A stretch of DNA of 64,000 nt. Source: an uncultured Clostridia bacterium (GTDB lineage: Bacteria; Bacillota; Clostridia; Christensenellales; UBA1242). The notes beneath the pieces were generated by a model. That model saw only the letters and a program-made list of their open reading frames with translations. It ran no database searches and was not told the origin of the DNA. The translations under genes and the position numbers were made by a program. Below, piece by piece: positions 1-64,000 of the stretch. The DNA lies in contig CAKVMH010000001.1 of NCBI GenBank assembly GCA_934772045.1, forward strand, positions 234,066 to 298,065, written 5' to 3'. Every line of letters starts with the position of its first letter. Positions within the stretch are counted from its first letter, which is position 1.

Positions 1-40
1 ATACTTCTCACGCTTAAATGCCGGTAATATTAAAAATGAA

Positions 41-71
41 AAATCACCAGTTCAACTGGTGATTTTGTTTT
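41..71. terminator. Bidirectional rho-independent terminator downstream of lysS
   Basis: 10-bp stem AAATCACCAG/CTGGTGATTT with a 5-nt loop, A-run on one side and T-run on the other. Confidence 0.6.
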
Positions 72-92
72 AACGCATGTTACTAAAATAAA

Positions 93-1631
93 TTATTCCT
101 TGCTTTGATTGTCAGCGCTATCAACAGGTTTTGTAATAGGGAACAAAATGCTGTCACGGATGTTTGGAAGGTCGTATATCATCATAATGAAACGGTCAAC
201 ACCGAAGCCAAGCCCAGACATAGGTGGCATGCCATGTTCCATTGCAAGCATGAAATCTTCATCTAAATCCATTGTTTCGTCGTCGCCTTGTGCCTTGTCT
301 TTAAGTTGGTCGACAAGTGCTTGGCGTTGTTGAAGCGGATTAACAAGTTCGCTGTACGCGTTCAAAATTTCTGCACCGTTTACAACCACTTGGAAAACAT
401 CTGTAATTCGGCTGTCGTTGTCATTACGGCGTGCCAAAGTTTTTAAGAATGCTGGATAGTTATATAAAATTGTAGGTCCAACAATGTTTGCACGGATAAG
501 TTTTTTGTAAGCATAGTCAATCAAGGCACGGCATGATTTATAACCGTCTAACTCGCCCACTGCAAACTTTTTAGTTGCATTGATTTTTTCACGCAAAAGG
601 TCAGCGTCTTCAATTTCAAGGAAATCAAAGCCCAACAACTCGCGCATTTTTTCAACATAGTTAATGCGTTCCCAGTTGTCTAAGCCAAAATCTAATTCAT
701 TGCCGGCAACAGTGATTTTTGTTGTGCCAATAACATTCAACATCAATTCCTTAATGAAGGTTTGGAAAAATTTAATGTTGTCTTCAAAATCCCAGTAAGA
801 AGCATACCATTCAACTTGTGTAAATTCTTGCAAGTGGGTTGGGTCCATGCCTTCGTTACGGAAATCTTTGCCTAATTCAAACACTTTGTCAAAGCCGGCA
901 GCGTTAACCATTTTAAGCCAAGTTTCTGTTGCTATGCGAAGGTTACAATCTAAATCTAAAGCATTGTGGTGTGTAAAGAATGGTTTTGCACTTGCACCGC
1001 TAACGTTCACTTGCAAAACTGGTGTTTCGACTTCAAAGAAACCATTCTTTTCAAGATAATTCCTAATGAAAGAAACAGCCTTGCTTCGAGTGATGAAAAC
1101 TTGACGCGATTTTTCATTTGAAATAATGTCCAAATATCTTTGACGGTAGCGCGCTTCAGTGTCCACCAACCCGTGGAATTTTTCAGGCAAACCGCGTAGT
1201 GCCTTTGAAAGCAATTCATAACTTTCAACTTGCACTGTCAATTCGCCAGTTTGAGTACGGATAAGTTCACCAGTTACACCCACAAAGTCGCCAATGTCGC
1301 AAAATTCTTTAAACTTAGCAAGCGCATCTGCCCCAACAATGTTAAAATTAAGGCTAATTTGCACACTTGTGCGCAAAGGTTTGGTTGCGTCAATGTCGTG
1401 GTTATCACCAATTGCATAAAGGCGCGCAAAAATAAGTTTACCAAAAGTACGTTTAAAAATCATGCGCCCAGCAATGTTAACCTTTGTGCCAAGTTCATAT
1501 TTTTCCAAATCGTGAATTTCATGTGTTTTTTCAAATTTTGCTTTGTAAGCCTTTTCGCCTAAACTTTCAAGTTTTTTAACCTTTTCAACTTTAATGTCAA
1601 ATTCACTCATCGGTGTAATATTATTTTCCAT
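93..1631 (-). CDS. lysS: Lysine--tRNA ligase (class II)
   Basis: 512-aa ORF with an N-terminal OB-fold-like region and class II motifs (RYRQRYLD, FFEVETPVL, FRNEG, GLGFGVDR). GGAGA Shine-Dalgarno lies just upstream of the ATG. Confidence 0.95.
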   Translation of the reverse strand: MENNITPMSEFDIKVEKVKKLESLGEKAYKAKFEKTHEIHDLEKYELGTKVNIAGRMIFKRTFGKLIFARLYAIGDNHDIDATKPLRTSVQISLNFNIVGADALAKFKEFCDIGDFVGVTGELIRTQTGELTVQVESYELLSKALRGLPEKFHGLVDTEARYRQRYLDIISNEKSRQVFITRSKAVSFIRNYLEKNGFFEVETPVLQVNVSGASAKPFFTHHNALDLDCNLRIATETWLKMVNAAGFDKVFELGKDFRNEGMDPTHLQEFTQVEWYASYWDFEDNIKFFQTFIKELMLNVIGTTKITVAGNELDFGLDNWERINYVEKMRELLGFDFLEIEDADLLREKINATKKFAVGELDGYKSCRALIDYAYKKLIRANIVGPTILYNYPAFLKTLARRNDNDSRITDVFQVVVNGAEILNAYSELVNPLQQRQALVDQLKDKAQGDDETMDLDEDFMLAMEHGMPPMSGLGFGVDRFIMMIYDLPNIRDSILFPITKPVDSADNQSKE

Positions 1632-1734
1632 GTCTTCTCCTAAAAAAGTGTTTCGCCAAACAAAAACACCCGTAATTTAATTATTGCTTAGATTATACAA
1701 AACACAAACCCAAAAGTCAATTAATCTAATTATC

Positions 1735-2439
1735 TTACAATTCAATTACTTGCTTTGGTTCTAATTTTTTCATCTTTGATTTTGTTATGATTTCAATTTC
1801 GGCACCTACAGCAAACATTTTATCTTCATCAACAACAAGGCTTGCTTCTTCTGGCAAACAAACAAGTTTGTAACCTTCGCTTAATAATCTTTTTATTCTT
1901 TGCATCGTTAAAGGAATTTGTTCTTCTTTTTTCTTGTAATGTACAAGTAAACTATATCCTTTTAACATGTCGTATCCTGCTGTGTCCTTCAATCCAACAT
2001 TATTAACATCACAAATTGACTTTATTCCAAGCCCATCATCTTTACATGTTTCTATGCTTTTGCCCCAAATGAGAGCCCCTGCACTTCCACCCATAATAAC
2101 CGTATCTTTTTTTAAAGCAAATTCTTTCAAGTTATTATATGCACAACTCTCTTTAAGAAGTTTTAAAAGTTTAAAAGTATTTCCACCACCGATGAAAACC
2201 CCTTTAACTTTGTTTAGCCTTTCTCTAGTTATTTGTTCGGGCGAAATTACCATGTCAATGTTATTAATTCCATATGGCTTAAGATCATTAGAAAGCCATT
2301 CCAAACAACCAGTGTATTTATCATCTTCCCATGCAAATGGTATGTACATGATTTTTTGCCCTTTAACACTATCTGCAAAAAGTTTATAACTATCTCTAAC
2401 TTGTTCATTTGATCCACCACCGCACAATATTATTCTCAT
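1735..2439 (-). CDS. Peptidase S51 / dipeptidase E-like (type 1 glutamine amidotransferase-like fold)
   Basis: GGGNTF and GGSAGA motifs typical of the S51 family; GGAGA SD upstream. Confidence 0.7.
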   Translation of the reverse strand: MRIILCGGGSNEQVRDSYKLFADSVKGQKIMYIPFAWEDDKYTGCLEWLSNDLKPYGINNIDMVISPEQITRERLNKVKGVFIGGGNTFKLLKLLKESCAYNNLKEFALKKDTVIMGGSAGALIWGKSIETCKDDGLGIKSICDVNNVGLKDTAGYDMLKGYSLLVHYKKKEEQIPLTMQRIKRLLSEGYKLVCLPEEASLVVDEDKMFAVGAEIEIITKSKMKKLEPKQVIEL

Positions 2440-2594
2440 AAATTTCTCCTTAAAATTATTGTAACATAATAACTTTTTAAAAACAAGATTTTTTCTTTAT
2501 GCCTTAACATCTGTTTAACCAAATCTCAAACCTTATCAAAACTATTTGTTTGACAAAATTCAAATGCTTTTGTAATATTTTTAAGGAGTTTAAA

Positions 2595-2807
2595 ATGCAA
2601 TTTTTTGAAATATTAAAAGATATAATGATAGATAAAAATCTTAATCAAACACAACTTGCAAACATAATCGGTGTAAAACAATCACAAGTAAGTGAATGGT
2701 TAAAAGGCAAAAGCGAGCCAGGGTACGACAGTTTGAAAGCAATTTGCATAAATTTAAACATTTCTGCCGATCTGCTTTTAGGTTTATACGAAAAACAAAA
2801 GTTTTAA
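2595..2807 (+). CDS. XRE-family helix-turn-helix transcriptional regulator (70 aa)
   Basis: HTH_3-like core LNQTQLANIIGVKQSQVSEWLKG. I chose the ATG at 2595, preceded by a GGAG SD, over the TTG at 2550 in the ORF track. Confidence 0.8.
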   Translation: MQFFEILKDIMIDKNLNQTQLANIIGVKQSQVSEWLKGKSEPGYDSLKAICINLNISADLLLGLYEKQKF

Positions 2808-2929
2808 ATTTTATTAAATTGCACCCAAAATATTTCGCGCCATAAGAAAACAATTTGCAAAATATGATTTTTATAAACACAAAAAAACTTAATCATGACG
2901 ATTAAGTTTTTTTCTTTATTCATTTTAAT

Positions 2930-3673
2930 TTATCTCTTAAAAATAGGTTTGATTACAACATGGCGTTTTTCGCCTTCGCCAGTTGACTCGGTTGTAACAT
3001 CTTCACGCCCTTGCAATGTTGTGTGAACAATGCGCCTATCGTACGCATTCATAGGGTCCATATGAATGTTGCGTTCAATTTTAATTGCCTGTTCAGCAAT
3101 TTTGTTTGCCAAATCAATGATAGATTGATTGCGGTTTTGTTTGTAACCATCAACATCAAGGTACATTCTAACTGCACCTTCGCCCTTTGTTTTTACGCCA
3201 GATAAAAGCATTTGAATCGCCTGCATATTTTCGCCGTGATAGCCGATAAGTTTGCCAACATTTTCACCGCGAATGCTGAAATTCAATTCATTTTCTCCAG
3301 CAGTGCATTCCACTGTTGCGTTTTCGTCAACAAGGCGTGCAAGCCCCAACAAAAATTCAGTTCCGCGCGCTTGTAAGCGAGTTGTGTCCACAAGTTTGCG
3401 TTTCTTTTCAACGGGCTCTTGTTTTTCTTCAACTTCTTCAACCGTTGCTGGTTGCTCAACTGCAACTTCAACTTGCTTTTCGGTTTCTTGCATTTCAGGT
3501 TCGGTTGGTTGTTCTGGTTCGGTTTCGCCCCAACTTAAAACAACTTTTGCCTTTTTAAACAAGCCACCTTCGTCAAGCACTTTTACATTCACATCTTCGC
3601 GTTTCATTCCGCATTCAAGCAGACCATTTTGAATTGCAATTTCCACAGATTTACCTGTTGCTTCAATTTGCAT
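2930..3673 (-). CDS. jag: Jag/KhpB RNA-binding protein (Jag_N, KH, R3H)
   Basis: Jag_N-like N-terminus, acidic linker and C-terminal R3H-like YDRRIVHTTL; lies immediately downstream of yidC as in most Firmicutes; GGAGG SD. Confidence 0.85.
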   Translation of the reverse strand: MQIEATGKSVEIAIQNGLLECGMKREDVNVKVLDEGGLFKKAKVVLSWGETEPEQPTEPEMQETEKQVEVAVEQPATVEEVEEKQEPVEKKRKLVDTTRLQARGTEFLLGLARLVDENATVECTAGENELNFSIRGENVGKLIGYHGENMQAIQMLLSGVKTKGEGAVRMYLDVDGYKQNRNQSIIDLANKIAEQAIKIERNIHMDPMNAYDRRIVHTTLQGREDVTTESTGEGEKRHVVIKPIFKR

Positions 3674-3736
3674 ATTTCCTCCTTCAACTTAAAAACATTA
3701 AGTTTTTGTAATTTCTTTTCTTACAACAAGATATAA

Positions 3737-4780
3737 TTATTTTTTGTAATTACGGCTATATTCAACCACTTCAACATTCTTTTTAGGAATTAATACATCA
3801 GTTCCATTCTTCGCCTTACGCCTGAAAATGAGTGTTAAAATAGTGGTTATAATTGAAGTGATAACCGAGTTTGTAATAATATACAGCGTGAACACAACGT
3901 TCGATGTCAACACGAATGCAATCATCGAAGCAGGTATGATAACCATCATAACCTTGTTCATGGTGTTGAGTTTTTGCCCTTTTGGTGCAAGTATTTTCGC
4001 ACTCAAAAATTGTGTCAAAAATGATACAGCAACTGCAACCACAATTAAAATGTAGTAACCATTGTTGTCCTTTTCGCCTTTTAAAACTGTCGCTGTAATA
4101 ACTTCATAACGCGTTTTTGCTTCAGCTTTGGCGGTTTCGTCAAAGTTCTGGCTTTTTGCGTAGTCGTCAAAATTTACAAATTGACTGGTGTTTGTGTCTG
4201 GGCGCCAAACATTTTTAACCCAAAGCCAACTGTTTTGCTTTTTAAAGTTTTCGTATTCCTTTTCAATTTGTGCTTTAATGTACACATTTTCGTCATTATT
4301 GTAGATTGATTTATCTAAACTTGTGTCTTCTGCCCAGCTTTTTTCAGCTTGAACATAAGCGGTGTCAAGCTGATTGTATGACGCATAAATTTTGTCGTTA
4401 CCATAACTCCTTATGCTACCATACAAACTGAAGAACACAACAAGTGTCACAATCAATGGCAAAAGCATACTTAAACACATGCCACCAACATTGATGTTGT
4501 ATTTTTTATAAAGTTTGTTGGTTTCTTGATTAATTTTGTTCCTGTCACCTGCGTATTTTTGGTTGATTGCGTCAAGTTCAGGTTGCAAGCCAGACATTGC
4601 GCGCTGTTGCTTGCCAGATGCCAAACGCTGAAAAATGTCGAGTGGCGACAAAACAATTTTTAAAACAATTGTAAACACAACAATTGCCCAGCCATAATTG
4701 ACAAGCCAGTTGGCAAAAAAGTCAATTATGTGTGTCCACATGTCAGCTTTTAAAAACATAGTGTTTGTTAACATTTCCAT
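3737..4780 (-). CDS. yidC: Membrane protein insertase YidC
   Basis: Polytopic 347-aa protein in the conserved position rnpA-yidD-yidC-jag. Confidence 0.9.
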   Translation of the reverse strand: MEMLTNTMFLKADMWTHIIDFFANWLVNYGWAIVVFTIVLKIVLSPLDIFQRLASGKQQRAMSGLQPELDAINQKYAGDRNKINQETNKLYKKYNINVGGMCLSMLLPLIVTLVVFFSLYGSIRSYGNDKIYASYNQLDTAYVQAEKSWAEDTSLDKSIYNNDENVYIKAQIEKEYENFKKQNSWLWVKNVWRPDTNTSQFVNFDDYAKSQNFDETAKAEAKTRYEVITATVLKGEKDNNGYYILIVVAVAVSFLTQFLSAKILAPKGQKLNTMNKVMMVIIPASMIAFVLTSNVVFTLYIITNSVITSIITTILTLIFRRKAKNGTDVLIPKKNVEVVEYSRNYKK

Positions 4781-5055
4781 TTATAATTTCCTAATAAATT
4801 TAATTTTGGCAAGTCAAGCCCTGCCTTGTTTTTTGGTGTGCATTTTAAAATTCGTTTAACAGTTAAAACTAAACCCCAAATTGCCCCAAAATTTAAAATT
4901 GAATTAAAACCATATTCACTGCAAGTTGGCAAAAAATGGCAACTTTTTTGCATGCCGTGCCTAATTATTAGCCTGTAAACCCAAATTAACAACAAAAATA
5001 TTGCCGTTAAAGGAAAGCACAATATATAGTACACTTTAAACCAAAACTCAGCCAT
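4768..5055 (-). CDS. yidD: Membrane protein insertion efficiency factor YidD
   Basis: CHFLPTCSEYG motif; overlaps the rnpA stop and the yidC start. Confidence 0.85.
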   Translation of the reverse strand: MAEFWFKVYYILCFPLTAIFLLLIWVYRLIIRHGMQKSCHFLPTCSEYGFNSILNFGAIWGLVLTVKRILKCTPKNKAGLDLPKLNLLGNYKWKC

Positions 5056-5434
5056 TTATAGGCTCGCTTTGATTTGTTTTTGCTTCACTAGGTGTAGTTT
5101 CCACAAGCAAATTTGCCTTTTTTAATGCACGCAAAAGTTCCACTTCAATTTCCACACTTGTTTTATTTTTTGCCATTTCTTTTGCGGTTATAACATAATT
5201 TTTATTTGCAAATTTTTCAATATTCAACCTGCACGCTTCGCTTATAATTCGCTTAACCCTGCCACGCACAACGCTGTTGCCAACTTGTTTGCTGACAGAT
5301 ATGCCAATCTGTGGGGTTGACCGCCAATTTTTTGTGTAATGAATGTAAAAACTGGTGCTGTGCACTGTTTCACCCTTTTTGTAAACATAGTTAAATTCTT
5401 TACGCTTTTTCAGCCTGTTCGATTTTTTAAGCAT
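5048..5434 (-). CDS. rnpA: Ribonuclease P protein component
   Basis: Basic 128-aa protein with NSVVRGRVKRII (RNR-like motif), directly downstream of rpmH. Confidence 0.9.
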   Translation of the reverse strand: MLKKSNRLKKRKEFNYVYKKGETVHSTSFYIHYTKNWRSTPQIGISVSKQVGNSVVRGRVKRIISEACRLNIEKFANKNYVITAKEMAKNKTSVEIEVELLRALKKANLLVETTPSEAKTNQSEPING

Positions 5435-5443
5435 AAATAATCC

Positions 5444-5578
5444 TTATTTGCTTAATTCTTTTTTGCCTTTGTTTCTGCGCCTTTTTAAAACCCTACGTCC
5501 AGATAATGATTTCATTCTAGCCCTGAAACCATGCACTTTACTGCGTTGTTTTTTCTTTGGTTGGTAAGTTTGCTTCAT
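5444..5578 (-). CDS. rpmH: 50S ribosomal protein L34 (44 aa; absent from the ORF track)
   Basis: Manual translation gives [54 protein letters not shown] at 5583-5590 (minus strand); stop lies 9 nt before the rnpA ATG. Confidence 0.95.
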
Positions 5579-5924
5579 AATTCCTCCTAAAATTTTTAAT
5601 GGTTAAAAAAATAAACCAACGCCTAAATTTCGTTAGTTCGACAACAAAATTAAAGGCGTCAATAGGCATGTCAAGGCAATAAACCTTTCAGTAAACATAA
5701 ATTAGCAAAAAGCCAATTTATTTTTAGATAAATCTAAAACGGAAAAATCCTATTATCTTCAATATAACAAAAAAAACAACCATTGTCAAGAAATAATTTC
5801 TTTCAATAGGTTTGTTTTTTCTAAATGTAAATAAATCAATTCATTTACTTTTTATCAGTCCTGCCCGAATGCGTGAATACGTGTTGCTGAAAATGTAGTT
5901 TTAATATGTACTACTGTTGTTTCT

Positions 5925-6191
5925 CTAGCCCTTCAATCCACGAGATTGTCGGTCCATATCTTCGACTACGATGTCGTAAATTTCGCCCAAAGTACGGCAA
6001 TATTTAAGCACGTCCCAAGGTTCGTTTGTGTGAAAATGAATTTTAATTGTTTCGCTGTATTTGCCTAAACCATCACCGACAGCAATAAGGCAATCGCCTT
6101 TAAAATTCTTTAAAAAATAATCCCTTACTTTATCTTCTTCCAAATTTTCACCTGAAATTAAAAGTTGTGTGTCATACCTAAATTCAATCAT
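5925..6191 (-). CDS. Stand-alone 88-aa protein resembling the central domain of YloV/FakA (DAK2-fusion family)
   Basis: GDCLIAVGD...IKIHFHTNEPWDVLKYCRTLGEIYDIVVEDMDRQ matches, from memory, the GDSLLVV..D...KVHVHT..PG.VL......G.L..IKIENM..Q pattern. It has its own GGAGA SD. Confidence 0.5.
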   Translation of the reverse strand: MIEFRYDTQLLISGENLEEDKVRDYFLKNFKGDCLIAVGDGLGKYSETIKIHFHTNEPWDVLKYCRTLGEIYDIVVEDMDRQSRGLKG

Positions 6192-6380
6192 AAATTCTCC
6201 TTAAATTTTTACCTGCCTTACCCCATGCTCGTTAGCAAAAAAGTGCAATGAACAGCCTTTATATAAAATTATGCAACAAAGCAAAAAAAAAGTAAAGCAA
6301 TGTTAAACACTCTTTACTTTAATTTTTAATTGATAAAGCACAAAGCTTGTGCATTTACTTTAAAGTTAATAAAATAACGC

Positions 6381-6914
6381 TTAATTAATATATTTGTCTG
6401 CACTTATATTGTCGAACTTTGCATTTTCATATTCGTCGATAATACTAGACGAACTATCATATTTAACATTATCACAAATTACAGGTTGTTCTAAAATAAC
6501 CTGCGGGTGAGTGTATTTTTCAAGGTATTTATATAAAACAATTGTCACATAACAAGTGTCTGAACAATTGTGTCTAAAATCTGGGCTATAAATTTCAAAT
6601 GCATCAACTTCACCAATCTCATTTTCAGGTATCGCTTGCAAAATGTCACATATTGTTGGCTTAAAGAAAAAGTCGCAATCGTCTAATTCGATTTCAATTG
6701 TATCCACAACCTTTAATTTAGACTGGTCACACAAAACCCTACTCGAAGGGTTCCACGCGAACGATTGACAAGAAATATCCGATGTGCCTATGTATGTTAA
6801 AGGCAGATTTACATTCTTTTCAAAACATAAAGAGGGTTTACCATCGTTTGATAAACGCATTAAAGGTTTAATTCTGAAAGCATAGTCAATCATCATAAAT
6901 TTGTCAAAATTCAT
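6381..6914 (-). CDS. Hypothetical protein (177 aa, Cys-rich, no recognisable domain)
   Basis: Long ORF; the ATG at 6914 is preceded by a GAGGG SD. Confidence 0.5.
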   Translation of the reverse strand: MNFDKFMMIDYAFRIKPLMRLSNDGKPSLCFEKNVNLPLTYIGTSDISCQSFAWNPSSRVLCDQSKLKVVDTIEIELDDCDFFFKPTICDILQAIPENEIGEVDAFEIYSPDFRHNCSDTCYVTIVLYKYLEKYTHPQVILEQPVICDNVKYDSSSSIIDEYENAKFDNISADKYIN

Positions 6915-7122
6915 ATTAACCCTCACTATTGTTATATTCTTAGTGTATCACAAATCAACAATTTTTGCAATATATTGATACAATTTTTGCAAATCTATTT
7001 CCAAAACAAATTGAATGTGTTAATATATGTATGTAAGTTTAAGTGTACCTTTTAAAAATGGCAATATTAACGCGATTTATTATATTAACTTTAATTTTAA
7101 AACAGCTTAATACTTTCTTTAT

Positions 7123-7147
7123 GCGGTTATGGCGGAATGGCAGACGC
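7123..7147 (+). pseudogene. 25-nt 5' fragment of tRNA-Leu(CAG) (acceptor and D arm) with duplicated leader
   Basis: 7101-7147 duplicates 7293-7339 (leader CTTAATACTTTCTTTAT plus GCGGTTATGGCGGAATGGCAGACGC), then diverges into element A. Confidence 0.8.
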
Positions 7148-7267
7148 TCGTCACAATCTGCGCTTTGGCAATTTTGCTTTTCGCAAACTTCGCTTGTTGC
7201 TTGATTGCTCCTCTATCCCTTTAAACGCACTCTGTTAGCCTTTAAAGGGAACCCTGGAAACTAGCGC
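7148..7267 (+). repeat. tRNA-linked two-hairpin element, copy A
   Basis: Starts TCGTCACAATCTG; hairpin 1 TTTTGC/GCAAA; conserved TTGCTCCT; hairpin 2 TCCCTTTAAA/TTTAAAGGGA (7216-7250). Ends with CCTGGAAACTAGCGC, which is antisense to the tRNA-Leu anticodon arm. Confidence 0.75.
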
Positions 7268-7314
7268 TAACTTTATCTTAACTTACCATTAATACAACTT
7301 AATACTTTCTTTAT

Positions 7315-7400
7315 GCGGTTATGGCGGAATGGCAGACGCGCTAGTTTCAGGTACTAGTGGGAGTTATCCCTTGCAGGTTCAAATCCTGTTAACCGCACCA
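7315..7400 (+). tRNA. tRNA-Leu(CAG), class II, CCA encoded
   Basis: Manual cloverleaf: acceptor GCGGTTA/TAACCGC, anticodon stem CTAGT/ACTAG with loop TTCAGGT, long variable arm, T-loop TTCAAAT. Confidence 0.95.
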
Positions 7401-7453
7401 AAAAAATTTTAAACAATTAAATTGTATTTCTAATTTTATAACAAATTCACTTA

Positions 7454-7478
7454 GGATTTGAACCCAAGGGTTCAATCC
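7454..7478. repeat. Palindromic pair of tRNA T-arm-like segments
   Basis: GGATTTGAACCC-AA-GGGTTCAATCC, a T-arm-like sequence facing its own inverted copy. Confidence 0.6.
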
Positions 7479-7675
7479 CTGTCGGGGCGGACCGCACGTC
7501 ATCAAGGCTCCCAAACAAGTTTTGCTTTGCAAACTTTTTGGGATAAAGGAAACACCAAGCATCAAAACGATACATTTGAAATTTATTTCAAATTGAGTAC
7601 AAAGCGCAGGTGTTGACGCGCTCCCCTCGTTACGCTAAAATCTGCTCATTGGGGCAGTTTTTTTAACGCTACTCG

Positions 7676-7691
7676 CCTGTTAACCGCACCA
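7676..7691 (+). pseudogene. 16-nt 3' fragment of tRNA-Leu (CCTGTTAACCGCACCA)
   Basis: Exact repeat of 7385-7400, followed immediately by element copy B. Confidence 0.8.
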
Positions 7692-7799
7692 ACGTCGCAA
7701 CCTGCGCTGAGTAATCGTTTTGCAGACGCAAAACTCATTTTACACTTGGTTGCTCCTTTTCCCCTACAAACCCACTTCGTTTGGCTTTGTGGGGGCTCC
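7692..7799 (+). repeat. tRNA-linked two-hairpin element, copy B
   Basis: ACGTCGCAACCTG start; hairpin 1 GTTTTGC-AGAC-GCAAAAC; TTGCTCCT; hairpin 2 CCCCTACAAA.../...TTTGTGGGGG. Confidence 0.75.
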
Positions 7800-7884
7800 A
7801 TTTTATGACAAACAATAGATAAACAATAAGATTAACTGTTACTGAAGCGAACTCAATAACTAGCGGTGGGTGCCTAAAAAGTAG

Positions 7885-7911
7885 CACAAGTTTTAGCGAC
7901 TTGTGTTTTTT
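7885..7911 (+). terminator. Rho-independent terminator (shared tRNA-locus module)
   Basis: GCACAAGTTTTAGCGACTTGTG plus T6. Nearly identical copies occur at 9672-9700 and 27025-27051. Confidence 0.75.
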
Positions 7912-8064
7912 AAGGTAAATTTGTTAAATTATTATTTCGTTCTACTCAGTTTTTAAATATCTTGTTTTGTTAATAAACTAATTTATTTCGCTTCTCTCAT
8001 AAATATGGTTTGTTGTATCCACAAAAAAAATTCACCCATAAGGTGAATTTTTAAATTTAAAGCT

Positions 8065-8628
8065 TTATTTTGTTGAAGCGACAGTTTCCAAAACACCGCC
8101 AGTAAGACCTAACAGCATAAAGTAACCACCCACGCTAACTAATGTTTTAACATCACTCAACATTCCACTATGATTTGCAAGTTTGTTTGCAACAACAAAG
8201 AAAGTGATGAAAGCAACGAGTGCAAAAACAGCCAAAGCAATGCCTAAAATAATGTTCAGTAAATTAAACCTAATGCCAAGCAAAGATATAATTTCAAATA
8301 CAATCACAACCATACTTACAAGCACTGTAAGGAAATAGCACCAAGCAAACAAATTAGTTACAAATGCTGTATCTTCAGCATTTTTTAAGAAAATTAAACT
8401 ATTTGCACCTGTTGTAAAATCTGTTGAATTTTTACCATTAAAAAGTGCTGTGATAACATCTGTACCTTTAATAGGTTCACTATTAGATACAACACCTGCA
8501 ATATTTGATTTAGTTACAAAACAAGGCATGAATAAAGTGCAAACAGTAACTAATGCAAGGACAATAATACAAATTGAAAAGATAACCCTTTTCATGTTAT
8601 TTTTCTTTTTTGATTTTTTCTTTGCCAT
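8065..8628 (-). CDS. Hypothetical membrane protein (187 aa, about 4 TM)
   Basis: Lys-rich N-terminus followed by hydrophobic segments; GGGGAGG SD; hairpin terminator at about 8025-8055. Confidence 0.6.
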   Translation of the reverse strand: MAKKKSKKKNNMKRVIFSICIIVLALVTVCTLFMPCFVTKSNIAGVVSNSEPIKGTDVITALFNGKNSTDFTTGANSLIFLKNAEDTAFVTNLFAWCYFLTVLVSMVVIVFEIISLLGIRFNLLNIILGIALAVFALVAFITFFVVANKLANHSGMLSDVKTLVSVGGYFMLLGLTGGVLETVASTK

Positions 8629-8753
8629 AATTCCTCCCCTTTTATTTCATCATAAAAAATTTAACCTTCCGCTGTCAAGCAAATTTCTAAAACTTTTTAA
8701 AGCAATTTCGTAACTTTAATTTTGCGAAAACAAAATTCCATAATGCTATCAAG

Positions 8754-9542
8754 TTATATTTTTTTGCAGATATATAACATGTGGTTAGAAATACCCTGCA
8801 TTTCCAAATTTTCACATGTGTTTAAATGATATTTTTTGAAAAGTTCAAATTCATCGTCCGACATTTGAAATTCTTTCGTTTTTTCCATAATGTCCAAAAT
8901 ACTGTCAGTTGTTGCAGAATGTAGTTTTTTAACATGTTTATTTTTAAACAAATTCTCAAACTCTTTAATCCTGAACCCAGTAAAAACTTGTTCTGGATAT
9001 TGTTTAACTTTATAATTGTTATCAAAATTTTCTTCCAAACCAGCTTTTAAATTTCCATTCATGTAACAATCAAATATAAAAGAATCAACAGGCAAGTATG
9101 CAAACATAATTATACCGTTTGTTTTTGTCACGCGGATTGCTTCATCAATAGCTTTTTCTTGGTCTTCTCTCGTATAAAGATGATACATTGGCCCAAAAGA
9201 CAAAACCATATCAAAACTTTCATCTTCTAATTTGTCCAATTTGATAGCATCTCCTTGAAAGGCTATCAAGTTCTTCAACCCTTTTGCATTACCTTTTAAA
9301 ACTTGAAGATTATGTTTCACATATTCTACTGACGTAACATCCATACCCTTTTTTGCAAGTGTAATGGAATACCTGCCCGTTCCAGCACCAATTTCTAATA
9401 TTTTCATTTTGTTTTTTATATATTTGTCAATGTACGTCATAGTGGTAAAGTATTCAAGTTGCCCATGCCTGCTTTTAACAAGCCTAGCATCTTCATCATA
9501 GTTGTTGTAAACTTTATCCACAATCTTTTTCCTGTTGTCCAC
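8754..9542 (-). CDS. Class I SAM-dependent methyltransferase
   Basis: ILEIGAGTGRYS motif I. I prefer the GTG start at 9542, preceded by an AAGGAGA SD, over the upstream ATG at 9590. Confidence 0.8.
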   Translation of the reverse strand: MDNRKKIVDKVYNNYDEDARLVKSRHGQLEYFTTMTYIDKYIKNKMKILEIGAGTGRYSITLAKKGMDVTSVEYVKHNLQVLKGNAKGLKNLIAFQGDAIKLDKLEDESFDMVLSFGPMYHLYTREDQEKAIDEAIRVTKTNGIIMFAYLPVDSFIFDCYMNGNLKAGLEENFDNNYKVKQYPEQVFTGFRIKEFENLFKNKHVKKLHSATTDSILDIMEKTKEFQMSDDEFELFKKYHLNTCENLEMQGISNHMLYICKKI

Positions 9543-9671
9543 ACTTTCTCCTTTCCAATTATTTTCTTCATAAAGAATAACATAGATCAATTATTTTTTC
9601 AAAATGTATTACATTCTAAACCTCATATTTTTCAAAATTATCATCAAATCGCAAGGTTGAATTTCATTAAC

Positions 9672-9700
9672 AAAAAAACACAAGTCGCTAAAACTTGTGC
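9672..9700 (-). terminator. Rho-independent terminator after tRNA-Ser
   Basis: The minus strand reads GCACAAGTTTTAGCGACTTGTG plus T7. Confidence 0.75.
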
Positions 9701-9710
9701 TTTCGAGAGT

Positions 9711-9798
9711 TGGCGCAGAGAGGGGGATTTGAACCCCCGAAGGCTTTCACCTTATCGCTTTTCGAGAGCGACACGTTCGACCACTCCGACATCTCTGC
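9711..9798 (-). tRNA. tRNA-Ser(CGA), class II, CCA encoded
   Basis: Acceptor GCAGAGA/TCTCTGC, anticodon stem TCGCT/AGCGA with loop CTCGAAA, long variable arm, T-loop TTCAAAT. Confidence 0.95.
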
Positions 9799-9960
9799 AT
9801 AATGAATAACTTTGTCTTACAAATATTTTGTTTAATAAATTAAATAATGTGGGTGAACGTGTTTAAAGTCTCCTAAAAATAGAAAATTTTTGGGAATCAA
9901 GGAAAAGCCAAGTTTATGCTGAAATTTGCGTTTAGCAAATAAATTTAAACTTGTGCTTTG

Positions 9961-9984
9961 ACGCTCGACCACTTTTGTATCTGC
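9961..9984 (-). pseudogene. Degenerate 5' fragment of tRNA-Ser with duplicated leader
   Basis: The minus strand reads ATTAT-GCAGATACAAAAGTGGTCGAGCGT, versus ATTAT-GCAGAGATGTCGGAGTGGTCGAACGT in the intact gene. It is followed by a truncated copy of the GCACAAGTTT terminator arm. Confidence 0.5.
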
Positions 9985-10223
9985 ATAATAGATGATTTAG
10001 TCCTGCAAACATTCTGTTTGATTACCCCAACCTAAGCATGCGTATTTATAATAGCACAAAATATTAACAATGTCTATCTAAGAAATCGGTTTTTATGAAA
10101 ATATTGTTTTCGCACAACAAAAAAGTTATCCTCATTATTTTATCTTTTGTGGATAACTTTAAAACATTTTAATTAGCTATTTCCGCTGTTTTTCTTGTGA
10201 AAGAAAACCCTAAAACTAAGTTA

Positions 10224-11321
10224 CTATCTTGATTTTACTGGCAAAATAAGGAATGTGAAATCATCACCTTCGCAAGGTGTAATGATACATGGTTGGATTG
10301 CGCTGTTAAGTTTAATTTTGACATATGGGTTATCAATAACGCGCAAGCAGTCGCTGAAATATTTTGAGTTGAAAGATATGTTTAAATCATTACCCTTCAC
10401 CCCAACAGTAATATTTTCCTTTGTGTTACCAATTTCGCTATTTGATGTGAGCATCATATTCTTTTCTTTGATGTCAAATTTAACCAAATTGTTTTTATCA
10501 ATACGGCTCAAAACACTGGCGCGGTCAATTGCGTCTTCAAGTTGCTCTTTATTGATAGTAACAATTGTGCCAAAATCTTTAGGCACGATTTGTTTATAGT
10601 TAATAAATTGCCCATCAATTAAGCGATTAATAATAATTGTGTCGCCTAAATCGACCATAATATTGTTTGAATGCACATAAACCTTAACAGTGCCTTCACC
10701 GTCAAGCATGCGGATAATTTCATACAAATTTTTGCCAGGAATGATAAGTTTAAAGTCGCTTGTAGACATAACCAACTGCTTATTTGCGATTGAAAGACGG
10801 CAACCGTCCACAGCAACCGCGCGGATACTTGTTCCAGTTGTTTCAATCAAAATACCCTTTAAAATAGGGCGACTATCGTCCTGCGCAACAGCGTAGTATA
10901 CATTGTTGATAAGTGTGCGGAAATCTTCTTTGTTAATTTCAAAGAAATTATTTTTTTCCACTTCCTTCAACCCAGGGAACTCACTAACTTCCATACATTG
11001 CAACACGCCTTCGCTGTCCGTGTAGGAAATTTTAAGTTGATTGCGTTCGTTCAATTCGCACTCAATTTGTTCATTTGTAAGTTTTTTAATATACTCACCA
11101 AACAACCTGCCAGGGACAACTGTTTCACCCGCACTTATAACTTCTGCACGAATAGTTTTTTCAATGCTAATTTCAAGGTCGGTTGCCGTAAGCACAAGTT
11201 TATCGTCAGCACAAACCATTTTAATGCCTTCAAGGATTTGGCTTGTAGTTTTACCACTGATAGCTTTTGAAACAACACCAATTGCTTCGCTAAGTTCAAG
11301 CCCATCACATCTAAATTGCAT
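10224..11321 (-). CDS. dnaN: DNA polymerase III beta sliding clamp
   Basis: 365-aa three-domain clamp-like sequence; GGAGT SD. Confidence 0.95.
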   Translation of the reverse strand: MQFRCDGLELSEAIGVVSKAISGKTTSQILEGIKMVCADDKLVLTATDLEISIEKTIRAEVISAGETVVPGRLFGEYIKKLTNEQIECELNERNQLKISYTDSEGVLQCMEVSEFPGLKEVEKNNFFEINKEDFRTLINNVYYAVAQDDSRPILKGILIETTGTSIRAVAVDGCRLSIANKQLVMSTSDFKLIIPGKNLYEIIRMLDGEGTVKVYVHSNNIMVDLGDTIIINRLIDGQFINYKQIVPKDFGTIVTINKEQLEDAIDRASVLSRIDKNNLVKFDIKEKNMMLTSNSEIGNTKENITVGVKGNDLNISFNSKYFSDCLRVIDNPYVKIKLNSAIQPCIITPCEGDDFTFLILPVKSR

Positions 11322-12489
11322 ATTTACTCCTTTTATCCATGCCTAACTTACGGAAATTCAAGTTTTTATATCTAAAAGATATAACCCCTAGCGCCTAAAT
11401 TTTTTGCAAGTTTTAGACCGCAATTTTTACAACATCATATTAGCAAACAAAACCCAATATGTCAACCAAATGCGTCATTTTTTGTCGAATTTTTTTGGCT
11501 TTATATACTTAAAAATAGTTTGTTTTAAGAGTATTGCGCAACCCACACGCCAGCGCTGTTTTTCTAAATAATTTTTGATTTTTTGGGTAGTGATTTTTTT
11601 ATTAGGCGATGTGCAAATGTGGATAACTTTACCCCACCACAACATTTAGTGGCTTTCGACAAAATTTGCTAAAATTTGCAACAATTTTTATCCACATTTT
11701 CTGTGTATAACCCTGTGAAAAGTTATGTGCATAACAAAAAAAACGATGTGGACAACCCCTTCTAAACCCCTTAAATATAGGCGATTAGGGCAAATTTTGA
11801 CTGTTTTCTTTTAAGTTTTCTTTATATTAAATTCACGCTCGCGCTTATTAAATTTTAAGTTAACATGTAATATATGTACGCACGCGTATTACGCCCGTTT
11901 TTCTTTTAATATGTAAAAAATAAAATCTGAACGCGAACTTTATATTTATTACCTTTTTATATAAAGTTTAAAAAATCAAATTAATTATCACCAATATTTA
12001 TTTTTATGCGTTAAATTTATTTAAATCCCCTTAAAAGCATCATAATACTGCGGATTATAACCTGCACAAGTTAAATAAAACCAAACATCAATTTATCGTA
12101 TGTCATGATTAGCTCACAAACCTGCCATCCTCACATAAACTTTTGCATTAACAAAATTTCCATTTCAAACATTCAACAAAACAACACCTTGTATCTTTCT
12201 TGGCATAAATTTGCCTTTACATTATATACACGCACGCGAACTTAAAGTAAAAAATTACAAATTTAATATTTTATTTCTTAATATTAGTTTAACTACATTT
12301 TAAGTAATACAAAAAAATATATTCAAATTTTAAAAGTTTTTATACATAAAACAAATTTTCTACCTTTTAAGTTTGTGCACTCGTATTATATAAGTTAACT
12401 AAAAGTATCAGAAAACAAAATTTACGTAAATTTCAAATCACATTGACAAGTTATCCACATTGTGGTACAATATCAACAAGGAGAATATT
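11322..12489. other. Putative oriC: DnaA-box cluster plus AT-rich unwinding region between divergent dnaN and dnaA
   Basis: Perfect TTATCCACA boxes at 11618-11626 (rc), 11688-11696 and 12451-12459. One-mismatch boxes at 11702-11710, 11726-11734 and 11747-11755. About 500 bp of very AT-rich DNA at 11900-12420. Confidence 0.7.
12443..12471 (+). promoter_or_regulatory. dnaA promoter with an embedded DnaA box
   Basis: TTGACA (12443-12448), 17-nt spacer containing TTATCCACA, then extended -10 TGGTACAAT. AAGGAG SD lies downstream. Confidence 0.7.
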
Positions 12490-13839
12490 ATGTTTTTGCT
12501 TGACCAATGGAAAAAAGTTTTAAACAGATTGGAAGCCGAAGTTACAGCGGTGACATTCGATTTATGGATTAACACCCTTACTCCAATCCAGTACGCAAAT
12601 GATGAACTGATTTTAATGGCACCAAGTGTTACAGCGAAAAACCAAGTTAACCAACCAGGCATTTTTGAAAAGATAACAAAATGCGTTAGGGAAGAATTTA
12701 ACTCATACACTTTTGTTCGCGTAACCGAAAAGCAAGAATACGAAGAGAGTGTCCGTAAGCAGGAGCAAGAACTTGAAAAGATAATGTCCAATGTGACTAA
12801 TCTAAAATCTAAGTTCAACCCAAAATACACTTTCGACGCGTTTGTTGTTGGTAAATCAAACCAAGTTGTATGTGCAGCAATGCAAAATGTTGCTGAACAT
12901 CCAAGTGAAAAATTTAATCCACTGTTTATCTATGGTGGTGTTGGGCTTGGTAAAACTCACCTGCTTCATGCGGTGGGTAATTACCTAAACACGCATAGGC
13001 CTGACCTTAATGTCCTTTATGTTACATGTGAAAAGTTTACTAATGATTATGTTGATTCAATCCGCAAAGGTAAAGACAATTCAAACAACGATTTTAGGGA
13101 CAAGTATCGTAACGTAGATGTGCTTATGATTGACGACATTCAATTCATAAGCAACAAAATGGGTATTCAGGAAGAATTCTTCCACACATTCAATGACCTT
13201 TATCAAAACAATAAACAAATCATCATTGCTTCCGATCGTTCACCAAAAGAAATGACAGCTTTGGAAGAAAGGTTAAGGAGCCGTTTCAGTTCTGGCCTTA
13301 TCCAAGACATTCAGGAACCAGATTATGAAACAAAAGTTGCAATTATCAAAAAGAAATGTAGCCAAGAAGGTTATTTAGTCGACGACGACGTTATTGACTT
13401 CGTCGCATTAAAAACCGGCACCAACATTCGTGAAATGGAAGGCATATTAAGTAAAGTTGTGTTTTACAGCGGTTTGCTTGGCAAAACTCATGCAAGCATG
13501 GAAGACGCTAAGGAAGCACTTAAAGATTATGTTGAAGAAGAAAAAACAAATTTAAACGCAGAAAAAATTATGAACACTTGTTGCGACTTCTTCAAAATCA
13601 GCAAGGAAGATTTAATCGGTAAAAAGAAAAATAAAGAAATTGTTGAACCAAGGCAACTTTGCATTTATCTCATAAACGACATGTTAAACATTCCGCTAAC
13701 CGCAATAGGCGACTTATTCGGCGGAAGGGATCACACAACAATCATGCATGCAAGGGATAAAATAAGTAATCAAATTAAAGTTAATCCACATGTTAAAACT
13801 TTGGTAAACGATATCCGCAGTAGATTGTTGAAATATTAA
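12490..13839 (+). CDS. dnaA: Chromosomal replication initiator DnaA
   Basis: Walker A GGVGLGKTHLL, Walker B MIDDIQF, C-terminal DNA-binding region ...GRDHTTIMHA. The ATG at 12490 follows the SD. Confidence 0.95.
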   Translation: MFLLDQWKKVLNRLEAEVTAVTFDLWINTLTPIQYANDELILMAPSVTAKNQVNQPGIFEKITKCVREEFNSYTFVRVTEKQEYEESVRKQEQELEKIMSNVTNLKSKFNPKYTFDAFVVGKSNQVVCAAMQNVAEHPSEKFNPLFIYGGVGLGKTHLLHAVGNYLNTHRPDLNVLYVTCEKFTNDYVDSIRKGKDNSNNDFRDKYRNVDVLMIDDIQFISNKMGIQEEFFHTFNDLYQNNKQIIIASDRSPKEMTALEERLRSRFSSGLIQDIQEPDYETKVAIIKKKCSQEGYLVDDDVIDFVALKTGTNIREMEGILSKVVFYSGLLGKTHASMEDAKEALKDYVEEEKTNLNAEKIMNTCCDFFKISKEDLIGKKKNKEIVEPRQLCIYLINDMLNIPLTAIGDLFGGRDHTTIMHARDKISNQIKVNPHVKTLVNDIRSRLLKY

Positions 13840-13882
13840 AATAAAAAACAATTATATATTTTAAAATTCAGTCTAAAAAAAT

Positions 13883-13910
13883 AAAAAGTGGGAATTTGAC
13901 CCACTTTTTT
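13883..13910. terminator. Bidirectional terminator between dnaA and recF
   Basis: AAAAAGTGGG-aatttga-CCCACTTTTT. Confidence 0.7.
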
Positions 13911-14079
13911 CATATTTAAAGCATTTAAAATACGAAATATTTAAAATTTTTTATTAAAAGTCAATAAAATTTAAAATTTTTCCTTTCTAAACTTTAATTC
14001 AATAAAAATAAATTTTACACACAAAATAATAAATATATCATTTAAAAAGACTTTAAATTTAAAATCACTTTACATTACT

Positions 14080-15156
14080 TTATGCTAATGCTCCATTCTT
14101 AATTTCAATTATGTTGGCTTTAAAATTTATGTGTGGCAATGCAGTGCAAGTAATTAATGTTTGATATTGTTTTGTTAAATTCAACAATCTGTTTTGCCTG
14201 TCATCGTCAAGTTCGCTTAAAACATCATCAAGCAAAAGCACAGGATATTCACCAATCTCATTTTTAATAACTTCCATAAGTGACAGTTTAACAACTAAAG
14301 CAACTGTTCGTTGTTGCCCTTGACTTGCAAACTGCCTGCAATCTAACCCATTAATTTTAAACACAACATCATCACGATGTGGGCCAACGCAAGTGTAGCC
14401 AAGTTCAAGTTCTTTATTTAAAACTTTGTCAAATTGATTTTGTAAATCTAATTTAATATCCAAATTATCTTTCTTTTCATAACTATAATTTATTTCTAAA
14501 TCTTCGTCCATTGTAATAGTTTTATGAATGTTTTTTGCAAAAATTTTTAATTTATCAATAAAATCAATGCGTTTTTCAATGATTTTTTCAGCAATTTCAA
14601 TTAATTGTGGAGTAAACAATTTTAATTGTTCAATTTTTGTATCAACTGAGTTTAAACTTTTTAGTATAGCATTTCGCTGTTTTAAAACTTTATCATACCT
14701 TAATAAATTGTATAAATATCCTTTATCAAATTGGCTTATTGACACATCTAAAAAGTTTCGCCTATCTTCTGGTACTTCTTTTATGAGCTTCATTTCATCT
14801 GGGCTAAAATAAACAACAGACAAAATACCAACCAGTTCAGTAAGTTTTAAAATGTTAAGGTTGTTTATTTTAATTGCTTTCTTGTTTGATTTATCTAAAA
14901 ACATTTTTATATTTTTGTTGCCAGCGATTGTTGTAAAATCAACTTCAATTTTTGCTTTATCCTGTTCAAATCTTATCAGTTGCTTTTCCTTACTGTTTTT
15001 GGGGCTTTTGCCAACGCTAAGCAAATATAAACTTTCTAACATGTTTGTTTTGCCTTGCGCATTTTTCCCCACAACAAAATTTACACCATCAAAAAATTCA
15101 GCGGTGGTATTTGTGTAATTTCTAAAATTGATTAGGTTTAATTTTGTTATTTTCAT
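14080..15156 (-). CDS. recF: DNA replication and repair protein RecF
   Basis: Walker A GKNAQGKTNMLES; SQGQQRT signature; LLLDDVLSELD Walker B. Confidence 0.9.
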   Translation of the reverse strand: MKITKLNLINFRNYTNTTAEFFDGVNFVVGKNAQGKTNMLESLYLLSVGKSPKNSKEKQLIRFEQDKAKIEVDFTTIAGNKNIKMFLDKSNKKAIKINNLNILKLTELVGILSVVYFSPDEMKLIKEVPEDRRNFLDVSISQFDKGYLYNLLRYDKVLKQRNAILKSLNSVDTKIEQLKLFTPQLIEIAEKIIEKRIDFIDKLKIFAKNIHKTITMDEDLEINYSYEKKDNLDIKLDLQNQFDKVLNKELELGYTCVGPHRDDVVFKINGLDCRQFASQGQQRTVALVVKLSLMEVIKNEIGEYPVLLLDDVLSELDDDRQNRLLNLTKQYQTLITCTALPHINFKANIIEIKNGALA

Positions 15157-15338
15157 TTACAAAAGTATATATTTTTTTTATTTTTTTGTCAATACGTTTA
15201 AATTTTTATTAACATTTTATAAATAATTAAAATTTTTATTTATTTTTATATTAATTTTAACTATTAATTTGTTTGTTATTTAATTTATTTTAAATATTTT
15301 ATTTTATAAACAATTAACCAATCATTAAAATTAGTTCT

Positions 15339-15384
15339 TACGCGCGCACGCGCGCGTGCGCGTATACGCGTATATATATGTATA
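15339..15384. repeat. 46-nt perfectly alternating pyrimidine/purine CG-rich island (Z-DNA/cruciform-prone)
   Basis: TACGCGCGCACGCGCGCGTGCGCGTATACGCGTATATATATGTATA. Contains a perfect 20-nt palindrome at 15343-15362 and sits inside a ~370-bp spacer that is almost pure A/T. Confidence 0.8.
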
Positions 15385-15528
15385 GGGAATAATACTTTAA
15401 ACCAATAATTTAAATATTTATTTTTAATAGTATTTTAAATTGAAAAACAAAAAATAAATAAAAAAACAGCATTAATTGCTGTTTTAATAATAAATATAAA
15501 ATTTTAAATTAATTTGTATTTAAACAAT

Positions 15529-16206
15529 TTACATTAATGGTTTTAATTTAGGTAAATTTTTATCTCTTGGAAAATTTGCAGGTGTTGGTTTAATTTTTTT
15601 AATAACAATTATATTTCGTTCACCTTGTTCGTTTGGTAAGTTGAATTGAAAAGTTTTAATATACTCGCCACCTAAAACCGATAAAGCGTTTTGCGCTTCT
15701 TCAAGTTCTTCCTCAAAATTATTTCCCTTAAAAGCCAACACCATCCCGCCAACCTTTACAAGTGGTAATAAATATTCTAACAATGTGTTAAGTTTTGCCA
15801 CTGCGCGCGCCACTGCAACATCGAATTTTTCACGGTTAAGTTTTGCAAAATCTTCGGCACGTGCGTGAATGTTGGTGCTTTCAATATTTAATTCTTTTGT
15901 CAGTTCGTTTAAGAAATTTATGCGTTTATTTAAACTGTCAACCATGGTGATTTTTACATCATCTCTAACAATTTTAATAGGTAGGCTTGGGAAGCCTGCG
16001 CCAGCGCCAACATCAACAACGTTTGCGCCTACAGGGATTGCATCAATCGGTAAAATACTGTCCAAAAAATGTTTAGTAAAAACTTGCGCCTTATCGGTTA
16101 TTGCTGTAAGGTTCACTTTTTGATTATATGAAACAAGCTTTTCGTAATATTTTTCGAAAATCTCTTTCTTATTATTTATCAATTGAATTTGTTGTTTAAT
16201 ATCCAT
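15529..16206 (-). CDS. rsmG: 16S rRNA (guanine527-N7)-methyltransferase RsmG
   Basis: VGAGAGFPSLPIKI SAM motif; lies downstream of mnmG. Confidence 0.9.
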   Translation of the reverse strand: MDIKQQIQLINNKKEIFEKYYEKLVSYNQKVNLTAITDKAQVFTKHFLDSILPIDAIPVGANVVDVGAGAGFPSLPIKIVRDDVKITMVDSLNKRINFLNELTKELNIESTNIHARAEDFAKLNREKFDVAVARAVAKLNTLLEYLLPLVKVGGMVLAFKGNNFEEELEEAQNALSVLGGEYIKTFQFNLPNEQGERNIIVIKKIKPTPANFPRDKNLPKLKPLM

Positions 16207-16278
16207 GTATTTAATTATTTATAATAAATTTTTATTATTTCTTAACTTTTTGCTTAGAATTTCTATTAAAATATGTGG

Positions 16279-18144
16279 CTAAATATAATTTTTTAATTTT
16301 AAATATACGAGCAACACATTAATATCTGCTGGGCTTACACCATCAATTCGTTTTGCTTGTCCTAATGTTACAGGATTAAATTTGTTCAATTTCTGCCTTG
16401 CCTCCAGCCTTAAACCTTTAATTTCATTATAATCAATTTTAGGCAATGCTAAATTTTCAGTCTTCTGTTGCTTTGAAATCATTTCAGTTTCTTGCTTAAT
16501 ATAACCTTCATATTTTATTTCAGTGTTCACATATTCAAGAACTGTGTTAGGTATATCGTTGAAAATGTTAAACTCTTTTTTGATATCAAAAATATTAATG
16601 TTGTTTCGCTTAATTATCTCTTTAATTGTCAAGCCAGAATGTGGCATATTTTCATTCTTTTGTTCAAACAGGTTTTTAAGTTTTTGTGGGTTACACATAG
16701 TGTTCAGTTGGGCTTTAACAGCCTCAATTTGCTGTAATTTTTCTTTAAATTTCGCATATTGTTTTTTACCCACAAGCCCCAATTGATGTCCTAATTCAGT
16801 AAGGCGAATGTCACAATTGTCTTGCCTTAAAATAAGACGATATTCCGCACGGCTTGTCATCATACGGTATGGTTCAATAATATCTTTTGTCACCAAATCA
16901 TCAATCAAAACGCCGATGTAAGCTTGGTTACGCCCTAAAACAAAAGGCGATTTTTTATCAATATATCTCTCAGCGTTTATGCCAGCCATAATGCCCTGCG
17001 CACCAGCTTCTTCATAACCGCTTGTTCCGTTAATCTGCCCAGCAAAAAACAGCCCATTTACCTTTTTACTTTCAAGGTTATTCTTAAGTTCGGTTGCATT
17101 GATACAATCATATTCAATTGCATACGCAAAGCGCATAATTTTAACATGTTCAAACCCCGGTATCAAACGATACATGTTTCGTTGAACTTCGCTAGGCATA
17201 CTGCTTGAAATACCTTGCACATAAATTTCGTCGGTTGAAGCGCTTTCTGGCTCTAAAAATAATTGATGTCTTTCTTTGTCTGCAAAGCGCATAATTTTAT
17301 CTTCAATACTTGGGCAATATCTTGGGCCAATACCATGAATTTTGCCTGAATATAGTGGTGCGCGGTCAATATTTGCACGGATATAGTCATGCATAGCAGC
17401 TGATGTGTAACCTAAATAACAAGGAATTTTATTTTTTGCGCCTTTACCCAACGCGCTGAAACTCACATTTAATTCATCACCAGGTTGAATTTCAAACTGA
17501 CTAAAATCAATACTTTTTTTGTCAACTCTTGCAGGTGTACCGGTCTTAAAACGACGGATCTCAATGCCTAAATCTATTAAAGATTTGGTTAACATTGTGC
17601 TTGGTTCAAAGCCATTGGGACCAGTAAATTTTGTGAAGTCACCAATAATAATTCTGCTGTTTAAATATACCCCTGTTGCCACCACAACGGCAGTACATTT
17701 AAATGTTTCACCCATGCTAGTTTTTACGCCGATAACATGCCCATTTTCAACTAAAATCTCTGCAACTTCACACTGTAAAACATCAAGGTCTTTTTGCTTT
17801 TCGATTGTGCGCTTCATTTCAGTGTGATAGACAACTTTGTCAACTTGTGCCCGCAATGATTGCACTGCGGGTCCTTTACCAAGGTTAAGCATGCGGAGTT
17901 GTAACATTGCTTTATCAGCATTTTTACCCATTTCACCGCCAAGCGCATCAATTTCACCTGCGAGCTGACCTTTAGCTGTTCCCCCAATGCTAGGATTACA
18001 TGCTAAAAACGCGATGCTATCCAAATTTAAAGTTGTTAACAATGTTTTTTTACCAAGGCGTGAAAGAGCAAGGCATGCTTCACTTCCAGCATGTCCGCTT
18101 CCTATAACTATCGCATCATATTCGTCAACAAAATCTTTAATCAT
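16279..18144 (-). CDS. mnmG: tRNA uridine 5-carboxymethylaminomethyl modification enzyme MnmG
   Basis: 621 aa; N-terminal FAD motif VIGSGHAGSEA; conserved GidA core. Confidence 0.95.
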   Translation of the reverse strand: MIKDFVDEYDAIVIGSGHAGSEACLALSRLGKKTLLTTLNLDSIAFLACNPSIGGTAKGQLAGEIDALGGEMGKNADKAMLQLRMLNLGKGPAVQSLRAQVDKVVYHTEMKRTIEKQKDLDVLQCEVAEILVENGHVIGVKTSMGETFKCTAVVVATGVYLNSRIIIGDFTKFTGPNGFEPSTMLTKSLIDLGIEIRRFKTGTPARVDKKSIDFSQFEIQPGDELNVSFSALGKGAKNKIPCYLGYTSAAMHDYIRANIDRAPLYSGKIHGIGPRYCPSIEDKIMRFADKERHQLFLEPESASTDEIYVQGISSSMPSEVQRNMYRLIPGFEHVKIMRFAYAIEYDCINATELKNNLESKKVNGLFFAGQINGTSGYEEAGAQGIMAGINAERYIDKKSPFVLGRNQAYIGVLIDDLVTKDIIEPYRMMTSRAEYRLILRQDNCDIRLTELGHQLGLVGKKQYAKFKEKLQQIEAVKAQLNTMCNPQKLKNLFEQKNENMPHSGLTIKEIIKRNNINIFDIKKEFNIFNDIPNTVLEYVNTEIKYEGYIKQETEMISKQQKTENLALPKIDYNEIKGLRLEARQKLNKFNPVTLGQAKRIDGVSPADINVLLVYLKLKNYI

Positions 18145-18298
18145 TTATATTTTAATAATTTGTAAAACTTATTATATCATAAAGTTTAAAAAAAACAATA
18201 AAAACTATCAAAATATACTTAAATTTACATATAAAAATGCAAAAGATAAAAAATTTTACAAAACCATTATTAAAGTAATTTAAAACGCTATAATGAAA

Positions 18299-19594
18299 TT
18301 ATTTTCCTAAACAAAACTTGCTGAAAATACGATCTATTATCGTTTCATTTGTTGTTGTTCCACTAATCTCACCTAAGGTAATCCACGCAGATTTTAACTC
18401 TGCGCTAATAACATCCATTGTCATATTATCAAATAATGCACTGGCGCTAATAATGTGTTCTAGGGCACTCTTGATGCACTCAATGTGACGAATGTTGGTT
18501 AAATAAAACCTATTTTCATTTAGCCTTTCACCAATAGTGTAATCAAATATCTTTTGTTTTAACAGGTCTATATTTTCGCCGGTTTGGGCACTGATATTGA
18601 TATAATCTTTGTCTAAATTTTCACCAAACATGTCAATTTTGTTGTAAATCTTTAAGAATGGTTTATCTGTCTTCATATTATTTGGAGTATTCTTATCACT
18701 TATTAAAAGAACTAAATCTGCATCATTTAATGTTTGTTTTGCTCTATCTATACCAATTTGTTCAACGATATCATCACTTTCATGTATTCCAGCTGTATCA
18801 AAAAGCCTAAAAATTATTCCATTATATTCATATTCAGCTTCAACAACATCTCTTGTTGTGCCGGCAACATTTGTAACTATTGCCTTGTTTGAATTTGTTA
18901 AAGCATTTAAAATACTAGATTTACCAACATTTGGTGCCCCAATAATGGCAATATTAACACCATTTTTTATTTTTAGCCCATTTTTGCTATTTGAAATCAT
19001 CATTGTAAGGTCATTAATTAAATTTTTCAATTTTTCTTGCAGGCTGTTTGATTCATCGTCAGTGAATTCATATTCTGGATAATCAATTTTCGCTTCAAGT
19101 TCTGCCAAGATATCTGTTATTGTATTTTGAAATATTGTAATTTTATCTTTTAATGAGCCGATAAGCAAATTACTTGCTTGTTTTGCCTGCATTTCACTTT
19201 CAGCATTTATAATATCCATAACGCCTTCTGCTTGGTCAATGCTCATTTTCCCATTAATAAAAGCTCGCTTACTGAATTCACCGGGCGTTGCCAATTTTGC
19301 ACCATATTCAACACATTGTTCAATTATTTTCTGCGCTAAAAAATAACCGCCATGAGATTGAATTTCAACCACGTCTTCACCGGTATAACTATTTGGCGCA
19401 GAAAAATATACCACAAGCGCAGTATCTTTTATGTCTTTACATGTTATTTCCTTTAAATACATATGCCTAGGTTTAAATTCTAATTCTTCATTAATTATAT
19501 TTTGGGCAATATCTTTTACCAAATCACCACTCATTCTTATTACTGCAACACCACTATTTCCTGCTGGGGTTGCCAAAGCCACAATTGTTTCCAT
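18299..19594 (-). CDS. mnmE: tRNA modification GTPase MnmE
   Basis: G1 GAPNVGKSS, G3 DTAG, C-terminal FCLGK. The start METIVALATP (ATG at 19594) lies 6 nt after a TGGTATAAT box. Confidence 0.9.
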   Translation of the reverse strand: METIVALATPAGNSGVAVIRMSGDLVKDIAQNIINEELEFKPRHMYLKEITCKDIKDTALVVYFSAPNSYTGEDVVEIQSHGGYFLAQKIIEQCVEYGAKLATPGEFSKRAFINGKMSIDQAEGVMDIINAESEMQAKQASNLLIGSLKDKITIFQNTITDILAELEAKIDYPEYEFTDDESNSLQEKLKNLINDLTMMISNSKNGLKIKNGVNIAIIGAPNVGKSSILNALTNSNKAIVTNVAGTTRDVVEAEYEYNGIIFRLFDTAGIHESDDIVEQIGIDRAKQTLNDADLVLLISDKNTPNNMKTDKPFLKIYNKIDMFGENLDKDYINISAQTGENIDLLKQKIFDYTIGERLNENRFYLTNIRHIECIKSALEHIISASALFDNMTMDVISAELKSAWITLGEISGTTTNETIIDRIFSKFCLGK

Positions 19595-19810
19595 ATCTTT
19601 ATTATACCACATATTTGCCAAATTTCAATATGATTATTTACGATTAGTTTTATTTATATTTTAAGTTGATGATTATTGCCTACGTATGACGATTGTAGTT
19701 TTAAATAATGTTCAATAAAAAACACCGTTGTCCGGTGTTTTTAAATAAAATCTTAATTAAACTAGATTTACTAGCAGAAACGCAACCAATTGTAATATTA
19801 TTATGAATTT

Positions 19811-20695
19811 TTATCTAAGAAATCTATCATAAATCCTATCCAAATCATCTTGTGAATAGTAGTCGATGTAAATTCTGCCTTTTTTATCATTACCTATTAA
19901 TGAAACCTTTGTACCTAATTTCCTTTGCATATCTGCAATAAATTCTTGTAAATCGTCACTTATTGGCTTATTTGTGGGTTTCTTTTTCTTTCCGCCTAAG
20001 ATAGAATTAACTTCATGTTCCAAATCTCTAACAGTTATCTTATCTTTAGCAATTTTCTTTGCTAAAAGTAATTGTGTTGCATAATCCTCAACTGCAACAA
20101 GTATCTTCGCATGACCAAACGACACCTTACCCTTTTCTACCAATTCTAAAACTTCTGGATATAATGATAATATCCTTACTGAATTTGCCACAGCAGACCT
20201 AGGTTTTCCTATGCGTTCAGCCACCTTTTCTTGTGTTAAACCATACTCGTCCATTAACTTTCTTATACCTTTAGCCACTTCAACAGGATTTAAATCTTCC
20301 CTTTGTAAGTTTTCAATAATTGATATTTCTGCAATTTGTTTGTTTGAATAGTTTTTAACAATTGCGTCAATTTCAGTTAATCCGCACAACTTGCACGCGC
20401 GAAACCTTCTTTCGCCAGCGATAATCATGTAACTATCGTCGGTTTTATTCACTATAATAGGTTGAATTAAACCATGTATTCTTATACTTTCAGCTAATTC
20501 GTTTAAACTTTCTTTATCAAAAGTTTTTCTTGGTTGATTCGGATTTGGATATACTTTATTAATATCTATCTTCTCCACATCACCGCGACGCATTTCATAA
20601 TTTGTGACAGACCTTTCCTCATGCTTTTCTTCTACAGCTTCACCGTCGTAGACTTTTAACAAACTGTCCAAACCTCTACCTAAACCCATTTTCAT
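19811..20695 (-). CDS. parB: ParB/Spo0J chromosome partitioning protein
   Basis: GLGRGLDSLL N-terminus, ParB box IIAGERRFRA, HTH; GGGAGG SD. Confidence 0.9.
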   Translation of the reverse strand: MKMGLGRGLDSLLKVYDGEAVEEKHEERSVTNYEMRRGDVEKIDINKVYPNPNQPRKTFDKESLNELAESIRIHGLIQPIIVNKTDDSYMIIAGERRFRACKLCGLTEIDAIVKNYSNKQIAEISIIENLQREDLNPVEVAKGIRKLMDEYGLTQEKVAERIGKPRSAVANSVRILSLYPEVLELVEKGKVSFGHAKILVAVEDYATQLLLAKKIAKDKITVRDLEHEVNSILGGKKKKPTNKPISDDLQEFIADMQRKLGTKVSLIGNDKKGRIYIDYYSQDDLDRIYDRFLR

Positions 20696-20828
20696 AATAT
20701 TCCTCCCATTTACCTATTACTATGATAACAAAAATCAACTTGCGTGTCAAATAAATGAAAGTTAAAAAAGAATTACATTTAATTATATTATTGATTAGTA
20801 ATTATGTTTAAAAGGATTTTAAGTACAA

Positions 20829-20844
20829 TGTTCCACATGGAACA
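20829..20844. promoter_or_regulatory. parS-like site 1
   Basis: TGTTCCACATGGAACA matches the Firmicutes parS consensus TGTTNCACGTGAAACA at 14 of 16 positions. Confidence 0.7.
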
Positions 20845-20969
20845 ATTGATGTTAATAATTAAAAACCCCTACAGCTTGTAAAACAAAAAAATTATAAAAC
20901 ATTTAAATTACACATCAAAACACATAACAATGTTACTATTTTATTGATATTTTCAAATTTATTAATAAT

Positions 20970-20985
20970 TGTTCCACATGGAACA
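20970..20985. promoter_or_regulatory. parS-like site 2
   Basis: TGTTCCACATGGAACA, identical to site 1, with extended AATTG...CAATT flanks. Confidence 0.7.
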
Positions 20986-21299
20986 ATTTAGTTGGTGAGG
21001 TAAATAATACACTAATAAAGATATTTTAATATCATTGTTGATTTGTTGATATGTCTAATAAATTGTAATTTCAATTGTACAAAAATATTTATAATTTCAT
21101 TATGGTATGATTAATAGATTTAATATTAGTTGATAAAGGAATTTTATTATACAAATATTTAATTGAAGGCTAAAGATTGACTAACAAAACAATAAGAAAT
21201 AAACAATGTTATCAATGTAGTTGATTTAAATTAATTTAACATAAAAGTTTTTAAAGTACATTTAATTTTATCTGTAAATATGTTATTGATTAAAAAAAA

Positions 21300-21315
21300 T
21301 GTTCCATGTGGAACA
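21300..21315. promoter_or_regulatory. parS-like site 3 (opposite orientation)
   Basis: TGTTCCATGTGGAACA, the exact reverse complement of sites 1 and 2. Confidence 0.7.
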
Positions 21316-21385
21316 TTTTTTAATTGTTGTTAAAGTGATGTAATATTCTATTGGTTTATGTTTAGATTTAATCGTAAAATAATGT

Positions 21386-22147
21386 TTATTGTTTTGACAA
21401 GAACTCTTGACTTAAAGCCTTGTAAGCTAAAGCTCCTTTACTTTTGTTGTCGTACATCATTATTGGCATGCTGTGGCTTGGGGCTTCAGCTAAACGAATG
21501 TTTCTTGGAATAGTTGTTTCATAAACTTTAGTTTTGAAGTACTCTTTGATTTCGTTTGCGACTTGTGAAACTAGGTTACTACGATTATCCTTCATTGTTA
21601 AAAGCACCCCTTCAATTTCAATGCCCGGGTTAAGGTGCATTTTAATAAGACGCACAGTATTCATTAGTTGCCCCAAACCTACAAGCGCAAAATACTCACA
21701 TTGTAAAGGAATAATGATACTATTTGTTGCTGTTAGAGCATTAACTGTTAATAAGCCTAAAGATGGTGGACAATCTATGAATATGTAATCATAATTCGAT
21801 TTAATTTCTTCTAGCGCCTCTTTTAAAACTTTTTCACGATTCTCAACATACACAAGGTCAACTTCTGCACCTGATAAATCAACAGTTGAAGGCAATACGT
21901 CCAAAGTCTTCACAACTGATGGATAAATTGCTTCCTTTATGTTGATTTCACCTAAAAGTACTTCGTAAACAGAATTTTTACCTTTTTCGATTTCCACACC
22001 TAAGCTTGCACAAGCGTTCCCTTGTGGATCCATGTCTATTAATAATACTTTTTTGCCTGTATCGGCAATATATGAAGCCAAATTAACGCAAGTGGTGGTT
22101 TTACCAACACCGCCTTTTTGGTTTGTGACTGCAATAATTTTTCCCAT
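21386..22147 (-). CDS. parA: ParA/Soj chromosome partitioning ATPase
   Basis: Deviant Walker A NQKGGVGKTTT; 253 aa; GGAGA SD. Confidence 0.9.
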   Translation of the reverse strand: MGKIIAVTNQKGGVGKTTTCVNLASYIADTGKKVLLIDMDPQGNACASLGVEIEKGKNSVYEVLLGEINIKEAIYPSVVKTLDVLPSTVDLSGAEVDLVYVENREKVLKEALEEIKSNYDYIFIDCPPSLGLLTVNALTATNSIIIPLQCEYFALVGLGQLMNTVRLIKMHLNPGIEIEGVLLTMKDNRSNLVSQVANEIKEYFKTKVYETTIPRNIRLAEAPSHSMPIMMYDNKSKGALAYKALSQEFLSKQ

Positions 22148-22409
22148 TAGATAGTTCTCCTATAGTAATAATAAACTAAAAAAAAATTAAATGCAATTAA
22201 AAGTTAAATAATTTTGCAAAAAATCATTAAAAAATGTGCATTTTTATTAAATTTTAAATAAAATTTATTTAATTTACCTAAGAACGAATGGTTTTGATTA
22301 TACTTTTTTATTCTACATTGCATTTTGAAACATTATTGGTTGATTTATAATTCATTTGACAATGCCTAATAAAATTGATACACTTAAAACACTAATAGAA
22401 GGTTTAATT

Positions 22410-23363
22410 ATGAAAGCAAAATATTCAATTGTGGTTCCGGTATTTAATGAACAAGAAGCAATCCCATTGTTTTATAAAGCAATTGTGCCAGTGATGGAAA
22501 AACTTAATGAAGAGTTTGAAGTTATATTTGTAAATGATGGTAGCCGTGACAACACTATAAAGGTTTTAAAAGATTTAGCTGAAAAGGACAAGAGAATTAA
22601 AGTAGTCAATTTTTCACGCAATTTTGGGCAACAAGCAGCAATCTATGCAGGGTTTGAAAACGCAGAAGGCGATGCAGTTGTTGACATTGATGTCGACTTA
22701 CAAGACCCAGTTGAAGTTATACCTTTAATGATCGAAAAATGGAAACAAGGGTATGACATTGTACACGGCAAAAGGTCAAAAAGAAAAGGGGAGTCGTTCT
22801 TCAAAAAAGTTACATCAAAAATGTACCTTAAATTTTTGAAGAAAATCAGTGGGTTAGATATTCCAGCAAATGTAGGCGAATTCAAACTTTTTGACAGGAA
22901 AGTAATTGACACATTGCTCGCTATGCCTGAACATGATAGGTATATCCGTGGTGTTACAGCGTGGGTTGGCTTTAAACAAACCGAAGTGGAATTTGTACGT
23001 AACGAGCGCAGTGCAGGTGAAACAAAATATTCGGTTAAAAAATTGTTCAAATTAGCTGGGCGCAGTGTTATTTCTATGACAACTTGGCCTCTTTCGCTTT
23101 CAATGAAGACAGGGCTGTTTGGAGGCTTTTTAAGTTTGATATGTTATTTAGTCTTCATCATTTTGGCATGCTGTAAGATTGTGTTACCTGTTTCAGCCTG
23201 GTTATTCCCAACAATTACTTTAGTTGCGTCCATGCTGTTGGTGTTTAATGGAATTTCAAACATCTATTTAAGAAGAACCTATGAAGAGGTGCAGAACCGT
23301 CCACGTTACATAATTAGAGAAAAACTTAATTTTGACGATGATAATGCCGGTATCAAAGAATAA
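22410..23363 (+). CDS. GT2 polyprenyl-phosphate glycosyltransferase (GtrB/CsbB-like) with two C-terminal TM helices
   Basis: SIVVPVFNE, NDGSRD and DVDLQD motifs; start MKAKYSIV at 22410. Confidence 0.85.
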   Translation: MKAKYSIVVPVFNEQEAIPLFYKAIVPVMEKLNEEFEVIFVNDGSRDNTIKVLKDLAEKDKRIKVVNFSRNFGQQAAIYAGFENAEGDAVVDIDVDLQDPVEVIPLMIEKWKQGYDIVHGKRSKRKGESFFKKVTSKMYLKFLKKISGLDIPANVGEFKLFDRKVIDTLLAMPEHDRYIRGVTAWVGFKQTEVEFVRNERSAGETKYSVKKLFKLAGRSVISMTTWPLSLSMKTGLFGGFLSLICYLVFIILACCKIVLPVSAWLFPTITLVASMLLVFNGISNIYLRRTYEEVQNRPRYIIREKLNFDDDNAGIKE

Positions 23364-23541
23364 GCGATAAAATTAAAATAATTGTTGAAAATGTGTTTCT
23401 TAAAAAAAATAGAGTGAACACATTTTTCATGCAAGTATTGATTAGATAATTATCCCATAATTATTATGCCTAAAACTGGATTTAGTGCAGATTGAGTGTT
23501 TATTTAAATAAAGTAAAGGATATAAGCCTAAAAGGAATAAT

Positions 23542-24228
23542 ATGACAGAATTTTTAAACAATTTGTTTTCCACAGTGTTTGGCGAAAACATAATTTTAGC
23601 AACAATATTAATTGCCATGGTGCCGATTATTGAATTAAGAGGCGCCATACCTTTTGCAACCAACCCTGGTTTTTGGGGTGACCTTGCCATGAACAACTGG
23701 ACCGCTTTTGGGTGGAGTTTGCTTGGAAGTTCTTTAATTGTGCCAGTGATAGCGCTTATATTCTTACCGCTTATAAACTGGCTTAAAAAGACAAAATTGT
23801 TCCACAAATTAGCGGTTGGAATTGAAAACCGAATTAAAGGTAAATCAAGCAATATTGAGGGCGCAGAAGAAAAAAGCACAACTTTCAGCAAAACGTGGTG
23901 GAAAAAGGTGATAGCAGTTTTCGTTTTTGTTGCCGTTCCATTGCCGTTTACCGGAGTGTGGACCGGTACATGCGTGGCTGTGTTTATCGGTTTAGATTAT
24001 TTGACAACATGTGTAAGCGTAATTTTAGGCAATGTGGTTGCCGGTGTTGCTATAACTCTGATACTGCAATTCTTCCCATGGCTTAATAATTGGTTGTTTT
24101 ATATATTCTTGATTTTAATTGCAGTAATTATTGTTGCAGAAGTTATAAGGCATTTTGTTAAAAAAGGAAAAGAAAAAAATGGAAGCAATAAAATTCAGTT
24201 AGATGACAATGATAATGCTAAGGAGTAA
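23542..24228 (+). CDS. Membrane protein, putative small multidrug export family (Sm_multidrug_ex-like)
   Basis: N-terminal ...IAMVPIIELRGAIPFA motif remembered for that family; 5-6 TM. Confidence 0.55.
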   Translation: MTEFLNNLFSTVFGENIILATILIAMVPIIELRGAIPFATNPGFWGDLAMNNWTAFGWSLLGSSLIVPVIALIFLPLINWLKKTKLFHKLAVGIENRIKGKSSNIEGAEEKSTTFSKTWWKKVIAVFVFVAVPLPFTGVWTGTCVAVFIGLDYLTTCVSVILGNVVAGVAITLILQFFPWLNNWLFYIFLILIAVIIVAEVIRHFVKKGKEKNGSNKIQLDDNDNAKE

Positions 24229-24231
24229 ATA

Positions 24232-26781
24232 ATGACAAAAAATGAGACCTTTTCAAACGATGTAAACATGAAAACAAAGAGAAAATTTGATTATTTTCTA
24301 TTAATTTTGATAGCCGTAGCAATAATAGAAATAATCCCGGCAGTAGTTACCGGTGGACATATGGCGGGTTTTGATTTGGCATATCATTATGCAACCATTC
24401 GTTCAGTGAACGATGCATTTAACAGTGGCCATTTTTTTTCAAGGATAAGGTCGATCATAGCTAGCGATTATGGCTATGGGTCAGGATTGTTTTATTCGTT
24501 AATACCATCATCAATATGTGTGTTGTTTATGAATCTTTTCCATTTACCTTTGCAATGGGCGTTGGTGTTAGAATATTTTATCGTGATTTTATGCTCTGGT
24601 TTAGTAATGTATAAGTTTTTAAATGCAATATTTAAGAACAAGATTAACTCGCTGGTCGGCACAATTGTGTACATGATATTTCCATACTTTTTGACAAATT
24701 TGTTTATTAGATATGCCTTCAGTGAAGTGTTTATAATGTTGGCTTTGCCAATGGTTTGTTATGGTTTATATAGTTTGATAGAATTAGGCAATTACAAAAC
24801 ATTTATTTTTTATTTTACTTTAGGATATGTTTTAGCTATTTGTACTCATCTCAGTGTAACAATTTACATAACATTGTTTTTGGCTATTTATTTATTGATA
24901 AATTTCAAAAAATTGTTAAAAGATTATAAATGGTTCACATTTTTAGTTTCATGCTTTCTAGTTCTAATAATAAGTGTTTGTTTCTATATACCAATGCTTA
25001 TCAATTTTGGCGTCACACAAACCAACAATATGGGTGTCAGCGGAAAATCGATGTACATGGAAGTCCTATCATCATTTAAATGCGGCTCTGTATACACTGC
25101 ACCTATTATATATGTTGTGATACTTGCTTATGCGATTTTTGCTTTTACTTATTTTAGTCGTCCAAAAAATGAAAGGACACAAAATGAAAAAGTGTTTTTT
25201 ATACTATCAACTATTACTACTGTTGTAGTTACACCTTTATTCCCTTGGATACTAGCTTTCGGCCCGTTCACAATGGTTCAGTTTGTGTTTAGATTATACA
25301 ATATAAACGCCGTAATGATTGCGATAATGGCTGGTTATGTAATTAAATATTTAAGATTTAAAAAAGCTTTAATTCCAATATTTGCTAGCTTTGTTGTTGT
25401 AGTAGTTGCATTATTTTCAACAGGATTTTACAGTGCAAATAAATACAATTGGCTTCCCGATGGGCGAGTGGTAGAAGTTAGAAGACAGTATGCGGAGTAT
25501 GTAGATGCAAACCTTGTAACATATTTTTCGGATTATAATGGCTTAGGGGCAAACAAGAATGGAGATTATTTCCCTAAAGGATTAACACAAGAGTATTTAA
25601 ACAAAAGGGTAAATGAAAATATAATCTTAGACACTAATTGTGACATAGCAGAGATTGGGAATTATCAAAAACAAAATTTATTCAGTTTTATTGCCAAAAA
25701 ATCTGAGAATGGTTATGTGGTACTTAATATCCCATATTCACAATTTGAGTGTGTAGAATTGTATCAATTAAAATGTGAACAAGAAAATCGTTATCAAAAT
25801 GTCAATGTCGGTGTACATGAAGGCAAAACAAAATTGTTATTATCTGACTATGACGATGAGATTAAAATTGTAATTAAATATGAGGAAAATAGCAAGTTGG
25901 ATCGTTATCTCAAAGCAAATCCATTCGAGTTTAAGGTGAAATCCGGTAGTGCAAATATTACCAATTTTGAAAAGGAATGGACAACCGATTATACGGTTGA
26001 CATCGACACAACAGTTGAAACAAGAATTGAATTACCTACACTATTCTATAAAGGATACAAACTTACATACACAACTGCAAATGGTAGTTATAATTTAACT
26101 GCAGAACATGGCGAAAATGGTTTTGTTGAAACAGTGGTAAATGAAAGCGGGACTTTGCATGTGGAATTTGCGCCAAAATATGTTGACGTTGCCAACGCGG
26201 TAAGCATAATCGGCATTTGCTTGTTCGCGATTGTTATGCTCCTATGCTTACTTGTTCCGCGTGAAAAGTTTACAAAATTTGGGAATAGGGTAACCGAATA
26301 TTTTAAAACACATAAAAACGCTGGCGAAATTTTAAGGTTTATCATTGTGGGTGGTATCGCGACTTTGGTGGACATGTTCACAATGGGCGTAGTGATGTAT
26401 TTAATGCAAAAAAGTATTTACTCAGGCTTTTTAAATGTATTTATACATGCGCCAACACCTTCAACATTGGCGACAATAATTGGCACGACAGTTGGTTTCT
26501 TGGTTGGCTTAATCGTTAACTATGTTTTATCAATTTTGTTTGTGTTTAATGAAAAGGGTAACAGTAAAAGCGCAAAAGGGTTTATGGTTTTCGCTCTTTT
26601 AAGCGCTGTTGGGTTGGGTATCAACATTTTAGGTACATTTATAGGTTTTGATTTGCTTCATTTGAATCAATGGCTTGTAAAGATTGTTATGGTATTTGTT
26701 GTGTTAGTATATAACTACATTTCTAAAAAATTACTTTTGTTTAAAAACAAAAACAAGTCAAAAGAAAGCGAGAATAAATAG
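24232..26781 (+). CDS. Large polytopic GT-C-like glycosyltransferase fused to a C-terminal GtrA-like domain (849 aa)
   Basis: About 13 N-terminal TM helices and a ~250-aa extracytoplasmic domain. The C-terminal ~150 aa has GtrA hallmarks (LRFIIVGGIATLVDMF ... YNYISKKLLLFK). AAGGAG SD overlaps the upstream stop. Confidence 0.65.
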   Translation: MTKNETFSNDVNMKTKRKFDYFLLILIAVAIIEIIPAVVTGGHMAGFDLAYHYATIRSVNDAFNSGHFFSRIRSIIASDYGYGSGLFYSLIPSSICVLFMNLFHLPLQWALVLEYFIVILCSGLVMYKFLNAIFKNKINSLVGTIVYMIFPYFLTNLFIRYAFSEVFIMLALPMVCYGLYSLIELGNYKTFIFYFTLGYVLAICTHLSVTIYITLFLAIYLLINFKKLLKDYKWFTFLVSCFLVLIISVCFYIPMLINFGVTQTNNMGVSGKSMYMEVLSSFKCGSVYTAPIIYVVILAYAIFAFTYFSRPKNERTQNEKVFFILSTITTVVVTPLFPWILAFGPFTMVQFVFRLYNINAVMIAIMAGYVIKYLRFKKALIPIFASFVVVVVALFSTGFYSANKYNWLPDGRVVEVRRQYAEYVDANLVTYFSDYNGLGANKNGDYFPKGLTQEYLNKRVNENIILDTNCDIAEIGNYQKQNLFSFIAKKSENGYVVLNIPYSQFECVELYQLKCEQENRYQNVNVGVHEGKTKLLLSDYDDEIKIVIKYEENSKLDRYLKANPFEFKVKSGSANITNFEKEWTTDYTVDIDTTVETRIELPTLFYKGYKLTYTTANGSYNLTAEHGENGFVETVVNESGTLHVEFAPKYVDVANAVSIIGICLFAIVMLLCLLVPREKFTKFGNRVTEYFKTHKNAGEILRFIIVGGIATLVDMFTMGVVMYLMQKSIYSGFLNVFIHAPTPSTLATIIGTTVGFLVGLIVNYVLSILFVFNEKGNSKSAKGFMVFALLSAVGLGINILGTFIGFDLLHLNQWLVKIVMVFVVLVYNYISKKLLLFKNKNKSKESENK

Positions 26782-26786
26782 GATAC

Positions 26787-26818
26787 AAAAAGTTTCAACT
26801 GTCGGTTGAAACTTTTTT
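26787..26818 (+). terminator. Rho-independent terminator
   Basis: AAAAAGTTTCAAC-tgtcg-GTTGAAACTTTTT. Confidence 0.75.
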
Positions 26819-26934
26819 GTGTCAGTAGATAAAAACTAGTTAAAACGCATAAGAGTGTTTATTAGTGAAACAATAAATAAAGATAAAACATAATTTTTGA
26901 TAAAAAAACAACGCGACCCAAAGCCGAGTTGAAT

Positions 26935-27005
26935 AAAATGAGGACCCCACAAAGCCAAACGAAGCGGGTTTGAAGGGGAAACGAGAAAGACAAGAGAGAA
27001 GGCAA
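26935..27005 (-). repeat. tRNA-linked element, partial copy E (hairpin 2 half)
   Basis: The minus strand reads TTTCCCCTTCAAACCCGCTTCGTTTGGCTTTGTGGGGTCCTCATTTTAT, about 85 percent identical to the copy B hairpin 2 and its CATTTTAT tail. Confidence 0.65.
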
Positions 27006-27024
27006 CATTTTGTGTTTTTTAACT

Positions 27025-27051
27025 AAAAAACACAAGTTGCTAAAACTTGTG
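27025..27051 (-). terminator. Rho-independent terminator (shared tRNA-locus module)
   Basis: The minus strand reads GCACAAGTTTTAGCAACTTGTG plus T6. Confidence 0.75.
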
Positions 27052-27056
27052 CAAAA

Positions 27057-27175
27057 CGCATCAGGGCTCCCACAAAGGCTATTAAGTGCCTTTGATGGGA
27101 ATGAGGAGCAAACGGCAAAAGGTCAGAGGTTGTTTTTACAAAAAACAACCCGACAAATATGCCAGGTTGCGACGA
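27057..27175 (-). repeat. tRNA-linked two-hairpin element, copy C (begins at the nucleotide after the tRNA CCA)
   Basis: The minus strand reads TCGTCGCAACCTGG...; hairpin 1 GGTTGTTTTT/AAAAACAACC; TTGCTCCT; hairpin 2 CCCATCAAAGGC/GCCTTTGTGGG. Confidence 0.75.
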
Positions 27176-27252
27176 TGGTGCGTCCAGAGGGATTCGAACC
27201 CCCGACCTTTGGTTCCGTAGACCAACGCTCTATCCAGCTGAGCTATGAACGC
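27176..27252 (-). tRNA. tRNA-Arg(ACG), CCA encoded
   Basis: GCGTTCATAGCTCAGCTGGATAGAGCG-TTGGT-CTACGGA-ACCAA-...TTCGAAT...GGACGCACCA. Confidence 0.95.
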
Positions 27253-27294
27253 AAGTATTAAGATAAGAATTGTTAACAGATAAACTAAGTTAAT

Positions 27295-27313
27295 GTTGGG
27301 CTACGGAACCAAC
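27295..27313. repeat. Inverted copy of the tRNA-Arg(ACG) anticodon stem-loop, 42 nt upstream of the tRNA 5' end
   Basis: The plus strand GTTGGGCTACGGAACCAAC matches the tRNA sense strand GTTGGTCTACGGAACCAAA at 17 of 19 positions, but the gene is on the minus strand. Confidence 0.8.
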
Positions 27314-27605
27314 ATGGGAACCCTGTTAAAGCCAAACAAACTTTTTGAAACTGCATTAACATTTTTTTAATGCTTTTATATGATAACATAATTAAACAAA
27401 ATTTGCAACATTTTTTAAAAAATTTATTAAAATTTGTGTTTTATGGCTAATTAAAAGCGTAATGAAACAAATTTACCTTATAACTGATATAAAATAAGTT
27501 TACTATAAAACCTGCGCATAAGTTTGAAAAGAAAAGCAAAATGCTATATAATAATGTATAGCATAAGTCAAATTGAAATATGTGAAAATAATAAAGGAGC
27601 CTACC

Positions 27606-29177
27606 ATGGATATAAAGAAAATTGCAAAAAAAGCGCATATTAAACCAAAAGATTTAATCTGTTATGGTGACAATATTGCAAAAGTCAACAACACAATTGG
27701 GAACAAAAAAGGCAAGCTGGTGCTTGTCACCGCCATGACATCTAACAAAACAGGTATAGGCAAAACGACAATATCAATCGGCCTTGCTGACGCGCTTAAT
27801 ATGTTACACAAAAATGCAATGTTGGCATTAAGGGAACCTAGCATGGGTCCAGTTTTTGGCATTAAAGGCGGGGCTACTGGCGGTGGGCTTTCACGCATCG
27901 AACCTAGTGATGAAATAAATTTACATTTTACTGGTGATTTCCATGCCATTGCACAAGCAAACAATTTGTTGGCAAGCATTATTGATAATCATATCTTTCA
28001 AGGCAACGAATTAGGGATTGATGTTGACAAAATATTTTTTAAGCGTTGCATTGATTTGAATGACCGCAGTTTAAGGCAGTTTACATACAATATTGGCGAA
28101 AATAAAATTACATCTAACTTTAACATAACGGCAGCCAGCGAAACAATGGCTGTGTTATGTTTAAGCGAAAATTTGCAAAGCTTAAAGGCAAATTTAGGGA
28201 ACATTTTGGTGGCGTTGAATAAATCTGGTAAACCAGTTTATGCAAAAGATTTACATGCTGAAGAAGCAATGGCAATTTTACTTAAAGATGCCATTAAACC
28301 CAACCTTGTTCAAACACGTGAAGGAACGCCAACGCTTGTACATATGGGGCCATTTGCAAACATTGCACATGGTTGCAACAGTGTTGTGGCGACAAAATTT
28401 GCACTTACACATGCCGACTATTGCATAACCGAGGCGGGCTTTGGCAGTGACCTTGGCGCAGAAAAGTTCTTGGACATTAAAACCGATATTTTACATAAAA
28501 CCCCTGACGCGTGTGTGTTGGTGATTGTGGCAAAAGTTATAAAAGAACATGGTGCTGGCGACTTGGTTGCTGGTTTTGAAAATGTTAAAAGGCATATTTC
28601 AAATTTAAAAGACAAATTCAATCTCAACACAATTGTTGCAATAAATAGGCATGCGGACGACTCTATTGAAGAGATTGAAACATTAAAAACCCTTTGTTTG
28701 AAGCAAGGCGTACCTGCCGTTGTTGCTAATGGATATGCTGAAGGGGGCAGAGGGTGTTTAGAACTTGCAAGATTAGTAATTAAACAATGTACAACCCCCA
28801 AAATGATGAACAGAATTTACAATACGAATGACGATATCAAGACAAAAATTGAAAAGATTGCAACACAAATTTATGGGGCAATTAAAGTGGAGTATTCTAG
28901 CTTAGCGGAAGAAAAACTCGTGCTTGCAAAAAAACTTAATTGCAACGATTTTTATGTAAATATTGCCAAAACGCAGTTTTCGTTCAGTGCGGATAAAAAT
29001 TTGCTAGGCGCACCAACAAATTTTGTGTTTACAATAACCGATGTTGAAATAAGGGCAGGCGCTAAAATGATTGTGCCTATTGCTGGTAACATGTTGTTGA
29101 TGCCGGCACTTGGCAGAAGTTCAAATTACAAAAACATGAAAATCGACGCTGACGGAAATATTGAAGGACTGTTTTAA
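27606..29177 (+). CDS. fhs: Formate--tetrahydrofolate ligase
   Basis: TSNKTGIGKTT P-loop; EPSMGPVFGIKGGATGGG; AAAGGAG SD before the ATG at 27606. Confidence 0.9.
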   Translation: MDIKKIAKKAHIKPKDLICYGDNIAKVNNTIGNKKGKLVLVTAMTSNKTGIGKTTISIGLADALNMLHKNAMLALREPSMGPVFGIKGGATGGGLSRIEPSDEINLHFTGDFHAIAQANNLLASIIDNHIFQGNELGIDVDKIFFKRCIDLNDRSLRQFTYNIGENKITSNFNITAASETMAVLCLSENLQSLKANLGNILVALNKSGKPVYAKDLHAEEAMAILLKDAIKPNLVQTREGTPTLVHMGPFANIAHGCNSVVATKFALTHADYCITEAGFGSDLGAEKFLDIKTDILHKTPDACVLVIVAKVIKEHGAGDLVAGFENVKRHISNLKDKFNLNTIVAINRHADDSIEEIETLKTLCLKQGVPAVVANGYAEGGRGCLELARLVIKQCTTPKMMNRIYNTNDDIKTKIEKIATQIYGAIKVEYSSLAEEKLVLAKKLNCNDFYVNIAKTQFSFSADKNLLGAPTNFVFTITDVEIRAGAKMIVPIAGNMLLMPALGRSSNYKNMKIDADGNIEGLF

Positions 29178-29275
29178 AATAAAACAAATTTAACCAAAAA
29201 TTTTAGAAAGTTTTTTTGGGTTTACTATTGTAATCCTGCTTAATCTATGCTATATTAACACTAGTAGGAGTTAAT

Positions 29276-29554
29276 ATGGGAATTGAATATGACATGCAAG
29301 AAATAAAAGATGAATTTTGGGTTTTAAAAGAACTTGAATGGAGCAAGGAAACTGTTAAAAAGTTATTAGAACTTGCAAAAAAATGCAAAGATGTGATCAA
29401 ACATATTAAAGATGCGGACGATAATCGAAGCATTATAACAAAAAGGTACTTCCATACTTGCAAACAAGAACTTAATTCTTTGAAGCAACAAATCATGGAC
29501 TACCGATCAAAAATGCAGTTAGCATTGGATATGGACGCTTCATACAAAAAGTAA
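29276..29554 (+). CDS. Hypothetical small coiled-coil protein (92 aa)
   Basis: AGGAG SD; charged helical sequence; hairpin terminator (CCACCGACAAGGTGG plus T-run) follows the stop. Confidence 0.45.
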   Translation: MGIEYDMQEIKDEFWVLKELEWSKETVKKLLELAKKCKDVIKHIKDADDNRSIITKRYFHTCKQELNSLKQQIMDYRSKMQLALDMDASYKK

Positions 29555-29636
29555 AAATTACTTCCACCGACAAGGTGGTTTTTTTATTGTCTAACATAAA
29601 GGACGATAAAAGCATTTAATGAAACGATGTTGCATG

Positions 29637-30407
29637 TTAAATTAAATTGTTTCCAAAGTACAAAAATATGCCATCAAAAACAGCTTCAACAAATTTTAGT
29701 TTATATTCTTTTGAATTTAAAAGCGCTTCTTCGTTGGGGTTTGAAATAAAGCCACATTCAATCAACACGGATGTGTAATAACTGCAATTCAAAATGTAAT
29801 AATCGCCAACTTTGCTGTTTGTGTAGTTAGCATTGCAACTGGCGTGCAAACTTTTTTGTATCAAATCACCAACTGTTTGGCTTGCTTTGTCGCCCTGTCG
29901 ATAATATGTGCTGGCACCACGTGCGGAAGGATTTTTAAAACTGTTCATATGTATGCTAACCACTAAATTTGGGTTTGCTTTTTTTATTATTTTAAAGCGT
30001 TCATTCATATCACTCAGTTTTTTGTTTTTGGCAAACGCGTTGTACAGGCCATCATCGTTTTTGCGTGTTAAAATAACCCTATAGCCCGCATTGACCAACC
30101 TGTCCTTTAAAAGGAGAGTGTATTCTAAATTGATTGTTTTTTCAATCGTACCATTTGCACCAACGCTTCCGCCGTCACGCCCGCCGTGTCCTGCGTCCAG
30201 CACAATTGTAATGCCGTTAAATTTAGAAGCCGTGTAACTTACAATTTGTGTATACATAACTGAAAGTAAAAGCATAATTAAAAGGCTGACAATTAAAAAC
30301 TTGTGTGTTTTAAAGGCGTTGAAAATGCCAAGTTGTTTCACTTTATTTTTGCTGTTTTTGTTTGCATTTTTTAAGTTTAAATTCGCTTTAAATATATTTT
30401 CGGACAT
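29637..30407 (-). CDS. N-acetylmuramoyl-L-alanine amidase (Amidase_3, CwlD-like) with an N-terminal TM anchor
   Basis: VLDAGHGGRDGG, SIHMNS and ECGFISN motifs. Confidence 0.85.
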   Translation of the reverse strand: MSENIFKANLNLKNANKNSKNKVKQLGIFNAFKTHKFLIVSLLIMLLLSVMYTQIVSYTASKFNGITIVLDAGHGGRDGGSVGANGTIEKTINLEYTLLLKDRLVNAGYRVILTRKNDDGLYNAFAKNKKLSDMNERFKIIKKANPNLVVSIHMNSFKNPSARGASTYYRQGDKASQTVGDLIQKSLHASCNANYTNSKVGDYYILNCSYYTSVLIECGFISNPNEEALLNSKEYKLKFVEAVFDGIFLYFGNNLI

Positions 30408-30644
30408 ACTAAATTATATTAATTTGTTATTTAGTATATGTTCTAAAATGTAATCTCTATTATTTTCATACCTGCCGTTGACCATTAACTACCAATATGG
30501 TTTTTGTTAATAGATTTTGCGTGAGGTAAAAAAGAAAAACTAAATGTGAAGTAAACCGCATTGAAATTATGTTGAAAAATATGAAACGCTTACAACATGC
30601 AACTTTCCTTTTACATTTTTTGTTTGAAATGATATAATTTAATT

Positions 30645-31622
30645 ATGAATTACGAACAGATAAATCAATTTAAACATTACAAAAATGTATGTTTAATTGC
30701 GCATAACGAACCAGATGCAGACGCATTGTGTAGCATGATTGTCTTTAAAAATTTTTTGTCCGCAACTTTTAAAGTGAATGTGGATGTTTTTGCAGAATAC
30801 ACAACCTTACCACACAATTACGATTGTTTAATTGAAAATCAAAATTTAAACAAAGGGAAGAATAAATACGATTGTGCGGTAATGATGGACGCACCGAAAG
30901 CTGACAGGTTAGGTAAATTTGAAACTTTATTTTTAACTGCACCAAACAAACTTGTGATTGACCATCATGCCACAAATACGTTTGATAAGGCAAAGAATTT
31001 TGTTTCAATTGTCAGCAGTACATGTGAAATTGTTTTTGACATTTTAAAACATTTTAAATATAAATTAACCAAAGCTGATTACGGCATGACATATGCAGGC
31101 ATTGTAACAGACACAAACAATTTGACAGTCGGAGCGATTGGCAAACACTCATTTGAAATTGTGGGCGAATGTGTGGAAAATGTGGAAATTTACCCAATTT
31201 ATGAAAACTTTATGCTTAACAACACAAAGTTAAACATGCAGGTTTTGGCAAAAGCAATTGAAAATGCAAAGTTTTATGAGCAAGGCAAAATAATCGTTTC
31301 GCATATTTCAAAATTACAAGCAAAGGCTATGCATGTAACACAAGATTGTTACATAGGTATAATTAACAAACTATCCACAATTTGTGGGGCAAGGCTTGTT
31401 GGGTTTATTTATCCAGAGCAAGGGCAGTATTACGTCAGCATGCGTGGACGTGGCTTTGATGTCAGCAAAATTGCAAAAGCCAACAAAGGTGGTGGGCATG
31501 TGGGGGCTGCAGCATATTTATCAAACTCAAGCCTATGCAAAACAAAAATTAATTTAATTAAACAATTTAAAACAGAATTTAACACACAAGATGTAAACTC
31601 ACAGTCGGTTTTTAGATTTTAA
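30645..31622 (+). CDS. DHH/DHHA1 phosphoesterase (NrnA-like)
   Basis: HNEPDADALCS, IDHHATN, GGGH. Confidence 0.8.
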   Translation: MNYEQINQFKHYKNVCLIAHNEPDADALCSMIVFKNFLSATFKVNVDVFAEYTTLPHNYDCLIENQNLNKGKNKYDCAVMMDAPKADRLGKFETLFLTAPNKLVIDHHATNTFDKAKNFVSIVSSTCEIVFDILKHFKYKLTKADYGMTYAGIVTDTNNLTVGAIGKHSFEIVGECVENVEIYPIYENFMLNNTKLNMQVLAKAIENAKFYEQGKIIVSHISKLQAKAMHVTQDCYIGIINKLSTICGARLVGFIYPEQGQYYVSMRGRGFDVSKIAKANKGGGHVGAAAYLSNSSLCKTKINLIKQFKTEFNTQDVNSQSVFRF

Positions 31623-31796
31623 TTACAGGAAAAGGAACATAATCAAGCTAATATATTTTGTTGTTAGGGCAAAGACATATTGTATTTACCTCTCCAGTAA
31701 ACATTTATTGTGGTTACACATGAAAAAAGGTATCAATTTGGATACCTTTTTTATTGTCATTTGACGCTTATTACATTATTTCAACTTAAAACTTTA

Positions 31797-31840
31797 AAAG
31801 CACTGCGTGCAAGACCCTTCGTCTACACTCAGGGCGACAT
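31797..31840. repeat. Solo REP-like unit (GTCRCCCTGAG family)
   Basis: The reverse complement reads ATGTCGCCCTGAGTGTAGACGAAGGGTCTTGCACGCAGTGCTTTT. Confidence 0.7.
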
Positions 31841-31884
31841 ATAGAATAAATAAAATTTAATCATCTTAGTTGTGAGATAATGAT

Positions 31885-33354
31885 TTAAAAACCGCGCGAA
31901 GCCATATTGTCGTCACGCACTTTGATGTTACCTGAATTAGATGTGATTGTAAGGCTGTTGCCGTTTTCCGCTGTTGTGTTAATCAAAAATGATGCTTCGC
32001 CAGTTTGTTCATGGTTAGGCAAACCTAAATTATCACGTGCGGTGTAATTAACATTAGAACTGCCAGAGTTAGAATTTGTTGTAAGTTTAAACTTGGCATC
32101 GTCTGCAAATTGAAGATAAACATAGCCAGAATTGGCTTCAATTTTACTTACGCCATTTACATCATGCATACGCACATCTGCTGAACCAGAGCCAGTGATT
32201 TTTAAATTGACACTGTCTGCACCAACGACCGACAATTTGCCAGAAACCGTGGTTAAATCTGCCACGCGGACATGTATATTTTCCTTGTTGCTTGGTGTTG
32301 TTTCGTCAAATGCAAGGGCGATGTTGCCATAATTTGTTTTAGCGGTAAGTGATGCTGTTGAATTAATAAGGGTGATGTTACCATTGTTTGTTGTTGTCAA
32401 CGCCAAACTTGATGTCGCTTTAACAATATTTATGTTGCCATTATAAGTTTTAATAGACGACACTGCTGAAATTGTGCCGATGTTAACTTTGCCATTATTG
32501 GTTAATTCAATAACGCCATTTGCCGTAATTTTATTTATATCTACATTTGTGTCAGTTGAAACGATTGTAACCATGCCAACAGTGTCAATTGCCACACTGC
32601 CACCAGCTTGCTCGCCTTGTTTGAGTGAAAAATTAAAACTTACGCAATTTTTTAACTTAATCCTTGCGCGGTTATTTGATTTAACCACAAAGTTGCCAAA
32701 ACTTGAATCTTCTGCCAAAAAGTCAGCAGAATAAGTGTTTAATGTGACATCATTTTGGTGAAGTTTAAAAGCCTTTTCAACCCTTAAATCACCGCGGTTT
32801 AAATCTGCAACAATTGCCCCAAATATTTCACCTTGTTTTAATTTTAGTTCACCACGGTCGGTTTTGCAAGTTAAGTTGTTTAATTTAAGGTTGGCGTCGT
32901 CAAAATTTACAAGTGCATTTTTGTTGTTGAGTTTCAAATTCAGCGATGCATTTTTTGGCATATTAATTATGACTTTTGAGTTGTTAGGTACGCAAGCACC
33001 ATATGGCTCGGTGATGTTGATAACGAGTGTTGCATCGTTAAGGCTTGCATCGATTGAACCTGTGCTATGTTTTTTTGTTACAAAACCAAAAGAATTAAAA
33101 TATACAGTGACATAAACATCGTTGCCGTCAGTTGAAACAACATCAATGTCATATGACCTTGAGTTTAATTCAACAAGATTTATGACATTATCAGTTGCAC
33201 TAAACATTTTTGATGTCTTCTTTTCATTTTGGCTGATATAACAAATGCCGAAAAGGCTTTTACCAGGGAAAAAGAATAGGAATAAAACACCAATTGCCAT
33301 AAGCCCGATAAGTGCAAGGATAACAATTAAAAAATATTTCCAAAATTTCTTCAT
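31885..33354 (-). CDS. Membrane-anchored beta-strand repeat protein (DUF4097-like putative adhesin)
   Basis: N-terminal TM followed by repetitive N/G/T-rich beta-strand repeats (NGNI, GNIAL). Confidence 0.6.
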   Translation of the reverse strand: MKKFWKYFLIVILALIGLMAIGVLFLFFFPGKSLFGICYISQNEKKTSKMFSATDNVINLVELNSRSYDIDVVSTDGNDVYVTVYFNSFGFVTKKHSTGSIDASLNDATLVINITEPYGACVPNNSKVIINMPKNASLNLKLNNKNALVNFDDANLKLNNLTCKTDRGELKLKQGEIFGAIVADLNRGDLRVEKAFKLHQNDVTLNTYSADFLAEDSSFGNFVVKSNNRARIKLKNCVSFNFSLKQGEQAGGSVAIDTVGMVTIVSTDTNVDINKITANGVIELTNNGKVNIGTISAVSSIKTYNGNINIVKATSSLALTTTNNGNITLINSTASLTAKTNYGNIALAFDETTPSNKENIHVRVADLTTVSGKLSVVGADSVNLKITGSGSADVRMHDVNGVSKIEANSGYVYLQFADDAKFKLTTNSNSGSSNVNYTARDNLGLPNHEQTGEASFLINTTAENGNSLTITSNSGNIKVRDDNMASRGF

Positions 33355-33538
33355 ATTTTTATTTTACCTTTTAATAACCAAATTGTCAATAAGAAACCAG
33401 TTAAAAGGTAGGTTTTAGATTTTGGTTTTAATTAAAACTTATGACAAAAATAATAAAAGCTTATTCATTTTAACGCTAGCTAAACTTGTCAAAATGCACG
33501 CAAAATGTTATAATAATTTCAAGATAAAAGGTGGATTT

Positions 33539-34210
33539 ATGATTATTGTCATTGAAGGTACAGATGGTTCAGGCAAAGCAACACAAACTAAATTACTGAA
33601 CGAAAGTTTACAAAAATTGGGCTTTAAAACTAAGGTTATCAGTTTTCCAAATTATGCAAGCAATTCCAGTGCGCCCGTAAAAATGTATTTGGGTGGTGAA
33701 TTGGGCAATAATGCAGATTGCTTGAATGCTTATCAAGCAAGTGCGTTGTTTGCTGTGGATAGGTTGTTGACAATGAAGTTAGTTGACGTTTCCGCTTATG
33801 ATTTCATCATTTTGGATAGGTATACGCCAAGCAACATGATACACCAAGCATGTAAAATTGCCAACACTTCCGAACGCGTTTCCTGCCTTGATTGGCTTAA
33901 TGATTTTGAATATGGCAAACTTAACCTTCCAAAACCGGATAAAATTTTGTTTTTAGATTTACCAACCGAAATAAGCCTAAATTTAGCACACAGCAGGAAA
34001 GATTTAAAAAATGGACAAAAGCAAGACATTCATGAAAACGACACCGCTTACATGCAAAAAGCATATGATTGCGCAAAATTTGTTGCCCACAAATACAACT
34101 GGGAAGTTATAAAGTGCTATGAAGGCAACCAAATCCTTCCAATTGAAACAATCCATGAAAAGATTTTGGAAGCGTTGGACATTCCATATGGCAAAACATC
34201 AAATTTGTGA
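33539..34210 (+). CDS. tmk: Thymidylate kinase family protein
   Basis: IVIEGTDGSGKATQ P-loop and DRY motif; AAAGGTGG SD before the ATG at 33539. Confidence 0.8.
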   Translation: MIIVIEGTDGSGKATQTKLLNESLQKLGFKTKVISFPNYASNSSAPVKMYLGGELGNNADCLNAYQASALFAVDRLLTMKLVDVSAYDFIILDRYTPSNMIHQACKIANTSERVSCLDWLNDFEYGKLNLPKPDKILFLDLPTEISLNLAHSRKDLKNGQKQDIHENDTAYMQKAYDCAKFVAHKYNWEVIKCYEGNQILPIETIHEKILEALDIPYGKTSNL

Positions 34211-34269
34211 TGGTTTTCTTTACTTATGTAAATTAATGTGGTAAAATGCTAAACTATAAAAGGATAATT

Positions 34270-36090
34270 ATGTTTACAAGACGAGAATTAATAGATAAAT
34301 GGCTTAAATTTTACAACTCAAAGGGGCATGTAACCATTGCAAGTGCAAGCGTTATACCAGAAAATGACCCAACAGTTTTATTTACAACTGCAGGTATGCA
34401 CCCATTGGTGCCATACTTATTGGGTCAACCACACCCAAAAGGTAAACGCCTTTGCGATGTGCAAAAATGTATTCGCACTGGCGACATTGACGAAGTTGGC
34501 GATTTTTCACACCTTACATTCTTTGAAATGTTAGGCAACTGGAGTTTGGGCGATTATTTCAAAACCGAAATGGTCAATTGGAGTTATGAATTTTTAACAA
34601 GCCCTGAATATTTGGGGTTAGATAAAAATAGGCTTGCTGTAACAGTTTTTGCAGGTAACGACATTGTTCCGCGTGACAGTTTAACAGCAGAATTATGGGA
34701 AAAAGCAGGCATAAAGAAGGAAAATATTTATTACTTGCCAGATAACTGGTGGATTTTAGGCAGTGGGGTTGGCCCATGCGGTTCGGACACTGAAATGTTC
34801 ATCGACACAGGCAAACCAAAATGCTCACCAGATTGCAACCCTAGTTGCGATTGTGGTAAATTTTTGGAAATTTGGAATGATGTGTTCATGGAATTTAAAT
34901 CTAATGCCGACAAGACAATTGAACCATTAAAACAAAAGAATGTGGACACAGGCATGGGGCTTGAAAGGGCATTGTGCGTGCTGAATGGTGTTAAATCAGT
35001 TTTCGACACTGAAATTTTCCAACCAACCATTAAACTTTTGGAAAAGTTGTCAAACAAATCATACGCTGACGACAGCCTAAAACCTTCATTTAGGATAATT
35101 GCCGACCATATCCGCACTTCAACCATCATGATAGGCGATGAAAAGGGCATTGTGCCTAGCAATGTTGGGCAAGGCTATGTTTTGCGCAGGCTTATTAGGC
35201 GTGCAATTAGGCATATGAAAAATTTAGGCATTCCAGCAGGGCATCTTGGTGAGATTGCTGAAATGTATATTGATTACTTTAAACTCGATTACCCAGAACT
35301 TGAATCAAACAAGGCTAAAATTGTTGCTGAATTAAACAAGGAAGAAGAAAAGTTCTTAAAAACACTTGAACTTGGCAACAAAGAATTTGAAAAACTTGTA
35401 AATGGCATTGAACGCAAAAACCAATTCATGGCAGGTAAGGACGGCTTTGTGCCTGAAACACAAATCAATGGCAAATCTGCATTCAGGCTTTACGACACTT
35501 TCGGTTTCCCTATTGAACTTACTGTGGAAATGGCAAAAGAACGTGGGCTTACTGTTGATGTGGAAGGTTTTAACCAAGCTTTCCATGAACACCAAGAATT
35601 GGCACGCACAACAAACGCGGGAGTGTTCAAAGGTGGTTTGGCAGATGACAGTGTTTGGACAACCCGTTTGCACACTGCTTGCCATTTGCTTTTGTCAGCA
35701 TTAAGGCACAAATTTGGCACACAAATTGAGCAAAAGGGCAGTAACATCACAAGCGAACGTTTGCGTTTCGACTTCAACTTCGACCGCAAATTAACCGACG
35801 AAGAAGTTAAAGATATTGAAAATTATGTAAACAACGCAATCAACCGCGCAATTCCAGTTGAACGTCTTGAAATACCTAAAAAGCAGGCTATAAGTGAAGG
35901 CGCTTATGGTATCCATAAAGCGGAAGACGATGAAATAATTTCAGTTTACCGCATTGGCGATGTGGACTTCCAAATTTGCGGTGGGCCACATGCTAACAAT
36001 ACCAGCGAACTTGTTAACTTTAAAATTGTAAAACAAGAAGCAGTTTCTGCTGGCGTGCGCAGGATTAAAGCCACAATCAACAATAAATAA
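34270..36090 (+). CDS. alaS: Alanine--tRNA ligase, short form (606 aa, no C-Ala domain)
   Basis: N-terminal AlaRS motifs (NDPTVLFTTAGM, HLTFFEMLGNWSLGDYFK, DTGMGLER, YVLRRLIRRA) and editing-site Zn motifs HTACHLL and CGGPH. The ORF stops about 25 aa after GVRRI. Confidence 0.8.
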   Translation: MFTRRELIDKWLKFYNSKGHVTIASASVIPENDPTVLFTTAGMHPLVPYLLGQPHPKGKRLCDVQKCIRTGDIDEVGDFSHLTFFEMLGNWSLGDYFKTEMVNWSYEFLTSPEYLGLDKNRLAVTVFAGNDIVPRDSLTAELWEKAGIKKENIYYLPDNWWILGSGVGPCGSDTEMFIDTGKPKCSPDCNPSCDCGKFLEIWNDVFMEFKSNADKTIEPLKQKNVDTGMGLERALCVLNGVKSVFDTEIFQPTIKLLEKLSNKSYADDSLKPSFRIIADHIRTSTIMIGDEKGIVPSNVGQGYVLRRLIRRAIRHMKNLGIPAGHLGEIAEMYIDYFKLDYPELESNKAKIVAELNKEEEKFLKTLELGNKEFEKLVNGIERKNQFMAGKDGFVPETQINGKSAFRLYDTFGFPIELTVEMAKERGLTVDVEGFNQAFHEHQELARTTNAGVFKGGLADDSVWTTRLHTACHLLLSALRHKFGTQIEQKGSNITSERLRFDFNFDRKLTDEEVKDIENYVNNAINRAIPVERLEIPKKQAISEGAYGIHKAEDDEIISVYRIGDVDFQICGGPHANNTSELVNFKIVKQEAVSAGVRRIKATINNK

Positions 36091-36132
36091 CACTTGTTTT
36101 GTTGTTAAATTTAGATACGCTTTAAAATTATC

Positions 36133-36167
36133 AAAAAAATACACTTCGCTTTTGAAGTGTATTTTTT
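36133..36167. terminator. Bidirectional terminator between alaS and the ABC exporter
   Basis: A-run, ATACACTTC/GAAGTGTAT stem, T-run. Confidence 0.7.
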
Positions 36168-36254
36168 GTTTGGTGGCAACAATCGTCGTTTGCGGGAATA
36201 AACAAAGAATATTTAGTTATTTAGCGCAATCAAATAATGTTTGGGTGGGTAATA

Positions 36255-38150
36255 TTATTCATCTTCTATGCTTTCTGCGTTATACATTTTTTTGAATGCT
36301 TTGTTTGTTTTGTTAAGTTCGTTAAATGTGCCAGTGTCAACAATCTTTCCGTTTTCCATAAAGAAAATTTTGTCCACATTTTTAATTGTGCTCAACCTAT
36401 GCGCCACAATAATAATTGTGCTTTTACCTTTGATTTTGTCAATGCTTTCTTTGATTGTGTTTTGGGCAAGGTTGTCCAAACTGCTGGTGCTTTCGTCCAA
36501 AATTATTATGCGTGAATTTTTTAAAAGTGCACGTGCAATTGCAAGGCGTTGTTTTTGTCCGCCAGAAAGTTTAACGCCACTTTCACCAACAGGTGTGTCA
36601 AGCCCATTTGTCAAGCCTGAAATAAATTCGTCAAGGGCAGAATCTTTTATTGCGGAATTGATTTCTGCTTCGGTTGCATTTGGTTTTGCCAGCAACAAGT
36701 TTTCTTTAATGGTCATGTCGAATATGTAAGGAAATTGATTTACAAGCGAAATTGACGAGCGCAAAGTTTGTTTGTCCAGCTTGTTGATGTCAACACCACC
36801 AATAAGCACTTGCCCTGCGTCAACTGTGTAAAGTTTGGAAATCAAATTTAAAACAGTGGATTTACCGCAACCAGATTTACCAACGAATGCAACAGTGGTG
36901 TTAGGTTCAATTTTAAACGACAAATCGTCAAAAACTTGTTTGGTACCAACAACTTCGCGTTTAGGGATAGGGCCTTTTATTTTATGCTTTTTGTTGTACT
37001 TTTTCTTTGCCATAATTTCTTCGGTTGTAAATTCTTTGTAGTCCAAATAAGCAAATTTCACATTTTTAAATTCAATGTCGTTGCCTAATTTTTTGCGGTT
37101 TACTGTGCCAAATTTTTCCAACTCGTAATTTTCATTTTCATACAATTCATTGATACGTTCATACGCAATTTTAACGTCTGCCATGTTTGTTATTATGTTG
37201 GCAATTACATTACTCAATTGGTCCAATTTGTAGCGATTATTGTGAATAATTAAGAATGTTGCTAAAGTCAAAAAGCCTTTGTCAAGCAACATAATACCAA
37301 CAACATACAAAACAACAGCGAATATTGTAAATGTAAACCAGTCAATTACACGATATTTTGCATTGTCTTTTTCCGAATTGATGACAGTTGATTTATAGTC
37401 ATCAAAATTTGCTTTTGTTATGCCTTTTAAATTTGTTTCAAGGTTAAGTGATTTTATGTCGCGTTCGCTTCTAACAATTTCACTCAACAAACTTGTCACA
37501 CCTTCGCCCGCTTTGTGCATTTTTCGGTTGTTTTTAATTCTTGCTTTCCTGCGGTAATAGGTTATAAGCATCATAAGTCCAAAATATACAACCATAACAA
37601 GTGAAACCCACACGTTCAACGTTAAAAGGTAAATGCATATTATCACAGAAGAAACTAACGAGCCCAAAAGTTCAAGTGAATTGCTCAGTTTGCTAAAGAT
37701 TGTGTCCGGGTCAGTCCTTATACGTTGCATGAAACTGCCGGTTTGGTGGTTTGAATATGCTGACGATGAAATTTTAAATGCCTGTTCCGCTACGTCCAAA
37801 CTCATTGCCATGATGATGTCAGTTGAAAGCCTAACATAAATTGCCGGAATTAAATATTTTAGGATAACGGTAACTAAGTAAAGTGCGCCTATAATTGCAA
37901 CATATTTTAATGCCAGTTCATAGTTTGCTTGCGTTACTGCCAAAATCAAGTTAGCTGGGATTATTGCAAATGGAATATCAATTGCCATGTTAATCATAAC
38001 CAGTAATATGTAAGCAAACAACCCTAATTTATGTTGCTTCAAGTAAGGCTTAATGCTAAACTTGTTTACAACCTTTGCGCCTTCCAAGGAAGATTTTTTA
38101 TTGTGTTTAACACTGTCGACAGAATTAGATGTTTTGTTTTTTGTCTTCAT
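36255..38150 (-). CDS. ABC transporter, fused permease/ATP-binding exporter (type I, MsbA-like)
   Basis: 6-TM N-terminal half; Walker A GKSGCGKST, LSGGQKQR, ILDEST; AAAGGAGG SD before the ATG at 38150. Confidence 0.85.
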   Translation of the reverse strand: MKTKNKTSNSVDSVKHNKKSSLEGAKVVNKFSIKPYLKQHKLGLFAYILLVMINMAIDIPFAIIPANLILAVTQANYELALKYVAIIGALYLVTVILKYLIPAIYVRLSTDIIMAMSLDVAEQAFKISSSAYSNHQTGSFMQRIRTDPDTIFSKLSNSLELLGSLVSSVIICIYLLTLNVWVSLVMVVYFGLMMLITYYRRKARIKNNRKMHKAGEGVTSLLSEIVRSERDIKSLNLETNLKGITKANFDDYKSTVINSEKDNAKYRVIDWFTFTIFAVVLYVVGIMLLDKGFLTLATFLIIHNNRYKLDQLSNVIANIITNMADVKIAYERINELYENENYELEKFGTVNRKKLGNDIEFKNVKFAYLDYKEFTTEEIMAKKKYNKKHKIKGPIPKREVVGTKQVFDDLSFKIEPNTTVAFVGKSGCGKSTVLNLISKLYTVDAGQVLIGGVDINKLDKQTLRSSISLVNQFPYIFDMTIKENLLLAKPNATEAEINSAIKDSALDEFISGLTNGLDTPVGESGVKLSGGQKQRLAIARALLKNSRIIILDESTSSLDNLAQNTIKESIDKIKGKSTIIIVAHRLSTIKNVDKIFFMENGKIVDTGTFNELNKTNKAFKKMYNAESIEDE

Positions 38151-38322
38151 AAAAATACCTCCTTTCAAAAAAAATTGACCGCAAGCATTTTAAACTGAAT
38201 TACAATGCTTGCAGTCTGCTGGCTAGATACTAGCACATCGGTTTTTAAAAGTAAATACTTTTACTTGAAATTTTTACAAAATTCTGCTCATTTTGGCACC
38301 ATATATTGTTCATTTTGCTTAC

Positions 38323-39465
38323 TTACGCCACAATTTCTTTAAAATAGTCCCAAATTGAAGGTTCGTCAATTGTTTCATTTGAGCGTAAGTTGATTGTTTC
38401 CGTCACAACGCCGTCAATCACAATTTCAACATTGCCAACAACATCACCTTTTTTAACGCTTTTAAGCTTGTTTGGCAAATTAAAGTTCAATGTTGCGTTC
38501 ACATCTTCCCCTTTTTTTGCCACAACAGTGTAGTCATGTTCAGGGTAAAGTGTGCAAACCTTGTCACTACCTTTAATGGCAATTGTTTTATTCGCCATGT
38601 CTTTTGCACTTAAAATGGTTTTACTTTCAAAATTGTCAAAACCATAATTTAACAAATCGCTTGCAATTTTAAAGCGGTTAGGGCTGGTGTCTGCACCCAA
38701 AACACACGAAACTAATTCCATGTCAGCCCTGCGCGCGCCAACTGCCAAACAATATTTTGCTTCGTTGGTCGAGCCTGTTTTTCCGCCCATGCAACCATCG
38801 TAAAAGCGTGAAAGTTTGTTTGTGTTTGTCATTTGAGTTGTGCGTCCGCTTGGGTGCACAAATTCTTCATTCCAAATTGATGAATATTGATGATAAACAT
38901 CATAGTCAAGCACGCGGTTCATAAGCACTGCTTGGTCGTAAGCGCTTGAATAACCTTCTGGTGCAGGCAAACCTGTGCAGTTTACATAATTTGTGTCCTG
39001 CATGTTAAGTTCTTTTGCTTTTGTGTTCATCATGCGGACAAAATTGTTTTCACTGCCGGCAATGTGTTCAGCAAGTGCAACACTGCTGTCGTTCGCACTG
39101 CAAACAATAACCGACTTTAATAAATCGCCCAATTTGTATTCGGTGTCCGCGTCCAAAAATATTTGGCTTCCACCCATGCCACTTGCAGTTTTGCTTACCA
39201 TAACATCGTCGGTTAAGGTAAACTCATTGTTGTCAATGCCTTCTAGTGTAATAAGAACAGTCATAAGTTTTGTGACACTTGCAATAGGGTATTTTTGGTG
39301 GCTGTTGTGTTCTGCCAAAACTTTGTTGGACTTACGCTCAATAAGCACACTTGCTCGGCATGGTTCGGCTGGTGTTGCCCACACTGGTTTAATTGGCTTT
39401 ATGCTGGCAATACAGCCAATGCTTGCCAACGCCAAAATGGAACTTAAAATTGTTTTTCTTTGCAT
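38323..39465 (-). CDS. D-alanyl-D-alanine carboxypeptidase (S11, PBP5-like)
   Basis: Signal peptide; SVTKLMT (SxxK), SAND (SxN), KTGST (KTG). Confidence 0.85.
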   Translation of the reverse strand: MQRKTILSSILALASIGCIASIKPIKPVWATPAEPCRASVLIERKSNKVLAEHNSHQKYPIASVTKLMTVLITLEGIDNNEFTLTDDVMVSKTASGMGGSQIFLDADTEYKLGDLLKSVIVCSANDSSVALAEHIAGSENNFVRMMNTKAKELNMQDTNYVNCTGLPAPEGYSSAYDQAVLMNRVLDYDVYHQYSSIWNEEFVHPSGRTTQMTNTNKLSRFYDGCMGGKTGSTNEAKYCLAVGARRADMELVSCVLGADTSPNRFKIASDLLNYGFDNFESKTILSAKDMANKTIAIKGSDKVCTLYPEHDYTVVAKKGEDVNATLNFNLPNKLKSVKKGDVVGNVEIVIDGVVTETINLRSNETIDEPSIWDYFKEIVA

Positions 39466-39630
39466 AATAACTCCTTCGTTGCCTTAGTTTTTGTAAACAT
39501 GCAAAAATTATACAAACAAAAAATTTCTAGTTATTCACTAGAAAATTTAAAGGTTTTAAAAATAAACCAACTTACTTCGCTTTAGTTCGTAAATATGTTT
39601 TATTGTGAATTACAATAAAAAAGTTGAGGG

Positions 39631-40557
39631 TTACTCAACTTTCGCGCCACAACTTGGGCATTTATTTTCATCTTTATTTACAATTGTACCGCAGTAAGTA
39701 CAATGCCTTGCATTTGGGTTCAAGTTTTGTGCTGGTGTGGCAGTTTGTGTTTCAACTGTTGCACTGGCTGTTTCTTTTGATTTTAAAACAATCACCACAT
39801 CAACGGCAATGCCAATCACAATAATTATGATTGAAATGCTTATAATCACTGGACCAGTTTTGCAATTCTTGACAGCGTTGACATATTCGCCATCACGGTT
39901 GATGTCCATACCTAAATAATCGAATGGGATAGAGTCTGTGTCACGATTAATTTGGTTTTTTGAATTGCTTATGGCAAGCAAAATGTCGTTGCCGGCAATA
40001 TATGAATTTTCAATAAGTTCTTCGTTTGTGTAAACTGAAAAACTGTAGCCCAGCACCCAATTTCCTTCCAAATCGTCATCGCGTTTGTCGTCTAAATAAT
40101 CTTGATACATGGTTGAACTGTAAGAATAATCAATTGGGAAAGCATAAGTTATGTAGTACTTATCGCAGTTGTCACTTTGGAAACTGTCGGTTATCACACC
40201 ATGGATTTTGTAATCGCTGTTGCTTACAGCATATTCAATCATGGCTTGATAGCGGTTGTAATCTGAAATGATTTTTTTCTTACTCTTATTCCCACCACTT
40301 GTCATAAGCACACCAGCAAAAAGGGTAAAGGCACAGATAAGCACCAGCACAATAACAGCAAAGAAACCCATTTTGCGTTTGCCTTCAACCACATATCGCT
40401 TGTTGCCAAACACAAAAATTTGTGGGCCATAAAAAACCCTTGTTGAATTTGTTGAACTTGATTTGTTGCCAGACGAACCAAAATGGCTCCCACCAAAACT
40501 GCTTCCACCGCCGAAATGGCTACCACCACCGCCTGAACTATGTGAACCTGATGGCAT
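39631..40557 (-). CDS. Hypothetical two-TM protein with a Gly/Ser/His-rich N-terminus and a C-terminal zinc ribbon
   Basis: MPSGSHSSGGGGSHFGGGSSFGGSHFGSSG..., two TM segments flanking a ~170-aa domain, C-terminal CTYCG...CPSCG. AAAGGAG SD before the ATG at 40557. Confidence 0.5.
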   Translation of the reverse strand: MPSGSHSSGGGGSHFGGGSSFGGSHFGSSGNKSSSTNSTRVFYGPQIFVFGNKRYVVEGKRKMGFFAVIVLVLICAFTLFAGVLMTSGGNKSKKKIISDYNRYQAMIEYAVSNSDYKIHGVITDSFQSDNCDKYYITYAFPIDYSYSSTMYQDYLDDKRDDDLEGNWVLGYSFSVYTNEELIENSYIAGNDILLAISNSKNQINRDTDSIPFDYLGMDINRDGEYVNAVKNCKTGPVIISISIIIIVIGIAVDVVIVLKSKETASATVETQTATPAQNLNPNARHCTYCGTIVNKDENKCPSCGAKVE

Positions 40558-40663
40558 AATACGCTCCTTTATAAAATTAAGCATAAACAACTTTAAAAAA
40601 ATTGTCAAATGATGTTAAATGAAATTTGTTTGTATTTTGTGTGTTTCATGTTATAATAACTAT

Positions 40664-41389
40664 ATGCAACCAGCAGGGCAAAAAGGCAAAAATTTTATTT
40701 CAAAGTTAGTAAGCAGTTTGCTAACTATTTTTTGTGTCCTTTTAAGCTTGCTTTCAATTTGCTTTGCTGTGTTCAATTTATATTATAAAAAGACGCGCGT
40801 GCGCGGGTACAGTATGCGCCCAACAATCAACTCGAATGTTTCAAATATGGAGCAGGACGGTGACTATGTTTTCATAAACACACATGCAAGTTTAAAACGT
40901 GACACTGTTGTTGTGGCATATGTCAGTTGGTGGAAAAAGGGTTCAATAATCAAACGTTTGGTTGGCATGCCTGGCGATTGTGTGCAAATTGTGGATAACT
41001 CAGCAACTTATGATTTATGCGTTAATGGTGAACTTATTTATAGCAAAGCAAAACAAGACCAAAACGGCAACATAAATTTAAACGTCAAAAATTATTATGA
41101 AAGGAAATACCTTAAATTTATTTCCAACAGCACAATCAGCAATTCAGGGGAAAACATTGACCACACTTTAAACATCGGCAGTTTCAATGGCAAACCTTGC
41201 ATTAAATTAAATGAGGGCGAATACTTTTTGGTTGGCGACAATTGGACGGACACAATGGTGGACAGCATGACACATGGTCCGGTCGACAAGCAATCAATTG
41301 TTGGCGTTGTGGAATACATCATTGATGTTAACGACAACTATGTTTGGGAATGTTTGAAACAAATTTTTAAAATTTTGTTTACAGTTTAA
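40664..41389 (+). CDS. lepB: Signal peptidase I
   Basis: GYSMRPT (catalytic Ser), KRLVGMPGD (Lys box), GDNW...DS. The ATG at 40664 lies 6 nt after TGTTATAAT. Confidence 0.85.
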   Translation: MQPAGQKGKNFISKLVSSLLTIFCVLLSLLSICFAVFNLYYKKTRVRGYSMRPTINSNVSNMEQDGDYVFINTHASLKRDTVVVAYVSWWKKGSIIKRLVGMPGDCVQIVDNSATYDLCVNGELIYSKAKQDQNGNINLNVKNYYERKYLKFISNSTISNSGENIDHTLNIGSFNGKPCIKLNEGEYFLVGDNWTDTMVDSMTHGPVDKQSIVGVVEYIIDVNDNYVWECLKQIFKILFTV

Positions 41390-41421
41390 ATTAAATTTAA
41401 ATTTATTTTGGTTAAAGGCAC

Positions 41422-41450
41422 TTGATTTTTATTTTATATTGTGCTACAAT
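41422..41450 (+). promoter_or_regulatory. rpsF operon promoter, followed by a ~160-nt leader
   Basis: TTGATT, 17-nt spacer, extended -10 TGCTACAAT. The leader (41457-41619) contains hairpins such as CCCGCT-ataaa-AGTGGG just before the SD. Confidence 0.6.
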
Positions 41451-41619
41451 GGCGTTGTTAAAGTTTAACAGCGTTTTTTGTTGCAAATTTAATTTCATTT
41501 TAAGTTTACAACTTTAAAACGAAACATGTTAACTTACACATGGTTTTAATGGTCGAAAAAGGTTAAAACCGTGTCCTTGCCCGCTATAAAAGTGGGTCTT
41601 AAGTCCAAAAGGAGGTTTT

Positions 41620-41901
41620 ATGAAGAACTACGAATTGATGTACATCATTCCAAGCCAATCAACTGATGAAGACAAGGAAGCCCTTATCGCTTCAGTTAAT
41701 GGTATGATTGAAAAAGATGGTGGCAAAATTGAATCAGTTGAACGCATCGGTAACAAAAAACTTGCGTACGCAATTGAAAAGAAACGCGAAGGTTTCTATG
41801 TGCTTGTGAATTTCACAGCAGATGCTAACATTCCTAACAAACTTGGTGCATTGCTTTCAATCACAACTGGGATTATGAGATATATTATCGTTGCAAAATA
41901 A
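41620..41901 (+). CDS. rpsF: 30S ribosomal protein S6
   Basis: MKNYELMYII... typical S6 N-terminus; AGGAGG SD. Confidence 0.95.
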   Translation: MKNYELMYIIPSQSTDEDKEALIASVNGMIEKDGGKIESVERIGNKKLAYAIEKKREGFYVLVNFTADANIPNKLGALLSITTGIMRYIIVAK

Positions 41902-41982
41902 TTGTTATTGCAACAAACGTGCTTTTAAGCACAAAAAGTTTTACAAACAAAGTTGCACAAGGCAACTTTTGCAAGGAGAATT

Positions 41983-42402
41983 ATGAACAAAGTATTTTTA
42001 ATTGGTAATTTAACACGTGACCCTGAACTTAGCCAAACACCAACTGGCGTTTCGGTTTGCAGGATGTCAATTGCAGTTAGCCGTAGGTTCAGCAACGCAG
42101 AAGGCGGTAGGGAAACTGATTTTTTCAATGTTACCGCTTGGCGTGGCAATGCTGAAAATTGTGCAAAATTTTTAAAGAAAGGCAATAAAGTTGCCGTTGC
42201 TGGTTCAATCCAGGTTAGGAATTTTGAACGTCAAGATGGCTCAAAAGGCACATCTGTGGATATCGTGGCTGACGAAGTTGAATTTTTGTCTTCCCGCAAT
42301 GACGGTAGTGAATCAAGTTCAACAGAAGGTGGCATGGGTGTTGGTAGCACAGGCCCTGTTAGTGACCTTCAACCAATCAGCGATGACGATTTACCATTTT
42401 AA
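41983..42402 (+). CDS. ssb: Single-stranded DNA-binding protein
   Basis: MNKVFLIGNLTRDPEL OB fold; C-terminal acidic tip DDDLPF; AAGGAG SD. Confidence 0.95.
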   Translation: MNKVFLIGNLTRDPELSQTPTGVSVCRMSIAVSRRFSNAEGGRETDFFNVTAWRGNAENCAKFLKKGNKVAVAGSIQVRNFERQDGSKGTSVDIVADEVEFLSSRNDGSESSSTEGGMGVGSTGPVSDLQPISDDDLPF

Positions 42403-42428
42403 TTAAAATTTTATAAAAGGAGCATATT

Positions 42429-42728
42429 ATGGCAGAAGAATTAGAAGTTAAAGAAGCACAAACTGAACAAGTTAAGCCACAAGTTGAAAAGAAAAAAGTT
42501 TTCAAACCACACAACAGGCCTAAAAAACGCGTTTGTGCTTTCTGTGATGATAAAAATTTAAAGTTTATCGACTACAAGGATGTTAATCGTCTTCGTAAGT
42601 TCGTTACAGAAAAGGGTAAAATTATCCCTAGCCGTCAAACAGGCACATGTGCACGTCATCAACGTGAATTGACCGTTGCAATTAAACGCGCGCGCAACAT
42701 TGCTTTGTTACCATTCAGCGGTGACTAA
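42429..42728 (+). CDS. rpsR: 30S ribosomal protein S18
   Basis: CAFCDDK...IDYKD...[18 protein letters not shown]...ARHQRELT. Confidence 0.95.
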
Positions 42729-42737
42729 TAAAAAGAT

Positions 42738-42761
42738 AAGATGCAGTTATGCATCTTTTTT
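42738..42761 (+). terminator. Rho-independent terminator of rpsF-ssb-rpsR
   Basis: AAGATGCA-gtta-TGCATCTT plus T-run. Confidence 0.75.
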
Positions 42762-42919
42762 CTTTGCAATTAATCAAACAAAAAGCAGATAAAAATTTAA
42801 CATCAAATTACAACATCAAGTTTAAAAGTGCTTCAGAACTAAAAAAATTTTAATTAAATTTATTTGGTTTATTGACAAAAATTTTAAAAGTGTTAATATG
42901 TAATCGTTAAGGAGAAATT

Positions 42920-43243
42920 ATGGAAAATAACAACAATGAACTAGATTACAAACAGGTTAAATTTATTAAAAATTTTTTAACTGATGAACGCATCGCAAGG
43001 TTAAATGAATTGATGCGTGACAGTCGCAATAAAAGTTTGGTGGCACAATACAACAACTATGATGAAGTTAGTTTGTATAAAAAAGCAAGGCATTTTTTAG
43101 ACGAAATCAAGTATGAAAACCTTGAAGGTAGCGAAAAACAAGAAGTTGAAGATAGGGCACTTATTATCTTTGCAAGCATGCATCCATACGTACATATGAA
43201 ACAGAAAGTGTTGCAGGTTGAAGAATTATCCCCAACACTTTAA
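42920..43243 (+). CDS. Hypothetical protein (107 aa)
   Basis: AAGGAGA SD; helical, charged; no recognisable domain. Confidence 0.5.
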   Translation: MENNNNELDYKQVKFIKNFLTDERIARLNELMRDSRNKSLVAQYNNYDEVSLYKKARHFLDEIKYENLEGSEKQEVEDRALIIFASMHPYVHMKQKVLQVEELSPTL

Positions 43244-43393
43244 TCAATTGTCAACATCGACATTTGATAATTTGAATTGCAAAACAAAAATACACTCTAG
43301 TTTAATGAGTGTATTTTTTTGTACACAAATTGTTACTTTGAATTAGTCTTGTAAGCTATTCTGAGCTTTAATAAATGCCTCATTTCAATACAT

Positions 43394-43509
43394 GTCATTC
43401 TGAGCAAGCGTTGCGAAGCGAAGAATCTTGCAAGGCTTGCCTTGCTTTTAAACAAAAGGCATCAAAAGCACTTCGTGCAAGACCCTTCACATTCGTTCAG
43501 GGTGACATA
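43394..43509. repeat. Inverted pair of REP-like units (GTCAYYCTGAG family)
   Basis: Left arm GTCATTCTGAGCAAGCGTTGCGAAGCGAAGAATCTTGCAAGG. The right arm is the reverse complement of ATGTCACCCTGAACGAATGTGAAGGGTCTTGCACGAAGTGCTTTT. Degenerate units at 43351-43366, 43520-43532 and 43543-43554. Confidence 0.75.
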
Positions 43510-43632
43510 TGGTGTTGCACGCTTAAGCTGACGATTGAATATGTTCAGAGTAACTTATAAATCATGTCTACACATCAAAGGATTGTCTTAAACAATCCTT
43601 TTTTCAGAACAAATTAAGAACTGCAAAAGCAA

Positions 43633-44745
43633 TTATTCGACTTGTTTTGCATGCGATTTGCGCAAATATTCATTTATAAAAGGTGTCAATTCTCCGTCCA
43701 TAACGCCCGCCACATCGCTTGTTTCGTAGTCGGTGCGGTGGTCCTTAACCATGGTGTAAGGTTGGAAAACATAACTCCTAATTTGGCTTCCCCACTCAAT
43801 GCGCTTTAAATCGCCCTTAATTTCATTTAAATTTTGGCGGTGTTTTTCTTCTTCCATGGCAACAAGTTTACTTGTTAAAATTTTCATTGCATTTTCGCGG
43901 TTTTGCAGTTGGCTACGCTCGTTTTGGCAAGTTACCACAAGCCCAGTTGGAATATGTGTTATTCGCACAGCTGTTTCCACTTTATTCACATTTTGTCCGC
44001 CAGCGCCACCGCTTCGGTATGTGTCTATTTTAAGGTCTTCATTCCTTAGTTTTACTTCGGTGTCCTTAGTTATGCTTGGCACAACTTCAACCGACGCAAA
44101 ACTTGTGTGCCTTCTTTTATTGCTGTCGAATGGGCTGATGCGCACCAAACGATGTACACCCATTTCGCCTTTCAATTTGCCGTAAGCATATTCGCCTTTT
44201 ATCCACAACACAATGCTTTTTAAACCTGCGTCGTTGCCTTCAAGTTTGTCCACAATTGAAAACTCAAATCCATTCTTTTGTGCATACATTTTATACATTC
44301 TTGCAAGCATAACAACCCAGTCTTGTGCTTCTGTGCCACCAGCGCCTGAGTGTATTGTTAAAATTGCATCGCTGTTGTCGTACTTTTCGTCCAACAAAGT
44401 GCGGACATTTAATTCGTCCACTTTGTTTTTAATCTCTAACATTTCACCAAACGCCAAGTTTAGCATTTCAATGTCAGTTTCATTTTCAAGCCCTTTCACT
44501 GTGGCAATAAGGTTGGTTATTTGCTCTTGCAAAAATTGAACCTGGTTAAACAAGTCCTGCAACGATTTTATTTCCTTATTTGTTTGCATGGCGTAATCTA
44601 AATTATTCCAAAAGTTAAGTGATTCACGCTCTTTCATCAAACTGGTAAGGCGCGCACTTAAACTATCTAGGTGCAAACAGCTTTTTGTCAGTTCAAACTT
44701 ATCCACTAAATTTGAAAGTTCTTCCCCAATGTTTTCGATATTCAT
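43633..44745 (-). CDS. prfB: Peptide chain release factor 2, uninterrupted (no programmed frameshift)
   Basis: SPF and GGQ motifs. The start MNIENIG (ATG at 44745) lies 6 nt after TGGTATAAT, with TTGATT 17 nt upstream of the -10 hexamer. Confidence 0.9.
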
Positions 44746-44900
44746 ATTTTTATTATACCAAAACAAAATGCAATAATCAAATAAATTTTGTTGTCAAGGT
44801 TTTCTTTAGAATAGTTAAAACCGCTTTACTCCAACAAAATTTAGCCTAAATGTTGGTAAAATGTTGTGTATTTAGTTTCCGTTTGTTGTATAATAAGAGC

Positions 44901-45941
44901 ATGAAAAAAGAATTAAAAGTTTTAGCGATAGAATCTAGTTGCGACGAAACAAGTTGTGCAGTTGTTGTGGACGGAAGGAAATGTTTGTCTAACATCATTT
45001 CAAGCCAAATTGACATACACACCTTGTTTGGCGGGGTTGTGCCAGAAGTTGCCAGCCGTAACCACATCATGGCAATCGACAATGTTGTTAAGTTGGCGTT
45101 AGATAAGGCAAATGTCACCATCGCAGACATTGACGTCATTGCTGTCACATATGGCGCAGGGCTGATTGGCTCGCTTTTGGTTGGTGTAAGTTATGCAAAA
45201 GCACTTGCCTATGCTTCACATAAACCGCTTGTCGCAGTCAACCACATTTATGGGCACATAGCAGGCAATTACCTTTCAAACCCCGATTTAGAGCCACCTT
45301 TTGTTTGCTTAATTGTGAGCGGTGGGCATACAGCAATTGTTAAAGTAGAAGATTACAATCACCACACCCTTATAGGTTCAACTTTGGACGACGCAGTGGG
45401 CGAATGCTTTGACAAGGTGGCAAGAGTGCTTGGGCTAGGCTACCCAGGCGGGCCAAAGGTTAGCACTTTGGCACTTGAAGGCAAACCAAACATTCAATTT
45501 GCAAAACCTAACGACAGTTTGGGTTACAATTTCAGTTTCAGTGGCAAAAAAACTGCGGTTATTAACTATATACATAAACTGGAACAAGCCGGCAAACCCG
45601 TTCCCAAAGCAGATATTTGCGCAAGTTTTGAACATTGGGCAGTTGATGAGTTGGTGGAAAAAACAATCCGCGCATGCAAGGAATTTGGCATTAAAAAATT
45701 GGCAGTTGCTGGCGGTGTAAGTGCTAACCGCTATTTGCGCGAACAACTTAAAACCCAGGCACAAGCAAACGAAATTGAATGTTTTATGCCAGAAATGCAA
45801 TATTGTACAGACAACGCTGGCATGATTGGTTCAGCAGGTTACTATGCGTATAAAGAAAACATCGGCATTGCAGATTTAAGTTTGGCACCAAACCCAAGCT
45901 TAAGTTTGGATGACTATTTATTGAAGAAAGATACAAAATAA
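44901..45941 (+). CDS. tsaD: tRNA N6-adenosine threonylcarbamoyltransferase TsaD
   Basis: VLAIESSCDETS, GGHT and VAGGVSAN. The ATG at 44901 lies 6 nt after TATAAT. Confidence 0.9.
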   Translation: MKKELKVLAIESSCDETSCAVVVDGRKCLSNIISSQIDIHTLFGGVVPEVASRNHIMAIDNVVKLALDKANVTIADIDVIAVTYGAGLIGSLLVGVSYAKALAYASHKPLVAVNHIYGHIAGNYLSNPDLEPPFVCLIVSGGHTAIVKVEDYNHHTLIGSTLDDAVGECFDKVARVLGLGYPGGPKVSTLALEGKPNIQFAKPNDSLGYNFSFSGKKTAVINYIHKLEQAGKPVPKADICASFEHWAVDELVEKTIRACKEFGIKKLAVAGGVSANRYLREQLKTQAQANEIECFMPEMQYCTDNAGMIGSAGYYAYKENIGIADLSLAPNPSLSLDDYLLKKDTK

Positions 45942-46182
45942 ATTAACCTTAAGTGCGGTGTTTTAATTTTGTATTCAAGCAAACTTTTGCAAAACTAAAG
46001 TAAACACCTTAAACGACACCCCAAAAAATTTGTTGAAATTTGTAAAAAAATGAATTGTAAATTTTGACATTTTAATTTATAATTAATAAAAATATATTCG
46101 TGTTAAAAATTTAGCACTTTGAAAAGTTAATTTTCATTAACACAAAGGAAAAAGAAAAAATACAAATTACAAAGGAGGCATT

Positions 46183-46977
46183 ATGTTCTACGACAATTTC
46201 ACAAGCGACCAGATTTGTGGCATTTTCACCAAATGGCATTTTGTGGCGATAGGCGTTTTTGTTGTCACAATGATTATTGCTTTGTATTTGTCACGCAACT
46301 TCACGCAAGAAAAGGTTAGAAAAATGCTTGTTTTCAATGCCATTCTTGTGACTATTATGGAGTTAATTAAAATTGTAATCCGCCTAATCCGCGGTACAAA
46401 CATTAATGGTTGGGTTCCACTTTACTTTTGCAGTTTGTTTATATTTGCTTCATTGTTTGGCATTTGTAAAAATAAGTTTATTAGGAACATGGGCTATTGC
46501 TTCATGGTTTGCGGTGGCATCATTGCTTCCGCTTGCTACACAATCTACCCAACAACATCACTTTTGCTTTACCCAATTTGGCACCCAGCGTCATTGCATA
46601 GTTTGTTCTATCACTGGATTATGTTCTACACTGGCGTCATGCTTTTAGTGAAAGGCATCTACACACCAAAAGCGCGTGACTTCGGCTATTATTTTGCGTT
46701 TACAACAATCTTCACTGCTTTAGCGGTTATAATTAACCTTGCAACCGGCTCTAACCTTATGCTTATCAGCCAACCTTTCGGTATTGAAATTTTGCAAGCA
46801 ATGTATGACATCTCACCAATTTTCTATGGGCTTTCTGTGTATATTGCGCAATCGGTTTTGTTGTTTTGGGCAATCTATGGTATATACAAACTTGCATTGT
46901 TAATCATCGGCAAAAGACACAACACTAACAAACCAAACCTTGATGAAGACGAAGAACCACATTTGACTGAAACCTAA
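46183..46977 (+). CDS. Polytopic membrane protein (possibly TIGR02206/YwaF-like)
   Basis: AAAGGAGG SD; about 7 TM segments. The family assignment is from memory only. Confidence 0.5.
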   Translation: MFYDNFTSDQICGIFTKWHFVAIGVFVVTMIIALYLSRNFTQEKVRKMLVFNAILVTIMELIKIVIRLIRGTNINGWVPLYFCSLFIFASLFGICKNKFIRNMGYCFMVCGGIIASACYTIYPTTSLLLYPIWHPASLHSLFYHWIMFYTGVMLLVKGIYTPKARDFGYYFAFTTIFTALAVIINLATGSNLMLISQPFGIEILQAMYDISPIFYGLSVYIAQSVLLFWAIYGIYKLALLIIGKRHNTNKPNLDEDEEPHLTET

Positions 46978-47146
46978 TAAGTTATTTTGAAAATGTAAAA
47001 ACACTTGTTTAATGTAGCAAAAATTGCTAAAATGTAAACAGGTGTTTTTTAAATAATTTTAACTTGCGTATGTAAAGCGGTTAATTGTGGATATAATAAA
47101 ACACAAATTTGCAAAAGTTTTCATACTCGACCATTTATCTTAATAT

Positions 47147-47181
47147 GCGCCAGACGAAAATGGATAGCACAATGGTCTTCG
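47147..47181 (+). pseudogene. 5' fragment of tRNA-Arg(TCG) with duplicated leader
   Basis: ATCTTAATAT-GCGC...ATGGATAGCACAATGGTCTTCG is shared with the intact gene at 47310-47355. Nucleotides 5-13 are replaced by CAGACGAAA. Confidence 0.75.
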
Positions 47182-47183
47182 TT

Positions 47184-47290
47184 TCGTCACAACTCGCTAT
47201 TGAACTAGTTTGCGCGTTACACTTGCAAACTTCGCTTATTAGCGGTTGCTCCTTAACCCCTTCAAAACATTCGTTTTGAGGGGACCCCAG
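47184..47290 (+). repeat. tRNA-linked two-hairpin element, copy D
   Basis: TCGTCACAACTCG...; hairpin 1 GTTTGC/GCAAAC; TTGCTCCT; hairpin 2 CCCTTCAAAAC-attc-GTTTTGAGGGG. Confidence 0.75.
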
Positions 47291-47319
47291 AATGGTTCCT
47301 CGACTATTAATCTTAATAT

Positions 47320-47394
47320 GCGCTCATGGTGTAATGGATAGCACAATGGTCTTCGGAACCATTAGTGAGGGTTCGAATCCTTCTGGGCGCGCCA
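47320..47394 (+). tRNA. tRNA-Arg(TCG), CCA encoded
   Basis: Acceptor GCGCTCA/TGGGCGC, anticodon stem ATGGT/ACCAT with loop CTTCGGA, T-loop TTCGAAT. Confidence 0.9.
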
Positions 47395-47454
47395 AGTTAT
47401 AAATTTATGTAAGAGTATGTTAAATTTGTTGTGAAAAATTATAAAGGAGGAAAT

Positions 47455-48237
47455 ATGAAACATATAGCAGTAATAACTGGTGCTTCATCTGGCATGGGGC
47501 GTGAATTTGTGCGTCAACTTGACGGCAAGTTTGATGAAATTTGGGGTATTGCCCTAGAGAAAGACGGGCTTGAAAAAGTAAAGGAAGAAATTAAAACACC
47601 TTTTAAACCTTTGGCGTTAGATTTAACAGTTGATGAAAGTTTTACAACTTACTTGAACCTTTTGCAAAGTGAAGAAATTGTTGTAGATTGGCTTGTTAAT
47701 GCTTCAGGCTTTGGTAAATTTGGCAGATACGACGAAATTGATGTTAACACATCTGCAAATATGGTGGACCTAAACTGCAAAGCAACCCTTAAAATGACCG
47801 AACTCACTTTGCCATACATGCAAAAAGGTGGCAGAATTGTGAATATTGCGTCAGTTGCAGGCTTTCAACCTATCCCATACATTGCAACATACGGTGCAAC
47901 AAAGGCATTTGTTATAAGTTACTCTCGCGCACTTAACCAAGAACTTAAACCAAGGGGAATTAAAATCACAACAGTATGCCCGTTCTGGACAAAAACCGCA
48001 TTCTTCGACCGCGCATTAAGGACAAAAGCAAAAAACGAAGTTGTGTCTAAATATGTTGTAATGTACGACCCTAAAAAAGTTGTGGCAACCGCAATTAAAC
48101 ACACCATAAAAGGCAAAGAGATGTCTATTTATGGCTTCATTGCACGTAGTCAGGTGCGTTTGGTGCATTTATTGCCTAAAAAGACAGTTATGAACATTTG
48201 GATAAAGCAACAAAAATTAAACAAAAAATATAAGTAA
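47455..48237 (+). CDS. SDR-family oxidoreductase
   Basis: TGASSGMG and YGATKAF (YxxxK); AAAGGAGG SD. Confidence 0.85.
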   Translation: MKHIAVITGASSGMGREFVRQLDGKFDEIWGIALEKDGLEKVKEEIKTPFKPLALDLTVDESFTTYLNLLQSEEIVVDWLVNASGFGKFGRYDEIDVNTSANMVDLNCKATLKMTELTLPYMQKGGRIVNIASVAGFQPIPYIATYGATKAFVISYSRALNQELKPRGIKITTVCPFWTKTAFFDRALRTKAKNEVVSKYVVMYDPKKVVATAIKHTIKGKEMSIYGFIARSQVRLVHLLPKKTVMNIWIKQQKLNKKYK

Positions 48238-48611
48238 TCATTAAATTAAAAACTTACGTAATTTTAATTAACGAACCAAAAGTTTGTGTAAGTTATTTAA
48301 AAACTTACTTTTAAAATTTGTTTGGATAACTAATTTCTTTCCCTTATGTTAGTAAATCTAGTTTATCGTTAGCGCAAAAAATTGGCAAATTAACCTTGCC
48401 AATTTTTTTATATCAAAACAAACTTTAACAAATTTTATAAATTTAAAATATCATGTGGAAATGGGTAAATTCCATTTTTGAAGCCAATAAAAACTTTAAT
48501 AAACTTTAAAAATGGCAAAATTTTGCCTTGTATAAAATTGCGTTTAAATGTGTGCTTTGTTTTAATGTTAAAACAACACATAATTGAACAAAAAATATAT
48601 GTGGAGATGTT

Positions 48612-49808
48612 ATGTGTATAAAAAATTGCAAATATTTTAACAAGATGTATATTTACAAATATCCATGCCCACCAATTATTGTAAGGGGTGGACCAGTGGG
48701 TCCAACTGGACCAACAGGACCTGCTGGGCAAAACATTGAAGTGCGTTCTACCACAACCTTGCCAGAAACTGAATATGCTGATGTTATATCGACAAAAGAA
48801 GGGTCAACAACTTATTTAGATTTTTTAATTCCGCGTGGTCAAACCGGGACTGCGGAAACCATTTTGGTTGGTAACGTAACAAAAGGTCAACCAAACGAGT
48901 TGCCTGAAGTTGCGGATAGATTCATTGATGATGTCCATTTCCTAGATTTTAAAATTCCGCAAGGTGAACGTGGCTTACAAGGTAAAACAGGGGAAAAGGG
49001 TGAACAAGGTCAAAAAGGTGAAATCGGAAATACTGGTGCAACAGGTCCACAAGGTAAGCAAGGTCCTGCAGGACCACAAGGTGTAAAAGGTGACACTGGT
49101 GAAACTGGGCCTACTGGCCCAACTGGTCCTATTGGCCCACGCGGATTACCGGGTGAAATTGGTATAAGTCAAGTTATAACAATCGACGGAACTGAAACAC
49201 TTGACCCTGGGGAAGACGCTCAAGTTCAAGACGATTTTGACCGAAACATCCACCATTTAACCTTTTATATTCCTAGGGGAGAAACTGGTCCGCGTGGTCC
49301 AACAGGTGAACAGGGATTAATGGGGCCACAAGGTCCTATGGGCCCAGCTGGCGAAACTGGTCCCAAAGGTGATACAGGGCAGGCTGGCGTGGCCGGTCCG
49401 CCAGGACTTACGCCCAACATTAATGCAACAATTTATAATATGAATCAACAGACAATAAATAATAACGCCGCGATTATTTTAAGTAATGTTGAAGTAAATA
49501 ACGGTATGCGTTTGCAAGGAACATCTAGCATTGTTGTGCCATCAACAGGTACTTATTTAATTTCTTTTTCAATCAATAATTCATTAAGTGCATCGGCTGG
49601 AGATTCTGTAGGTGTAGCGGTTAATAATAATTTAATTTCATGTTCAAAACGCCCAATAACTGCTAGCACAAACACAAGTGGCACAATTGTTAAAGTATTA
49701 AACAAAAATGATATTGTTAGTTTATTGCCCACTTTAAGCCAATCTCGCACCATAACCGCATCAGGCGCACCAAGTGCTATGCTTACAATAGTTTTGATTG
49801 CTAATTAA
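48612..49808 (+). CDS. Collagen-like triple-helix repeat protein with a C-terminal globular (BclA/C1q-like) domain
   Basis: Several G-X-Y tracts (GPVGPTGPTGPAG; GERGLQGKTGEKGEQG...; GETGPRGPTGEQG...) are interrupted by three ~50-aa modules ending in a (Y/H)L.F.IP.G..G motif. The ~130-aa non-collagen tail is beta-rich. Confidence 0.75.
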   Translation: MCIKNCKYFNKMYIYKYPCPPIIVRGGPVGPTGPTGPAGQNIEVRSTTTLPETEYADVISTKEGSTTYLDFLIPRGQTGTAETILVGNVTKGQPNELPEVADRFIDDVHFLDFKIPQGERGLQGKTGEKGEQGQKGEIGNTGATGPQGKQGPAGPQGVKGDTGETGPTGPTGPIGPRGLPGEIGISQVITIDGTETLDPGEDAQVQDDFDRNIHHLTFYIPRGETGPRGPTGEQGLMGPQGPMGPAGETGPKGDTGQAGVAGPPGLTPNINATIYNMNQQTINNNAAIILSNVEVNNGMRLQGTSSIVVPSTGTYLISFSINNSLSASAGDSVGVAVNNNLISCSKRPITASTNTSGTIVKVLNKNDIVSLLPTLSQSRTITASGAPSAMLTIVLIAN

Positions 49809-49962
49809 ATACGGACTTACCTGTTTCGCTATATGATAGTTTTTGAAGATTAAAAAAATATATATTTTAATCCGTTTAAAACAGTTTATTGTAACACAAA
49901 AAAATCCACATTGAAAAATGTGGATTCTTGCTTTTTCTTAATTAAAAGCATCAGTTTTTAAT

Positions 49963-51330
49963 TTATACTTCACTGTTTTCAACAGTGCTTTGTTTTGTTT
50001 CGGTTGAAGCTTCACTCGTTTCGTGAGCAACTTCTTCTTCCATATTATTAAGTTTTTCAAAGTTTGTTGTATCAGTGTGTGGGATAACTTTCCAACCGCA
50101 ATTCTTTTGGAATAATGCGACAATATCAATAGGGAATTGAATTAAGATGAAAAGTGGCCAAATAAAGCACATTAAAATCTTTTTCCACCATGGGACATCT
50201 TTAATACGTTTCCTTTCAGCAATGAAGATGATAACAGCATTAACAAAACAACTTATGTAGAACATTAGCATTGACCAACCCATAATTCGTAGCCAATGTA
50301 ACAGTGCAGAATTAAATGCAACGCCGGCCAACGGTGCGAACATGTAGCAAATGAATTGAGCAAGACCGATACCAAAAGTAACCAAACAAATAGGTGTACA
50401 ATTTATGAAGATGTCATATAGTGAAACTTTATTGCGGTGACTGTATTTTGGTGAAAAGAAACTTTTAATTAAGTCTTTAAATCTTGTTGCCAAAACAAGC
50501 AAATGTCCGCGTGACCACCTAACCCTTTGGCGCCACATAATTTTAAATGTGGTTGGTTGTTCATCGTAAAACACTGCATCGTCACAGAATTGAATTTTTG
50601 TGTTATTGATAACTTGGTCTGCGGTAAATTCCCAGTCTTCAGTCAAAGTGACATAAGGCCAACCATTTTCAACAATTTTTGAGTTAACAACATAACCACA
50701 ACCTTGTACACGTGTTGAACAACCTAATGCTGTACGTCCACGGCTTTCCAAACGGCAACCAGACATAAAGTACAAGCCGTACATACCAGAAATCATATTC
50801 GTGCCAAAGTTTTTAGAATTCCTGAAAGATGTTATAACACTTTGCCCACCAGTTGCGTCAAAGGCGTCATTCATTTTTTCAAAATAATCTGCACTTAAAA
50901 TGTTGTCTGCATTGAAAAGAAAGAACCCATCGTAGTTTTGAACGCCATAATCTTTGCGGATTTGGTCAAATAAATATCTAAATGCGTAACCCATTGTACG
51001 TTCGTCAGGGTTGTTATATTCATATACAGTTGCACCGAGCTCCCTTGCAATTTGTGCGGTTTTATCAGTACAATTGTGTGCGATTACAAAGACGTGCAAC
51101 TTATCTTGTGGATATTTATTTTTATAAACACTTTTAATTAAATTACCAACAACGGCCTCTTCATTTCTTGCTGGAATGATAATGCCATATTTGTGTTGAA
51201 CCTTTGCTTTAGGAAATTTCTTCTTAGCAAATAAGCCTACAATTGCAAAAAATGCAAAATGAATTGTAAATAGTGCGACTAATGAATAGATGACACCGAA
51301 AATAATGTCGATAATGCTAACATAATTCAT
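49963..51330 (-). CDS. Membrane-embedded processive GT2 glycosyltransferase
   Basis: N- and C-terminal TM helices; IIPARNEE; QRVRWSRG (QxxRW); GAGAGG SD before the ATG at 51330. Confidence 0.8.
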   Translation of the reverse strand: MNYVSIIDIIFGVIYSLVALFTIHFAFFAIVGLFAKKKFPKAKVQHKYGIIIPARNEEAVVGNLIKSVYKNKYPQDKLHVFVIAHNCTDKTAQIARELGATVYEYNNPDERTMGYAFRYLFDQIRKDYGVQNYDGFFLFNADNILSADYFEKMNDAFDATGGQSVITSFRNSKNFGTNMISGMYGLYFMSGCRLESRGRTALGCSTRVQGCGYVVNSKIVENGWPYVTLTEDWEFTADQVINNTKIQFCDDAVFYDEQPTTFKIMWRQRVRWSRGHLLVLATRFKDLIKSFFSPKYSHRNKVSLYDIFINCTPICLVTFGIGLAQFICYMFAPLAGVAFNSALLHWLRIMGWSMLMFYISCFVNAVIIFIAERKRIKDVPWWKKILMCFIWPLFILIQFPIDIVALFQKNCGWKVIPHTDTTNFEKLNNMEEEVAHETSEASTETKQSTVENSEV

Positions 51331-51391
51331 ATATAACCTCTCTAGCGGAAACAATAATACCACACTTTCAATAAAAAGAAAAGGGGTTTTT

Positions 51392-52477
51392 TCAATTTTG
51401 TAAAAAATTGTGTATAACTTTGGCGATAACTTCGCTTCCATTGTTATATTTTGTTGTCACAGCGTTGTTTAAATAGTTCTGTAAATTGTCGCTTTCAATC
51501 ATATTCTTTAACTCTGCATACAACTTTTTTGGGTTTTCGCATTTTATGCCATAACCATTTTCGGTTATGTACCTATAATTCTGCGCTTCTTGCCCTGGAA
51601 TGTGCCCAGTAACCACAACCGCGGTGCCACTTCTTGTGCCTTCAAGCAACATGTTTGGGCCAGCTTTTGTTAAAAGTATGTGCGCTGAGCTTAAAAGTTC
51701 ATTCATATTGGTGACAAAACCCAAAACCTCAACATTTTTTAAATTGCCTTTTTCTTGTTCAGTTTTGAGGGTGTTAAATAATTTTTCATCTCTACCACAA
51801 ACGAACTTGATATTTACATTGCTTAACTTTGAAGCTTCGCTAGCAAACCTTAAATTCTTTTTTAAATTGATTGATGGGTTTACCATTAAAATGTTAATCG
51901 TGCCATTGACATGTTTTGGTGTGGTTAAAATGTGGATATCCTCCCTAATTGGGAAACCTGATATTACCAATTGCTCCTTTTTAAAACCGAGTTTTAGATA
52001 TTGGTCGTAAACTTGCTCGGTAGGCACAAAACTTACAACAGCACGTTTATCGCGCCAAACCTTAGGTGGATTGATCAAATCAATGACGGCAATCATAAAT
52101 GGAATATTTAACTTGTTCTTTTTAAGCAATTTAGAAACCGCTTTTGTAAACATGCAATGGTCAGATATAATTAAATCTGGTGCATATTCTAAAATTTGTT
52201 TTAACATTTCATTTTTGCAATGATTGTAAATAAATTGGTGCATAATGTTTGGAAAATGTTGTGTAAAAGAATGGCTAATTTTCCAAATGACTGGGTGGTT
52301 AGTGGTTAAAGGAACATAACAGTTTTCCATTTTTTCACCCATTTTACCCATTGTTTTGAAACAATCTAATTGTTTGGTTTCATAGCCCATTTCGCGTAAT
52401 TTATTTTCAATCGCATTAGCGCCTGATTTATGTCCGGTGCCAGTGCGTTCGGACATTAAAATTAAAACTTTTTTCAT
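51392..52477 (-). CDS. MGDG-synthase-family (GT28, UgtP-like) diacylglycerol glycosyltransferase
   Basis: N-terminal ILMSERTGTGHKSGANAI motif; 361 aa. Confidence 0.75.
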   Translation of the reverse strand: MKKVLILMSERTGTGHKSGANAIENKLREMGYETKQLDCFKTMGKMGEKMENCYVPLTTNHPVIWKISHSFTQHFPNIMHQFIYNHCKNEMLKQILEYAPDLIISDHCMFTKAVSKLLKKNKLNIPFMIAVIDLINPPKVWRDKRAVVSFVPTEQVYDQYLKLGFKKEQLVISGFPIREDIHILTTPKHVNGTINILMVNPSINLKKNLRFASEASKLSNVNIKFVCGRDEKLFNTLKTEQEKGNLKNVEVLGFVTNMNELLSSAHILLTKAGPNMLLEGTRSGTAVVVTGHIPGQEAQNYRYITENGYGIKCENPKKLYAELKNMIESDNLQNYLNNAVTTKYNNGSEVIAKVIHNFLQN

Positions 52478-52681
52478 TCGTCCACCCTAAAGCACATTTT
52501 ATTTGCCAATTCTGTGTGCATACATTTTAGCACTTAATAAAAAAAAATTCAACCAAAATACACAATTGGCAAAAATTGTAAATTTAAATTGAACTTTTAA
52601 TGTATTGTTTACAAAAGTTTTGAATTGTAAGGTGGGTTAATTTAGGGTATCACCACAAACAAAATCTAGCTAATATCTTTT

Positions 52682-53362
52682 TTAATTTTTATAATGTATT
52701 TTAACTTGGTCACCTTCAATGTGCTCTGCTAAGATGACGTTTTTAAGGTCGTGCTTGCTTTTAATTTCACAGCAATTAAAAAGCCAGGCAGTGTCCTTAT
52801 TTAAAACAGCCAGCGCACTTTTGTTGACATTTCCGTCAATGATAAGGTAAATGGCAGGCTCGGTTTTAGGTTCGAACTCAGTTTTAATGTCTTCCAAAAT
52901 TGTTTGGCGGTAACGATCTTTTGGTAACACACTTATATCGCCGTTGTTTTCTAAATAAACATACGAAATTTCTTCCAAATCAAAATAACTTTTTGCACGG
53001 CACAAACCTAAAAGGTCGTTTACATCTAATTTGGACTTTTTTAAATTAGCATAATTAATTTTGCCGTTTGTAACCAATTCAATTTGTTTACCTTTAAGCA
53101 ATCTTTTAAAAGGAATTTTTCGCTCTAAAAAATTGATAAGCAAGGTTAAAAACAAAAAAACAACCATGCCAATAATGTAGTGATACCACGGATTTTCATA
53201 GTCAGTGCACCATTGTCCTGCGATGTTGCCAATGGTTATGCCCACAACATAATCCACAACCGTTAACTGCGCAACTTGTTTTTTGCCAAGCATTTTTGCG
53301 ATGATAAATATTGAAATGTATGAAAATACAGAATAAACCACAATGGTTAACCAATTAGGCAT
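52682..53362 (-). CDS. DUF421 (YetF/YdfS-like) membrane protein
   Basis: GKKQVAQLTVVDYVVGITIGNIAG motif region; AGGAGG SD. Confidence 0.7.
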   Translation of the reverse strand: MPNWLTIVVYSVFSYISIFIIAKMLGKKQVAQLTVVDYVVGITIGNIAGQWCTDYENPWYHYIIGMVVFLFLTLLINFLERKIPFKRLLKGKQIELVTNGKINYANLKKSKLDVNDLLGLCRAKSYFDLEEISYVYLENNGDISVLPKDRYRQTILEDIKTEFEPKTEPAIYLIIDGNVNKSALAVLNKDTAWLFNCCEIKSKHDLKNVILAEHIEGDQVKIHYKN

Positions 53363-53623
53363 GCTTACCTCCTAAGCATAGTGTGGTTAAAACGTGGAAA
53401 ATAATTTATTGTTAGCCGAACATTTTTTAATTTAAAAGGAGTTTACACGATGCATTAATTTAAATATGTAATGTAAGTTTAAAAATTGTGGATTAGCAAG
53501 AGATACCAACATGTCTGTTAAAAAGGTTTTTAATTTGCAATTTTTATATTAAAAAAGCAACTTAATAAGTTGCTTAAAATTAATTTCAGTTATTTTAAAG
53601 AAAGAGATTTAATGTTATACTTC

Positions 53624-54175
53624 TTAGTTTTTTGGTTTTGTCTTTTTGTGTTTAGCATTTTGTTTAACGCTATAAAGTTGACCATTATAATATGTTTCAA
53701 TAACATCAAAACCTTCATGCAGGGTAGGCAGGTTATTTTTAATGCGTTTAAAATATAGGTCGATTGTTGTTTCTTTATCTTTGATTTTATGTGAAGCTGA
53801 ATTGTTTGTTTCACGTTTAAGCATTTGGTTTAAGCAGGTTAATTTGTCCACCAACAAAAGTTTACAAACAATTTCTGCACTATGGCGTTTTGCTATCATC
53901 AAAAATTTGTGTCTGCGTCTAGTTGGCATATTGGTATAATCAATCACGCAGTTAATGTTGGCGGATAAATTCCTTTCAAGTTCAGCATACATTTTATTTA
54001 AAATTTTATTTCTAATTTTGTGGTCGTATGGCTTTGTGGAAATTTTTTTAAGTGGCAAGGTTTTGTAAATTTCATCGGCAGAAATAACAATAGTGTTTTT
54101 TTCAAGTTTAAGTTTGTTTGCGCATGTTGTTTTGCCGGCACCAACACAACCTATAAGGATAAATACTTTACTCAT
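53624..54175 (-). CDS. P-loop kinase of the polynucleotide-kinase (AAA_33/PNK-like) type
   Basis: Walker A GCVGAGKTT; ISADEIY (catalytic Asp context); VIDYTNMPTRRRHKF resembles the PNK D-x-T-N plus Arg lid. The ATG at 54175 lies 7 nt after TATAAT, which has TTGACA 16 nt upstream. Confidence 0.6.
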   Translation of the reverse strand: MSKVFILIGCVGAGKTTCANKLKLEKNTIVISADEIYKTLPLKKISTKPYDHKIRNKILNKMYAELERNLSANINCVIDYTNMPTRRRHKFLMIAKRHSAEIVCKLLLVDKLTCLNQMLKRETNNSASHKIKDKETTIDLYFKRIKNNLPTLHEGFDVIETYYNGQLYSVKQNAKHKKTKPKN

Positions 54176-54311
54176 ACTTAATATTATATGAAAAAAGCAC
54201 AAAATGTCAACCATGACAGATTGTGCTTTTATATAATTGTCGTAACCAAGCCCCTAAATTGCCAACTAAGGGTGTAAAAAGTGAAAATTATTAAAACTTC
54301 TAAACTAAAAA

Positions 54312-54656
54312 TTAAATAACATCGGTTTGATTTTCAATAATATTTTTTTTGTCCGTTTCAACAAGCATTTGCAAAAGTTCAGGTGTAAATTTTGTCAAAA
54401 CTTCCGCCCATGAGATGTTGTGCAATTGACCTTTTTCATCACAAACAACAAAAACAATGTTTTGGTCGCTATAATAAATGGTTGAAAATTCTGGCAATGC
54501 TTCATAAATTGCATTTTCGTTAAATTTTTCGTTGCGTAATTTGCGAATGATATTCCTTCCGTAAGGGGTCAAACGCATAAGTGCCAATTTACTTCTGTTG
54601 GATAATTTAAAATAATCTTGCTTAGGCAGAATGATATTTGAACCTTCAATAGTCAT
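54312..54656 (-). CDS. Hypothetical protein (114 aa)
   Basis: Own promoter (TTGACA, 17-nt spacer, TGGTATATT) and GAGG SD. Confidence 0.45.
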   Translation of the reverse strand: MTIEGSNIILPKQDYFKLSNRSKLALMRLTPYGRNIIRKLRNEKFNENAIYEALPEFSTIYYSDQNIVFVVCDEKGQLHNISWAEVLTKFTPELLQMLVETDKKNIIENQTDVI

Positions 54657-54854
54657 TTTTAACCTCGTTTTCGTGAATATACCACGAAAGCGCAAAATTG
54701 TCAATACCCCTATTAAAACGCAACGCTTTAAAAAACGACAGCAAATTGCACAACAGCAAGGTGCAAAACAAAAAATACCACCTTTTATCTGTCAATGAAA
54801 TGGCAAATTAGTTTTTAAATGTGGTATTATAATAAAATTATCAGATTTAAAAGA

Positions 54855-54928
54855 TGGAGCGGGTGATGGGAGTCGAACCCACCTTACAGGCTTGGGAAGC
54901 CCGCGTACTACCGATGTACTACACCCGC
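54855..54928 (-). tRNA. tRNA-Gly(CCC), CCA encoded
   Basis: Acceptor GCGGGTG/CACCCGC, anticodon stem CGGGC/GCCTG with loop TTCCCAA, T-loop TTCGACT. Confidence 0.9.
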
Positions 54929-55004
54929 ACAAAGGTTTACCGACTGCGGATGCACTAACATGCCCGCACAAAAGTTTACTGACTGCGGATGCACGCCCAC
55001 CCGC
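54929..55004 (-). repeat. Two tandem ~38-nt units in the tRNA-Gly leader, each starting with the first nucleotides of the tRNA
   Basis: The minus strand reads GCGGGTGGGCGTGCATCCGCAGTCAGTAAACTTTTGT / GCGGGCATGTTAGTGCATCCGCAGTCGGTAAACCTTTGT / GCGGGTGTAG... (the tRNA). Confidence 0.75.
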
Positions 55005-55134
55005 ATAATATCTTACCGACAAAATTGACTTATTTTGCAGTGTTTACATATTAACACACAAAATCGAAATTAGCAAGCATAAATGTGCAAGTTAAATGAA
55101 AAGCAAAAATTTTTACAAAATATTTAAAAAAACC

Positions 55135-55163
55135 TTGACAATAGAATGTTTTTTAAGTATACT
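55135..55163 (+). promoter_or_regulatory. Promoter of the tRNA-Met/tRNA-Glu unit
   Basis: TTGACA, 17-nt spacer, TATACT, ending 11 nt before the tRNA 5' end. Confidence 0.7.
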
Positions 55164-55174
55164 CTCAAGTATCT

Positions 55175-55250
55175 GGCGGTGTGGCTCAGCGGTTAAAGCA
55201 ATCGGTTCATACCCGATAGATCGGTAGTTCGATTCTACCCACCGCCACCA
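55175..55250 (+). tRNA. tRNA-Met(CAT), elongator-like, CCA encoded
   Basis: GGCGGTG acceptor with a paired 1:72 and no GGG/CCC in the anticodon stem (ATCGG/CCGAT), loop TTCATAC. A lysidine-modified tRNA-Ile2 is not formally excluded. Confidence 0.85.
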
Positions 55251-55536
55251 CACAAAGCAACAGGTTTGTGTCATAGAAGTGGGTAATTTCCCATAAATGA
55301 GGTTTTGAAAAATAAACATAAATCGCGAAGCAACTTGTTTGCAAAACCTTTACATTTAATATTAATTAAATTAGTTTTAAATGTACCGATTAATAGGAAA
55401 CAAAGTAATGAAAAGAAACCACAAGGAAGCGGGTATCCGTTCCGTGGTGTCTTGTCATAAATGTGGGCAATTGCCCATAGATGAAGTTTGCGTAAATTTA
55501 TTTAGCAAACGATAGAGTAGGGCAAATTGCCCACAT

Positions 55537-55611
55537 GGTCCCATGGTCAAGTGGTTAAGACACCGCCCTTTCACGGCGGTATCAGGGGTTCGAGTCCCCT
55601 TGGGACTACCA
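55537..55611 (+). tRNA. tRNA-Glu(TTC), CCA encoded
   Basis: GGTCCCATGGTCAAGTGGTTAAGACA-CCGCC-CTTTCAC-GGCGG... Confidence 0.95.
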
Positions 55612-55619
55612 AAAAAAGA

Positions 55620-55640
55620 GGAGCGTTAGCGCTCCTTTTT
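55620..55640 (+). terminator. Rho-independent terminator after tRNA-Glu
   Basis: GGAGCG-ttag-CGCTCC plus T5. Confidence 0.8.
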
Positions 55641-55821
55641 GTATAGAAAAATCCACCAGATTATATGGTGGATTTTTTACTGCTGTTTTATCTATAAACT
55701 TTATTTGTTCAATTTTTTTACAAACAAAAGCGAACTAAATGTTTATTGCAATTAACAACAAATCAAATTTAAGTAAAAATTATTTTTGTTACATTATTAT
55801 TTTGCATCATTATGTTGCATG

Positions 55822-56364
55822 TTAAAAAGATGTCTTCTTTAGTTCCGATTTTAAAGTGTTTGTTATTTCTTTTATCTTTTTAAAAGTGTCTGGTGTTCGT
55901 AAATTCGCTTTTGCGTAATCAAAAACATTCCTAATTTGTTTTGTTGGGTTACCAAAAAGTTCCTTCATCCAGTCGTGCCTAGGCATAATCCAAACATGTA
56001 AATGACTGGTGGGCTTTTCTTCAAAAATAATGTTATAAAATTTGCAAACACCACAAGTTTTTAATATTTTAACTGTTTCATTTACAAGTTTAAACATTGC
56101 ATTTCTTTCATCATCGGTCAGTTCGCAAAGGTTTTCCACATGTCGTTTTGGTGTTACAACATAAAACCCCGTAATAGGCAATTCCCAATCTTGCGAAAGT
56201 GTAAACATATCATTTTCAAAAGCCATTCCAGCCGGCAAAGAAAATTTGTGGTTCACATAAGCACAACTTAAGCAACCCTCAAATTCCTTTATTTCATTTC
56301 CTGCATAATCAATCACATTCCACCACCCATAACAATGTTTACGACGTGTTAAAACTTCATTCAT
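55822..56364 (-). CDS. HIT-family protein
   Basis: Histidine triad SHLHVWIMPRH. Confidence 0.75.
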   Translation of the reverse strand: MNEVLTRRKHCYGWWNVIDYAGNEIKEFEGCLSCAYVNHKFSLPAGMAFENDMFTLSQDWELPITGFYVVTPKRHVENLCELTDDERNAMFKLVNETVKILKTCGVCKFYNIIFEEKPTSHLHVWIMPRHDWMKELFGNPTKQIRNVFDYAKANLRTPDTFKKIKEITNTLKSELKKTSF

Positions 56365-56475
56365 TTCCTGCCTGGTTATTTAAATAAGCAAGTGCCATGC
56401 CTAATCATAAAACGCGTTCAACGACATTGAATTAAACCGACATTGAATTAACACCCAAACTAAAAGTAAAACTAA

Positions 56476-57570
56476 TTAAACATTAAATTTAAACACGATT
56501 ATGTCGCCGTCTTGCACAACATAATCTTTGCCAGCACTTATAATCTTACCTTTTTCACGGCAGAGGTTATAATCGCCCAACGTTATCAAGTCGTCGTATT
56601 TAACAACGTCTGCACGGATAAACCCACGCTCAAAATCGGTGTGGATTTTTCCTGCTGCTTGTGGGGCAAGTGTGCCACGGTGGATTGTCCAAGCGCGCAC
56701 TTCTTTTTCGCCTGCGGTGATGAAACTTATAAGCCCAAGCAAATGATAACTTGCAACAATCAATTTTTCAAGCCCAGAACTTTCAATGCCCAGTTCTTGC
56801 TTAAACATTTCGCGGTCTTTTTGTGGCATGTTTATCAGTTCTTCTTCTGTCCTTGCGCAAAGCGAAATAACTTCTGCCTGTTCAGCCAAAGCAATTTGTT
56901 TTATTTTTTCAATATTTTCGCGTTGGAAATCGTCCAATTCGTCGCTTGTGTTTGCCACATAAATGATAGGCTTGCTTGTGATAAGGAAAAATCCGTCCAC
57001 AATTTTTTGCTCTTCCGCGTTAAGTTTAAGCATGCGCGCTGGTTTTTGATATTTAAGCAACTCCAAAATCTCATTAAGCAATTCAAATTCCTTAATTGTT
57101 TGCTGGTCGGCTTGCCCACCGTGAACAATTTTTTTAATGCGGTCAATGCGTTTTGTAACCGCGTCAATATCGCTTAAAATAAGTTCCAAATTAATGGTGT
57201 CAATATCGCGCACAGGGTCAATGCTTCCGTCCACATGTATAATTTTATCGTTTTTAAACACGCGCACCACATGCACAATTGCGTCAACTTCGCGGATATG
57301 GCTCAAAAACTTATTGCCAAGCCCAGCACCTTCGCTTGCGCCTTTAACCAAACCTGCAATGTCCACAAATTCAATTTGCGCTGGAATAATTTTATTTGTG
57401 TGGTACATTTCAGCCAATTTATTCAACCTTTCGTCCGCCACATCGACAACGCCCACATTTGGCTCGATCGTACAAAAAGGGTAATTTGCACTTTCTGCAC
57501 CGGCCTTAGTAATTGCATTAAATAATGTGCTTTTGCCAACATTTGGCAGACCAACAACGCCTAATTTCAT
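56476..57570 (-). CDS. ychF: Ribosome-binding ATPase YchF
   Basis: MKLGVVGLPNVGKSTLFNA; 364 aa; GGAGA SD before the ATG at 57570. Confidence 0.9.
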   Translation of the reverse strand: MKLGVVGLPNVGKSTLFNAITKAGAESANYPFCTIEPNVGVVDVADERLNKLAEMYHTNKIIPAQIEFVDIAGLVKGASEGAGLGNKFLSHIREVDAIVHVVRVFKNDKIIHVDGSIDPVRDIDTINLELILSDIDAVTKRIDRIKKIVHGGQADQQTIKEFELLNEILELLKYQKPARMLKLNAEEQKIVDGFFLITSKPIIYVANTSDELDDFQRENIEKIKQIALAEQAEVISLCARTEEELINMPQKDREMFKQELGIESSGLEKLIVASYHLLGLISFITAGEKEVRAWTIHRGTLAPQAAGKIHTDFERGFIRADVVKYDDLITLGDYNLCREKGKIISAGKDYVVQDGDIIVFKFNV

Positions 57571-57642
57571 TTTATTTTCTCTCCAACTCTTAAGTAATAT
57601 TTGATATTTCCTAATAATACAATAATCTAAGGAAAATTTCAA

Positions 57643-58392
57643 GTGAAAAATATCTTAAAATACACATTAATTGGCTTTATCCAAGGCATAACCGAATTTT
57701 TGCCGGTTTCAAGCAGTGGGCACATTGTCTTGTTTGGCTCGCTTTTTGAATTGGACAACCTTTTGTTACTAAGTGTGGTTGCGCACATCGGCACACTGTT
57801 TGCGGTTATCTTTTGTTATCGAAAGCAAATTGTGGAACTAATAAAAAATCCATTTAACTCAACAAATTTATGCCTAATAATTGCAACTGTTCCAACTGTA
57901 GTAATGGTGCTAATTTTCAACAATTTTTTGGAAGCAAATTTTTCAATCCATGTTCTGGTTTGGGGGTTTTTATTGTCGGCATTGTTGCTTGCTGTGGCAG
58001 ACTTCAAAAAGACCAACAACAAACCAATAAACAAACGCAACGCACTTTACATGGGCATTGCACAGGGGCTTGCCTTGTTACCGGGAATTTCGCGCAGTGG
58101 GGCAACGCTAACATGCGGTTTGTTGGTTGGCGTTGAAAAGCAAAAGGCGTTAGACTTTTCCTTTTTGATGAGTATACCAGTCATCATTGCAAGTGCGGTT
58201 TATGAAAGTTTTAAACTTTTCAGTTGCCAACTTACAATCAATTGGCTGGGCATTATAATTGTCATGATAACTTCATTTGTTTTCGGCATTTTATCAATAA
58301 AAATCATGTTGAAATTAGTCAATAAAAATAAGTTAATTTACTTCAGTTTCTATTTAATACTGCTAAGTTTATTAATTTTGTTTTTGGTTTAA
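57643..58392 (+). CDS. uppP: Undecaprenyl-diphosphate phosphatase
   Basis: EFLPVSSSGH and PGISRSG motifs; GTG start. Confidence 0.9.
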   Translation: MKNILKYTLIGFIQGITEFLPVSSSGHIVLFGSLFELDNLLLLSVVAHIGTLFAVIFCYRKQIVELIKNPFNSTNLCLIIATVPTVVMVLIFNNFLEANFSIHVLVWGFLLSALLLAVADFKKTNNKPINKRNALYMGIAQGLALLPGISRSGATLTCGLLVGVEKQKALDFSFLMSIPVIIASAVYESFKLFSCQLTINWLGIIIVMITSFVFGILSIKIMLKLVNKNKLIYFSFYLILLSLLILFLV

Positions 58393-58513
58393 AACTGCCG
58401 TTTAATGGGTTAAAATAAAGTAAAAAAGCATAAAACTATCGACAAAATTCGACAAAATACGATATTTCTTCGTAAATCATTGCAGTTGTGGGGCTTTGCC
58501 TTAAAATGATTTT

Positions 58514-58720
58514 ATGAATATAGGTAAAGTTATTAGGGATTTAAGGAAGGAACATAAGATAACGCAATCGCAACTTGCAATGGCAATCAATTCAACACAA
58601 GACACCATTTCCCTTTGGGAACTTAATAAAAGTTGCCCAGATGCGTTTTATATTGTCAAACTTGCCAAATATTTTAGTGTCAGTGCGGATTATTTACTTG
58701 GCTTGCAAGATGTCATGTAA
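58514..58720 (+). CDS. XRE-family HTH regulator (68 aa)
   Basis: ITQSQLAMAINSTQDTISLWE HTH core. Confidence 0.7.
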   Translation: MNIGKVIRDLRKEHKITQSQLAMAINSTQDTISLWELNKSCPDAFYIVKLAKYFSVSADYLLGLQDVM

Positions 58721-58844
58721 ATTGGAGCAGTTAATTTAAACTTAAAATTACTTATTCATTTGCTATGCCATGTTAAATGGCGTTTTCAGTGTGTTTTTTG
58801 CTTGCGCACACTTTTTGTTGATTTTTCTGTCTAACCACAAAATA

Positions 58845-58873
58845 TTGACATTATGTAATGTTTGTGATAATAT
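58845..58873 (+). promoter_or_regulatory. Promoter of the large non-coding locus
   Basis: TTGACA (58845-58850), 17-nt spacer, extended -10 TGATAATAT. Confidence 0.6.
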
Positions 58874-58879
58874 AATAAC

Positions 58880-59527
58880 ATAACGAAGGCGCAGTATTCT
58901 AGTCGTCTAGGTTAAGTGAGGATGCTGAAACAAGCATAATTGGCACAACTATGAAGTTTCTGGTGCTGGCTTTGATTGCCCAAATTGGGGCTGGTGCTGG
59001 GAGTTAAGGTTTTTGGGTGGTGTGTAACGGCATACACATTTAAGCCCAACTATCGCGGAGACCCAAGTGGGTAGGTTGAGTGTTATTAGCTGCTTATCTA
59101 TCGCTTGGATTGGGAACCTGCATACGGCGAAAGTTGTGTGCAGTGTAGCCTGCTTTGAGTGGTTAAACTGGGATTGAGCGACAACTTAAATTTATTGCAA
59201 AGTACACGCATACTTTTAGGTTGCTTTTGAAATTTTAACCGCAAAATAAAGCTAAATTTAACTGATGACGTTAAGGAAAACTTCTAGGCTGTTCGTATGA
59301 GGTGCTTTGGGGATTATAGTGTGGTCTCAGTGGCGATTCGGTGCAAGTTTTGCATAAAGGGAAACCGCTTTGTTGGTAACGGCAAAGTGCAAGATTGGGA
59401 AATCCAACCGAACCTTATGCCGCAAGGTTTACTCAAGGTATTGCCTTCGTAATTTGGAAACAACACTTTTAAGTGTGTAAATAAACATAAAAAGAAAAAA
59501 GCAGGTAAGTTTTCACCTGTTTTTTTC
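58880..59527 (+). ncRNA. Candidate large structured RNA (~650 nt), class unassigned (size range of ROOL/OLE-type RNAs)
   Basis: About 1 kb with no credible ORF, visibly G+C-richer than its flanks, bounded by a consensus promoter and the terminator CAGGT-aagttttc-ACCTG plus T8. Many local hairpins, e.g. an 11-bp GAAA-capped stem at 59118-59143 and AACCTT-atgccgc-AAGGTT at 59411-59429. Possible closing helix ACGAAGGC (58883-58890) with GCCTTCGT (59443-59450). Confidence 0.6.
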
Positions 59528-59744
59528 GTTGTGAACACAACAAACCATATTTTTAAATGGGAACAAAATAAATTGGTTTATTATGAGTTTTCTTTTGGCA
59601 AAAATAAACCAATTTGCTTCGCTTTTGCTCGCAAATATGGTTTGTTGTTAATCACAAAAAAAAGTGGCTTAAATGCCACTTTTAAATTCTTAAACTGGAA
59701 TAATGTAACCTATTTTATTATGAAAATTGAATTAACTTAACAAA

Positions 59745-60170
59745 TTAGTCCCTTCTTCTGTTAGGAATTGAAAGCACCAACAACAATGAAACTACGCCGA
59801 CGCCAATAGCAACGTATTCACCAACTTTGTTTGAGAATTGAACAGAAACGTCTGCAGACCCGCCCAAGGCCATAGAAAATTTAACATTGTACATGTTTGA
59901 AATAATCATGTAGTTTTTATCTTCTAAATTGCCAAAATCTTTGGTGTCGTTTAAATAAATTTTATTGCCTTTCAATTTATAAAAACCGGTGTTTTCGCCT
60001 AATTTGTAACTGCCGTCCCATTTAAATTGCAATTCAACAGTTTCAGTTTTGTCGCCAACTTTGTAATTATATTTATAAGTACCAAATGGCAAGATAAACA
60101 TAGGGTAGCCATAACATAAAACAACAAATGCAATTGCAAGTGTTAAAAATATTTTCCTAAAAAAGTGCAT
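59745..60170 (-). CDS. Hypothetical protein with N- and C-terminal TM segments (141 aa)
   Basis: AAAGGAGAAGGG SD; hydrophobic termini. Confidence 0.55.
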   Translation of the reverse strand: MHFFRKIFLTLAIAFVVLCYGYPMFILPFGTYKYNYKVGDKTETVELQFKWDGSYKLGENTGFYKLKGNKIYLNDTKDFGNLEDKNYMIISNMYNVKFSMALGGSADVSVQFSNKVGEYVAIGVGVVSLLLVLSIPNRRRD

Positions 60171-60364
60171 AAACCCTTCTCCTTTATTTTTAGTATAGTG
60201 AAAAATTTAACGAAAGTCAACAAACTGTGTCAGTTTTTGTATTTTAATTTCGCATTGTAATTTTGCTTATCGTGCACATTAAAAAATGCTTGACCAACGG
60301 CTAAACTTTATTTAAACTTAAAATATACATATTCATGTAAAATGAAAATTATTCAGGGGGAAGA

Positions 60365-62131
60365 ATGAAAAAACGCGCAGACATTGATGAAAAATATAAA
60401 TGGGATATAGGGTTATTTAAAACACAAAAAGAAATTGAAAATGTGTTCACCACAATGCAATTTTTAACCGATGAAATGCCAAAATTTTATGGCAAATTTA
60501 ACGATAAGGATAAGTTTTTTGAATACCTTACCACATATGAAAAACAGGAGCAATTAATACAACAATTTTGTTTTTATTTGTCCAACACTTATGCGACAGA
60601 CAACTCAAATGTGGAAATCCTTAAACTTATGCAACGCTATGAAATCATGGCGCAAAAGTTGGGCAAAGCAACCGCCTTTGTTTCACCACAAATGGCGCGT
60701 TTAAGTGAAAAATATTTGCGCGAATTGCTTAGCGATAAGCGTGCAAAAGGTCATGAAAATTTTATTCTTGACATCATTCGCAACAAGCCACACACATTAG
60801 ATGAAAAATCGGCAGATTTAATTGCAAAAATTTCAAACAGTTTCAACAACAGTTCATCAGTTTTTGACATTATAACCGACAGTGAAATGGAATTTAATTT
60901 AGCATTGGACAGCAAAAATAAACCACATAAACTTGACAATGCAACCTATCACACTTTGCTCACAAGCAAGGACAGGGTTTTAAGAAAAAATGCTTTTAAA
61001 AATTTCTTATCACAATATGGAAAGTTGAATAAAACCTTTGCTGAACTTTATGTAAGCGACATGAAATCAGATAACGACAATACAAAATTGCATAATTTCA
61101 GTTCACTTTTAACCGCGCAACTTTTCGACGAACAAGTGCCAGAAATTGTGTTTGAAAACAACATAAAATATGTTAACAAACACATTGATTTAAACAAAAA
61201 ATACATTCGCGCACTTGCCAAAAATCAATGGCTGAAAGACATTGCTTACTACGACCTTTTTATGGACGAAAAAGTAAATGGAAAAGTAACAATTGAACAA
61301 GCAAAGCAGACAATTTTAAATGCGCTTGCACCACTTGGGCAAGACTATTTGTCACGCGTGAACAAAAAATTGACAGATAAATCTATCGATTACATGCCAA
61401 ACCAAAACAAAACAACAGGGGGATACTGTTCAAATTGCTACGGTGCAAAAACTTTAATTTTGATGAACTGGCAAGACGATTTCAACAGTATGTCCACATT
61501 AATACACGAAATGGGGCATTGCATTAATGCTGAATATTTCAACGAGTTTCAACCAATGGACGACGCATCAATCAGCATTTTCAGTGCGGAAATTGCAAGC
61601 ACAGTAAATGAAATTTTATTAAATCAATACATGCAAAAAACGGCAGACAAAAGGCATAAAAAATATTATTTAAACGAATTTTTAAATTCGGTTAGAAGCA
61701 CAATTTTTAGGCAAACTTTGTTTAGCGAGTTTGAATTGTATGCCCACACAAGCATAGAAAATGAAACACCAATCACATACAAAGAATTGAATGAAAAATA
61801 CTTTGAATTGAACAAAAAATATTATGGTGGGGCATGTGCTCTTCCAAAGGAATTGCAATTTGAATGGTCACGCATTCCACACTTTTACCGCCCATATTAT
61901 GTCTATTCATACTCAACCGGCATGTTAACAGGCATTACCATTGCAGTCAAACTTTTAAACGAGCCTAACTTTGCAAACCATTACATTGAATTTTTAAAGA
62001 ATGGTACACACCGCCCAGCAATTGAAGTGCTAAAAGAAATCGGCATTGATTTAACAACAGCAGAGCCATTTGAATACGCCTTTAAGTTTATCAAAAATCA
62101 ATTAGATGAATACATTTCACTTAAAAAGTAA
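60365..62131 (+). CDS. pepF: Oligoendopeptidase F (M3B)
   Basis: HEMGH zinc motif; 588 aa; GGGGGAAG SD. Confidence 0.85.
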   Translation: MKKRADIDEKYKWDIGLFKTQKEIENVFTTMQFLTDEMPKFYGKFNDKDKFFEYLTTYEKQEQLIQQFCFYLSNTYATDNSNVEILKLMQRYEIMAQKLGKATAFVSPQMARLSEKYLRELLSDKRAKGHENFILDIIRNKPHTLDEKSADLIAKISNSFNNSSSVFDIITDSEMEFNLALDSKNKPHKLDNATYHTLLTSKDRVLRKNAFKNFLSQYGKLNKTFAELYVSDMKSDNDNTKLHNFSSLLTAQLFDEQVPEIVFENNIKYVNKHIDLNKKYIRALAKNQWLKDIAYYDLFMDEKVNGKVTIEQAKQTILNALAPLGQDYLSRVNKKLTDKSIDYMPNQNKTTGGYCSNCYGAKTLILMNWQDDFNSMSTLIHEMGHCINAEYFNEFQPMDDASISIFSAEIASTVNEILLNQYMQKTADKRHKKYYLNEFLNSVRSTIFRQTLFSEFELYAHTSIENETPITYKELNEKYFELNKKYYGGACALPKELQFEWSRIPHFYRPYYVYSYSTGMLTGITIAVKLLNEPNFANHYIEFLKNGTHRPAIEVLKEIGIDLTTAEPFEYAFKFIKNQLDEYISLKK

Positions 62132-62188
62132 AATATTTAAAAAAGAATTGCAAAAACTAAGTTGATTTGTTATAATTTAGGAGTGAAC

Positions 62189-62554
62189 ATGCTGGATAAA
62201 AAATCATTTTCAGTTTTAAAAGCATTGAATAAGTTGACTGATGGTACCGCATATAAAGTGGCAACCAGTGAAGAAATTATTGCATTGCTTAGCCAAAAAA
62301 GCCAGTACGATAACGACAGCATAAGGCAAATTATGGATTTTTTGGAAAAACAAGAGTATTTGATTATCAAATTTAGTGAAGAAAACACATATTGTTATTC
62401 ACTTCTTCCCAAAGCACGCATTGTGTTGGAACAGGACACGGGCAAACCAAAAGCAAAAAAGAATATAAATTCGTTTTTACATTATGCTTATGTCGCACTG
62501 GCTTCATTCGTTGGGTGCTTGCTTGCGTTGGTTGTTTTCTTTTATGTTTTTTAG
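62189..62554 (+). CDS. Membrane-anchored winged-helix-like protein (121 aa), paralog 1
   Basis: GGAG SD before the ATG at 62189; N-terminal wHTH-like ~80 aa, basic linker, single C-terminal TM. Confidence 0.55.
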   Translation: MLDKKSFSVLKALNKLTDGTAYKVATSEEIIALLSQKSQYDNDSIRQIMDFLEKQEYLIIKFSEENTYCYSLLPKARIVLEQDTGKPKAKKNINSFLHYAYVALASFVGCLLALVVFFYVF

Positions 62555-62637
62555 TCGTTTTGCAAACATCAAACTCTAATTATAAAAATCACAATTTTCA
62601 AATAAAATTTAAAAACACAAATTATTAGTCAAAAATT

Positions 62638-63003
62638 ATGTTAACTTTTAAAGAAAAATACGTAATGGAATATGTCTATCAGAAATGTCAAGGCAAAAAG
62701 TCTTGTCTTATTTCTCCGCGCGAAATTATTTCATTTGTTGCGGACAAATATGTCATTTCTACTGACGAACTTGAAAAGATTATGACAAATTTAAGTTACG
62801 ATAACTACATCGAACTTTTTAAAAGTGACAAAAAAGGTAGCCCAGTTTTTTGTGTTTCGCTTAAAATTAAAGGTGAAGGTTTTCATCGTGAACTTACCAA
62901 CAACAAGCGCAACTTGTGGTATCAAATTGCCACAAAGGTTGGTTTGGCATTGCTTGTAGGCATAATTGGTTTAATTTTCGCCATTATAAAAATCCGCTTT
63001 TAA
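62638..63003 (+). CDS. Membrane-anchored winged-helix-like protein (121 aa), paralog 2
   Basis: Same length and architecture as 62189-62554. Confidence 0.55.
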   Translation: MLTFKEKYVMEYVYQKCQGKKSCLISPREIISFVADKYVISTDELEKIMTNLSYDNYIELFKSDKKGSPVFCVSLKIKGEGFHRELTNNKRNLWYQIATKVGLALLVGIIGLIFAIIKIRF

Positions 63004-63059
63004 TAAAAGTGCGCGGTCGTATTTAATATTTCAATCCATGAGTGTAAGTACAAGTTTGT

Positions 63060-63545
63060 ATTAATTGGTCACTCTGAGTGTTGGCAATTACACTCTATAT
63101 GATATGTACACCATGAACGTTAGTGAATATGTCGTACTAAGTGTGTCGCCCTGTTAAGTTTGTCACCCTTTTATGTATGTCACCCTGAGCGCACGCGAAG
63201 GGTCTTGCACGAAGCGCTTTTTACGATCAATATATCAAAAGCAAAACAAGTTTTGCAAGATTCTTCGCTTCGCTAGAATCTGAAGATTTTTTCGAAATCA
63301 TTCAGGTTCTTCGCTATGCTAGAATGACAGATAACTGAAAATATACATAAACATAAATAACATTATTTTTTTAAAATCATTCAGGTTCTTCGCTACGCTC
63401 AGAATGACACGTGTATTCAATCTTATGTCATTCTGTTAAGTATGTACTATGTAAGTATGTCACCCTGAGTGGAACGAAGGGTCTTGCGCGAAGCGTTTTT
63501 TACCATTAATGTTTTAATCAACGCTACGCTCAGAATGACAGATGT
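63060..63545. repeat. Cluster of at least 8 REP-like units (GTCAYYCTGAG / GAAGGGTCTTGCRCGAAGCG / CATTCAGGTTCTTCGCTAYGCT(C)AGAATGACA)
   Basis: Units at about 63069, 63131, 63146, 63162, 63179-63218, 63255-63285, 63297-63330, 63376-63409, 63427, 63459-63497 and 63520-63541, in both orientations. Confidence 0.75.
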
Positions 63546-63599
63546 ATTATCACCAGTTTATCTGGTGTTTTTTATTTTAAAAAGCAAAGAGTGGTTTGC

Positions 63600-63700
63600 A
63601 TGTTTTTATTGTTATAAGGAAAATTCTGCATACTTATGTTTTTATTATTATAAGAAAAATGCTACATATGCATGTTTTTATTTTGACAAGAAAAAAGTTG
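63600..63700. repeat. Three tandem ~36-bp AT-rich repeats
   Basis: ATGTTTTTATTGTTATAAGGAAAATTCTGCATA / ATGTTTTTATTATTATAAGAAAAATGCTACATA / ATGTTTTTATTTTGACAAGAAAAAAGTTGC. Confidence 0.6.
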
Positions 63701-63807
63701 CTTTTACAAGTTTATTATGTAATAATAAAAATACTAATTAAATTTTTAGTTATACTAAATGTAATAAGCATTTGTTGGCTTGCAACAAGTGCAATAGGGG
63801 TAAACAT

Positions 63808-64000
63808 ATGAAAAAGAAAAAGTATTTACTTTTTGTTTTGAGCTTGATTTTTTTGTGCTCAGCAATTTTTGTTTTTAATCCATTTTCTTTCAAAAGCACA
63901 TCAGCTTCAACTGAAGATGGAAGTCTAAATGATTTTTTGCAGTTTGAACAGCAAATTAAGGATTTAAACAGTGAAGACGAACTCATGTTAAACAATAACG
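63808..64000 (+). CDS. Secreted or lipid-anchored protein, 5' partial (runs off the window)
   Basis: AGGGG SD; ATG at 63808; MKKKKYLLFVLSLIFLCSAIFVF signal-like N-terminus. The frame stays open to position 64000; this ORF is not in the ORF track. Confidence 0.6.
   Translation, partial: MKKKKYLLFVLSLIFLCSAIFVFNPFSFKSTSASTEDGSLNDFLQFEQQIKDLNSEDELMLNNN

Follow-up and report, generated by a model that had tools for sequence, protein, structure and literature searches.

Palindrome-associated transposable elements (PATEs; miniature IS200/IS605 derivatives) and REP/RAYT hairpin repeats are strand-specific folded DNA of about 100 nt, present in many copies and without inverted repeats or short target duplications. 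The repeat module described here resembles them in these respects, and both imply HUH-type single-strand chemistry. Unlike them, it is not tied to a fixed tetra- or pentanucleotide target, and neither TnpA nor RAYT is among the neighboring families listed; it is accompanied by an 8- to 18-nt complement that spans the insertion junction and by long gene-restoring duplications, and it is conserved across phyla. Pairing of an element-borne guide with the cleavage site characterizes IS608 and is the defining logic of the IS200/IS605 family; the complement beside the module may follow this logic.

At some loci the module, like the oriT of MOB_P and MOB_Q mobilizable elements, is found upstream of mobC and relaxase genes, and an invariant ∼10-nt end, precise at the junction, follows its hairpins. 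Relaxases join the transferred strand to a second copy of the target, as in the oriT-specific recombination and integration carried out by TrwC of R388 (PMC3264647). A unit of the form “from nick to nick” would be a further resemblance. The module differs from oriT in being dispensable in at least one element family, of which variants without it exist, in accompanying three MOB families and in both orientations, and in that most of its copies are chromosomal orphans.

Genomic islands and IMEs that integrate at tRNA genes insert within or at the ends of the gene, replace the displaced part with a carried copy, and are flanked by an intact gene and a truncated repeat, as is also seen around the module. 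Units bounded by the module are, in contrast, only 0.15 to 3 kb long and contain no integrase or other site-specific recombinase gene; a single terminal module serves dozens of targets, the displaced side may be the 5′ part with its promoter, and a junction complement is present. Integron attC sites are likewise 60- to 140-nt imperfect palindromes, conserved more in structure than in sequence, which are recombined as folded single strands, bound promoterless cargo, and can form arrays. The module differs from them in having diverse targets, no attI platform, and no IntI gene among the neighboring families listed, and its consensus ends lack the RYYYAAC ... GTTRRRY core pair.

The bridge RNAs or seekRNAs of IS110/IS1111 and the guides of group I and group II introns carry nucleotides complementary to an uninterrupted target, as does the unit that contains the module. 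The order of the halves in the complement (3′-flank part first, then 5′-flank part) is that of a group I internal guide that aligns both exons. In contrast to these systems, the complement is situated outside the conserved module, no covariation links the module's loops to its targets, and no DEDD transposase or recombinase is found among the neighboring families listed; the module is also too small for a group I or II intron, has no ribozyme motifs, and is not fixed in orientation relative to the target gene. The module is probably a new version of the small mobile elements already known, with an architecture that is unusual.

Module copies and structure

A covariance-model search of the window (the whole 64,000-nt stretch of DNA analyzed here) recovered seven copies of the module, four strong and three weaker. 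The first-pass annotation had counted five to six copies of a two-hairpin repeat; the family is real, and one copy, H, had been overlooked. Copies A, B, C, and D can be aligned end to end and score 97 to 108 bits (E ≤ 6e-23) with the covariance model. Chance is excluded by the model E values, the covariation described below, and the recovery of the module in more than 100 unrelated contigs.

Copy A (7148-7253, + strand; 108.3 bits, E = 8.5e-26; aligned over its full length) reads N-CGTCACAA ... GGGAACC. It is preceded by a 51-nt truncated duplicate (7097-7147, +), which we call X, made of the tRNA-Leu promoter region and tRNA positions 1 to 25. X stops exactly at the module 5′ end, and in a direct-repeat alignment it matches a second 51-nt segment, X′ (7289-7339, +), with a score of 46 over 51 nt. 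Together with the downstream sequence, Y, X′ forms an intact tRNA-Leu-CAG gene (7315-7400). Four nucleotides beyond the module (offset +4), at 7257-7267 (+), the sequence gaaactagcgc is the reverse complement of tRNA-Leu positions 24 to 34, an 11-nt exact match that runs across the X′|Y junction.

Copy D (47184-47287, +; 97.2 bits) has the same arrangement. Its X is a 56-nt duplicate (47126-47181, +) of the promoter region and positions 1 to 36 of tRNA-Arg-TCG, in which a 9-nt block (positions 5 to 13) has been replaced, so the fragment cannot fold as a tRNA. X′ (47299-47355, +) forms with Y an intact tRNA-Arg-TCG gene (47320-47394), and the junction complement aatggttc (47291-47298, +) is the reverse complement of tRNA positions 37 to 44; because the target is the anticodon stem, it also resembles a direct copy of the end of X. 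Copy H (9867-9964, −; 33.8 bits, E = 9e-7) lies upstream of tRNA-Ser-CGA (9798-9711), 69 nt from the intact gene, and is preceded by a ∼20-nt tRNA-Ser-CGA 5′ fragment (X, 9965-9984, −), which is degenerate, with gcagaTACAAAagtggtcga in place of the gcagaGATGTCGGagtggtcga of the gene. Its complement, acacgttc (9855-9862, −), matches, in reverse complement, the tRNA-Ser sequence gaacgtgt spanning the end of the fragment.

Copy B (7692-7798, +; 103.8 bits) is located directly 3′ of a 16-nt tRNA-Leu 3′ fragment ending in CCA. Copy C (27064-27175, −; 105 bits) begins, as had been described, at the first nucleotide after the CCA of tRNA-Arg-ACG (27252-27176). Read from the sequence, the segment directly 3′ of it (27056-27063, −) is tgatgcgt, which matches the reverse complement of the tRNA-Arg-ACG 3′ end (acgcacca) at 7 of 8 positions, with a 5-nt exact core. 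The complete copy G (7506-7619, −; 35.7 bits, E = 2.8e-7) is followed by what reads as the reverse complement of tRNA 3′-end fragments; a supposed compact plus-strand copy, “F” (7491-7545), is really its hairpin-2 half. The remaining weak copy, “E” (26941-27055, −; 29.5 bits, E = 1e-5), had been taken for a hairpin-2 half only. Its hairpin 2 is indeed good, but the match, though weak, extends over the full length, with a tRNA-type terminator hairpin in the hairpin-1 position. The tRNA fragments reported before A (tRNA-Leu 1 to 25), B (the last 16 nt with CCA), and D (tRNA-Arg-TCG 1 to 36) are all present, but at A and D the duplicated flank also includes the promoter region.

No empty site was recovered for these loci: in metagenome contigs, relatives of the ORF adjoining tRNA-Arg-TCG lack a tRNA-Arg there, synteny is not kept around relatives of the methyltransferase adjoining the tRNA-Ser and tRNA-Leu loci, and the window's own species is 100% identical in other samples.

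Across all copies, the module is ∼105 to 110 nt long and has sharp ends, N-CGTCRCAA at one and GGGRNCCCY at the other, with information content falling to about zero just outside both. Its junction is precise at GTTGCGACG|N, and 1 to 3 extra, apparently untemplated nucleotides stand between X and CGTC. Three covarying helices were identified: a long-range P1, hairpin 1, and hairpin 2. In the covariation test, 91.9% of cells were paired, compared with 66.8% in shuffles and at most 59% once partner columns were slid; changes on both sides were seen in 22 of 23 base pairs, and the covariation of P1 was also present in a structure-neutral MAFFT alignment. The stretch TTGCTCCT, described as single stranded, is only half so, in that its TTGC pairs with GCAA of the 5′ motif in a covarying long-range helix.

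Of 125 copies, 110 have the more stable fold on the complementary strand (z score, −5.6 versus −4.7), which is probably the working strand of the module, although this is not settled. Strand preference was judged by folding energy; G-U counts vary with the alignment, so an assignment by wobble pairs was dropped, and part of the energy difference persists without G-U pairs.

The two ends (CGTCRCAA and GGGRNCCCY) are not inverted repeats of each other. Bare insertions have no target duplication, and where repeats exist they are one sided and 13 to >80 nt long. The module thus lacks both the terminal inverted repeats and the short, fixed-length target-site duplication of classical MITEs. Its subterminal hairpins, without inverted repeats or target duplication, are those of a PATE structurally, but no conserved tetra- or pentanucleotide is found 5′ of the insertion. 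No covariation above the permutation null and no enrichment of exact matches were detected between the module interior and its flanks, and a guide inside the module, in the style of a bridge RNA, was rejected on both counts.

No Rfam family covered the module in the whole window at gathering thresholds, in positions 7000 to 8000 at E ≤ 10, or in 15 related loci; the matches that were found (tRNA, rRNA, OLE, and the ZTP riboswitch) did not overlap it. A blastn search of PLSDB with the module plus mobC as the query, a pattern scan of IMG/VR viral contigs, and literature searches by topic and motif string likewise returned nothing relevant. Within these searches, the suggestion that the element fits no known class stands. 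A 5′-cleaving ribozyme of the HDV-like or hatchet-like type was rejected on inspection, as the first nucleotide of the module is not where P1 begins, and because Rfam gave no match. No Rfam intron or ribozyme match pointed to a group I or II intron or a small self-cleaving ribozyme, and orientation in tRNA and rRNA genes varies.

Insertion sites and the junction complement

The module occurs, unannotated, in many bacterial phyla. A pattern scan recovered 124 further copies, from gut Clostridia, Bacteroidota, Coriobacteriales, and CPR metagenome-assembled genomes (MAGs). Nineteen of them abut a tRNA end (≤5 nt), another 17 are no more than 300 nt away from a tRNA, and neither is the case for the other 88, so that ∼30% of copies are near a tRNA and 71% are not. 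The adjacency to tRNA sequence first noted for every copy in the window holds for all seven copies there, at four of its seven tRNA loci, but not for these 88. Among the 19 abutting copies, 12 are on the strand opposite the tRNA and meet exactly its mature 5′ end, and 7 are on the same strand and meet exactly its CCA 3′ end.

Insertions were found in tRNA genes (at the anticodon loop, the T-arm/acceptor boundary, and the CCA end), 5S rRNA genes, terminators, protein-coding DNA, other hairpin-forming sites, and beside relaxase genes. Besides larger units, bare 105-nt insertions occur in hairpin loops. Flank logos reach at most about 0.4 to 0.5 bits at the nearest positions. In the 16 nt 5′ of 24 reconstructed target cuts, we found no common motif and none like the end of the module; the only pattern was that four insertions lie at the T-stem/acceptor boundary after GGTTCRAnyCC.

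In ∼27 copies (23 nonredundant), the order is X, module, an 8- to 18-nt reverse complement, filler or cargo, X′, and Y. X′Y is an intact gene (tRNA or 5S rRNA) or an oriT hairpin, and X is a truncated copy that ends exactly at the module. The flank that ends at the module 5′ end recurs 0 to 190 nt downstream over 13 to >80 nt in these 27 copies, with the duplication reaching into promoter DNA that precedes the transcription start. In larger units, a 3- to 13-nt linker separates the module from the complement, and 0 to 3 kb of filler or cargo precedes X′; in L118, the cargo is a promoterless CAT-like gene. A direct repeat of a gene segment, with the gene rebuilt by the copy that the element carries, was seen at copies A, D, and H of the window and at L013, L029, L041, L047, L080, and others. 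At L047, an intact 5S rRNA gene (identified by Rfam) is built from Y and X′ and followed by one terminator, and the displaced 39-nt 5S 3′ part beside the module retains a different one. The two target copies at L041 have different terminator hairpins, each internally compensated. The X beside the module has decayed in at least four cases: D and H in the window, L013 (A58C), and L029 (no CCA).

The complement is the reverse complement of the uninterrupted target junction. An exact complement of at least 8 nt (up to 16 nt) is present in 12 of 23 nonredundant copies, where the chance expectation is 0.8% per copy, and in 11 of these 12 the match ends 6 to 10 nt past the junction. About half of the copies with duplicated flanks have no clear complement. 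At L013, the complement fits the mutated X and not X′. An origin of the complement as the by-product of a staggered break capped by the module was rejected, as it leaves the foreign terminators and the cargo before X′ unexplained. A staggered break would explain the constant 8- to 10-nt reach into Y.

Mobility and association with relaxase genes

Copies at different sites within one genome are 92 to 99% identical. In a very abundant gut mobilizable element with the gene order AAA_25, module, NikA/MobC, relaxase, excisionase, and tyrosine integrase, the module is present in some versions (L108, L116, and L011) and absent from others (L205 to L207), with flanks that are ∼95 to 100% identical. 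In the L108-type element, the module replaces 13 nt (CGCCGGAACGTCT), the first 9 of which resemble the first 9 of the module, and versions without the module keep a similar 9- to 10-nt core in its place.

The module was located 50 to 230 nt upstream of NikA/MobC plus PF03432 relaxase genes or of MobA/MobL genes at 10 loci (MOB_P and MOB_Q). At three loci it lies inside a hairpin next to Mob_Pre genes, in the opposite orientation. These three relaxase families are among the most recurrent of the 130 ORFs within 1.2 kb of the module. Gene neighbors were surveyed in 8-kb loci, and no DDE or Y1 transposase, TnpB, reverse transcriptase, or integron integrase was found among the 25 most recurrent families listed for these ORFs. 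Over 100 copies lack a neighboring mob gene; most are in chromosomal intergenic regions, and gene context is inconsistent between copies.

The module behaves as mobile DNA and not as a tRNA-linked RNA gene, as indicated by its variable orientation, the proximity of only ∼30% of copies to tRNAs, its presence or absence at an oriT position, and its occurrence with three MOB families. Of the two possibilities first suggested, the DNA hairpin element is supported by the sharp ends, the near-identical copies at different sites, the presence/absence variation, and the duplicated target segments. The tRNA cotranscript is not supported, in view of the orientation, the many copies distant from tRNAs, and the greater stability of the complementary strand.

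Proposed nick-and-join reading and its alternatives

We tentatively favor, with a probability of about 0.45, the reading that the module supplies the cis-acting end of an oriT-related element that moves by nicking and joining a single strand. The GTTGCGACG|N end on the complementary strand would be the HUH cleavage and joining site, most likely for a conjugative relaxase acting in trans, and the mobile unit would extend from one nick round to the next in the order X′, cargo, junction complement, and module. Such a unit would carry a copy of the sequence that followed the module at its previous site. Upon entry into the same conserved gene of another cell, the carried copy would restore the gene, and the resident segment would be pushed next to the module. 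The complement beside hairpin 2 could pair with both insertion flanks and may serve as a splint, choosing the target and lining up the ends. Genes for tRNA and rRNA would be favored because they are conserved between species, are often single stranded and folded, and tolerate insertion only when restored.

Several observations count against nicking and joining by a relaxase. No enzyme is tied to the small copies, and no relaxase gene is near any copy in the window. The three relaxase families are unrelated, with the Mob_Pre loci reversed, and insertion of the module into oriT hairpins fits this pattern at least equally well. Since the targets share no motif like the module's end, a relaxase would need nonsequence recognition to cut there, and relaxases are not known to integrate into sites unlike the nick site. 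The reading does not account for how a new complement and a new X′ would be acquired, the strand is assigned only with probability, and about half of the copies with duplicated flanks have no clear complement.

We consider it doubtful that the module belongs to a hitherto unrecognized type of programmable single-strand integrative element, in which an HUH relaxase-like enzyme would act at the folded end and the complement would be a splint that chooses the site. Pairing on both sides of the target phosphodiester would then set the site and align the flanks for seamless excision, and the copy of the displaced segment borne by the element would keep essential tRNA and rRNA genes intact. As in IS608 and bridge-RNA systems, the target would be chosen by nucleic acid pairing; the difference would be the conjugative strand.

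A miniature IS200/IS605-type derivative, moved by a Y1 HUH TnpA encoded elsewhere, would account for the length of ∼105 nt, the lack of terminal inverted repeats and short target duplications, the hairpin near each end, the better folding of one strand, and the bare insertions in hairpin loops. The complement would then be an extended form of the guide-to-cleavage-site pairing typical of that family. We judge this unlikely given that neither flank has a conserved 4- to 5-nt target motif, the families listed include neither a Y1 transposase nor TnpB, and the module interior does not covary with the flanks; long duplicated target segments are foreign to IS200/IS605 elements.

Somewhat less probable is that the module is a cis-acting part of transfer regions (a relaxosome site or a single-strand origin or priming signal) whose chromosomal orphans were spread by recombination. 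Its location ahead of the mob genes at 10 or more loci, which is canonical for an oriT or sso, its strong single-strand fold (z about −5), and its exchange in and out of a conserved mobilizable element all point this way. So does TAAGTGCGCCCT, which adjoins the module in L030 and L087 and which we take to be an RSF1010/pIP501-like core. The more than 100 copies in chromosomal intergenic regions without transfer genes argue against it, as do the nucleotide-precise junctions at many different targets, and both the complement and the restoring copy suggest that insertion is a dedicated process.

The Mauriceville retroplasmid of Neurospora mitochondria offers an analogue for a SINE-like retroelement, in which template switching by a reverse transcriptase at the ends of mature tRNAs would give a hybrid cDNA that then integrates by homology. 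The exact mature tRNA ends met by the 19 abutting copies, the apparently untemplated nucleotides before CGTC, and the one precise end, with a variable segment after the conserved 3′ end in larger units, would suit such a process. It is nevertheless improbable: the duplicated flanks contain promoter DNA from upstream of the transcription start, no reverse transcriptase is among the families listed, the bare module is sharp at both ends, and many insertions lie outside RNA genes.

A structured RNA (small RNA, leader, or ribozyme) produced along with tRNAs, beside which the flanking duplications would be incidental, could explain the strong covariation and the location of A, D, and H behind tRNA-type promoters and of C directly behind a tRNA. 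At the 12 loci elsewhere where the complementary strand ends exactly at tRNA position +1, RNase P could trim such a transcript. We regard this RNA as very improbable because its orientation relative to the tRNA is not fixed, 71% of copies have no tRNA within 300 nt, gene context is inconsistent, no Rfam family matches, and presence/absence variation and multicopy behavior are typical of mobile DNA.

Direct tRNA-segment repeats with an intact gene on one side are the classical picture of a tRNA-integrating island, and tyrosine or large serine recombinase genes occur near the module at a few loci, but deletion remnants of such islands (attL/attR scars retaining a piece next to att) are highly improbable, since dozens of different integrase specificities would all have to leave the same 105-nt remnant, with a precise junction, at as many unrelated targets, the module is internal and not at an att end in the integrase-bearing mobilizable element, and bare insertions have no repeat at all.

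If the module is mobile DNA, as it appears to be, it would represent an abundant, unannotated small element, spread across phyla, by which tRNA and rRNA loci are reshaped, as are the transfer regions of gut mobilizable elements, and to which many of the pseudo-tRNA fragments and unusual duplications seen in MAGs would be attributable. Orphan copies could serve as transfer origins in the chromosome or as hot spots of recombination. The junction complement would matter most. Its presence suggests base pairing on single-stranded DNA as the means of reading the integration site, and this would be a new way, possibly reprogrammable, of directing DNA insertion. Complete genomes with the module include that of Christensenella intestinihominis AF73-05CM02. 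The family is present in a cultured Christensenella strain, which makes the idea directly testable.

Mobility, fold, and distribution of module E

Module E, the structured unit of ~105 nt found in the window, is mobile or insertional DNA, and the clearest case is a mobilizable element that occurs with and without it. This very abundant, integrative element of the human gut encodes, in order, DUF6076, AAA_25, NikA/MobC, a PF03432 relaxase, an HTH_17 excisionase, and a tyrosine integrase. On related contigs L205 to L207 (at about 5000-13000, with methyltransferase and ResIII helicase genes upstream), it lacks the module; a search with its relaxase returned >2,700 matches (E <= 1e-40), and the 120 listed were all at least 87% identical. 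This relaxase is 92% identical to that of L108, which, like L116 and L011, carries module E between the AAA_25 gene and mobC. Alignment showed flanks about 95 to 100% identical between the two forms, with the module (106 nt) replacing 13 nt of the E-less element, CGCCGGAACGTCT, the first nine of which are similar to the module's own first nine (CGTCGCAAC).

Module copies that are 92 to 99% identical occupy different sites inside single genomes, as on four contigs of one Paludibacteraceae MAG and in MAG RGIG4132, which has six copies. Bare modules occupy the loops of host hairpins, and nearby paralogous units are without the module. The target of the six near-identical RGIG4132 copies is an array of ~135-nt host repeat units (L016 2300-2700), each of which closes with a GCGAGC-loop-GCTCGC hairpin. 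A ZMP/ZTP riboswitch upstream of purE was also observed on this contig (L016 2122-2205).

Information content is ∼2 bits per position at CGTC, CAA, and GGG..CC of the module and near zero directly outside N-CGTC and past GGGRNCCCY, and this sharp drop at both ends defines a discrete unit of 105 to 110 nt. In a model-fitted alignment of 83 distinct copies, standard pairs fill 91.9% of cells (66.8% in shuffles) and changes occur on both sides in 22 of 23 pairs; sliding the partner columns by one to three places lowers pairing to 59% or less. The three helices are hairpin 1, hairpin 2, and a long-range P1 (GCAAC...GTTGC) that is lengthened, with a bulged base, in many copies. Covariation in P1 is also present in a structure-neutral MAFFT alignment of the complementary strand, i.e., the strand opposite to that reading CGTCRCAA ... 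GGGRNCCCY. Half of TTGCTCCT, labeled single-stranded in the first-pass annotation, is indeed unpaired; the other half pairs in P1, so the label was only half right. The complementary strand is probably the folded strand: its predicted fold is more stable in 110 of 125 copies (-42.8 versus -37.0 kcal/mol), its folding z-score against shuffles is -5.6 compared to -4.7 for the other strand (p = 2e-4), and the energy gap remains in part once G-U pairs are left out. Wobble-pair counts vary with the alignment used.

Scanning one genome per GTDB species with the pattern CGTCRCAAYYYG-N35-65-TTGCTCCTNNNNCC gave matches in at least 118 contigs, and a covariance model confirmed 124 module copies in the contigs listed. 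Gut MAGs of Clostridia, Christensenellaceae, and Monoglobus make up most of the hosts among the matches listed, which also include Paludibacteraceae and other Bacteroidales, Coriobacteriales, and, within the CPR, Saccharibacteria, Doudnabacteria, and other Patescibacteria; one cultured host, Christensenella intestinihominis, is included. A few pattern matches in other phyla received no support from the covariance model and were discarded as chance. No module match was found in IMG/VR viral contigs, and no blastn match to a query of module E plus mobC was found among PLSDB plasmids. We found no description of the family in Rfam or the searchable literature, and the earlier judgment that the copies belong to no known class holds, as Rfam had no match to them in the window, even at E <= 10 for 7000-8000. 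The significance of module E lies in its cross-phylum conservation, its interplay with conjugation modules, and its junction-complement architecture.

Composite units and junction complements

Module junctions are precise, and duplicates restore the interrupted gene. In 27 copies, the flank ending at or within 3 nt of the module's 5' end recurs 0 to 190 nt downstream, over a length of 13 to >80 nt. The layout is U - X | E - S - X' | Y, where X is a truncated target copy and X'Y is the intact sequence. For copy A (7148-7253, +), X comprises 51 nt of promoter region and tRNA-Leu positions 1-25; for copy D (47184-47287, +), it comprises 56 nt of promoter region and tRNA-Arg-TCG positions 1-36; and for copy H (9867-9964, -), it is a 5' fragment of tRNA-Ser. 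Within tRNAs, the cut lies in the D-arm region, in the T-loop, at the boundary of T-stem and acceptor, or past position 36 in the anticodon loop; the module has also entered a 5S rRNA gene, terminators, repeats, and coding DNA.

At the 5S locus (L047), Rfam hits to 23S rRNA and an intact 5S rRNA come, in this order, before the composite unit; the terminator behind the intact 5S differs from that kept by the displaced 39-nt 5S 3' part beside the module. At L041, the terminator hairpins of the two target copies likewise differ, each being internally compensated. These differing terminators suggest that one target copy came from elsewhere, and the restoration of the target follows the classical logic of tRNA-gene-integrating islands. 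Decay affects the copy adjacent to the module, X, in four cases (window D, window H, L013, which has A58C, and L029, which is without CCA). In the X of D (47130-47142) and H (9970-9980), one contiguous block, tRNA positions 5-13 (acceptor 3' part, U8, and D-stem 5' strand), has been swapped for A-rich sequence, and the remainder of X is nearly identical to the gene. The block change is of the same kind in these two independent tRNAs.

Bigger units carry cargo between the module and X': two membrane proteins in L037 and, in L118, a CAT-like acetyltransferase, an HD hydrolase, and a transglutaminase-like protein. In the latter (2718-6206), two module copies lie on either side of 3.3 kb that holds two tRNA genes along with the three cargo proteins. 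Each copy is preceded by the 3' end of another module (hairpin 2 plus ACCC), so modules can be targeted at their own ends. Tandem arrays occur in L026, L089, L120, L202, and the window tRNA-Leu locus.

Reverse-complemented, a segment 3 to 26 nt past the module often matches the uninterrupted target exactly. This junction complement spans the last 0 to 10 nt of X' and the first 6 to 10 nt of Y, with one outlier (L049); its extent into Y is nearly constant and that into X is variable. Examples are gaaactagcgc (11 nt, window A), aatggttc (8 nt, window D), acttggctggagacg (15 nt, L047), tcgttgttgaagatat (16 nt, L089), cgtggaggttcgccccct (18 nt with one mismatch to X'Y and a longest exact stretch of 12, L013), cgctctatccagc (13 nt, L049), and tccttggtaag (11 nt, L080 and L029). 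Exact matches of at least 8 nt occur in 12 of 23 non-redundant copies, compared to 0.8% per copy by chance in shuffles. The L013 complement agrees with the mutated X, not X'. The end of X also tends to complement a segment 10 to 25 nt past the module (at least 6 nt in 21% of copies versus 6% in shuffles; longest, 14 nt in L025), so that the module is usually enclosed by a flank stem, which in bare insertions is the host hairpin itself. Between the module interior and its flanks, we detected no complementarity and no covariation; if there is targeting information, it therefore resides outside the conserved module.

Relaxase neighborhood and models of insertion

At ten loci, module E lies on the same strand as a NikA/MobC plus relaxase operon or a MobA/MobL gene and 50 to 230 nt upstream of it, which is the customary position of an oriT. 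At three loci, it is inside a hairpin (gcaataAGTGTAGCTCACTACACTtattgc) adjoining a Mob_Pre gene, with its orientation relative to that gene reversed. The flank beside the module in MobA/MobL elements is TAAGTGCGCCCTT on the complementary strand, which may resemble the RSF1010/pIP501 nick region. Module E may be a transfer-origin-type module or a parasite inserting into transfer-origin hairpins; given three MOB families and two orientations, insertion into oriT hairpins fits as well as being an oriT.

We infer that an HUH nick-and-join enzyme processes module E as single-stranded DNA. The complementary strand runs from the hairpins through an invariant GTTGCGACG to the junction, matching the inverted repeat and then nick site customary in transfer origins. 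The nick-to-nick unit would start with X', whatever came after the module at its previous site, and finish with E, and joining this strand into the same conserved gene of another cell would give exactly Y^ - X'^ ... E^ - X^. The complement beside hairpin 2 can pair with both flanks and could act as a splint, similar to the way the guide of IS608 pairs with its cleavage site or to P1/P10 pairings in group I internal guides. Weak points of the model are that the small copies have no enzyme tied to them, that it gives no source for new complements, and that we found no motif common to the target cuts and the module's end, together with the occurrence beside three MOB families described above. A new mechanism, in which an element-borne splint chooses the target, is a real possibility, though of low probability.

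Alternatively, module E could be an IS200/IS605-like miniature moved by a TnpA encoded elsewhere in the genome; such derivatives share its size, strand-specific fold, and lack of inverted repeats and target duplications. It could also be a functional transfer-region module spread through recombination; its position and its hairpins plus a conserved junction are shared with transfer origins. Pfam assignments for 130 ORFs up to 1.2 kb from the module put the three relaxase families near the top in recurrence, followed by large serine recombinases and ParA; the 25 most recurrent families listed include no reverse transcriptase, no integron integrase, and no transposase of the DDE or Y1 type. A reverse-transcriptase template-switch product and scars of integrase-driven islands are further rivals. 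Composite units share the gene-restoring repeat with tRNA-integrating islands. Integron attC sites share structure conserved above sequence and bounded cargo, and guide-carrying elements share the complement of the target. Every known family that could be tested differs from module E in at least one defining feature, and we rate the family with small, non-autonomous, single-strand-type mobile elements.

Window copies and tRNA genes

The window is a chromosomal origin region (dnaA, dnaN, rnpA, gidA, and trmE) with seven tRNA genes and one OLE RNA (ARAGORN, Rfam), and 18.6 kb of it is 100% identical to an ENA metagenome contig. The four long copies of the first-pass annotation, A, B (7692-7798, +), C (27064-27175, -), and D, align at full length, and a covariance model made from them, searched over the whole window with filters off, recovered them at 97 to 108 bits. 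The copies claimed earlier are real and were undercounted, the total being seven. A supposed plus-strand copy is the hairpin-2 half of a complete minus-strand copy (7506-7619); H, absent from the first-pass annotation, lies just upstream of tRNA-Ser-CGA; and a locus described as hairpin 2 only is a weak copy (26941-27055, -), with its hairpin-1 position taken by a tRNA-locus terminator hairpin. Near-identical terminators (GCACAAGTTTTAGCGACTTGTG plus T run) stand behind several tRNA loci (9674-9704, -; 27020-27050, -; and 7885-7905, plus-strand sequence gcacaagttttagcgacttgtg).

Each of the seven copies lies no more than 300 nt from a tRNA gene, and four of the window's seven tRNA genes are involved; tRNAs Gly, Met, and Glu (54.8-55.6 kb) have none. 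The adjacency reported earlier is not general among the 124 copies outside the window, 88 of which have no tRNA within 300 nt. Nineteen are within 5 nt of a tRNA gene, always at the CGTC end (12 on the opposite strand, touching position +1, and 7 on the same strand, straight after CCA), and 17 more are within 300 nt. This enrichment is strong, yet neither universal nor of fixed orientation, which argues against a co-transcribed RNA with tRNA-related function. A DNA element is preferred over a functional RNA, and the tRNA link is a target preference rather than a functional fusion. A contig from a relative of the window organism (methyltransferase 69% identical) has two tandem copies with no adjoining tRNA (L202 6606-6830).

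Between tRNA-Leu and the minus-strand copy, a cluster of tRNA 3'-part fragments (7440-7500), including T-arm-like gggttcaatccc with acceptor strand and a second aggatttgaaccc, suggests repeated insertion and rearrangement at this locus. The dnaN (10224-11321, -) and dnaA (12460-13839, +) genes are divergent and separated by a 1.1-kb spacer, an unusual layout for an origin region; window copies have no consistent strand bias on its two sides. The OLE (ornate large extremophilic) RNA is full length (58870-59463, +; 341 bits versus a gathering score of 50), placing the organism among anaerobic Firmicutes-like lineages. A different 105-nt repeat (window 63171-63275; L001 18719-18823) is 85.7% identical to sequence just outside the window start and holds a hairpin of type gattcttcgcttcgctagaatc. 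In other genomes (L006, L019, and L037), module E has inserted into closely similar hairpins, gattcttc...gctcagaatgaca.

Follow-up and report, generated by a model that had tools for sequence, protein, structure and literature searches.

The segment complementary to the anticodon arm of tRNA-Leu(CAG), located upstream of this gene in the window (the whole 64-kb stretch of DNA analyzed), was one part of a composite unit built around S, a previously undescribed, dispersed and structured repeat of approximately 105 nt with two hairpins. The units followed a single plan: a partial copy that runs from the outer boundary of the tRNA gene to a position x, an insert that is usually S, an 11-nt to 18-nt reverse complement across x, a spacer of 16–52 nt, and the intact tRNA. 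Our preferred reading, held tentatively and with slightly less than even confidence, is that the complementarity is mainly a target-templated product of the copying of units at tRNA loci, probably by template switching.

The inverted segment upstream of tRNA-Leu(CAG)

The initial annotation had reported an inverted copy of the anticodon arm in the leader of tRNA-Leu, and the match was confirmed: 7253–7267 (CCTGGAAACTAGCGC) matched 7338–7351 of the tRNA (GCGCTAGTTTCAGG) in inverted orientation at 14 of 15 positions, with one extra base. Its reverse complement, GCGCTAGTTTCCAGG, contained 11 contiguous exact bases corresponding to tRNA-Leu positions 24–34. The segment was located, as described, 47 nt 5′ of the tRNA (7315–7400 according to both ARAGORN and Rfam) and directly 3′ of hairpin 2 (7216–7250) of S copy A. 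The 15-mer itself was too long: its first two C residues belong to the conserved 3′ end of S (GGGAACCC), so only 7255–7267 is target-specific (hereafter, the segment following S is called the tail).

The initial annotation did not include a 51-nt direct repeat (7097–7147 and 7289–7339, 96% identical) composed of approximately 27 nt of leader and tRNA-Leu positions 1–25. Because 7097–7147 duplicates 7289–7339, S copy A has part of the tRNA, copied from its 5′ end, on one side and the inverted segment on the other. The order at the locus was partial copy to position 25, one T, S, inverted positions 24–36, 47-nt spacer, and intact tRNA (Table 1). When tails were shuffled, none of 100 reached the observed match score in the 900-nt neighborhood of tRNA-Leu.

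The only promoter-like site on the forward strand was found upstream of the partial tRNA copy (7058–7086), and there was none between 7150 and 7315; the inverted segment is therefore very likely part of the tRNA-Leu primary transcript. The duplicated leader begins approximately at the predicted transcription start. A start downstream of 7267, which the initial annotation had considered, is unlikely given the position of the promoter-like site. In RNAfold predictions for the 304-nt transcript (7097–7400), 7253–7267 paired with 7338–7351 in both the minimum-energy and the centroid structures, in line with the pairing in cis that had been proposed. Pairing of the leader with tRNA-Leu is plausible on this folding model, and its use in the cell is a possibility.

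Table 1. Features of the composite units in the window and of further units in other genomes (complement, tRNA positions covered by the inverted copy).
Location	Strand	Feature	Details
7058..7086	+	Promoter-like site ATGGCA-17-TATATT	Predicted start ~7093-7095, just before duplicated leader
7097..7147	+	Direct-repeat copy, leader and partial tRNA-Leu	tRNA positions 1-25 = 7123-7147
7149..7254	+	S copy A	nhmmer E = 4e-22; fold z = -3.8
7255..7267	+	Inverted copy of tRNA-Leu positions 24-36	Spans x = 25 of partial copy
7268..7314	+	Spacer	Last ~26 nt (7289-7314) = second leader copy
7315..7400	+	Intact tRNA-Leu(CAG)	7338-7351 = partner of inverted copy; ARAGORN, Rfam
7453..7464	-	Inverted copy GGTTCAAATCCT of tRNA-Leu T arm	12 nt, positions 62-73
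7517..7618	-	S_minus, part of mirror unit	nhmmer
7676..7692	+	Duplicated tRNA-Leu 3′ end (CCTGTTAACCGCACCA)	Direct repeat
7693..7799	+	S copy B (S_B)	Starts 1 nt after duplicated CCA end; nhmmer E = 3e-22
9855..9862	-	Inverted copy ACACGTTC of tRNA-Ser positions 21-28	8 exact bases (14/15 in relative L265)
9864..9996	-	Partial tRNA-Ser(CGA) copy (to ~position 25) and S	Upstream of tRNA-Ser (9711-9798, -)
26945..27039	-	Further, weaker S copy	E = 2e-5
27064..27174	-	S starting 1 nt after tRNA-Arg(ACG) CCA end	Followed by shared terminator
27295..27345	-	S hairpin 2 remnant and inverted copy	Upstream of tRNA-Arg(ACG) (27176-27252, -)
47147..47181	+	Partial tRNA-Arg(TCG) copy, positions 1-36	Block substitution at positions 5-13; then TTT
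47185..47288	+	S upstream of tRNA-Arg(TCG) (47320-47394)	Fold z = -6.4
47291..47303	+	Inverted copy AATGGTTCC of tRNA-Arg(TCG) positions 36-44	9 bases exact; one extra base, then CGA
L016		Unit at Arg-ACG	x = 41; complement 37-47
L041		Unit at Arg-ACG	x = 42; complement 37-50
L095		Unit at Arg-ACG	x = 42; complement 37-49
L086		Unit at Ser-CGA	x = 21; complement 15-29
L106		Unit at Thr-TGT, 25-nt hairpin insert	x = 31; complement 26-36
L136		Unit at Ser-GGA, 55-nt insert, three tandem units	x = 18; complement 13-24

The S repeat and its arrangement at tRNA genes

All 30 full copies of S showed the same fold: an unpaired CGUC, a long irregular hairpin closed by GCAAC/GUUGC, an unpaired UCCUYUU, a second hairpin closed by CCC(C)/GGG(G), and an unpaired RCCC(C). 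In copy A, these elements were CGTC, a long hairpin closed by CAATC/GATTG, the single-stranded CTCCTCTA, hairpin 2, and AACCC. The mean fold z-score of the 30 copies was −4.4 relative to dinucleotide shuffles, and the closing helix contained compensatory changes (at one pair, GC in 12 copies, CG in 6, and UA in 4).

A profile built from the window copies found six clear and two weak matches to S in the 64 kb. Pattern scanning of species-representative genomes yielded 120 loci; the first profile found S in 42 of them, all from uncultured Clostridia, with hosts that included Christensenellaceae, Oscillospiraceae, Acutalibacteraceae, and Monoglobus bins (gut and rumen). The improved profile recovered approximately 90 copies in approximately 60 loci of uncultured Clostridia. 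Pattern matches in other phyla were due to chance, as were all 14 matches to the scaffold pattern in viral contigs. A metagenome scan with TCTACGGAACN{0,4}CGTCRCAA gave 120 loci, none with S; this pattern occurs in coding DNA, for instance where genes for ribosomal protein S9 begin (FYGTGRRK). Spo0A was encoded on a metagenome-assembled contig matching the window. Rfam 15 at permissive thresholds (E ≤ 1) returned only tRNAs and noise for window positions 5000–11000, and only tRNA, with no family for S or for the module X described below, in five loci bearing S or X. The literature search returned nothing relevant on S, on such an architecture, or on miniature inverted-repeat elements or partial tRNA copies at tRNA genes.

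The copies of S were located between housekeeping genes. Clustering of the open reading frames within 1.5 kb of every copy gave no recurrent protein, and Pfam searches of the neighbors found housekeeping genes only, with no polymerase, reverse transcriptase, transposase, or recombinase adjoining any copy; in window positions 0–55 kb, Pfam detected no reverse transcriptase, transposase, or integrase domain. Near-identical pairs of S at two loci (L080 and L135) did not bound an insertion sequence and flanked pyrR/pyrB and bacA/ychF instead. An apparent Shine-Dalgarno sequence and ATG after hairpin 2 opened no conserved reading frame. In 48 copies, a search for a closing stem or terminal inverted repeat around S gave a best stem of 5.2 nt on average vs. 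4.7 nt in shuffles. Most S tails had no complement nearby.

Four tRNA genes of the window showed the plan (Leu-CAG, Arg-TCG, Ser-CGA, and Arg-ACG), as did approximately 10 in other uncultured Clostridia. These amount to approximately 14 independent loci with all three junctions, and the complement always spanned the end point of the duplication, x being inside the complementary stretch or at its edge in every case (13, 16, 17, 18, ∼20, 21, 25, 25, 31, 36, and 41–42). Wherever a partial copy ended at an internal x and was followed by S or another insert, the reverse complement of the tRNA across x followed the insert. The inserts of L136 and L106 were unrelated to S, and the plan still held. 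Near-identical units occurred in tandem at L016, L041, and L136. At tRNA-Arg(ACG) of the window, the inverted copy (TTGGTTCCGTAGCCCAAC, 27295–27312) was 18-nt-long and matched positions 27–44 at 17 of 18 bases, with no partial tRNA copy left. In four partial tRNA copies, the D-arm region carried a block substitution with perfect identity on either side. The spacing between the inverted copy and its partner was 65–74 nt in 8 of 11 cases (33, 33, and 51 nt in the others).

Of the 160-nt tRNA flanks in S-bearing genomes, 7 of 54 on the upstream side and 5 of 54 on the downstream side (12/108) had an exact inverted match of at least 10–11 nt to their own tRNA; the corresponding numbers in control loci of other bacteria were 0 of 28 and 0 of 27 (0/55), with longest matches of 9 and 8 nt. 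Inverted matches of 7–9 nt were common by chance.

Mirror units were observed 3′ of tRNA genes, on the opposite strand, in the window (7401–7692) and at L062, L072 (Leu-AAG), and L078 (Leu-TAG). The unit of the window comprised, in order along the minus strand, a 16-nt copy of the start of the reverse-complemented tRNA (7692–7677), 57 nt, S (7618–7517), 38 nt, the inverted T-arm copy (7464–7453), a 52-nt spacer, and the tRNA gene. The 5′ ends of S_B and S_minus both pointed away from the duplicated 3′ end at 7676–7692, which S_B abuts and from which S_minus is 57 nt distant. The tail of a mirror unit has the sense of the tRNA and so could not, as RNA, pair with it. At L062 a terminator directly followed the sense tail, and at L072 a terminator hairpin was inside the duplicated stretch. 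The same arrangement was found at a non-tRNA module, X (L113 and L123), where a 14-nt copy of the X head preceded S and the tail was complementary to the X head. The plan is thus indifferent to strand and present at a non-tRNA target, which argues that its logic is that of nucleic-acid copying and not of a tRNA-specific RNA function.

Comparison by BLAST of the S flanks with all tRNAs of the examined loci revealed that the 5′ end of S (CGTC) was within 0–1 nt of mature tRNA termini in at least 12 loci. It followed CCA in the same orientation, with 0–1 extra base (window 27174 and 7693, L075, L078, and L118), or was oppositely oriented and adjoined position +1, usually across one extra base (L028, L032, L084, L095, L104, L105, L106, and L130). 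A third type of junction was with the internal position x of a partial sense copy, and a fourth was with antisense 3′ fragments (L062, L072, L096, and L111). Selection against tRNA disruption would not by itself produce junctions this precise at the ends of mature tRNAs in 12 or more independent loci.

Co-variation and turnover of the tails

The initial annotation had asked whether related genomes keep the complementarity through compensatory changes. They did so at Arg-ACG and Ser-CGA across genomes; between the window and its close relative L265, the tails changed at a neutral-like rate. The Arg-ACG tRNAs differed between genomes (CCAAAGGCT or CCGAAGGTTG; the tRNA reads GGAACCAAAGGCT in L095 and GGAACCGAAGGTTG in L041) and the tails changed with them, each fitting its own tRNA. 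The Ser-CGA tRNAs differed at two positions (GAACGTGT in the window and GAATGTGC in L086), and again the tails followed. In L016, L041, and L095, the S bodies were 61–69% identical and the spacers 55–76% identical, and the tails were perfect over 11–14 nt; those of L016 and L095 were identical at 17 of 17 nt. Perfect tails beside diverged S bodies mean that the complementarity was either maintained or repeatedly regenerated. The pattern in these three loci fits repeated re-templating from the local tRNA.

The orthologous locus L265 was reached through a 187-aa neighbor, with synteny kept in this one relative (neighboring protein 88% identical); homologs of the methyltransferase at 8754–9590 did not keep synteny and yielded no orthologous loci. 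The paired tRNA segments were unchanged between the window and L265. The Leu tail showed one change, which breaks a pair (CTAGCAC), and the Ser tail differed at one position; nearby noncoding DNA differed by 4–6%, approximately the rate of change in the tails. L265 lacked window positions 7102–7195 (94 bases comprising part of the leader, the partial tRNA copy, and S positions 1–47) and 7401 to approximately 7884 (∼484 bases with two copies of S), and retained S positions 48–106, the tail, and the spacer at Leu. Its Leu CCA end was followed by ACTCTCGAAAG and the shared terminator, which is the trailer of tRNA-Ser. Within other genomes, S-containing blocks of 144–216 nt were 98–100% identical at two sites. 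A 155-nt length difference between L141 and L142 was a scaffolding gap of N.

Origin of the complementarity

We place the S unit among the small nonautonomous repeats of bacteria; what sets it apart is an unusual link to tRNA and a putatively target-templated junction. Like REP/BIME sequences and MITEs (such as RUP and Correia), S is short, noncoding, structured, multicopy, and intergenic between housekeeping genes, with mosaic modules (S and X). Unlike these, its copies have diverged strongly within a genome with their helices kept by compensatory changes, and its 5′ end is joined precisely to tRNA termini. S is not a MITE: the stems around it gave no terminal inverted repeats, and there was no fixed target-site duplication, the duplicated stretches ranging from 13 to approximately 75 nt. 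The unit shares with T-box leaders a structured leader able to pair with the anticodon region of a specific tRNA, but the pairing involves 11–18 nt of stem and loop and not a 3-nt specifier plus NCCA; there was no Rfam match to the T-box riboswitch, and the unit is upstream of the tRNA itself and not of aminoacyl-tRNA synthetase, amino-acid biosynthesis, or transporter genes. The bridge (seek) RNA of IS110/IS1111 carries, around hairpins, the target in sense to the left of the break and in reverse complement to its right. The S unit likewise has sense-left and antisense-right copies on either side of hairpins, but its sense copy is the whole outer part of the gene (13–42 nt plus leader) and not a 4-nt to 9-nt guide; no DEDD recombinase adjoined S, whose neighbors were housekeeping genes, and neither a donor-binding loop nor a core dinucleotide was recognized. 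The TnpB omega RNA of IS200/IS605 was rejected because no tnpB was found near S copies, the tail is the reverse complement of sequence approximately 33–74 nt downstream, and the targets had no shared motif (TAM) beside them. An integrase island or scar did not agree with the lack of an integrase Pfam match in window positions 0–55 kb, with the duplication of 5′ tRNA parts, or with break points at 18–42. A group I intron had no Rfam match, and the tRNA was intact downstream and not interrupted. For a SINE-like (non-LTR) retroposon mobilized in trans by a reverse transcriptase, the picture was mixed: S has a sharp CGTC end, both kinds of partial copy, and variable duplications, with no reverse-transcriptase partner identified and no poly(A)-like tail in the copies examined here.

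Primer-binding sites of retroviruses and LTR elements are re-copied from the primer tRNA and so track it; copia-type elements pair with an internal tRNA region. The S unit resembles such a site in having a tRNA complement of 12–18 nt by a structured leader, flanked by direct repeats, but its complement is internal (13–50) and never the 18 nt at the tRNA 3′ end, spans the break, and occurs in both orientations. With the complement not at the tRNA 3′ end, and with no gag/pol and no reverse-transcriptase domain among the genes examined, an LTR-type retroelement was rejected. S and the composite unit lack defining features of T-box, bridge, and TnpB guide RNAs, as well as of MITEs, integrase scars, group I introns, and LTR elements. 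By analogy, its nearest mechanistic counterparts may be retroplasmid tRNA capture, the re-copying of primer-binding sites, and tandem inversion duplications. The Mauriceville and Varkud retroplasmids of Neurospora are autonomous plasmids encoding their own reverse transcriptase, and their variants have captured mitochondrial tRNA sequences by template switching of that enzyme. As in these variants, the S junctions are exactly at tRNA termini, including the CCA end, which would fit a polymerase jumping between the end of an element RNA and the tRNA 3′ end; unlike them, S is a chromosomal noncoding repeat of approximately 105 nt with no linked enzyme found and with an extra inverted copy of the target. 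Tandem inversion duplications at Salmonella lac arise by snap-back or template switching at stalled forks. They share with the S unit a direct duplication with a short inverted segment at the join, two or more switches, and later remodeling by deletion, but the S-unit join always includes one particular repeat element, and the events cluster where tRNA genes begin or end.

Under the templating reading, the start of S would be attached to a free 3′ end stopping at x or at a mature tRNA terminus, its far end would be extended by a short sequence copied from the opposite strand of the same target, and copying would restart outside the gene; such a restart would regenerate the intact tRNA gene and allow units to pile up in tandem. 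Units installed at tRNA genes always showed three junctions: a direct copy of the outer part of the gene (from the boundary or leader to x) is fused to the insert at its 5′ end; at its 3′ end, the insert is followed by 0–11 filler bases and by 11–18 nt from the opposite strand across x; and the spacer and intact gene come third. The enzyme, which is hypothetical, would be a reverse-transcriptase-like polymerase capable of end-to-end switching on tRNA, tRNA cDNA, or tRNA-gene strands. End-to-end switching would account for the exact tRNA termini, the 0–3 filler bases, the occurrence of both sense and antisense (cDNA) pieces, and the leader-length duplication, and the tail would be complementary to the anticodon arm because the tRNA gene had templated it. 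From S copies abutting tRNA ends, S RNA or its antisense would be released with termini cut by the tRNA 3′-processing enzyme and RNase P. The anatomy of the units, their recurrence and indifference to strand, the joint variation of tail and tRNA, the structure of S, and the presence or absence of units in relatives are direct observations, whereas we infer both a template-switch or reverse-transcription origin and the definition of S RNA termini by tRNA-processing enzymes.

Several observations weigh against templating. Neither beside any copy nor in window positions 0–55 kb did the searches reveal a polymerase, reverse transcriptase, transposase, or recombinase, so that the machinery is hypothetical. 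No single simple reaction path yields all three junctions, and the junction between inverted copy and spacer is left unexplained; the anatomy was accounted for only in part by staggered-cut transposition, by hairpin capping, by an inversion between the inverted repeats, or by reverse transcription from a tRNA primer. The tail-to-partner spacing of approximately 70 nt looks like a ruler, which the model does not predict. The perfect tails beside degenerate or deleted S (Arg-ACG in the window and Leu in L265) and the identity of the L016 and L095 tails could equally reflect selection on the tail, and the D-arm block substitutions in four partial copies are unlike neutral decay.

The initial annotation had likened the layout to a conserved scaffold followed by a variable guide-like segment. 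The layout and the complementarity to the adjacent tRNA stood; that the segment evolved as a guide to pair with the tRNA was not supported, given the 3′-side units, the unrelated inserts, the X target, the mostly noncomplementary tails, and the neutral change relative to L265. A guide or regulatory role for the tail is possible, and is favored by the long-range perfect matches and by tails that outlive the rest of the unit. Rather unlikely, although a serious candidate, is a self-targeting guide in which S and its tail form a small RNA whose 3′ segment pairs with the tRNA gene or pre-tRNA and directs cleavage or homing at x, the tail being used and not merely produced, as primer-binding sites and internal guide sequences are. 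The tail complements the tRNA in a single run across x, as a splint or internal guide would; it changes with the tRNA from genome to genome, remains perfect where S has fallen to 61–69% identity, is inside the transcript, and is predicted to pair. Its distance to the target clusters near 70 nt, and the scaffold, with conserved single-stranded motifs and covarying helices, resembles protein-bound guide RNAs. However, most S tails have no complement nearby, the 3′-side tails are in tRNA sense (that of L062 running at once into a terminator), the offset of x from the ends of the complement is not fixed, and the targets are without a conserved flanking motif; ORF clustering and Pfam searches of the neighbors found no linked effector gene. 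In addition, a new target could be acquired only once a tail had been copied from it, so the templating step of our preferred reading would already be required.

We consider it distinctly unlikely that the tail is a cis-regulatory leader, that is, a selected antisense that delays or tunes the folding and processing of tRNAs, mostly those that read the rare codons CGN, CUG, and UCG. In the minimum-energy fold as in the centroid, the predicted pairing does take the place of the D and anticodon arms, hairpin 2 and the tail outlive the rest of S and the partial copy (Arg-ACG in the window and Leu in L265), and the changes at Arg-ACG and Ser-CGA loci are compensatory. Against these stand the 3′-side units, which could not act in this way, the presence of the plan at a non-tRNA target, its restriction to a minority of tRNA genes, and the tails of the window and L265, which change at approximately the rate of the surrounding noncoding DNA and in one case lose a pair. 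An ordinary tandem duplication of the tRNA 5′ region with a chance inverted match would explain the 51-nt direct repeat flanking S, and matches of 7–9 nt are indeed frequent by chance, but the shuffled tails that never reached the observed score, the approximately 14 independent loci with the complement always across the duplication end point, and the control flanks, none of which reached 10 nt, make it highly improbable. Beyond the templating reading itself, it is conceivable, although we regard it as improbable, that S units are a bacterial nonautonomous tRNA-homing retroelement: the termini of its RNA would be cut by tRNA-processing enzymes because the source copies abut tRNA ends, and its 3′ guide would be copied from the target at each insertion and then direct the next round of cleavage and insertion at the same tRNA gene. 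Such an element would be a self-programming guide RNA that takes its specificity from its target.

If the templating reading holds, a widespread group of uncultured gut and rumen Clostridia would carry approximately 100 copies of S per genome (extrapolated from the copy density in the examined loci), the copying of S would be tied to tRNA ends, and S would write a short inverted copy of its target beside itself. A pre-tRNA-Leu leader able to pair with 14 nt of the D/anticodon arm would then be a side effect. Several tRNA precursors have leaders able to pair with 11–18 nt of the tRNA body, which may affect their maturation whatever the origin of the complementarity. Should the tail serve as a guide, these units would be a natural example of a guide copied from its own target. 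The approximately 14 loci are a concrete set for testing template switching between tRNA and element in vivo. On the templating reading, they would represent a new route by which small noncoding elements spread and remodel bacterial tRNA loci, leaving partial tRNA copies and units in tandem and giving genes new leaders and trailers.

Spacing and block substitutions in the tRNA-derived segments

In 8 of the 11 units, 65–74 nt separated the end of the inverted tRNA copy from the point where its partner in the tRNA began; the remaining three units had distances of 33, 33 and 51 nt. The units compared were those at tRNA-Leu, tRNA-Ser and tRNA-Arg(ACG) and the 3′-side unit (a mirror construction downstream of tRNA-Leu) in the window, and those of L016, L041, L095, L062 and L106 (L-numbers denote loci from other uncultured Clostridia genomes). 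When inverted-copy units were compared across loci, a partner nearer the tRNA start was offset by a longer spacer.

Four partial tRNA copies carried, relative to the real tRNA, a substituted block of 7–11 nt in the acceptor-3′/D-arm region, with both sides of the block identical to the real tRNA in all four; this pattern is unlike random decay. In the tRNA-Arg(TCG) partial copy, the new block (GACGAAA) showed complementarity to UUUCGUC, a stretch at the start of S, the dispersed two-hairpin repeat of approximately 105 nt.

In a single case, L111, an antisense tRNA fragment was joined to S with an apparent stop at tRNA position 38, a position read from the flank sequence (the BLAST match, to a tRNA-Lys, spans 51–64 only). 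Because the adjoining position 37 is usually heavily modified, this one junction, as placed from the flank, would fit a reverse-transcription stop on mature tRNA.

Positions of the features described
Feature	Sequence	Position	Strand
Partial copy with block substitution	Window	47151–47158	
Partial copy with block substitution	Window	~9978–9984	-
Partial copy with block substitution	L041	~45–60	
Partial copy with block substitution	L106	~862–871	
Antisense tRNA fragment joined to S	L111	~4822–4855	
X module	L039	4540–4642	
X module	L126, L071, L038, L123, L113		
Tandem units at tRNA-Ser(GGA)	L136	7982–8400	-
dnaN	Window	10224–11321	-
dnaA	Window	12460–13839	+
Terminator	Window	7884–7910	+
Terminator	Window	9674–9700	-
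Terminator	Window	27026–27052	-
tRNA-Met/tRNA-Glu spacer	Window	55251–55536	

Other inserts and the 3′ end of S

A second repeat module, X (approximately 105 nt; TAATCCGTTATAAACTNCGTTATG...GACCAACAAGGTC...GAGCCTTG), occurred singly, in arrays or fused 5′ of S, and the stretch 3′ of each module showed complementarity to an X module's head. An Rfam search with X returned no match. Three tandem units lay 5′ of tRNA-Ser(GGA) in L136 (related genome GCA_037193285.1); their insert differed (55 nt, AGAGGATACCCGGTGTGGTATCC...GGGCTCCGGACG), with the plan of partial copy, insert and inverted copy unchanged.

In S copies generally, the number of C residues at the 3′ end equaled the number of G residues closing hairpin 2 (GGGG-N-CCCC or GGG-NN-CCC), and this agreement suggests that there is either a second partner or a symmetric protein site. 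Many S tails started with YATTRTG.

Genomic setting and terminator

The divergent orientation of dnaN and dnaA, with rnpA, yidC and jag close by, shows that the window takes in the replication-origin region, in an unusual gene order.

Three separate tRNA/S transcription units in the window ended in one terminator hairpin, CACAAGTTTTAGC(G/A)ACTTGTG followed by a T run, often with ACTCTCGAAAG 5′ of it; the terminator was also present in L265, a close relative, and in L137. When flanks were searched against tRNAs by BLAST, its stem-loop agreed with a tRNA-Leu(TAG) anticodon arm in 18 of 19 positions, and the terminator itself may thus be of tRNA origin.

Within the tRNA-Met/tRNA-Glu spacer lay pieces of S, antisense and degenerate, together with two palindromes, TGGGCAAT(T)TGCCCA. 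A complete antisense S adjoined tRNA-Glu at the equivalent position in L104 and L084, which indicates that the arrangement is old and common to more than one genome.

What the first reader, a model, noticed from the sequence alone, without database searches (positions are those of the whole stretch)
27207..27337. Second case: inverted anticodon stem-loop copy upstream of tRNA-Arg(ACG)
The plus strand at 27295-27313 reads GTTGGGCTACGGAACCAAC. This matches the sense sequence of the anticodon arm of the minus-strand tRNA (GTTGGTCTACGGAACCAAA) at 17 of 19 positions, and the loop CTACGGA is in the inverted orientation. On the tRNA transcript it would sit 42 nt upstream of the 5' end. It is preceded by GGCTTTAACAGGGTTCCC, which resembles the 3' half of element hairpin 2 plus the RACCC linker seen in copy A. 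The architecture and spacing are the same as at tRNA-Leu, but the segment is tailored to a different tRNA, which argues against coincidence.
Basis: seen in the sequence. Interest (0 to 1): 0.75.

Follow-up and report, generated by a model that had tools for sequence, protein, structure and literature searches.

The report
tRNA-targeting structured repeat leaves inverted footprint
The inverted anticodon-arm copy upstream of tRNA-Arg is real and is the leftover tail of an undescribed, protein-less, structured ~105-nt repeat that inserts into tRNA and 5S rRNA genes of gut Clostridia, rebuilds the gene beside itself and leaves an inverted copy of the insertion site.

Summary
Plus strand 27295-27313 matches the sense anticodon arm of minus-strand tRNA-Arg(ACG) at 17/19 positions (16/17 for the arm proper; best of 200 shuffles 12/17) and lies 42 nt upstream.

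It is the tail of a 5'-truncated copy of a ~105-nt structured repeat: head CGTCGCAAC, stem-loop 1, TTGCTCCT linker, stem-loop 2, RNCCC tail. The window holds four full copies. More than 118 loci occur in gut Clostridia/Christensenellaceae MAGs, none in viral contigs, none in Rfam, and none with a conserved neighbouring ORF.

About 15 copies lie inside a tRNA or 5S gene. They share one layout: partial gene copy ending at junction j, then the scaffold, then an inverted gene copy starting 5-14 nt beyond j, then the intact gene.

Twenty further copies abut mature tRNA ends within 0-4 nt: 11 follow the CCA end and 9 abut the 5' end on the opposite strand. None of these carries an inverted copy.

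I read the Arg segment as an insertion footprint, not a regulator. The mechanism is only inferred; my preferred model is reverse transcription primed from RNA or DNA 3' ends. Undescribed and interesting, but this locus is a decayed relic.

The parts
27295..27313 (-). Inverted (antisense on the tRNA strand) copy of tRNA-Arg(ACG) nt 26-44, the whole anticodon arm. This is the finding itself.
   Evidence: 17/19 identity; 16/17 against a shuffle maximum of 12.
27314..27333 (-). Head-truncated remnant of the repeat: 3' half of stem-loop 2 (GGCTTTAACAGGG), tail TTCCC and a 2-3 nt linker.
   Evidence: aligns with the stem-loop 2 3' half and tail of the full copies; no stem-loop 1, head or partial tRNA copy upstream.
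27253..27294 (-). 42-nt spacer between the inverted copy and the tRNA. It carries the ATCTTAATAC motif that is also found directly upstream of tRNA-Leu and tRNA-Arg(TCG).
27176..27252 (-). Intact tRNA-Arg(ACG), the target gene.
27056..27175 (-). Full scaffold copy whose head starts 1 nt after the CCA end of tRNA-Arg (CACCA-T-CGTCGCAAC...GGGAGCCCT). It is conserved at the orthologous site in a species whose neighbouring protein is 74% identical.
   Evidence: (E = 6e-17).
27030..27052 (-). Terminator hairpin GCACAAGTTTTAGCAACTTGTGT plus T-run that closes the tRNA-Arg-scaffold unit. The same hairpin occurs at 7884 and 9678.
26938..27000 (-). Second, partial scaffold (linker plus stem-loop 2 plus tail). 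It is absent from the related species L206.
   Evidence: I1; weak.
7097..7147 (+). Partial copy of the tRNA-Leu(CAG) gene (upstream 26 nt plus tRNA nt 1-25) that ends at the head of the repeat.
   Evidence: D10 (96% identity to 7289-7339).
7148..7256 (+). Full scaffold copy, a sense-type insertion in tRNA-Leu.
7253..7267 (+). Inverted copy of tRNA-Leu nt 24-37 (CCTGGAAACTAGCGC; 14/15 with one extra G).
7315..7400 (+). Intact tRNA-Leu(CAG).
7450..7640 (-). Diverged reverse-oriented scaffold. Its first helix reads AACACC/GGTGTT, a compensatory change. Its tail region carries GGGTTCAAATCCT, an inverted copy of the tRNA-Leu T arm.
   Evidence: sequence read; 7505-7550, E = 7e-4.
7677..7692 (+). 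16-nt fragment of the tRNA-Leu 3' end (CCTGTTAACCGCACCA). It abuts both the reverse copy's side and the head of the next forward copy.
7692..7800 (+). Full scaffold copy downstream of tRNA-Leu.
47127..47183 (+). Partial copy of the tRNA-Arg(TCG) gene (20 nt upstream plus nt 1-36) that ends at the head of the repeat.
47184..47289 (+). Full scaffold copy, a sense-type insertion in tRNA-Arg(TCG).
47291..47299 (+). Inverted copy of tRNA-Arg(TCG) nt 36-44 (AATGGTTCC). It extends weakly to nt 23-45 and is followed directly by the duplicated upstream region.
47320..47394 (+). Intact tRNA-Arg(TCG).
9850..10022 (-). Degenerate scaffold plus a partial 5' copy of tRNA-Ser(CGA), upstream of that tRNA (9711-9798).
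   Evidence: D13.

Best explanation
SHOWN. The segment is the target-derived tail of a head-truncated copy of a ~105-nt non-coding repeat with conserved structure. The order is: head CGTCGCAAC, stem-loop 1, linker TTGCTCCT, stem-loop 2, tail RNCCC. The repeat has multiplied in gut Clostridia (Christensenellaceae and relatives) and is strongly associated with tRNA genes.

When the head is joined inside a tRNA or 5S gene at position j, the layout is always the same. Reading in element orientation: a partial gene copy ending at j, the scaffold, an inverted gene copy that starts 5-14 nt (mostly 7-9) beyond j and runs back across j, and then a complete regenerated gene. The Arg(ACG) segment is that inverted copy, and j is inferred to lie in the anticodon loop. 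It is a decaying footprint (17/19), not a dedicated regulator of tRNA-Arg.

INFERRED, about 0.3-0.35 on its own. The insertions are RNA-templated. In this model the reverse-strand scaffold RNA ends in ...GUUGCGACG-3'. In 9 loci RNase P would generate that end, because the scaffold lies directly upstream of a tRNA. A reverse transcriptase that starts at the template's 3' terminus copies it, using any available 3'-OH as primer: tRNA CCA ends, tRNA fragments or cDNAs, or nicked DNA. It then switches templates at RNA ends. The resulting chimeras re-enter the chromosome at the cognate gene by homology. Only events that rebuild the essential gene survive, and these are the ones with the partial duplicate and the inverted copy.

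The alternative that the inverted piece is a pre-existing targeting guide is treated as a rival below.
For: Repeat family and structure. Four full copies in the window plus partials. At least 118 loci in genome contigs, nearly all gut Clostridia/Christensenellaceae MAGs, with up to 10 or more near-identical copies in one genome. Two helices covary: 85% of cells paired against 73% in shuffles, 210 double-change cells against 80, 0/500 shuffles as high, and 36-52% paired when the partner is slid. Individual folds agree.

tRNA association. 33 of 126 copies lie within 100 nt of a tRNA.

Junction rule. Seen for Leu(CAG), Arg(TCG), Arg(ACG), Leu(AAG), Leu(TAA/CAA), Thr(GGT), 5S rRNA and a non-RNA target, in both orientations. 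In the permutation test, an inverted match of score >=11 occurs in 13% of copies against 1.6% of permuted pairs.

Head at RNA termini. 11 copies start 0-3 nt after the CCA end and 9 copies start 0-4 nt (mostly 1) from the tRNA 5' end on the opposite strand. 21/113 heads follow CCA (+0-1 nt) against 2.2% background.

Not a constant guide. 0/20 end-abutting copies carry an inverted copy of their flank.

Strand hint. The reverse strand folds more stably in 107/116 copies. Forward-strand A.C mismatches, which would be G.U on the reverse strand, outnumber forward G.U pairs 73 to 26.

Mobility. The element is present at some orthologous sites and absent at others, and tandem units occur (L006, L061, L120).

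Persistence. The tRNA-Arg-scaffold-terminator unit is conserved, with changes in the stems, in a species whose neighbouring protein is 74% identical.

No partner or known family. No protein partner within 3.5 kb, no viral copies, no Rfam family.
Against: No reverse transcriptase was found. A motif screen of about 1 Mb of flanking DNA gave none. That sample is not whole genomes, so the screen is weak in both directions.

The strand evidence is mixed. One helix position is mostly U.G on the forward strand. The forward orientation is co-directional with upstream genes 58:26 and is clearly inside the tRNA-Arg transcription unit. Terminator counts do not separate the strands.

I could not derive one simple reaction path that yields the 5-14 nt offset of the inverted copy.

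No short target-site duplication was found in ordinary copies.

Whether the inverted copy shares variants with the partial copy or with the intact gene is inconsistent: with the partial copy in L013 and L061, with the intact gene in L063.

The 10-nt core TTGGTCTACG is identical in three species while its surroundings diverged. That could mean selection on the segment rather than a passive footprint.

If the promoter-like site at 27408-27380 is the one used, the segment lies in the tRNA-Arg leader and could pair with the anticodon arm.
Confidence: 0.5

Rival explanations
1. Guide-first, RNA- or DNA-guided integration. The segment after the scaffold is a programmable targeting guide, as in TnpB/IscB omega-RNAs, IS110 bridge/seek RNAs or the homing crRNAs of CRISPR-associated transposons. 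It pairs with the target gene and directs a protein encoded elsewhere to insert the element next to the paired region.
For: The layout is a scaffold followed by a 9-19 nt variable segment complementary to the neighbouring gene, at a roughly fixed offset from the junction. In tRNA-Arg(TCG) the segment is the last thing before the duplicated flank. Window Leu and L056 Leu differ at one position in both tRNA and segment (GCGCTAGTTTC against GCGCTAGATTC). The core is conserved across L034, L050 and L123.
Against: 0/20 copies at tRNA ends, and about 80% of all copies, carry no complementary segment. The segment is often the start of a long, decayed inverted gene copy that runs into the terminator palindrome (L061, L063, L123, L085), which is not the shape of a discrete guide. 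There is no nuclease, recombinase or transposase neighbour, no omega-RNA or other Rfam hit, and the guide is contiguous rather than split across an internal loop as in bridge RNAs.
Confidence: 0.17
2. Miniature, non-autonomous integrative element. A tyrosine integrase supplied in trans mobilises it. Its attachment site contains part of the tRNA gene, so integration duplicates that part and regenerates the tRNA, as islands and prophages do.
For: Direct repeats of a gene segment flank the insert and the intact gene is restored. The spacer carries its own promoter or terminator (L123, L048). Junctions fall in the anticodon loop, the T loop or the 3' CCA end, which from my recollection of Williams 2002 (NAR), not verified here, are the classic integrase sublocations. 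Tandem accretion occurs (L006, L061, L120). In strain variant L003 an unrelated DNA segment is joined inside the same anticodon arm.
Against: No integrase was found near any of 126 copies, and there are no viral copies. The same scaffold supplies either the 5' or the 3' gene part, in either orientation. The model does not explain the 9 heads at exact tRNA 5' ends, the CCA preference at non-tRNA sites or the inverted copy with its 5-14 nt offset.
Confidence: 0.12
3. DNA-level repair by-product. The element inserts by an unknown DNA transposition step. A staggered break in an essential gene is then rescued by fold-back or hairpin priming and template switching at the gene's own stem-loops and terminator palindrome. 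This creates the inverted copy and the duplication.
For: In convergent cases the inverted copy is continuous with the terminator hairpin, giving one long palindrome centred on the terminator loop (L061, L063, L014, L123). The inverted copy begins near the far base of the stem whose loop holds the junction. In L013 and L061 the inverted copy shares a variant with the partial copy, as the two strands of one broken arm would. The inverted copy occurs only where the gene had to be rescued.
Against: The model does not explain heads at exact mature tRNA 5' and 3' ends. Sense-type cases show no palindrome centre. There are no short target-site duplications and no transposase.
Confidence: 0.15
4. Cis-regulatory leader. 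The antisense segment is transcribed in the tRNA-Arg precursor and pairs with the anticodon arm to delay or control folding and processing.
For: A promoter-like site at 27408-27380 (-) would place the segment in the leader. The predicted fold pairs it with the anticodon arm over 17 bp.
Against: The fold is not more stable than shuffles (z = -1.4). The same kind of segment occurs downstream, beyond terminators, on the other side of genes, and for a non-RNA target. The segments are decaying (17/19 here; an indel in Leu; 9 nt in Arg-TCG). There is no Rfam leader family.
Confidence: 0.05
5. Chance match, helped by the self-complementarity of any stem.
For: Stem halves match in either orientation, so only the 7-nt loop reports direction.
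Against: 16/17 against a shuffle maximum of 12. The loop is 7/7. The segment lies next to a recognisable scaffold tail. The same rule recurs at 15 other loci.
Confidence: 0.01

Closest known systems
Integrative islands and prophages at tRNA genes (tyrosine integrases; anticodon-loop, T-loop and 3'-end sublocations; from my recollection of Williams 2002, not checked here)
   Same: The targets are tRNA genes. The junctions lie in the same sublocations. A gene segment is duplicated as a direct repeat and the gene is regenerated, with promoter or terminator supplied by the insert.
   Different: The insert is only 115-300 bp and has no integrase. It supplies either gene half in either orientation. 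It carries an inverted copy of the junction. Heads also lie at exact tRNA 5' ends.
Chimeric retrocopies made by reverse-transcriptase template switching (mammalian U6/5S/tRNA-L1 chimeras) and the tRNA-primed, CCA-recognising reverse transcriptase of the Neurospora Mauriceville retroplasmid (own knowledge)
   Same: One sharp element end is fused to the exact termini of abundant small RNAs (tRNA, 5S). There are 0-1 extra nucleotides at the joint, a preference for CCA 3' ends, and no coding capacity in the copied RNA.
   Different: This is a bacterial chromosome, no reverse transcriptase has been identified, and there is no poly-A or short target-site duplication. The copies sit at the cognate gene rather than at random sites.
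Guide-RNA-bearing mobile elements: IS200/IS605 omega-RNA (TnpB/IscB), IS110/IS1111 bridge and seek RNAs (Durrant et al. 2024, PMC11208160), type V-K CAST homing crRNAs
   Same: A structured scaffold lies next to a short segment complementary to a nearby target, often a tRNA gene in the case of CAST homing.
   Different: There is no associated nuclease, recombinase or transposase and no Rfam match. The segment is contiguous, often extends into a long inverted gene copy, and is missing from most copies.
Bacterial structured intergenic repeats and MITEs (REP/BIME, ERIC, BOX, RUP, Correia elements)
   Same: They are about 100 nt, have many copies, are intergenic, form hairpins, are co-transcribed with neighbouring genes and encode no protein.
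   Different: Single copies have no terminal inverted repeats, although some tail-to-tail pairs exist. No short target duplication was found. The insertions are precise, at or inside RNA genes, and regenerate the target.

Membership tests
Tyrosine-integrase integrative element at a tRNA gene | Direct repeat of a tRNA segment at both ends, with a regenerated tRNA | tested here: met
Tyrosine-integrase integrative element at a tRNA gene | Integrase gene inside or next to the element | tested here: not met
   No conserved ORF within 3.5 kb of 126 copies; inserts are 115-300 bp.
Tyrosine-integrase integrative element at a tRNA gene | Fixed orientation, with the element carrying one defined gene part (usually the 3' part) | tested here: not met
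   Both orientations occur and both 5' and 3' parts are supplied.
IS110/IS1111 bridge RNA or seekRNA | DEDD recombinase gene adjacent to the non-coding RNA | tested here: not met
IS110/IS1111 bridge RNA or seekRNA | Two internal loops, each with split guides for target and donor | tested here: not met
   The folds show one large internal loop in stem-loop 1 only. The complementary segment is contiguous and lies 3' of stem-loop 2.
OMEGA systems (TnpB/IscB omega-RNA) | Omega-RNA scaffold overlapping or adjacent to a tnpB or iscB gene at the transposon end | tested here: not met
   No such ORF; no Rfam hit at E <= 10.
OMEGA systems (TnpB/IscB omega-RNA) | The guide is the flank immediately outside the element end, in the same orientation | tested here: not met
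   The segment is an inverted copy of a site 40-190 nt away.
MITE | Terminal inverted repeats | tested here: inconclusive
   Single copies have none. One subfamily forms tail-to-tail pairs with outward-facing CGTCGCAAC ends (L012, L017, L051, L088).
MITE | Short target-site duplication of fixed length | tested here: not met
   Suffix-repeat test equals the permutation control. Duplications in RNA genes are 16-100 nt and variable.
Group I or group II intron in a tRNA gene | Intron core recognisable, and the gene interrupted and restored by splicing | tested here: not met
   No Rfam intron hit. The intact gene lies beside the insert rather than being split by it.
RT-generated chimeric retrocopy (works-like comparison) | Junctions at exact termini of cellular RNAs, with 0 to a few extra nucleotides | tested here: met
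RT-generated chimeric retrocopy (works-like comparison) | A reverse transcriptase encoded in the same genomes | not testable with these tools
   The motif screen of about 1 Mb of flanks was negative.
T-box or other tRNA-sensing leader | Curated covariance model match, with specifier and antiterminator architecture | tested here: not met

The most novel reading that the evidence does not exclude
The scaffold is a bacterial, protein-less retroelement analogous to a SINE. Its RNA has an end trimmed by tRNA processing. A host or intron reverse transcriptase copies it from any 3'-OH, preferably tRNA CCA ends, and switches templates at RNA termini, writing tRNA-scaffold chimeras back into tRNA and 5S genes. 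Equally unexcluded is that the tail is a programmable guide for a partner protein that has not been recognised. Either reading would be a new class of RNA-dependent genome editing in gut Firmicutes.
Probability: 0.3. Interest if true: 0.9.

Novelty: new variant of a known kind. Interest (0 to 1): 0.68.

Why it matters
tRNA genes are the classic landing sites of mobile DNA, yet every well-understood case relies on an element-encoded integrase or on a CRISPR/Tn7 machine. This element has no protein, a conserved covarying RNA-like fold, and a reproducible junction rule. It regenerates the gene it hits, and one of its ends is joined to the exact processed termini of tRNAs, positions that are defined at the RNA level rather than in the DNA.

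If the RNA-templated reading is right, it would be evidence for SINE-like retro-insertion in bacteria. If the guide reading is right, it would point to a compact programmable targeting RNA.

There are also practical consequences. The family explains the partial tRNA copies, odd palindromes and assembly breaks around tRNA genes in Christensenellaceae-type MAGs, a health-associated gut lineage. It also adds at least one unannotated structured RNA family to that lineage.

Tried and rejected
1. Rfam. The whole window at gathering threshold and the tRNA loci at E <= 10 returned only tRNAs and OLE. Six loci with the larger RNA returned nothing.

2. Protein partner. All-against-all clustering of 617 ORFs within 3.5 kb of the copies found only housekeeping genes at inconsistent positions.

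3. Viral contigs scan: zero hits.

4. Metagenome scan with the neighbouring FTHFS protein, to obtain orthologous tRNA-Arg loci. The best hit was 67% identical and none carried the tRNA-Arg arrangement, so the scan was wasted.

5. Strain variation through exact-protein look-ups. The tRNA-Arg(TCG) locus is invariant. The Arg(ACG) locus gave L003 (a foreign junction inside the anticodon arm) and L002 (a scaffolding gap), but no empty site. Of the homologues of the 849-aa neighbour, only L206 kept synteny.

6. Primer-binding-site idea, in which the tail binds the tRNA as in copia-type retroelements. Rejected because in convergent cases the tail is sense to the tRNA.

7. Short target-site duplication: not found.

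8. Terminator counts to decide the transcribed strand: 28 against 22, uninformative.

9. Three-way variant comparison of partial copy, intact gene and inverted copy: inconsistent.

10. Reverse-transcriptase motif screen of the flanks: negative, and weak as a test.

11. Literature searches by topic and by sequence motif: nothing relevant.

12. Single reaction schemes (hairpin-capped break, target-primed synthesis from the tail, rolling circle). None reproduced all the features, so none is asserted.
Full report
1. THE OBSERVATION

The window is AT-rich (about 34% GC) and carries an OLE RNA and seven tRNA genes, so it comes from a Firmicute. Exact-protein look-ups place it in human-gut metagenome assemblies, with no cultured source.

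tRNA-Arg(ACG) lies at 27176-27252 on the minus strand. On the plus strand, 27295-27313 reads GTTGGGCTACGGAACCAAC. The sense anticodon arm reads GTTGGTCTACGGAACCAAA. That is 17/19 identical, with the loop 7/7, so on the tRNA strand the segment is antisense. It ends 42 nt upstream of the gene.

For the 17-nt arm the inverted match is 16/17. The best of 200 shuffles of the flank is 12/17, and none of 74 other tRNAs in related loci exceeds 12/17. The segment is identical in independent assemblies of the species.

2. WHAT IT BELONGS TO

On the tRNA strand, GGCTTTAACAGGGTTCCC lies directly 5' of the segment. This aligns with the 3' half of the second hairpin plus the tail of a repeat that has four full copies in the window:
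- 7148-7256 (+)
- 7692-7800 (+)
- 27175-27062 (-)
- 47184-47289 (+)

There are also partial or degenerate copies at about 7640-7505 (-), 26980-26942 (-) and upstream of tRNA-Ser.

The unit is built as follows:
- a 5' CGTC
- stem-loop 1, closed by GCAAC/GTTGC, then a variable covarying stem, a large internal loop and a distal hairpin
- a linker, TCCTnnnn
- stem-loop 2, closed by CCC(C)/GGG(G)
- a tail, (A/G)NCCC(T)

On 81 copies, the two helices I could align column by column show:
- 85% standard pairs against 73% in shuffles
- 210 double-change cells against 80 (0/500 shuffles reach this)
- 36-52% pairing when the partner is slid

The fold is therefore conserved through compensatory change.

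No Rfam family matches. Nearly all are gut or rumen Clostridia/Christensenellaceae MAGs, plus Christensenella intestinihominis, and one MAG holds 10 or more near-identical copies. There are no copies in 2.9 million viral contigs. No protein family recurs within 3.5 kb of the copies.

3. THE RULE BEHIND THE INVERTED SEGMENT

I call the CGTC end the head. In about 15 copies the head is joined inside an RNA gene at a position j. Reading in the element's orientation, the order is always:
- a partial gene copy ending at j (16-100 nt, often including the gene's promoter or terminator side)
- the scaffold
- a few nt of linker
- an inverted copy of the gene that begins 5-14 nt (mostly 7-9) beyond j and runs back across j
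- a spacer of 0-190 nt
- the complete gene

Sense-type cases (element in the same direction as the gene):
- window tRNA-Leu(CAG), j after nt 25
- window tRNA-Arg(TCG), j after nt 36
- L006 Arg(ACG)
- L056 Leu(CAG)

Convergent cases (element opposite to the gene):
- L013 Leu(AAG)
- L014, L061 and L063 Leu(TAA/CAA)
- L034, L050 and L123 Arg(ACG)
- L082 and L085 Thr(GGT)
- L048 5S rRNA

L120 is a non-RNA target.

In a permutation test, the 50 nt after the scaffold match the reverse complement of the next 345 nt at score >=11 in 13% of copies, against 1.6% of permuted pairs.

In convergent cases the inverted copy originally spanned the whole partial copy and merges with the gene's terminator hairpin into one long palindrome. 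The middle of that palindrome has since decayed.

The window's tRNA-Leu is bracketed by a sense-type copy upstream and a diverged reverse copy downstream. Each has its own partial gene fragment and its own inverted segment.

The Arg(ACG) segment fits this rule as the inverted copy of nt 26-44, which puts the inferred j in the anticodon loop. The head, stem-loop 1 and partial tRNA copy of that element have been lost.

4. TWO FURTHER FACTS THAT CONSTRAIN THE MECHANISM

First, the head sits at processed tRNA termini. Twenty copies have the head 0-4 nt from an ARAGORN-defined tRNA end. Eleven follow the CCA end on the same strand, with spacers of none, T, G, CGG or CCT. Nine abut nucleotide 1 on the opposite strand, mostly with one extra nucleotide. 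Overall, 21/113 heads follow CCA (+0-1 nt) against 2.2% background. This count includes tRNA 3' fragments and some non-tRNA sites. The 5' boundary of a mature tRNA is defined at the RNA level, by RNase P cleavage, and I know of no DNA-level mark for it.

Second, none of these 20 end-abutting copies has an inverted copy of its flank, and about 80% of all copies have none. The inverted segment is therefore not a constant module of the element. It accompanies insertions that would otherwise have destroyed an essential gene.

5. PERSISTENCE AND TRANSCRIPTION

The unit tRNA-Arg(ACG)-scaffold-terminator is conserved at the orthologous site in a species whose neighbouring protein is 74% identical. 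Stem-loop 2 has changed in sequence there, while the second partial scaffold is absent. Copies are thus both long-lived and gained or lost.

In this unit the forward strand must be transcribed with the tRNA. In nine other loci the reverse strand lies directly upstream of a tRNA. In L019 three reverse copies fill the spacer between tRNA-Met and tRNA-Glu.

The evidence on which strand folds is mixed:
- the reverse strand is more stable in 107/116 copies
- A.C mismatches on the forward strand, which would be G.U on the reverse strand, outnumber forward G.U pairs 73:26
- one helix position is mostly U.G on the forward strand
- the forward strand is co-directional with upstream genes 58:26

I leave the strand unresolved.

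6. BEST EXPLANATION AND RIVALS

Shown: the segment is the target-derived tail of a truncated member of a tRNA-associated, structured, protein-less repeat family. It follows a junction rule seen at many independent loci.

Inferred, about one chance in three on its own: the insertions are RNA-templated. In this model a reverse transcriptase begins at the 3' terminus of the reverse-strand scaffold RNA. RNase P would produce that terminus where the scaffold precedes a tRNA. The enzyme uses tRNA CCA ends, other RNA or cDNA ends, or nicked DNA as primers, and it switches templates at RNA ends. The chimeras recombine with the cognate gene, and only gene-restoring outcomes survive inside essential genes.

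This model accounts for four things: the sharp head, the exact RNA termini with 0-1 extra nucleotides, the CCA preference, and the choice of abundant small RNAs as partners. It does not yet give a simple derivation of the 5-14 nt offset, and no reverse transcriptase has been found (a weak test).

The rivals are:
- a pre-existing guide that directs a partner protein encoded elsewhere. For: the offset geometry, the Leu/L056 co-variation and the conserved 10-nt core in three species. Against: its absence from most copies and the lack of any partner.
- a miniature integrase-dependent element. For: the direct repeats, the self-supplied promoters and terminators, the classic sublocations, and L003, where foreign DNA is joined inside this same anticodon arm. 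Against: no integrase, both orientations, and heads at tRNA 5' ends.
- fold-back or template-switch repair after a DNA break. For: the terminator-centred palindromes. Against: the RNA-terminus junctions.
- a cis-acting leader. The predicted 17-bp pairing with the anticodon arm is possible if the promoter-like site at 27408-27380 is used. Against: the same kind of segment occurs in positions where it cannot act on the tRNA transcript.

7. COMPARISON WITH KNOWN SYSTEMS AND NOVELTY

The element resembles several known kinds of system in part:
- tRNA-targeting integrative elements, in regenerating the gene
- reverse-transcriptase template-switch chimeras and the CCA-primed Mauriceville system, in its junctions
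- guide-RNA elements, in having a scaffold followed by a complementary segment
- bacterial structured repeats, in size and copy number

It fails at least one defining feature of each family that I could test (see the membership table). I found no description of it in Rfam or in the searchable literature.

I rate it a new variant of a known kind: small non-coding mobile repeats and tRNA-targeting insertions. There is a substantial chance that the mechanism is new. The particular locus in the finding is a decayed relic. The interest lies in the family and its rule.

8. LIMITS

- I have no empty site, no whole genome, no expression data and no partner protein.
- Junction positions rest on ARAGORN ends and on local alignments.
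- The roughly 15 intragenic cases include orthologous sets (L034, L050 and L123; L082 and L085; window Leu and L056), so the number of independent events is smaller than the number of loci.

Noticed in passing
L012:6995-7255, L017:4724-5009(-), L020:3199-3473, L051:274-567, L088:178-468: A conserved structured RNA candidate of about 270 nt in which the scaffold is an internal domain. The 5' CGTC pairs with a downstream GACG, the linker UCCUUUUCCCC pairs with GGGGAGAGGA, and a long-range closing helix forms (ACGAACAAACU with AGUUUGUCCGU). 16 of 71 predicted pairs show compensatory change. In L020 it lies after a whiA-like gene. It has no Rfam match.
   Followed up: partly
L003:12980-13100 (strain variant of window 27200-27340): In one metagenome, identity to the window stops inside the tRNA-Arg(ACG) anticodon stem/loop. 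Unrelated DNA encoding an Ig-domain (He_PIG) protein follows, and the loop reads CTACGAA instead of CTACGGA. The foreign side carries CACGAACCCCCGAATT, whose reverse complement shares 11 consecutive nt (TCGGGGGTTCG) with the tRNA's T arm. The L206 contig (the related species) also ends in this arm.
   Followed up: partly
window 58870-59463 (+): A full-length OLE (ornate large extremophilic) RNA, 341 bits.
   Followed up: no
window 31779-31846, 43447-43510, 63171-63221, 63475-63517: A second, unrelated repeat family (AAAAGCACTNCGTGCAAGACCCTTC...CAGGGYGACATAT), 77-89% identical and present in both orientations.
   Followed up: no
window 54929-55010 (upstream of tRNA-Gly(CCC), - strand): The first 7-8 nt of tRNA-Gly (TGCGGGT) recur twice more upstream, each followed by a unit of about 39 nt (...GTGCATCCGCAGTCRGTAAACYTTTG). 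This is another small insert with a duplicated 5' tRNA stub.
   Followed up: no
window 55270-55535: The spacer between tRNA-Met and tRNA-Glu is filled with GGGCAATTGCCC-type hairpins. In the related MAG L019 the same spacer holds three tandem reverse-oriented scaffold copies.
   Followed up: partly
window 20821-20864 and 20950-20993: Two palindromes, TTGTTCCACATGGAACAA, lie between the parB and parA genes. They are parS-like centromere sites.
   Followed up: no
L008, L009, L022, L025, L040, L046, L047, L049, L060, L076 (MAG RGIG1755): Here the scaffold is part of modular arrays. A 36-nt repeat (TTGCAACTAACGTCTTAAATTTTAATCCGTTATTTG) alternates with the scaffold and with a second ~85-nt module that also begins CGTCG and ends GAGCCTTG. 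Short 31-nt tandem repeats follow some copies.
   Followed up: partly
window 7884-7906 (+), 9678-9700 (-), 27030-27052 (-): The same terminator hairpin, GCACAAGTTTTAGCGACTTGTGT, closes three different tRNA units. At tRNA-Ser it is preceded by ACTCTCGAAAG, which repeats that tRNA's anticodon loop in sense orientation.
   Followed up: no
L012, L017, L051, L088: Tail-to-tail inverted pairs of scaffolds with outward-facing CGTCGCAAC ends, resembling a MITE with long terminal inverted repeats. These belong to the large-RNA subfamily described above.
   Followed up: partly
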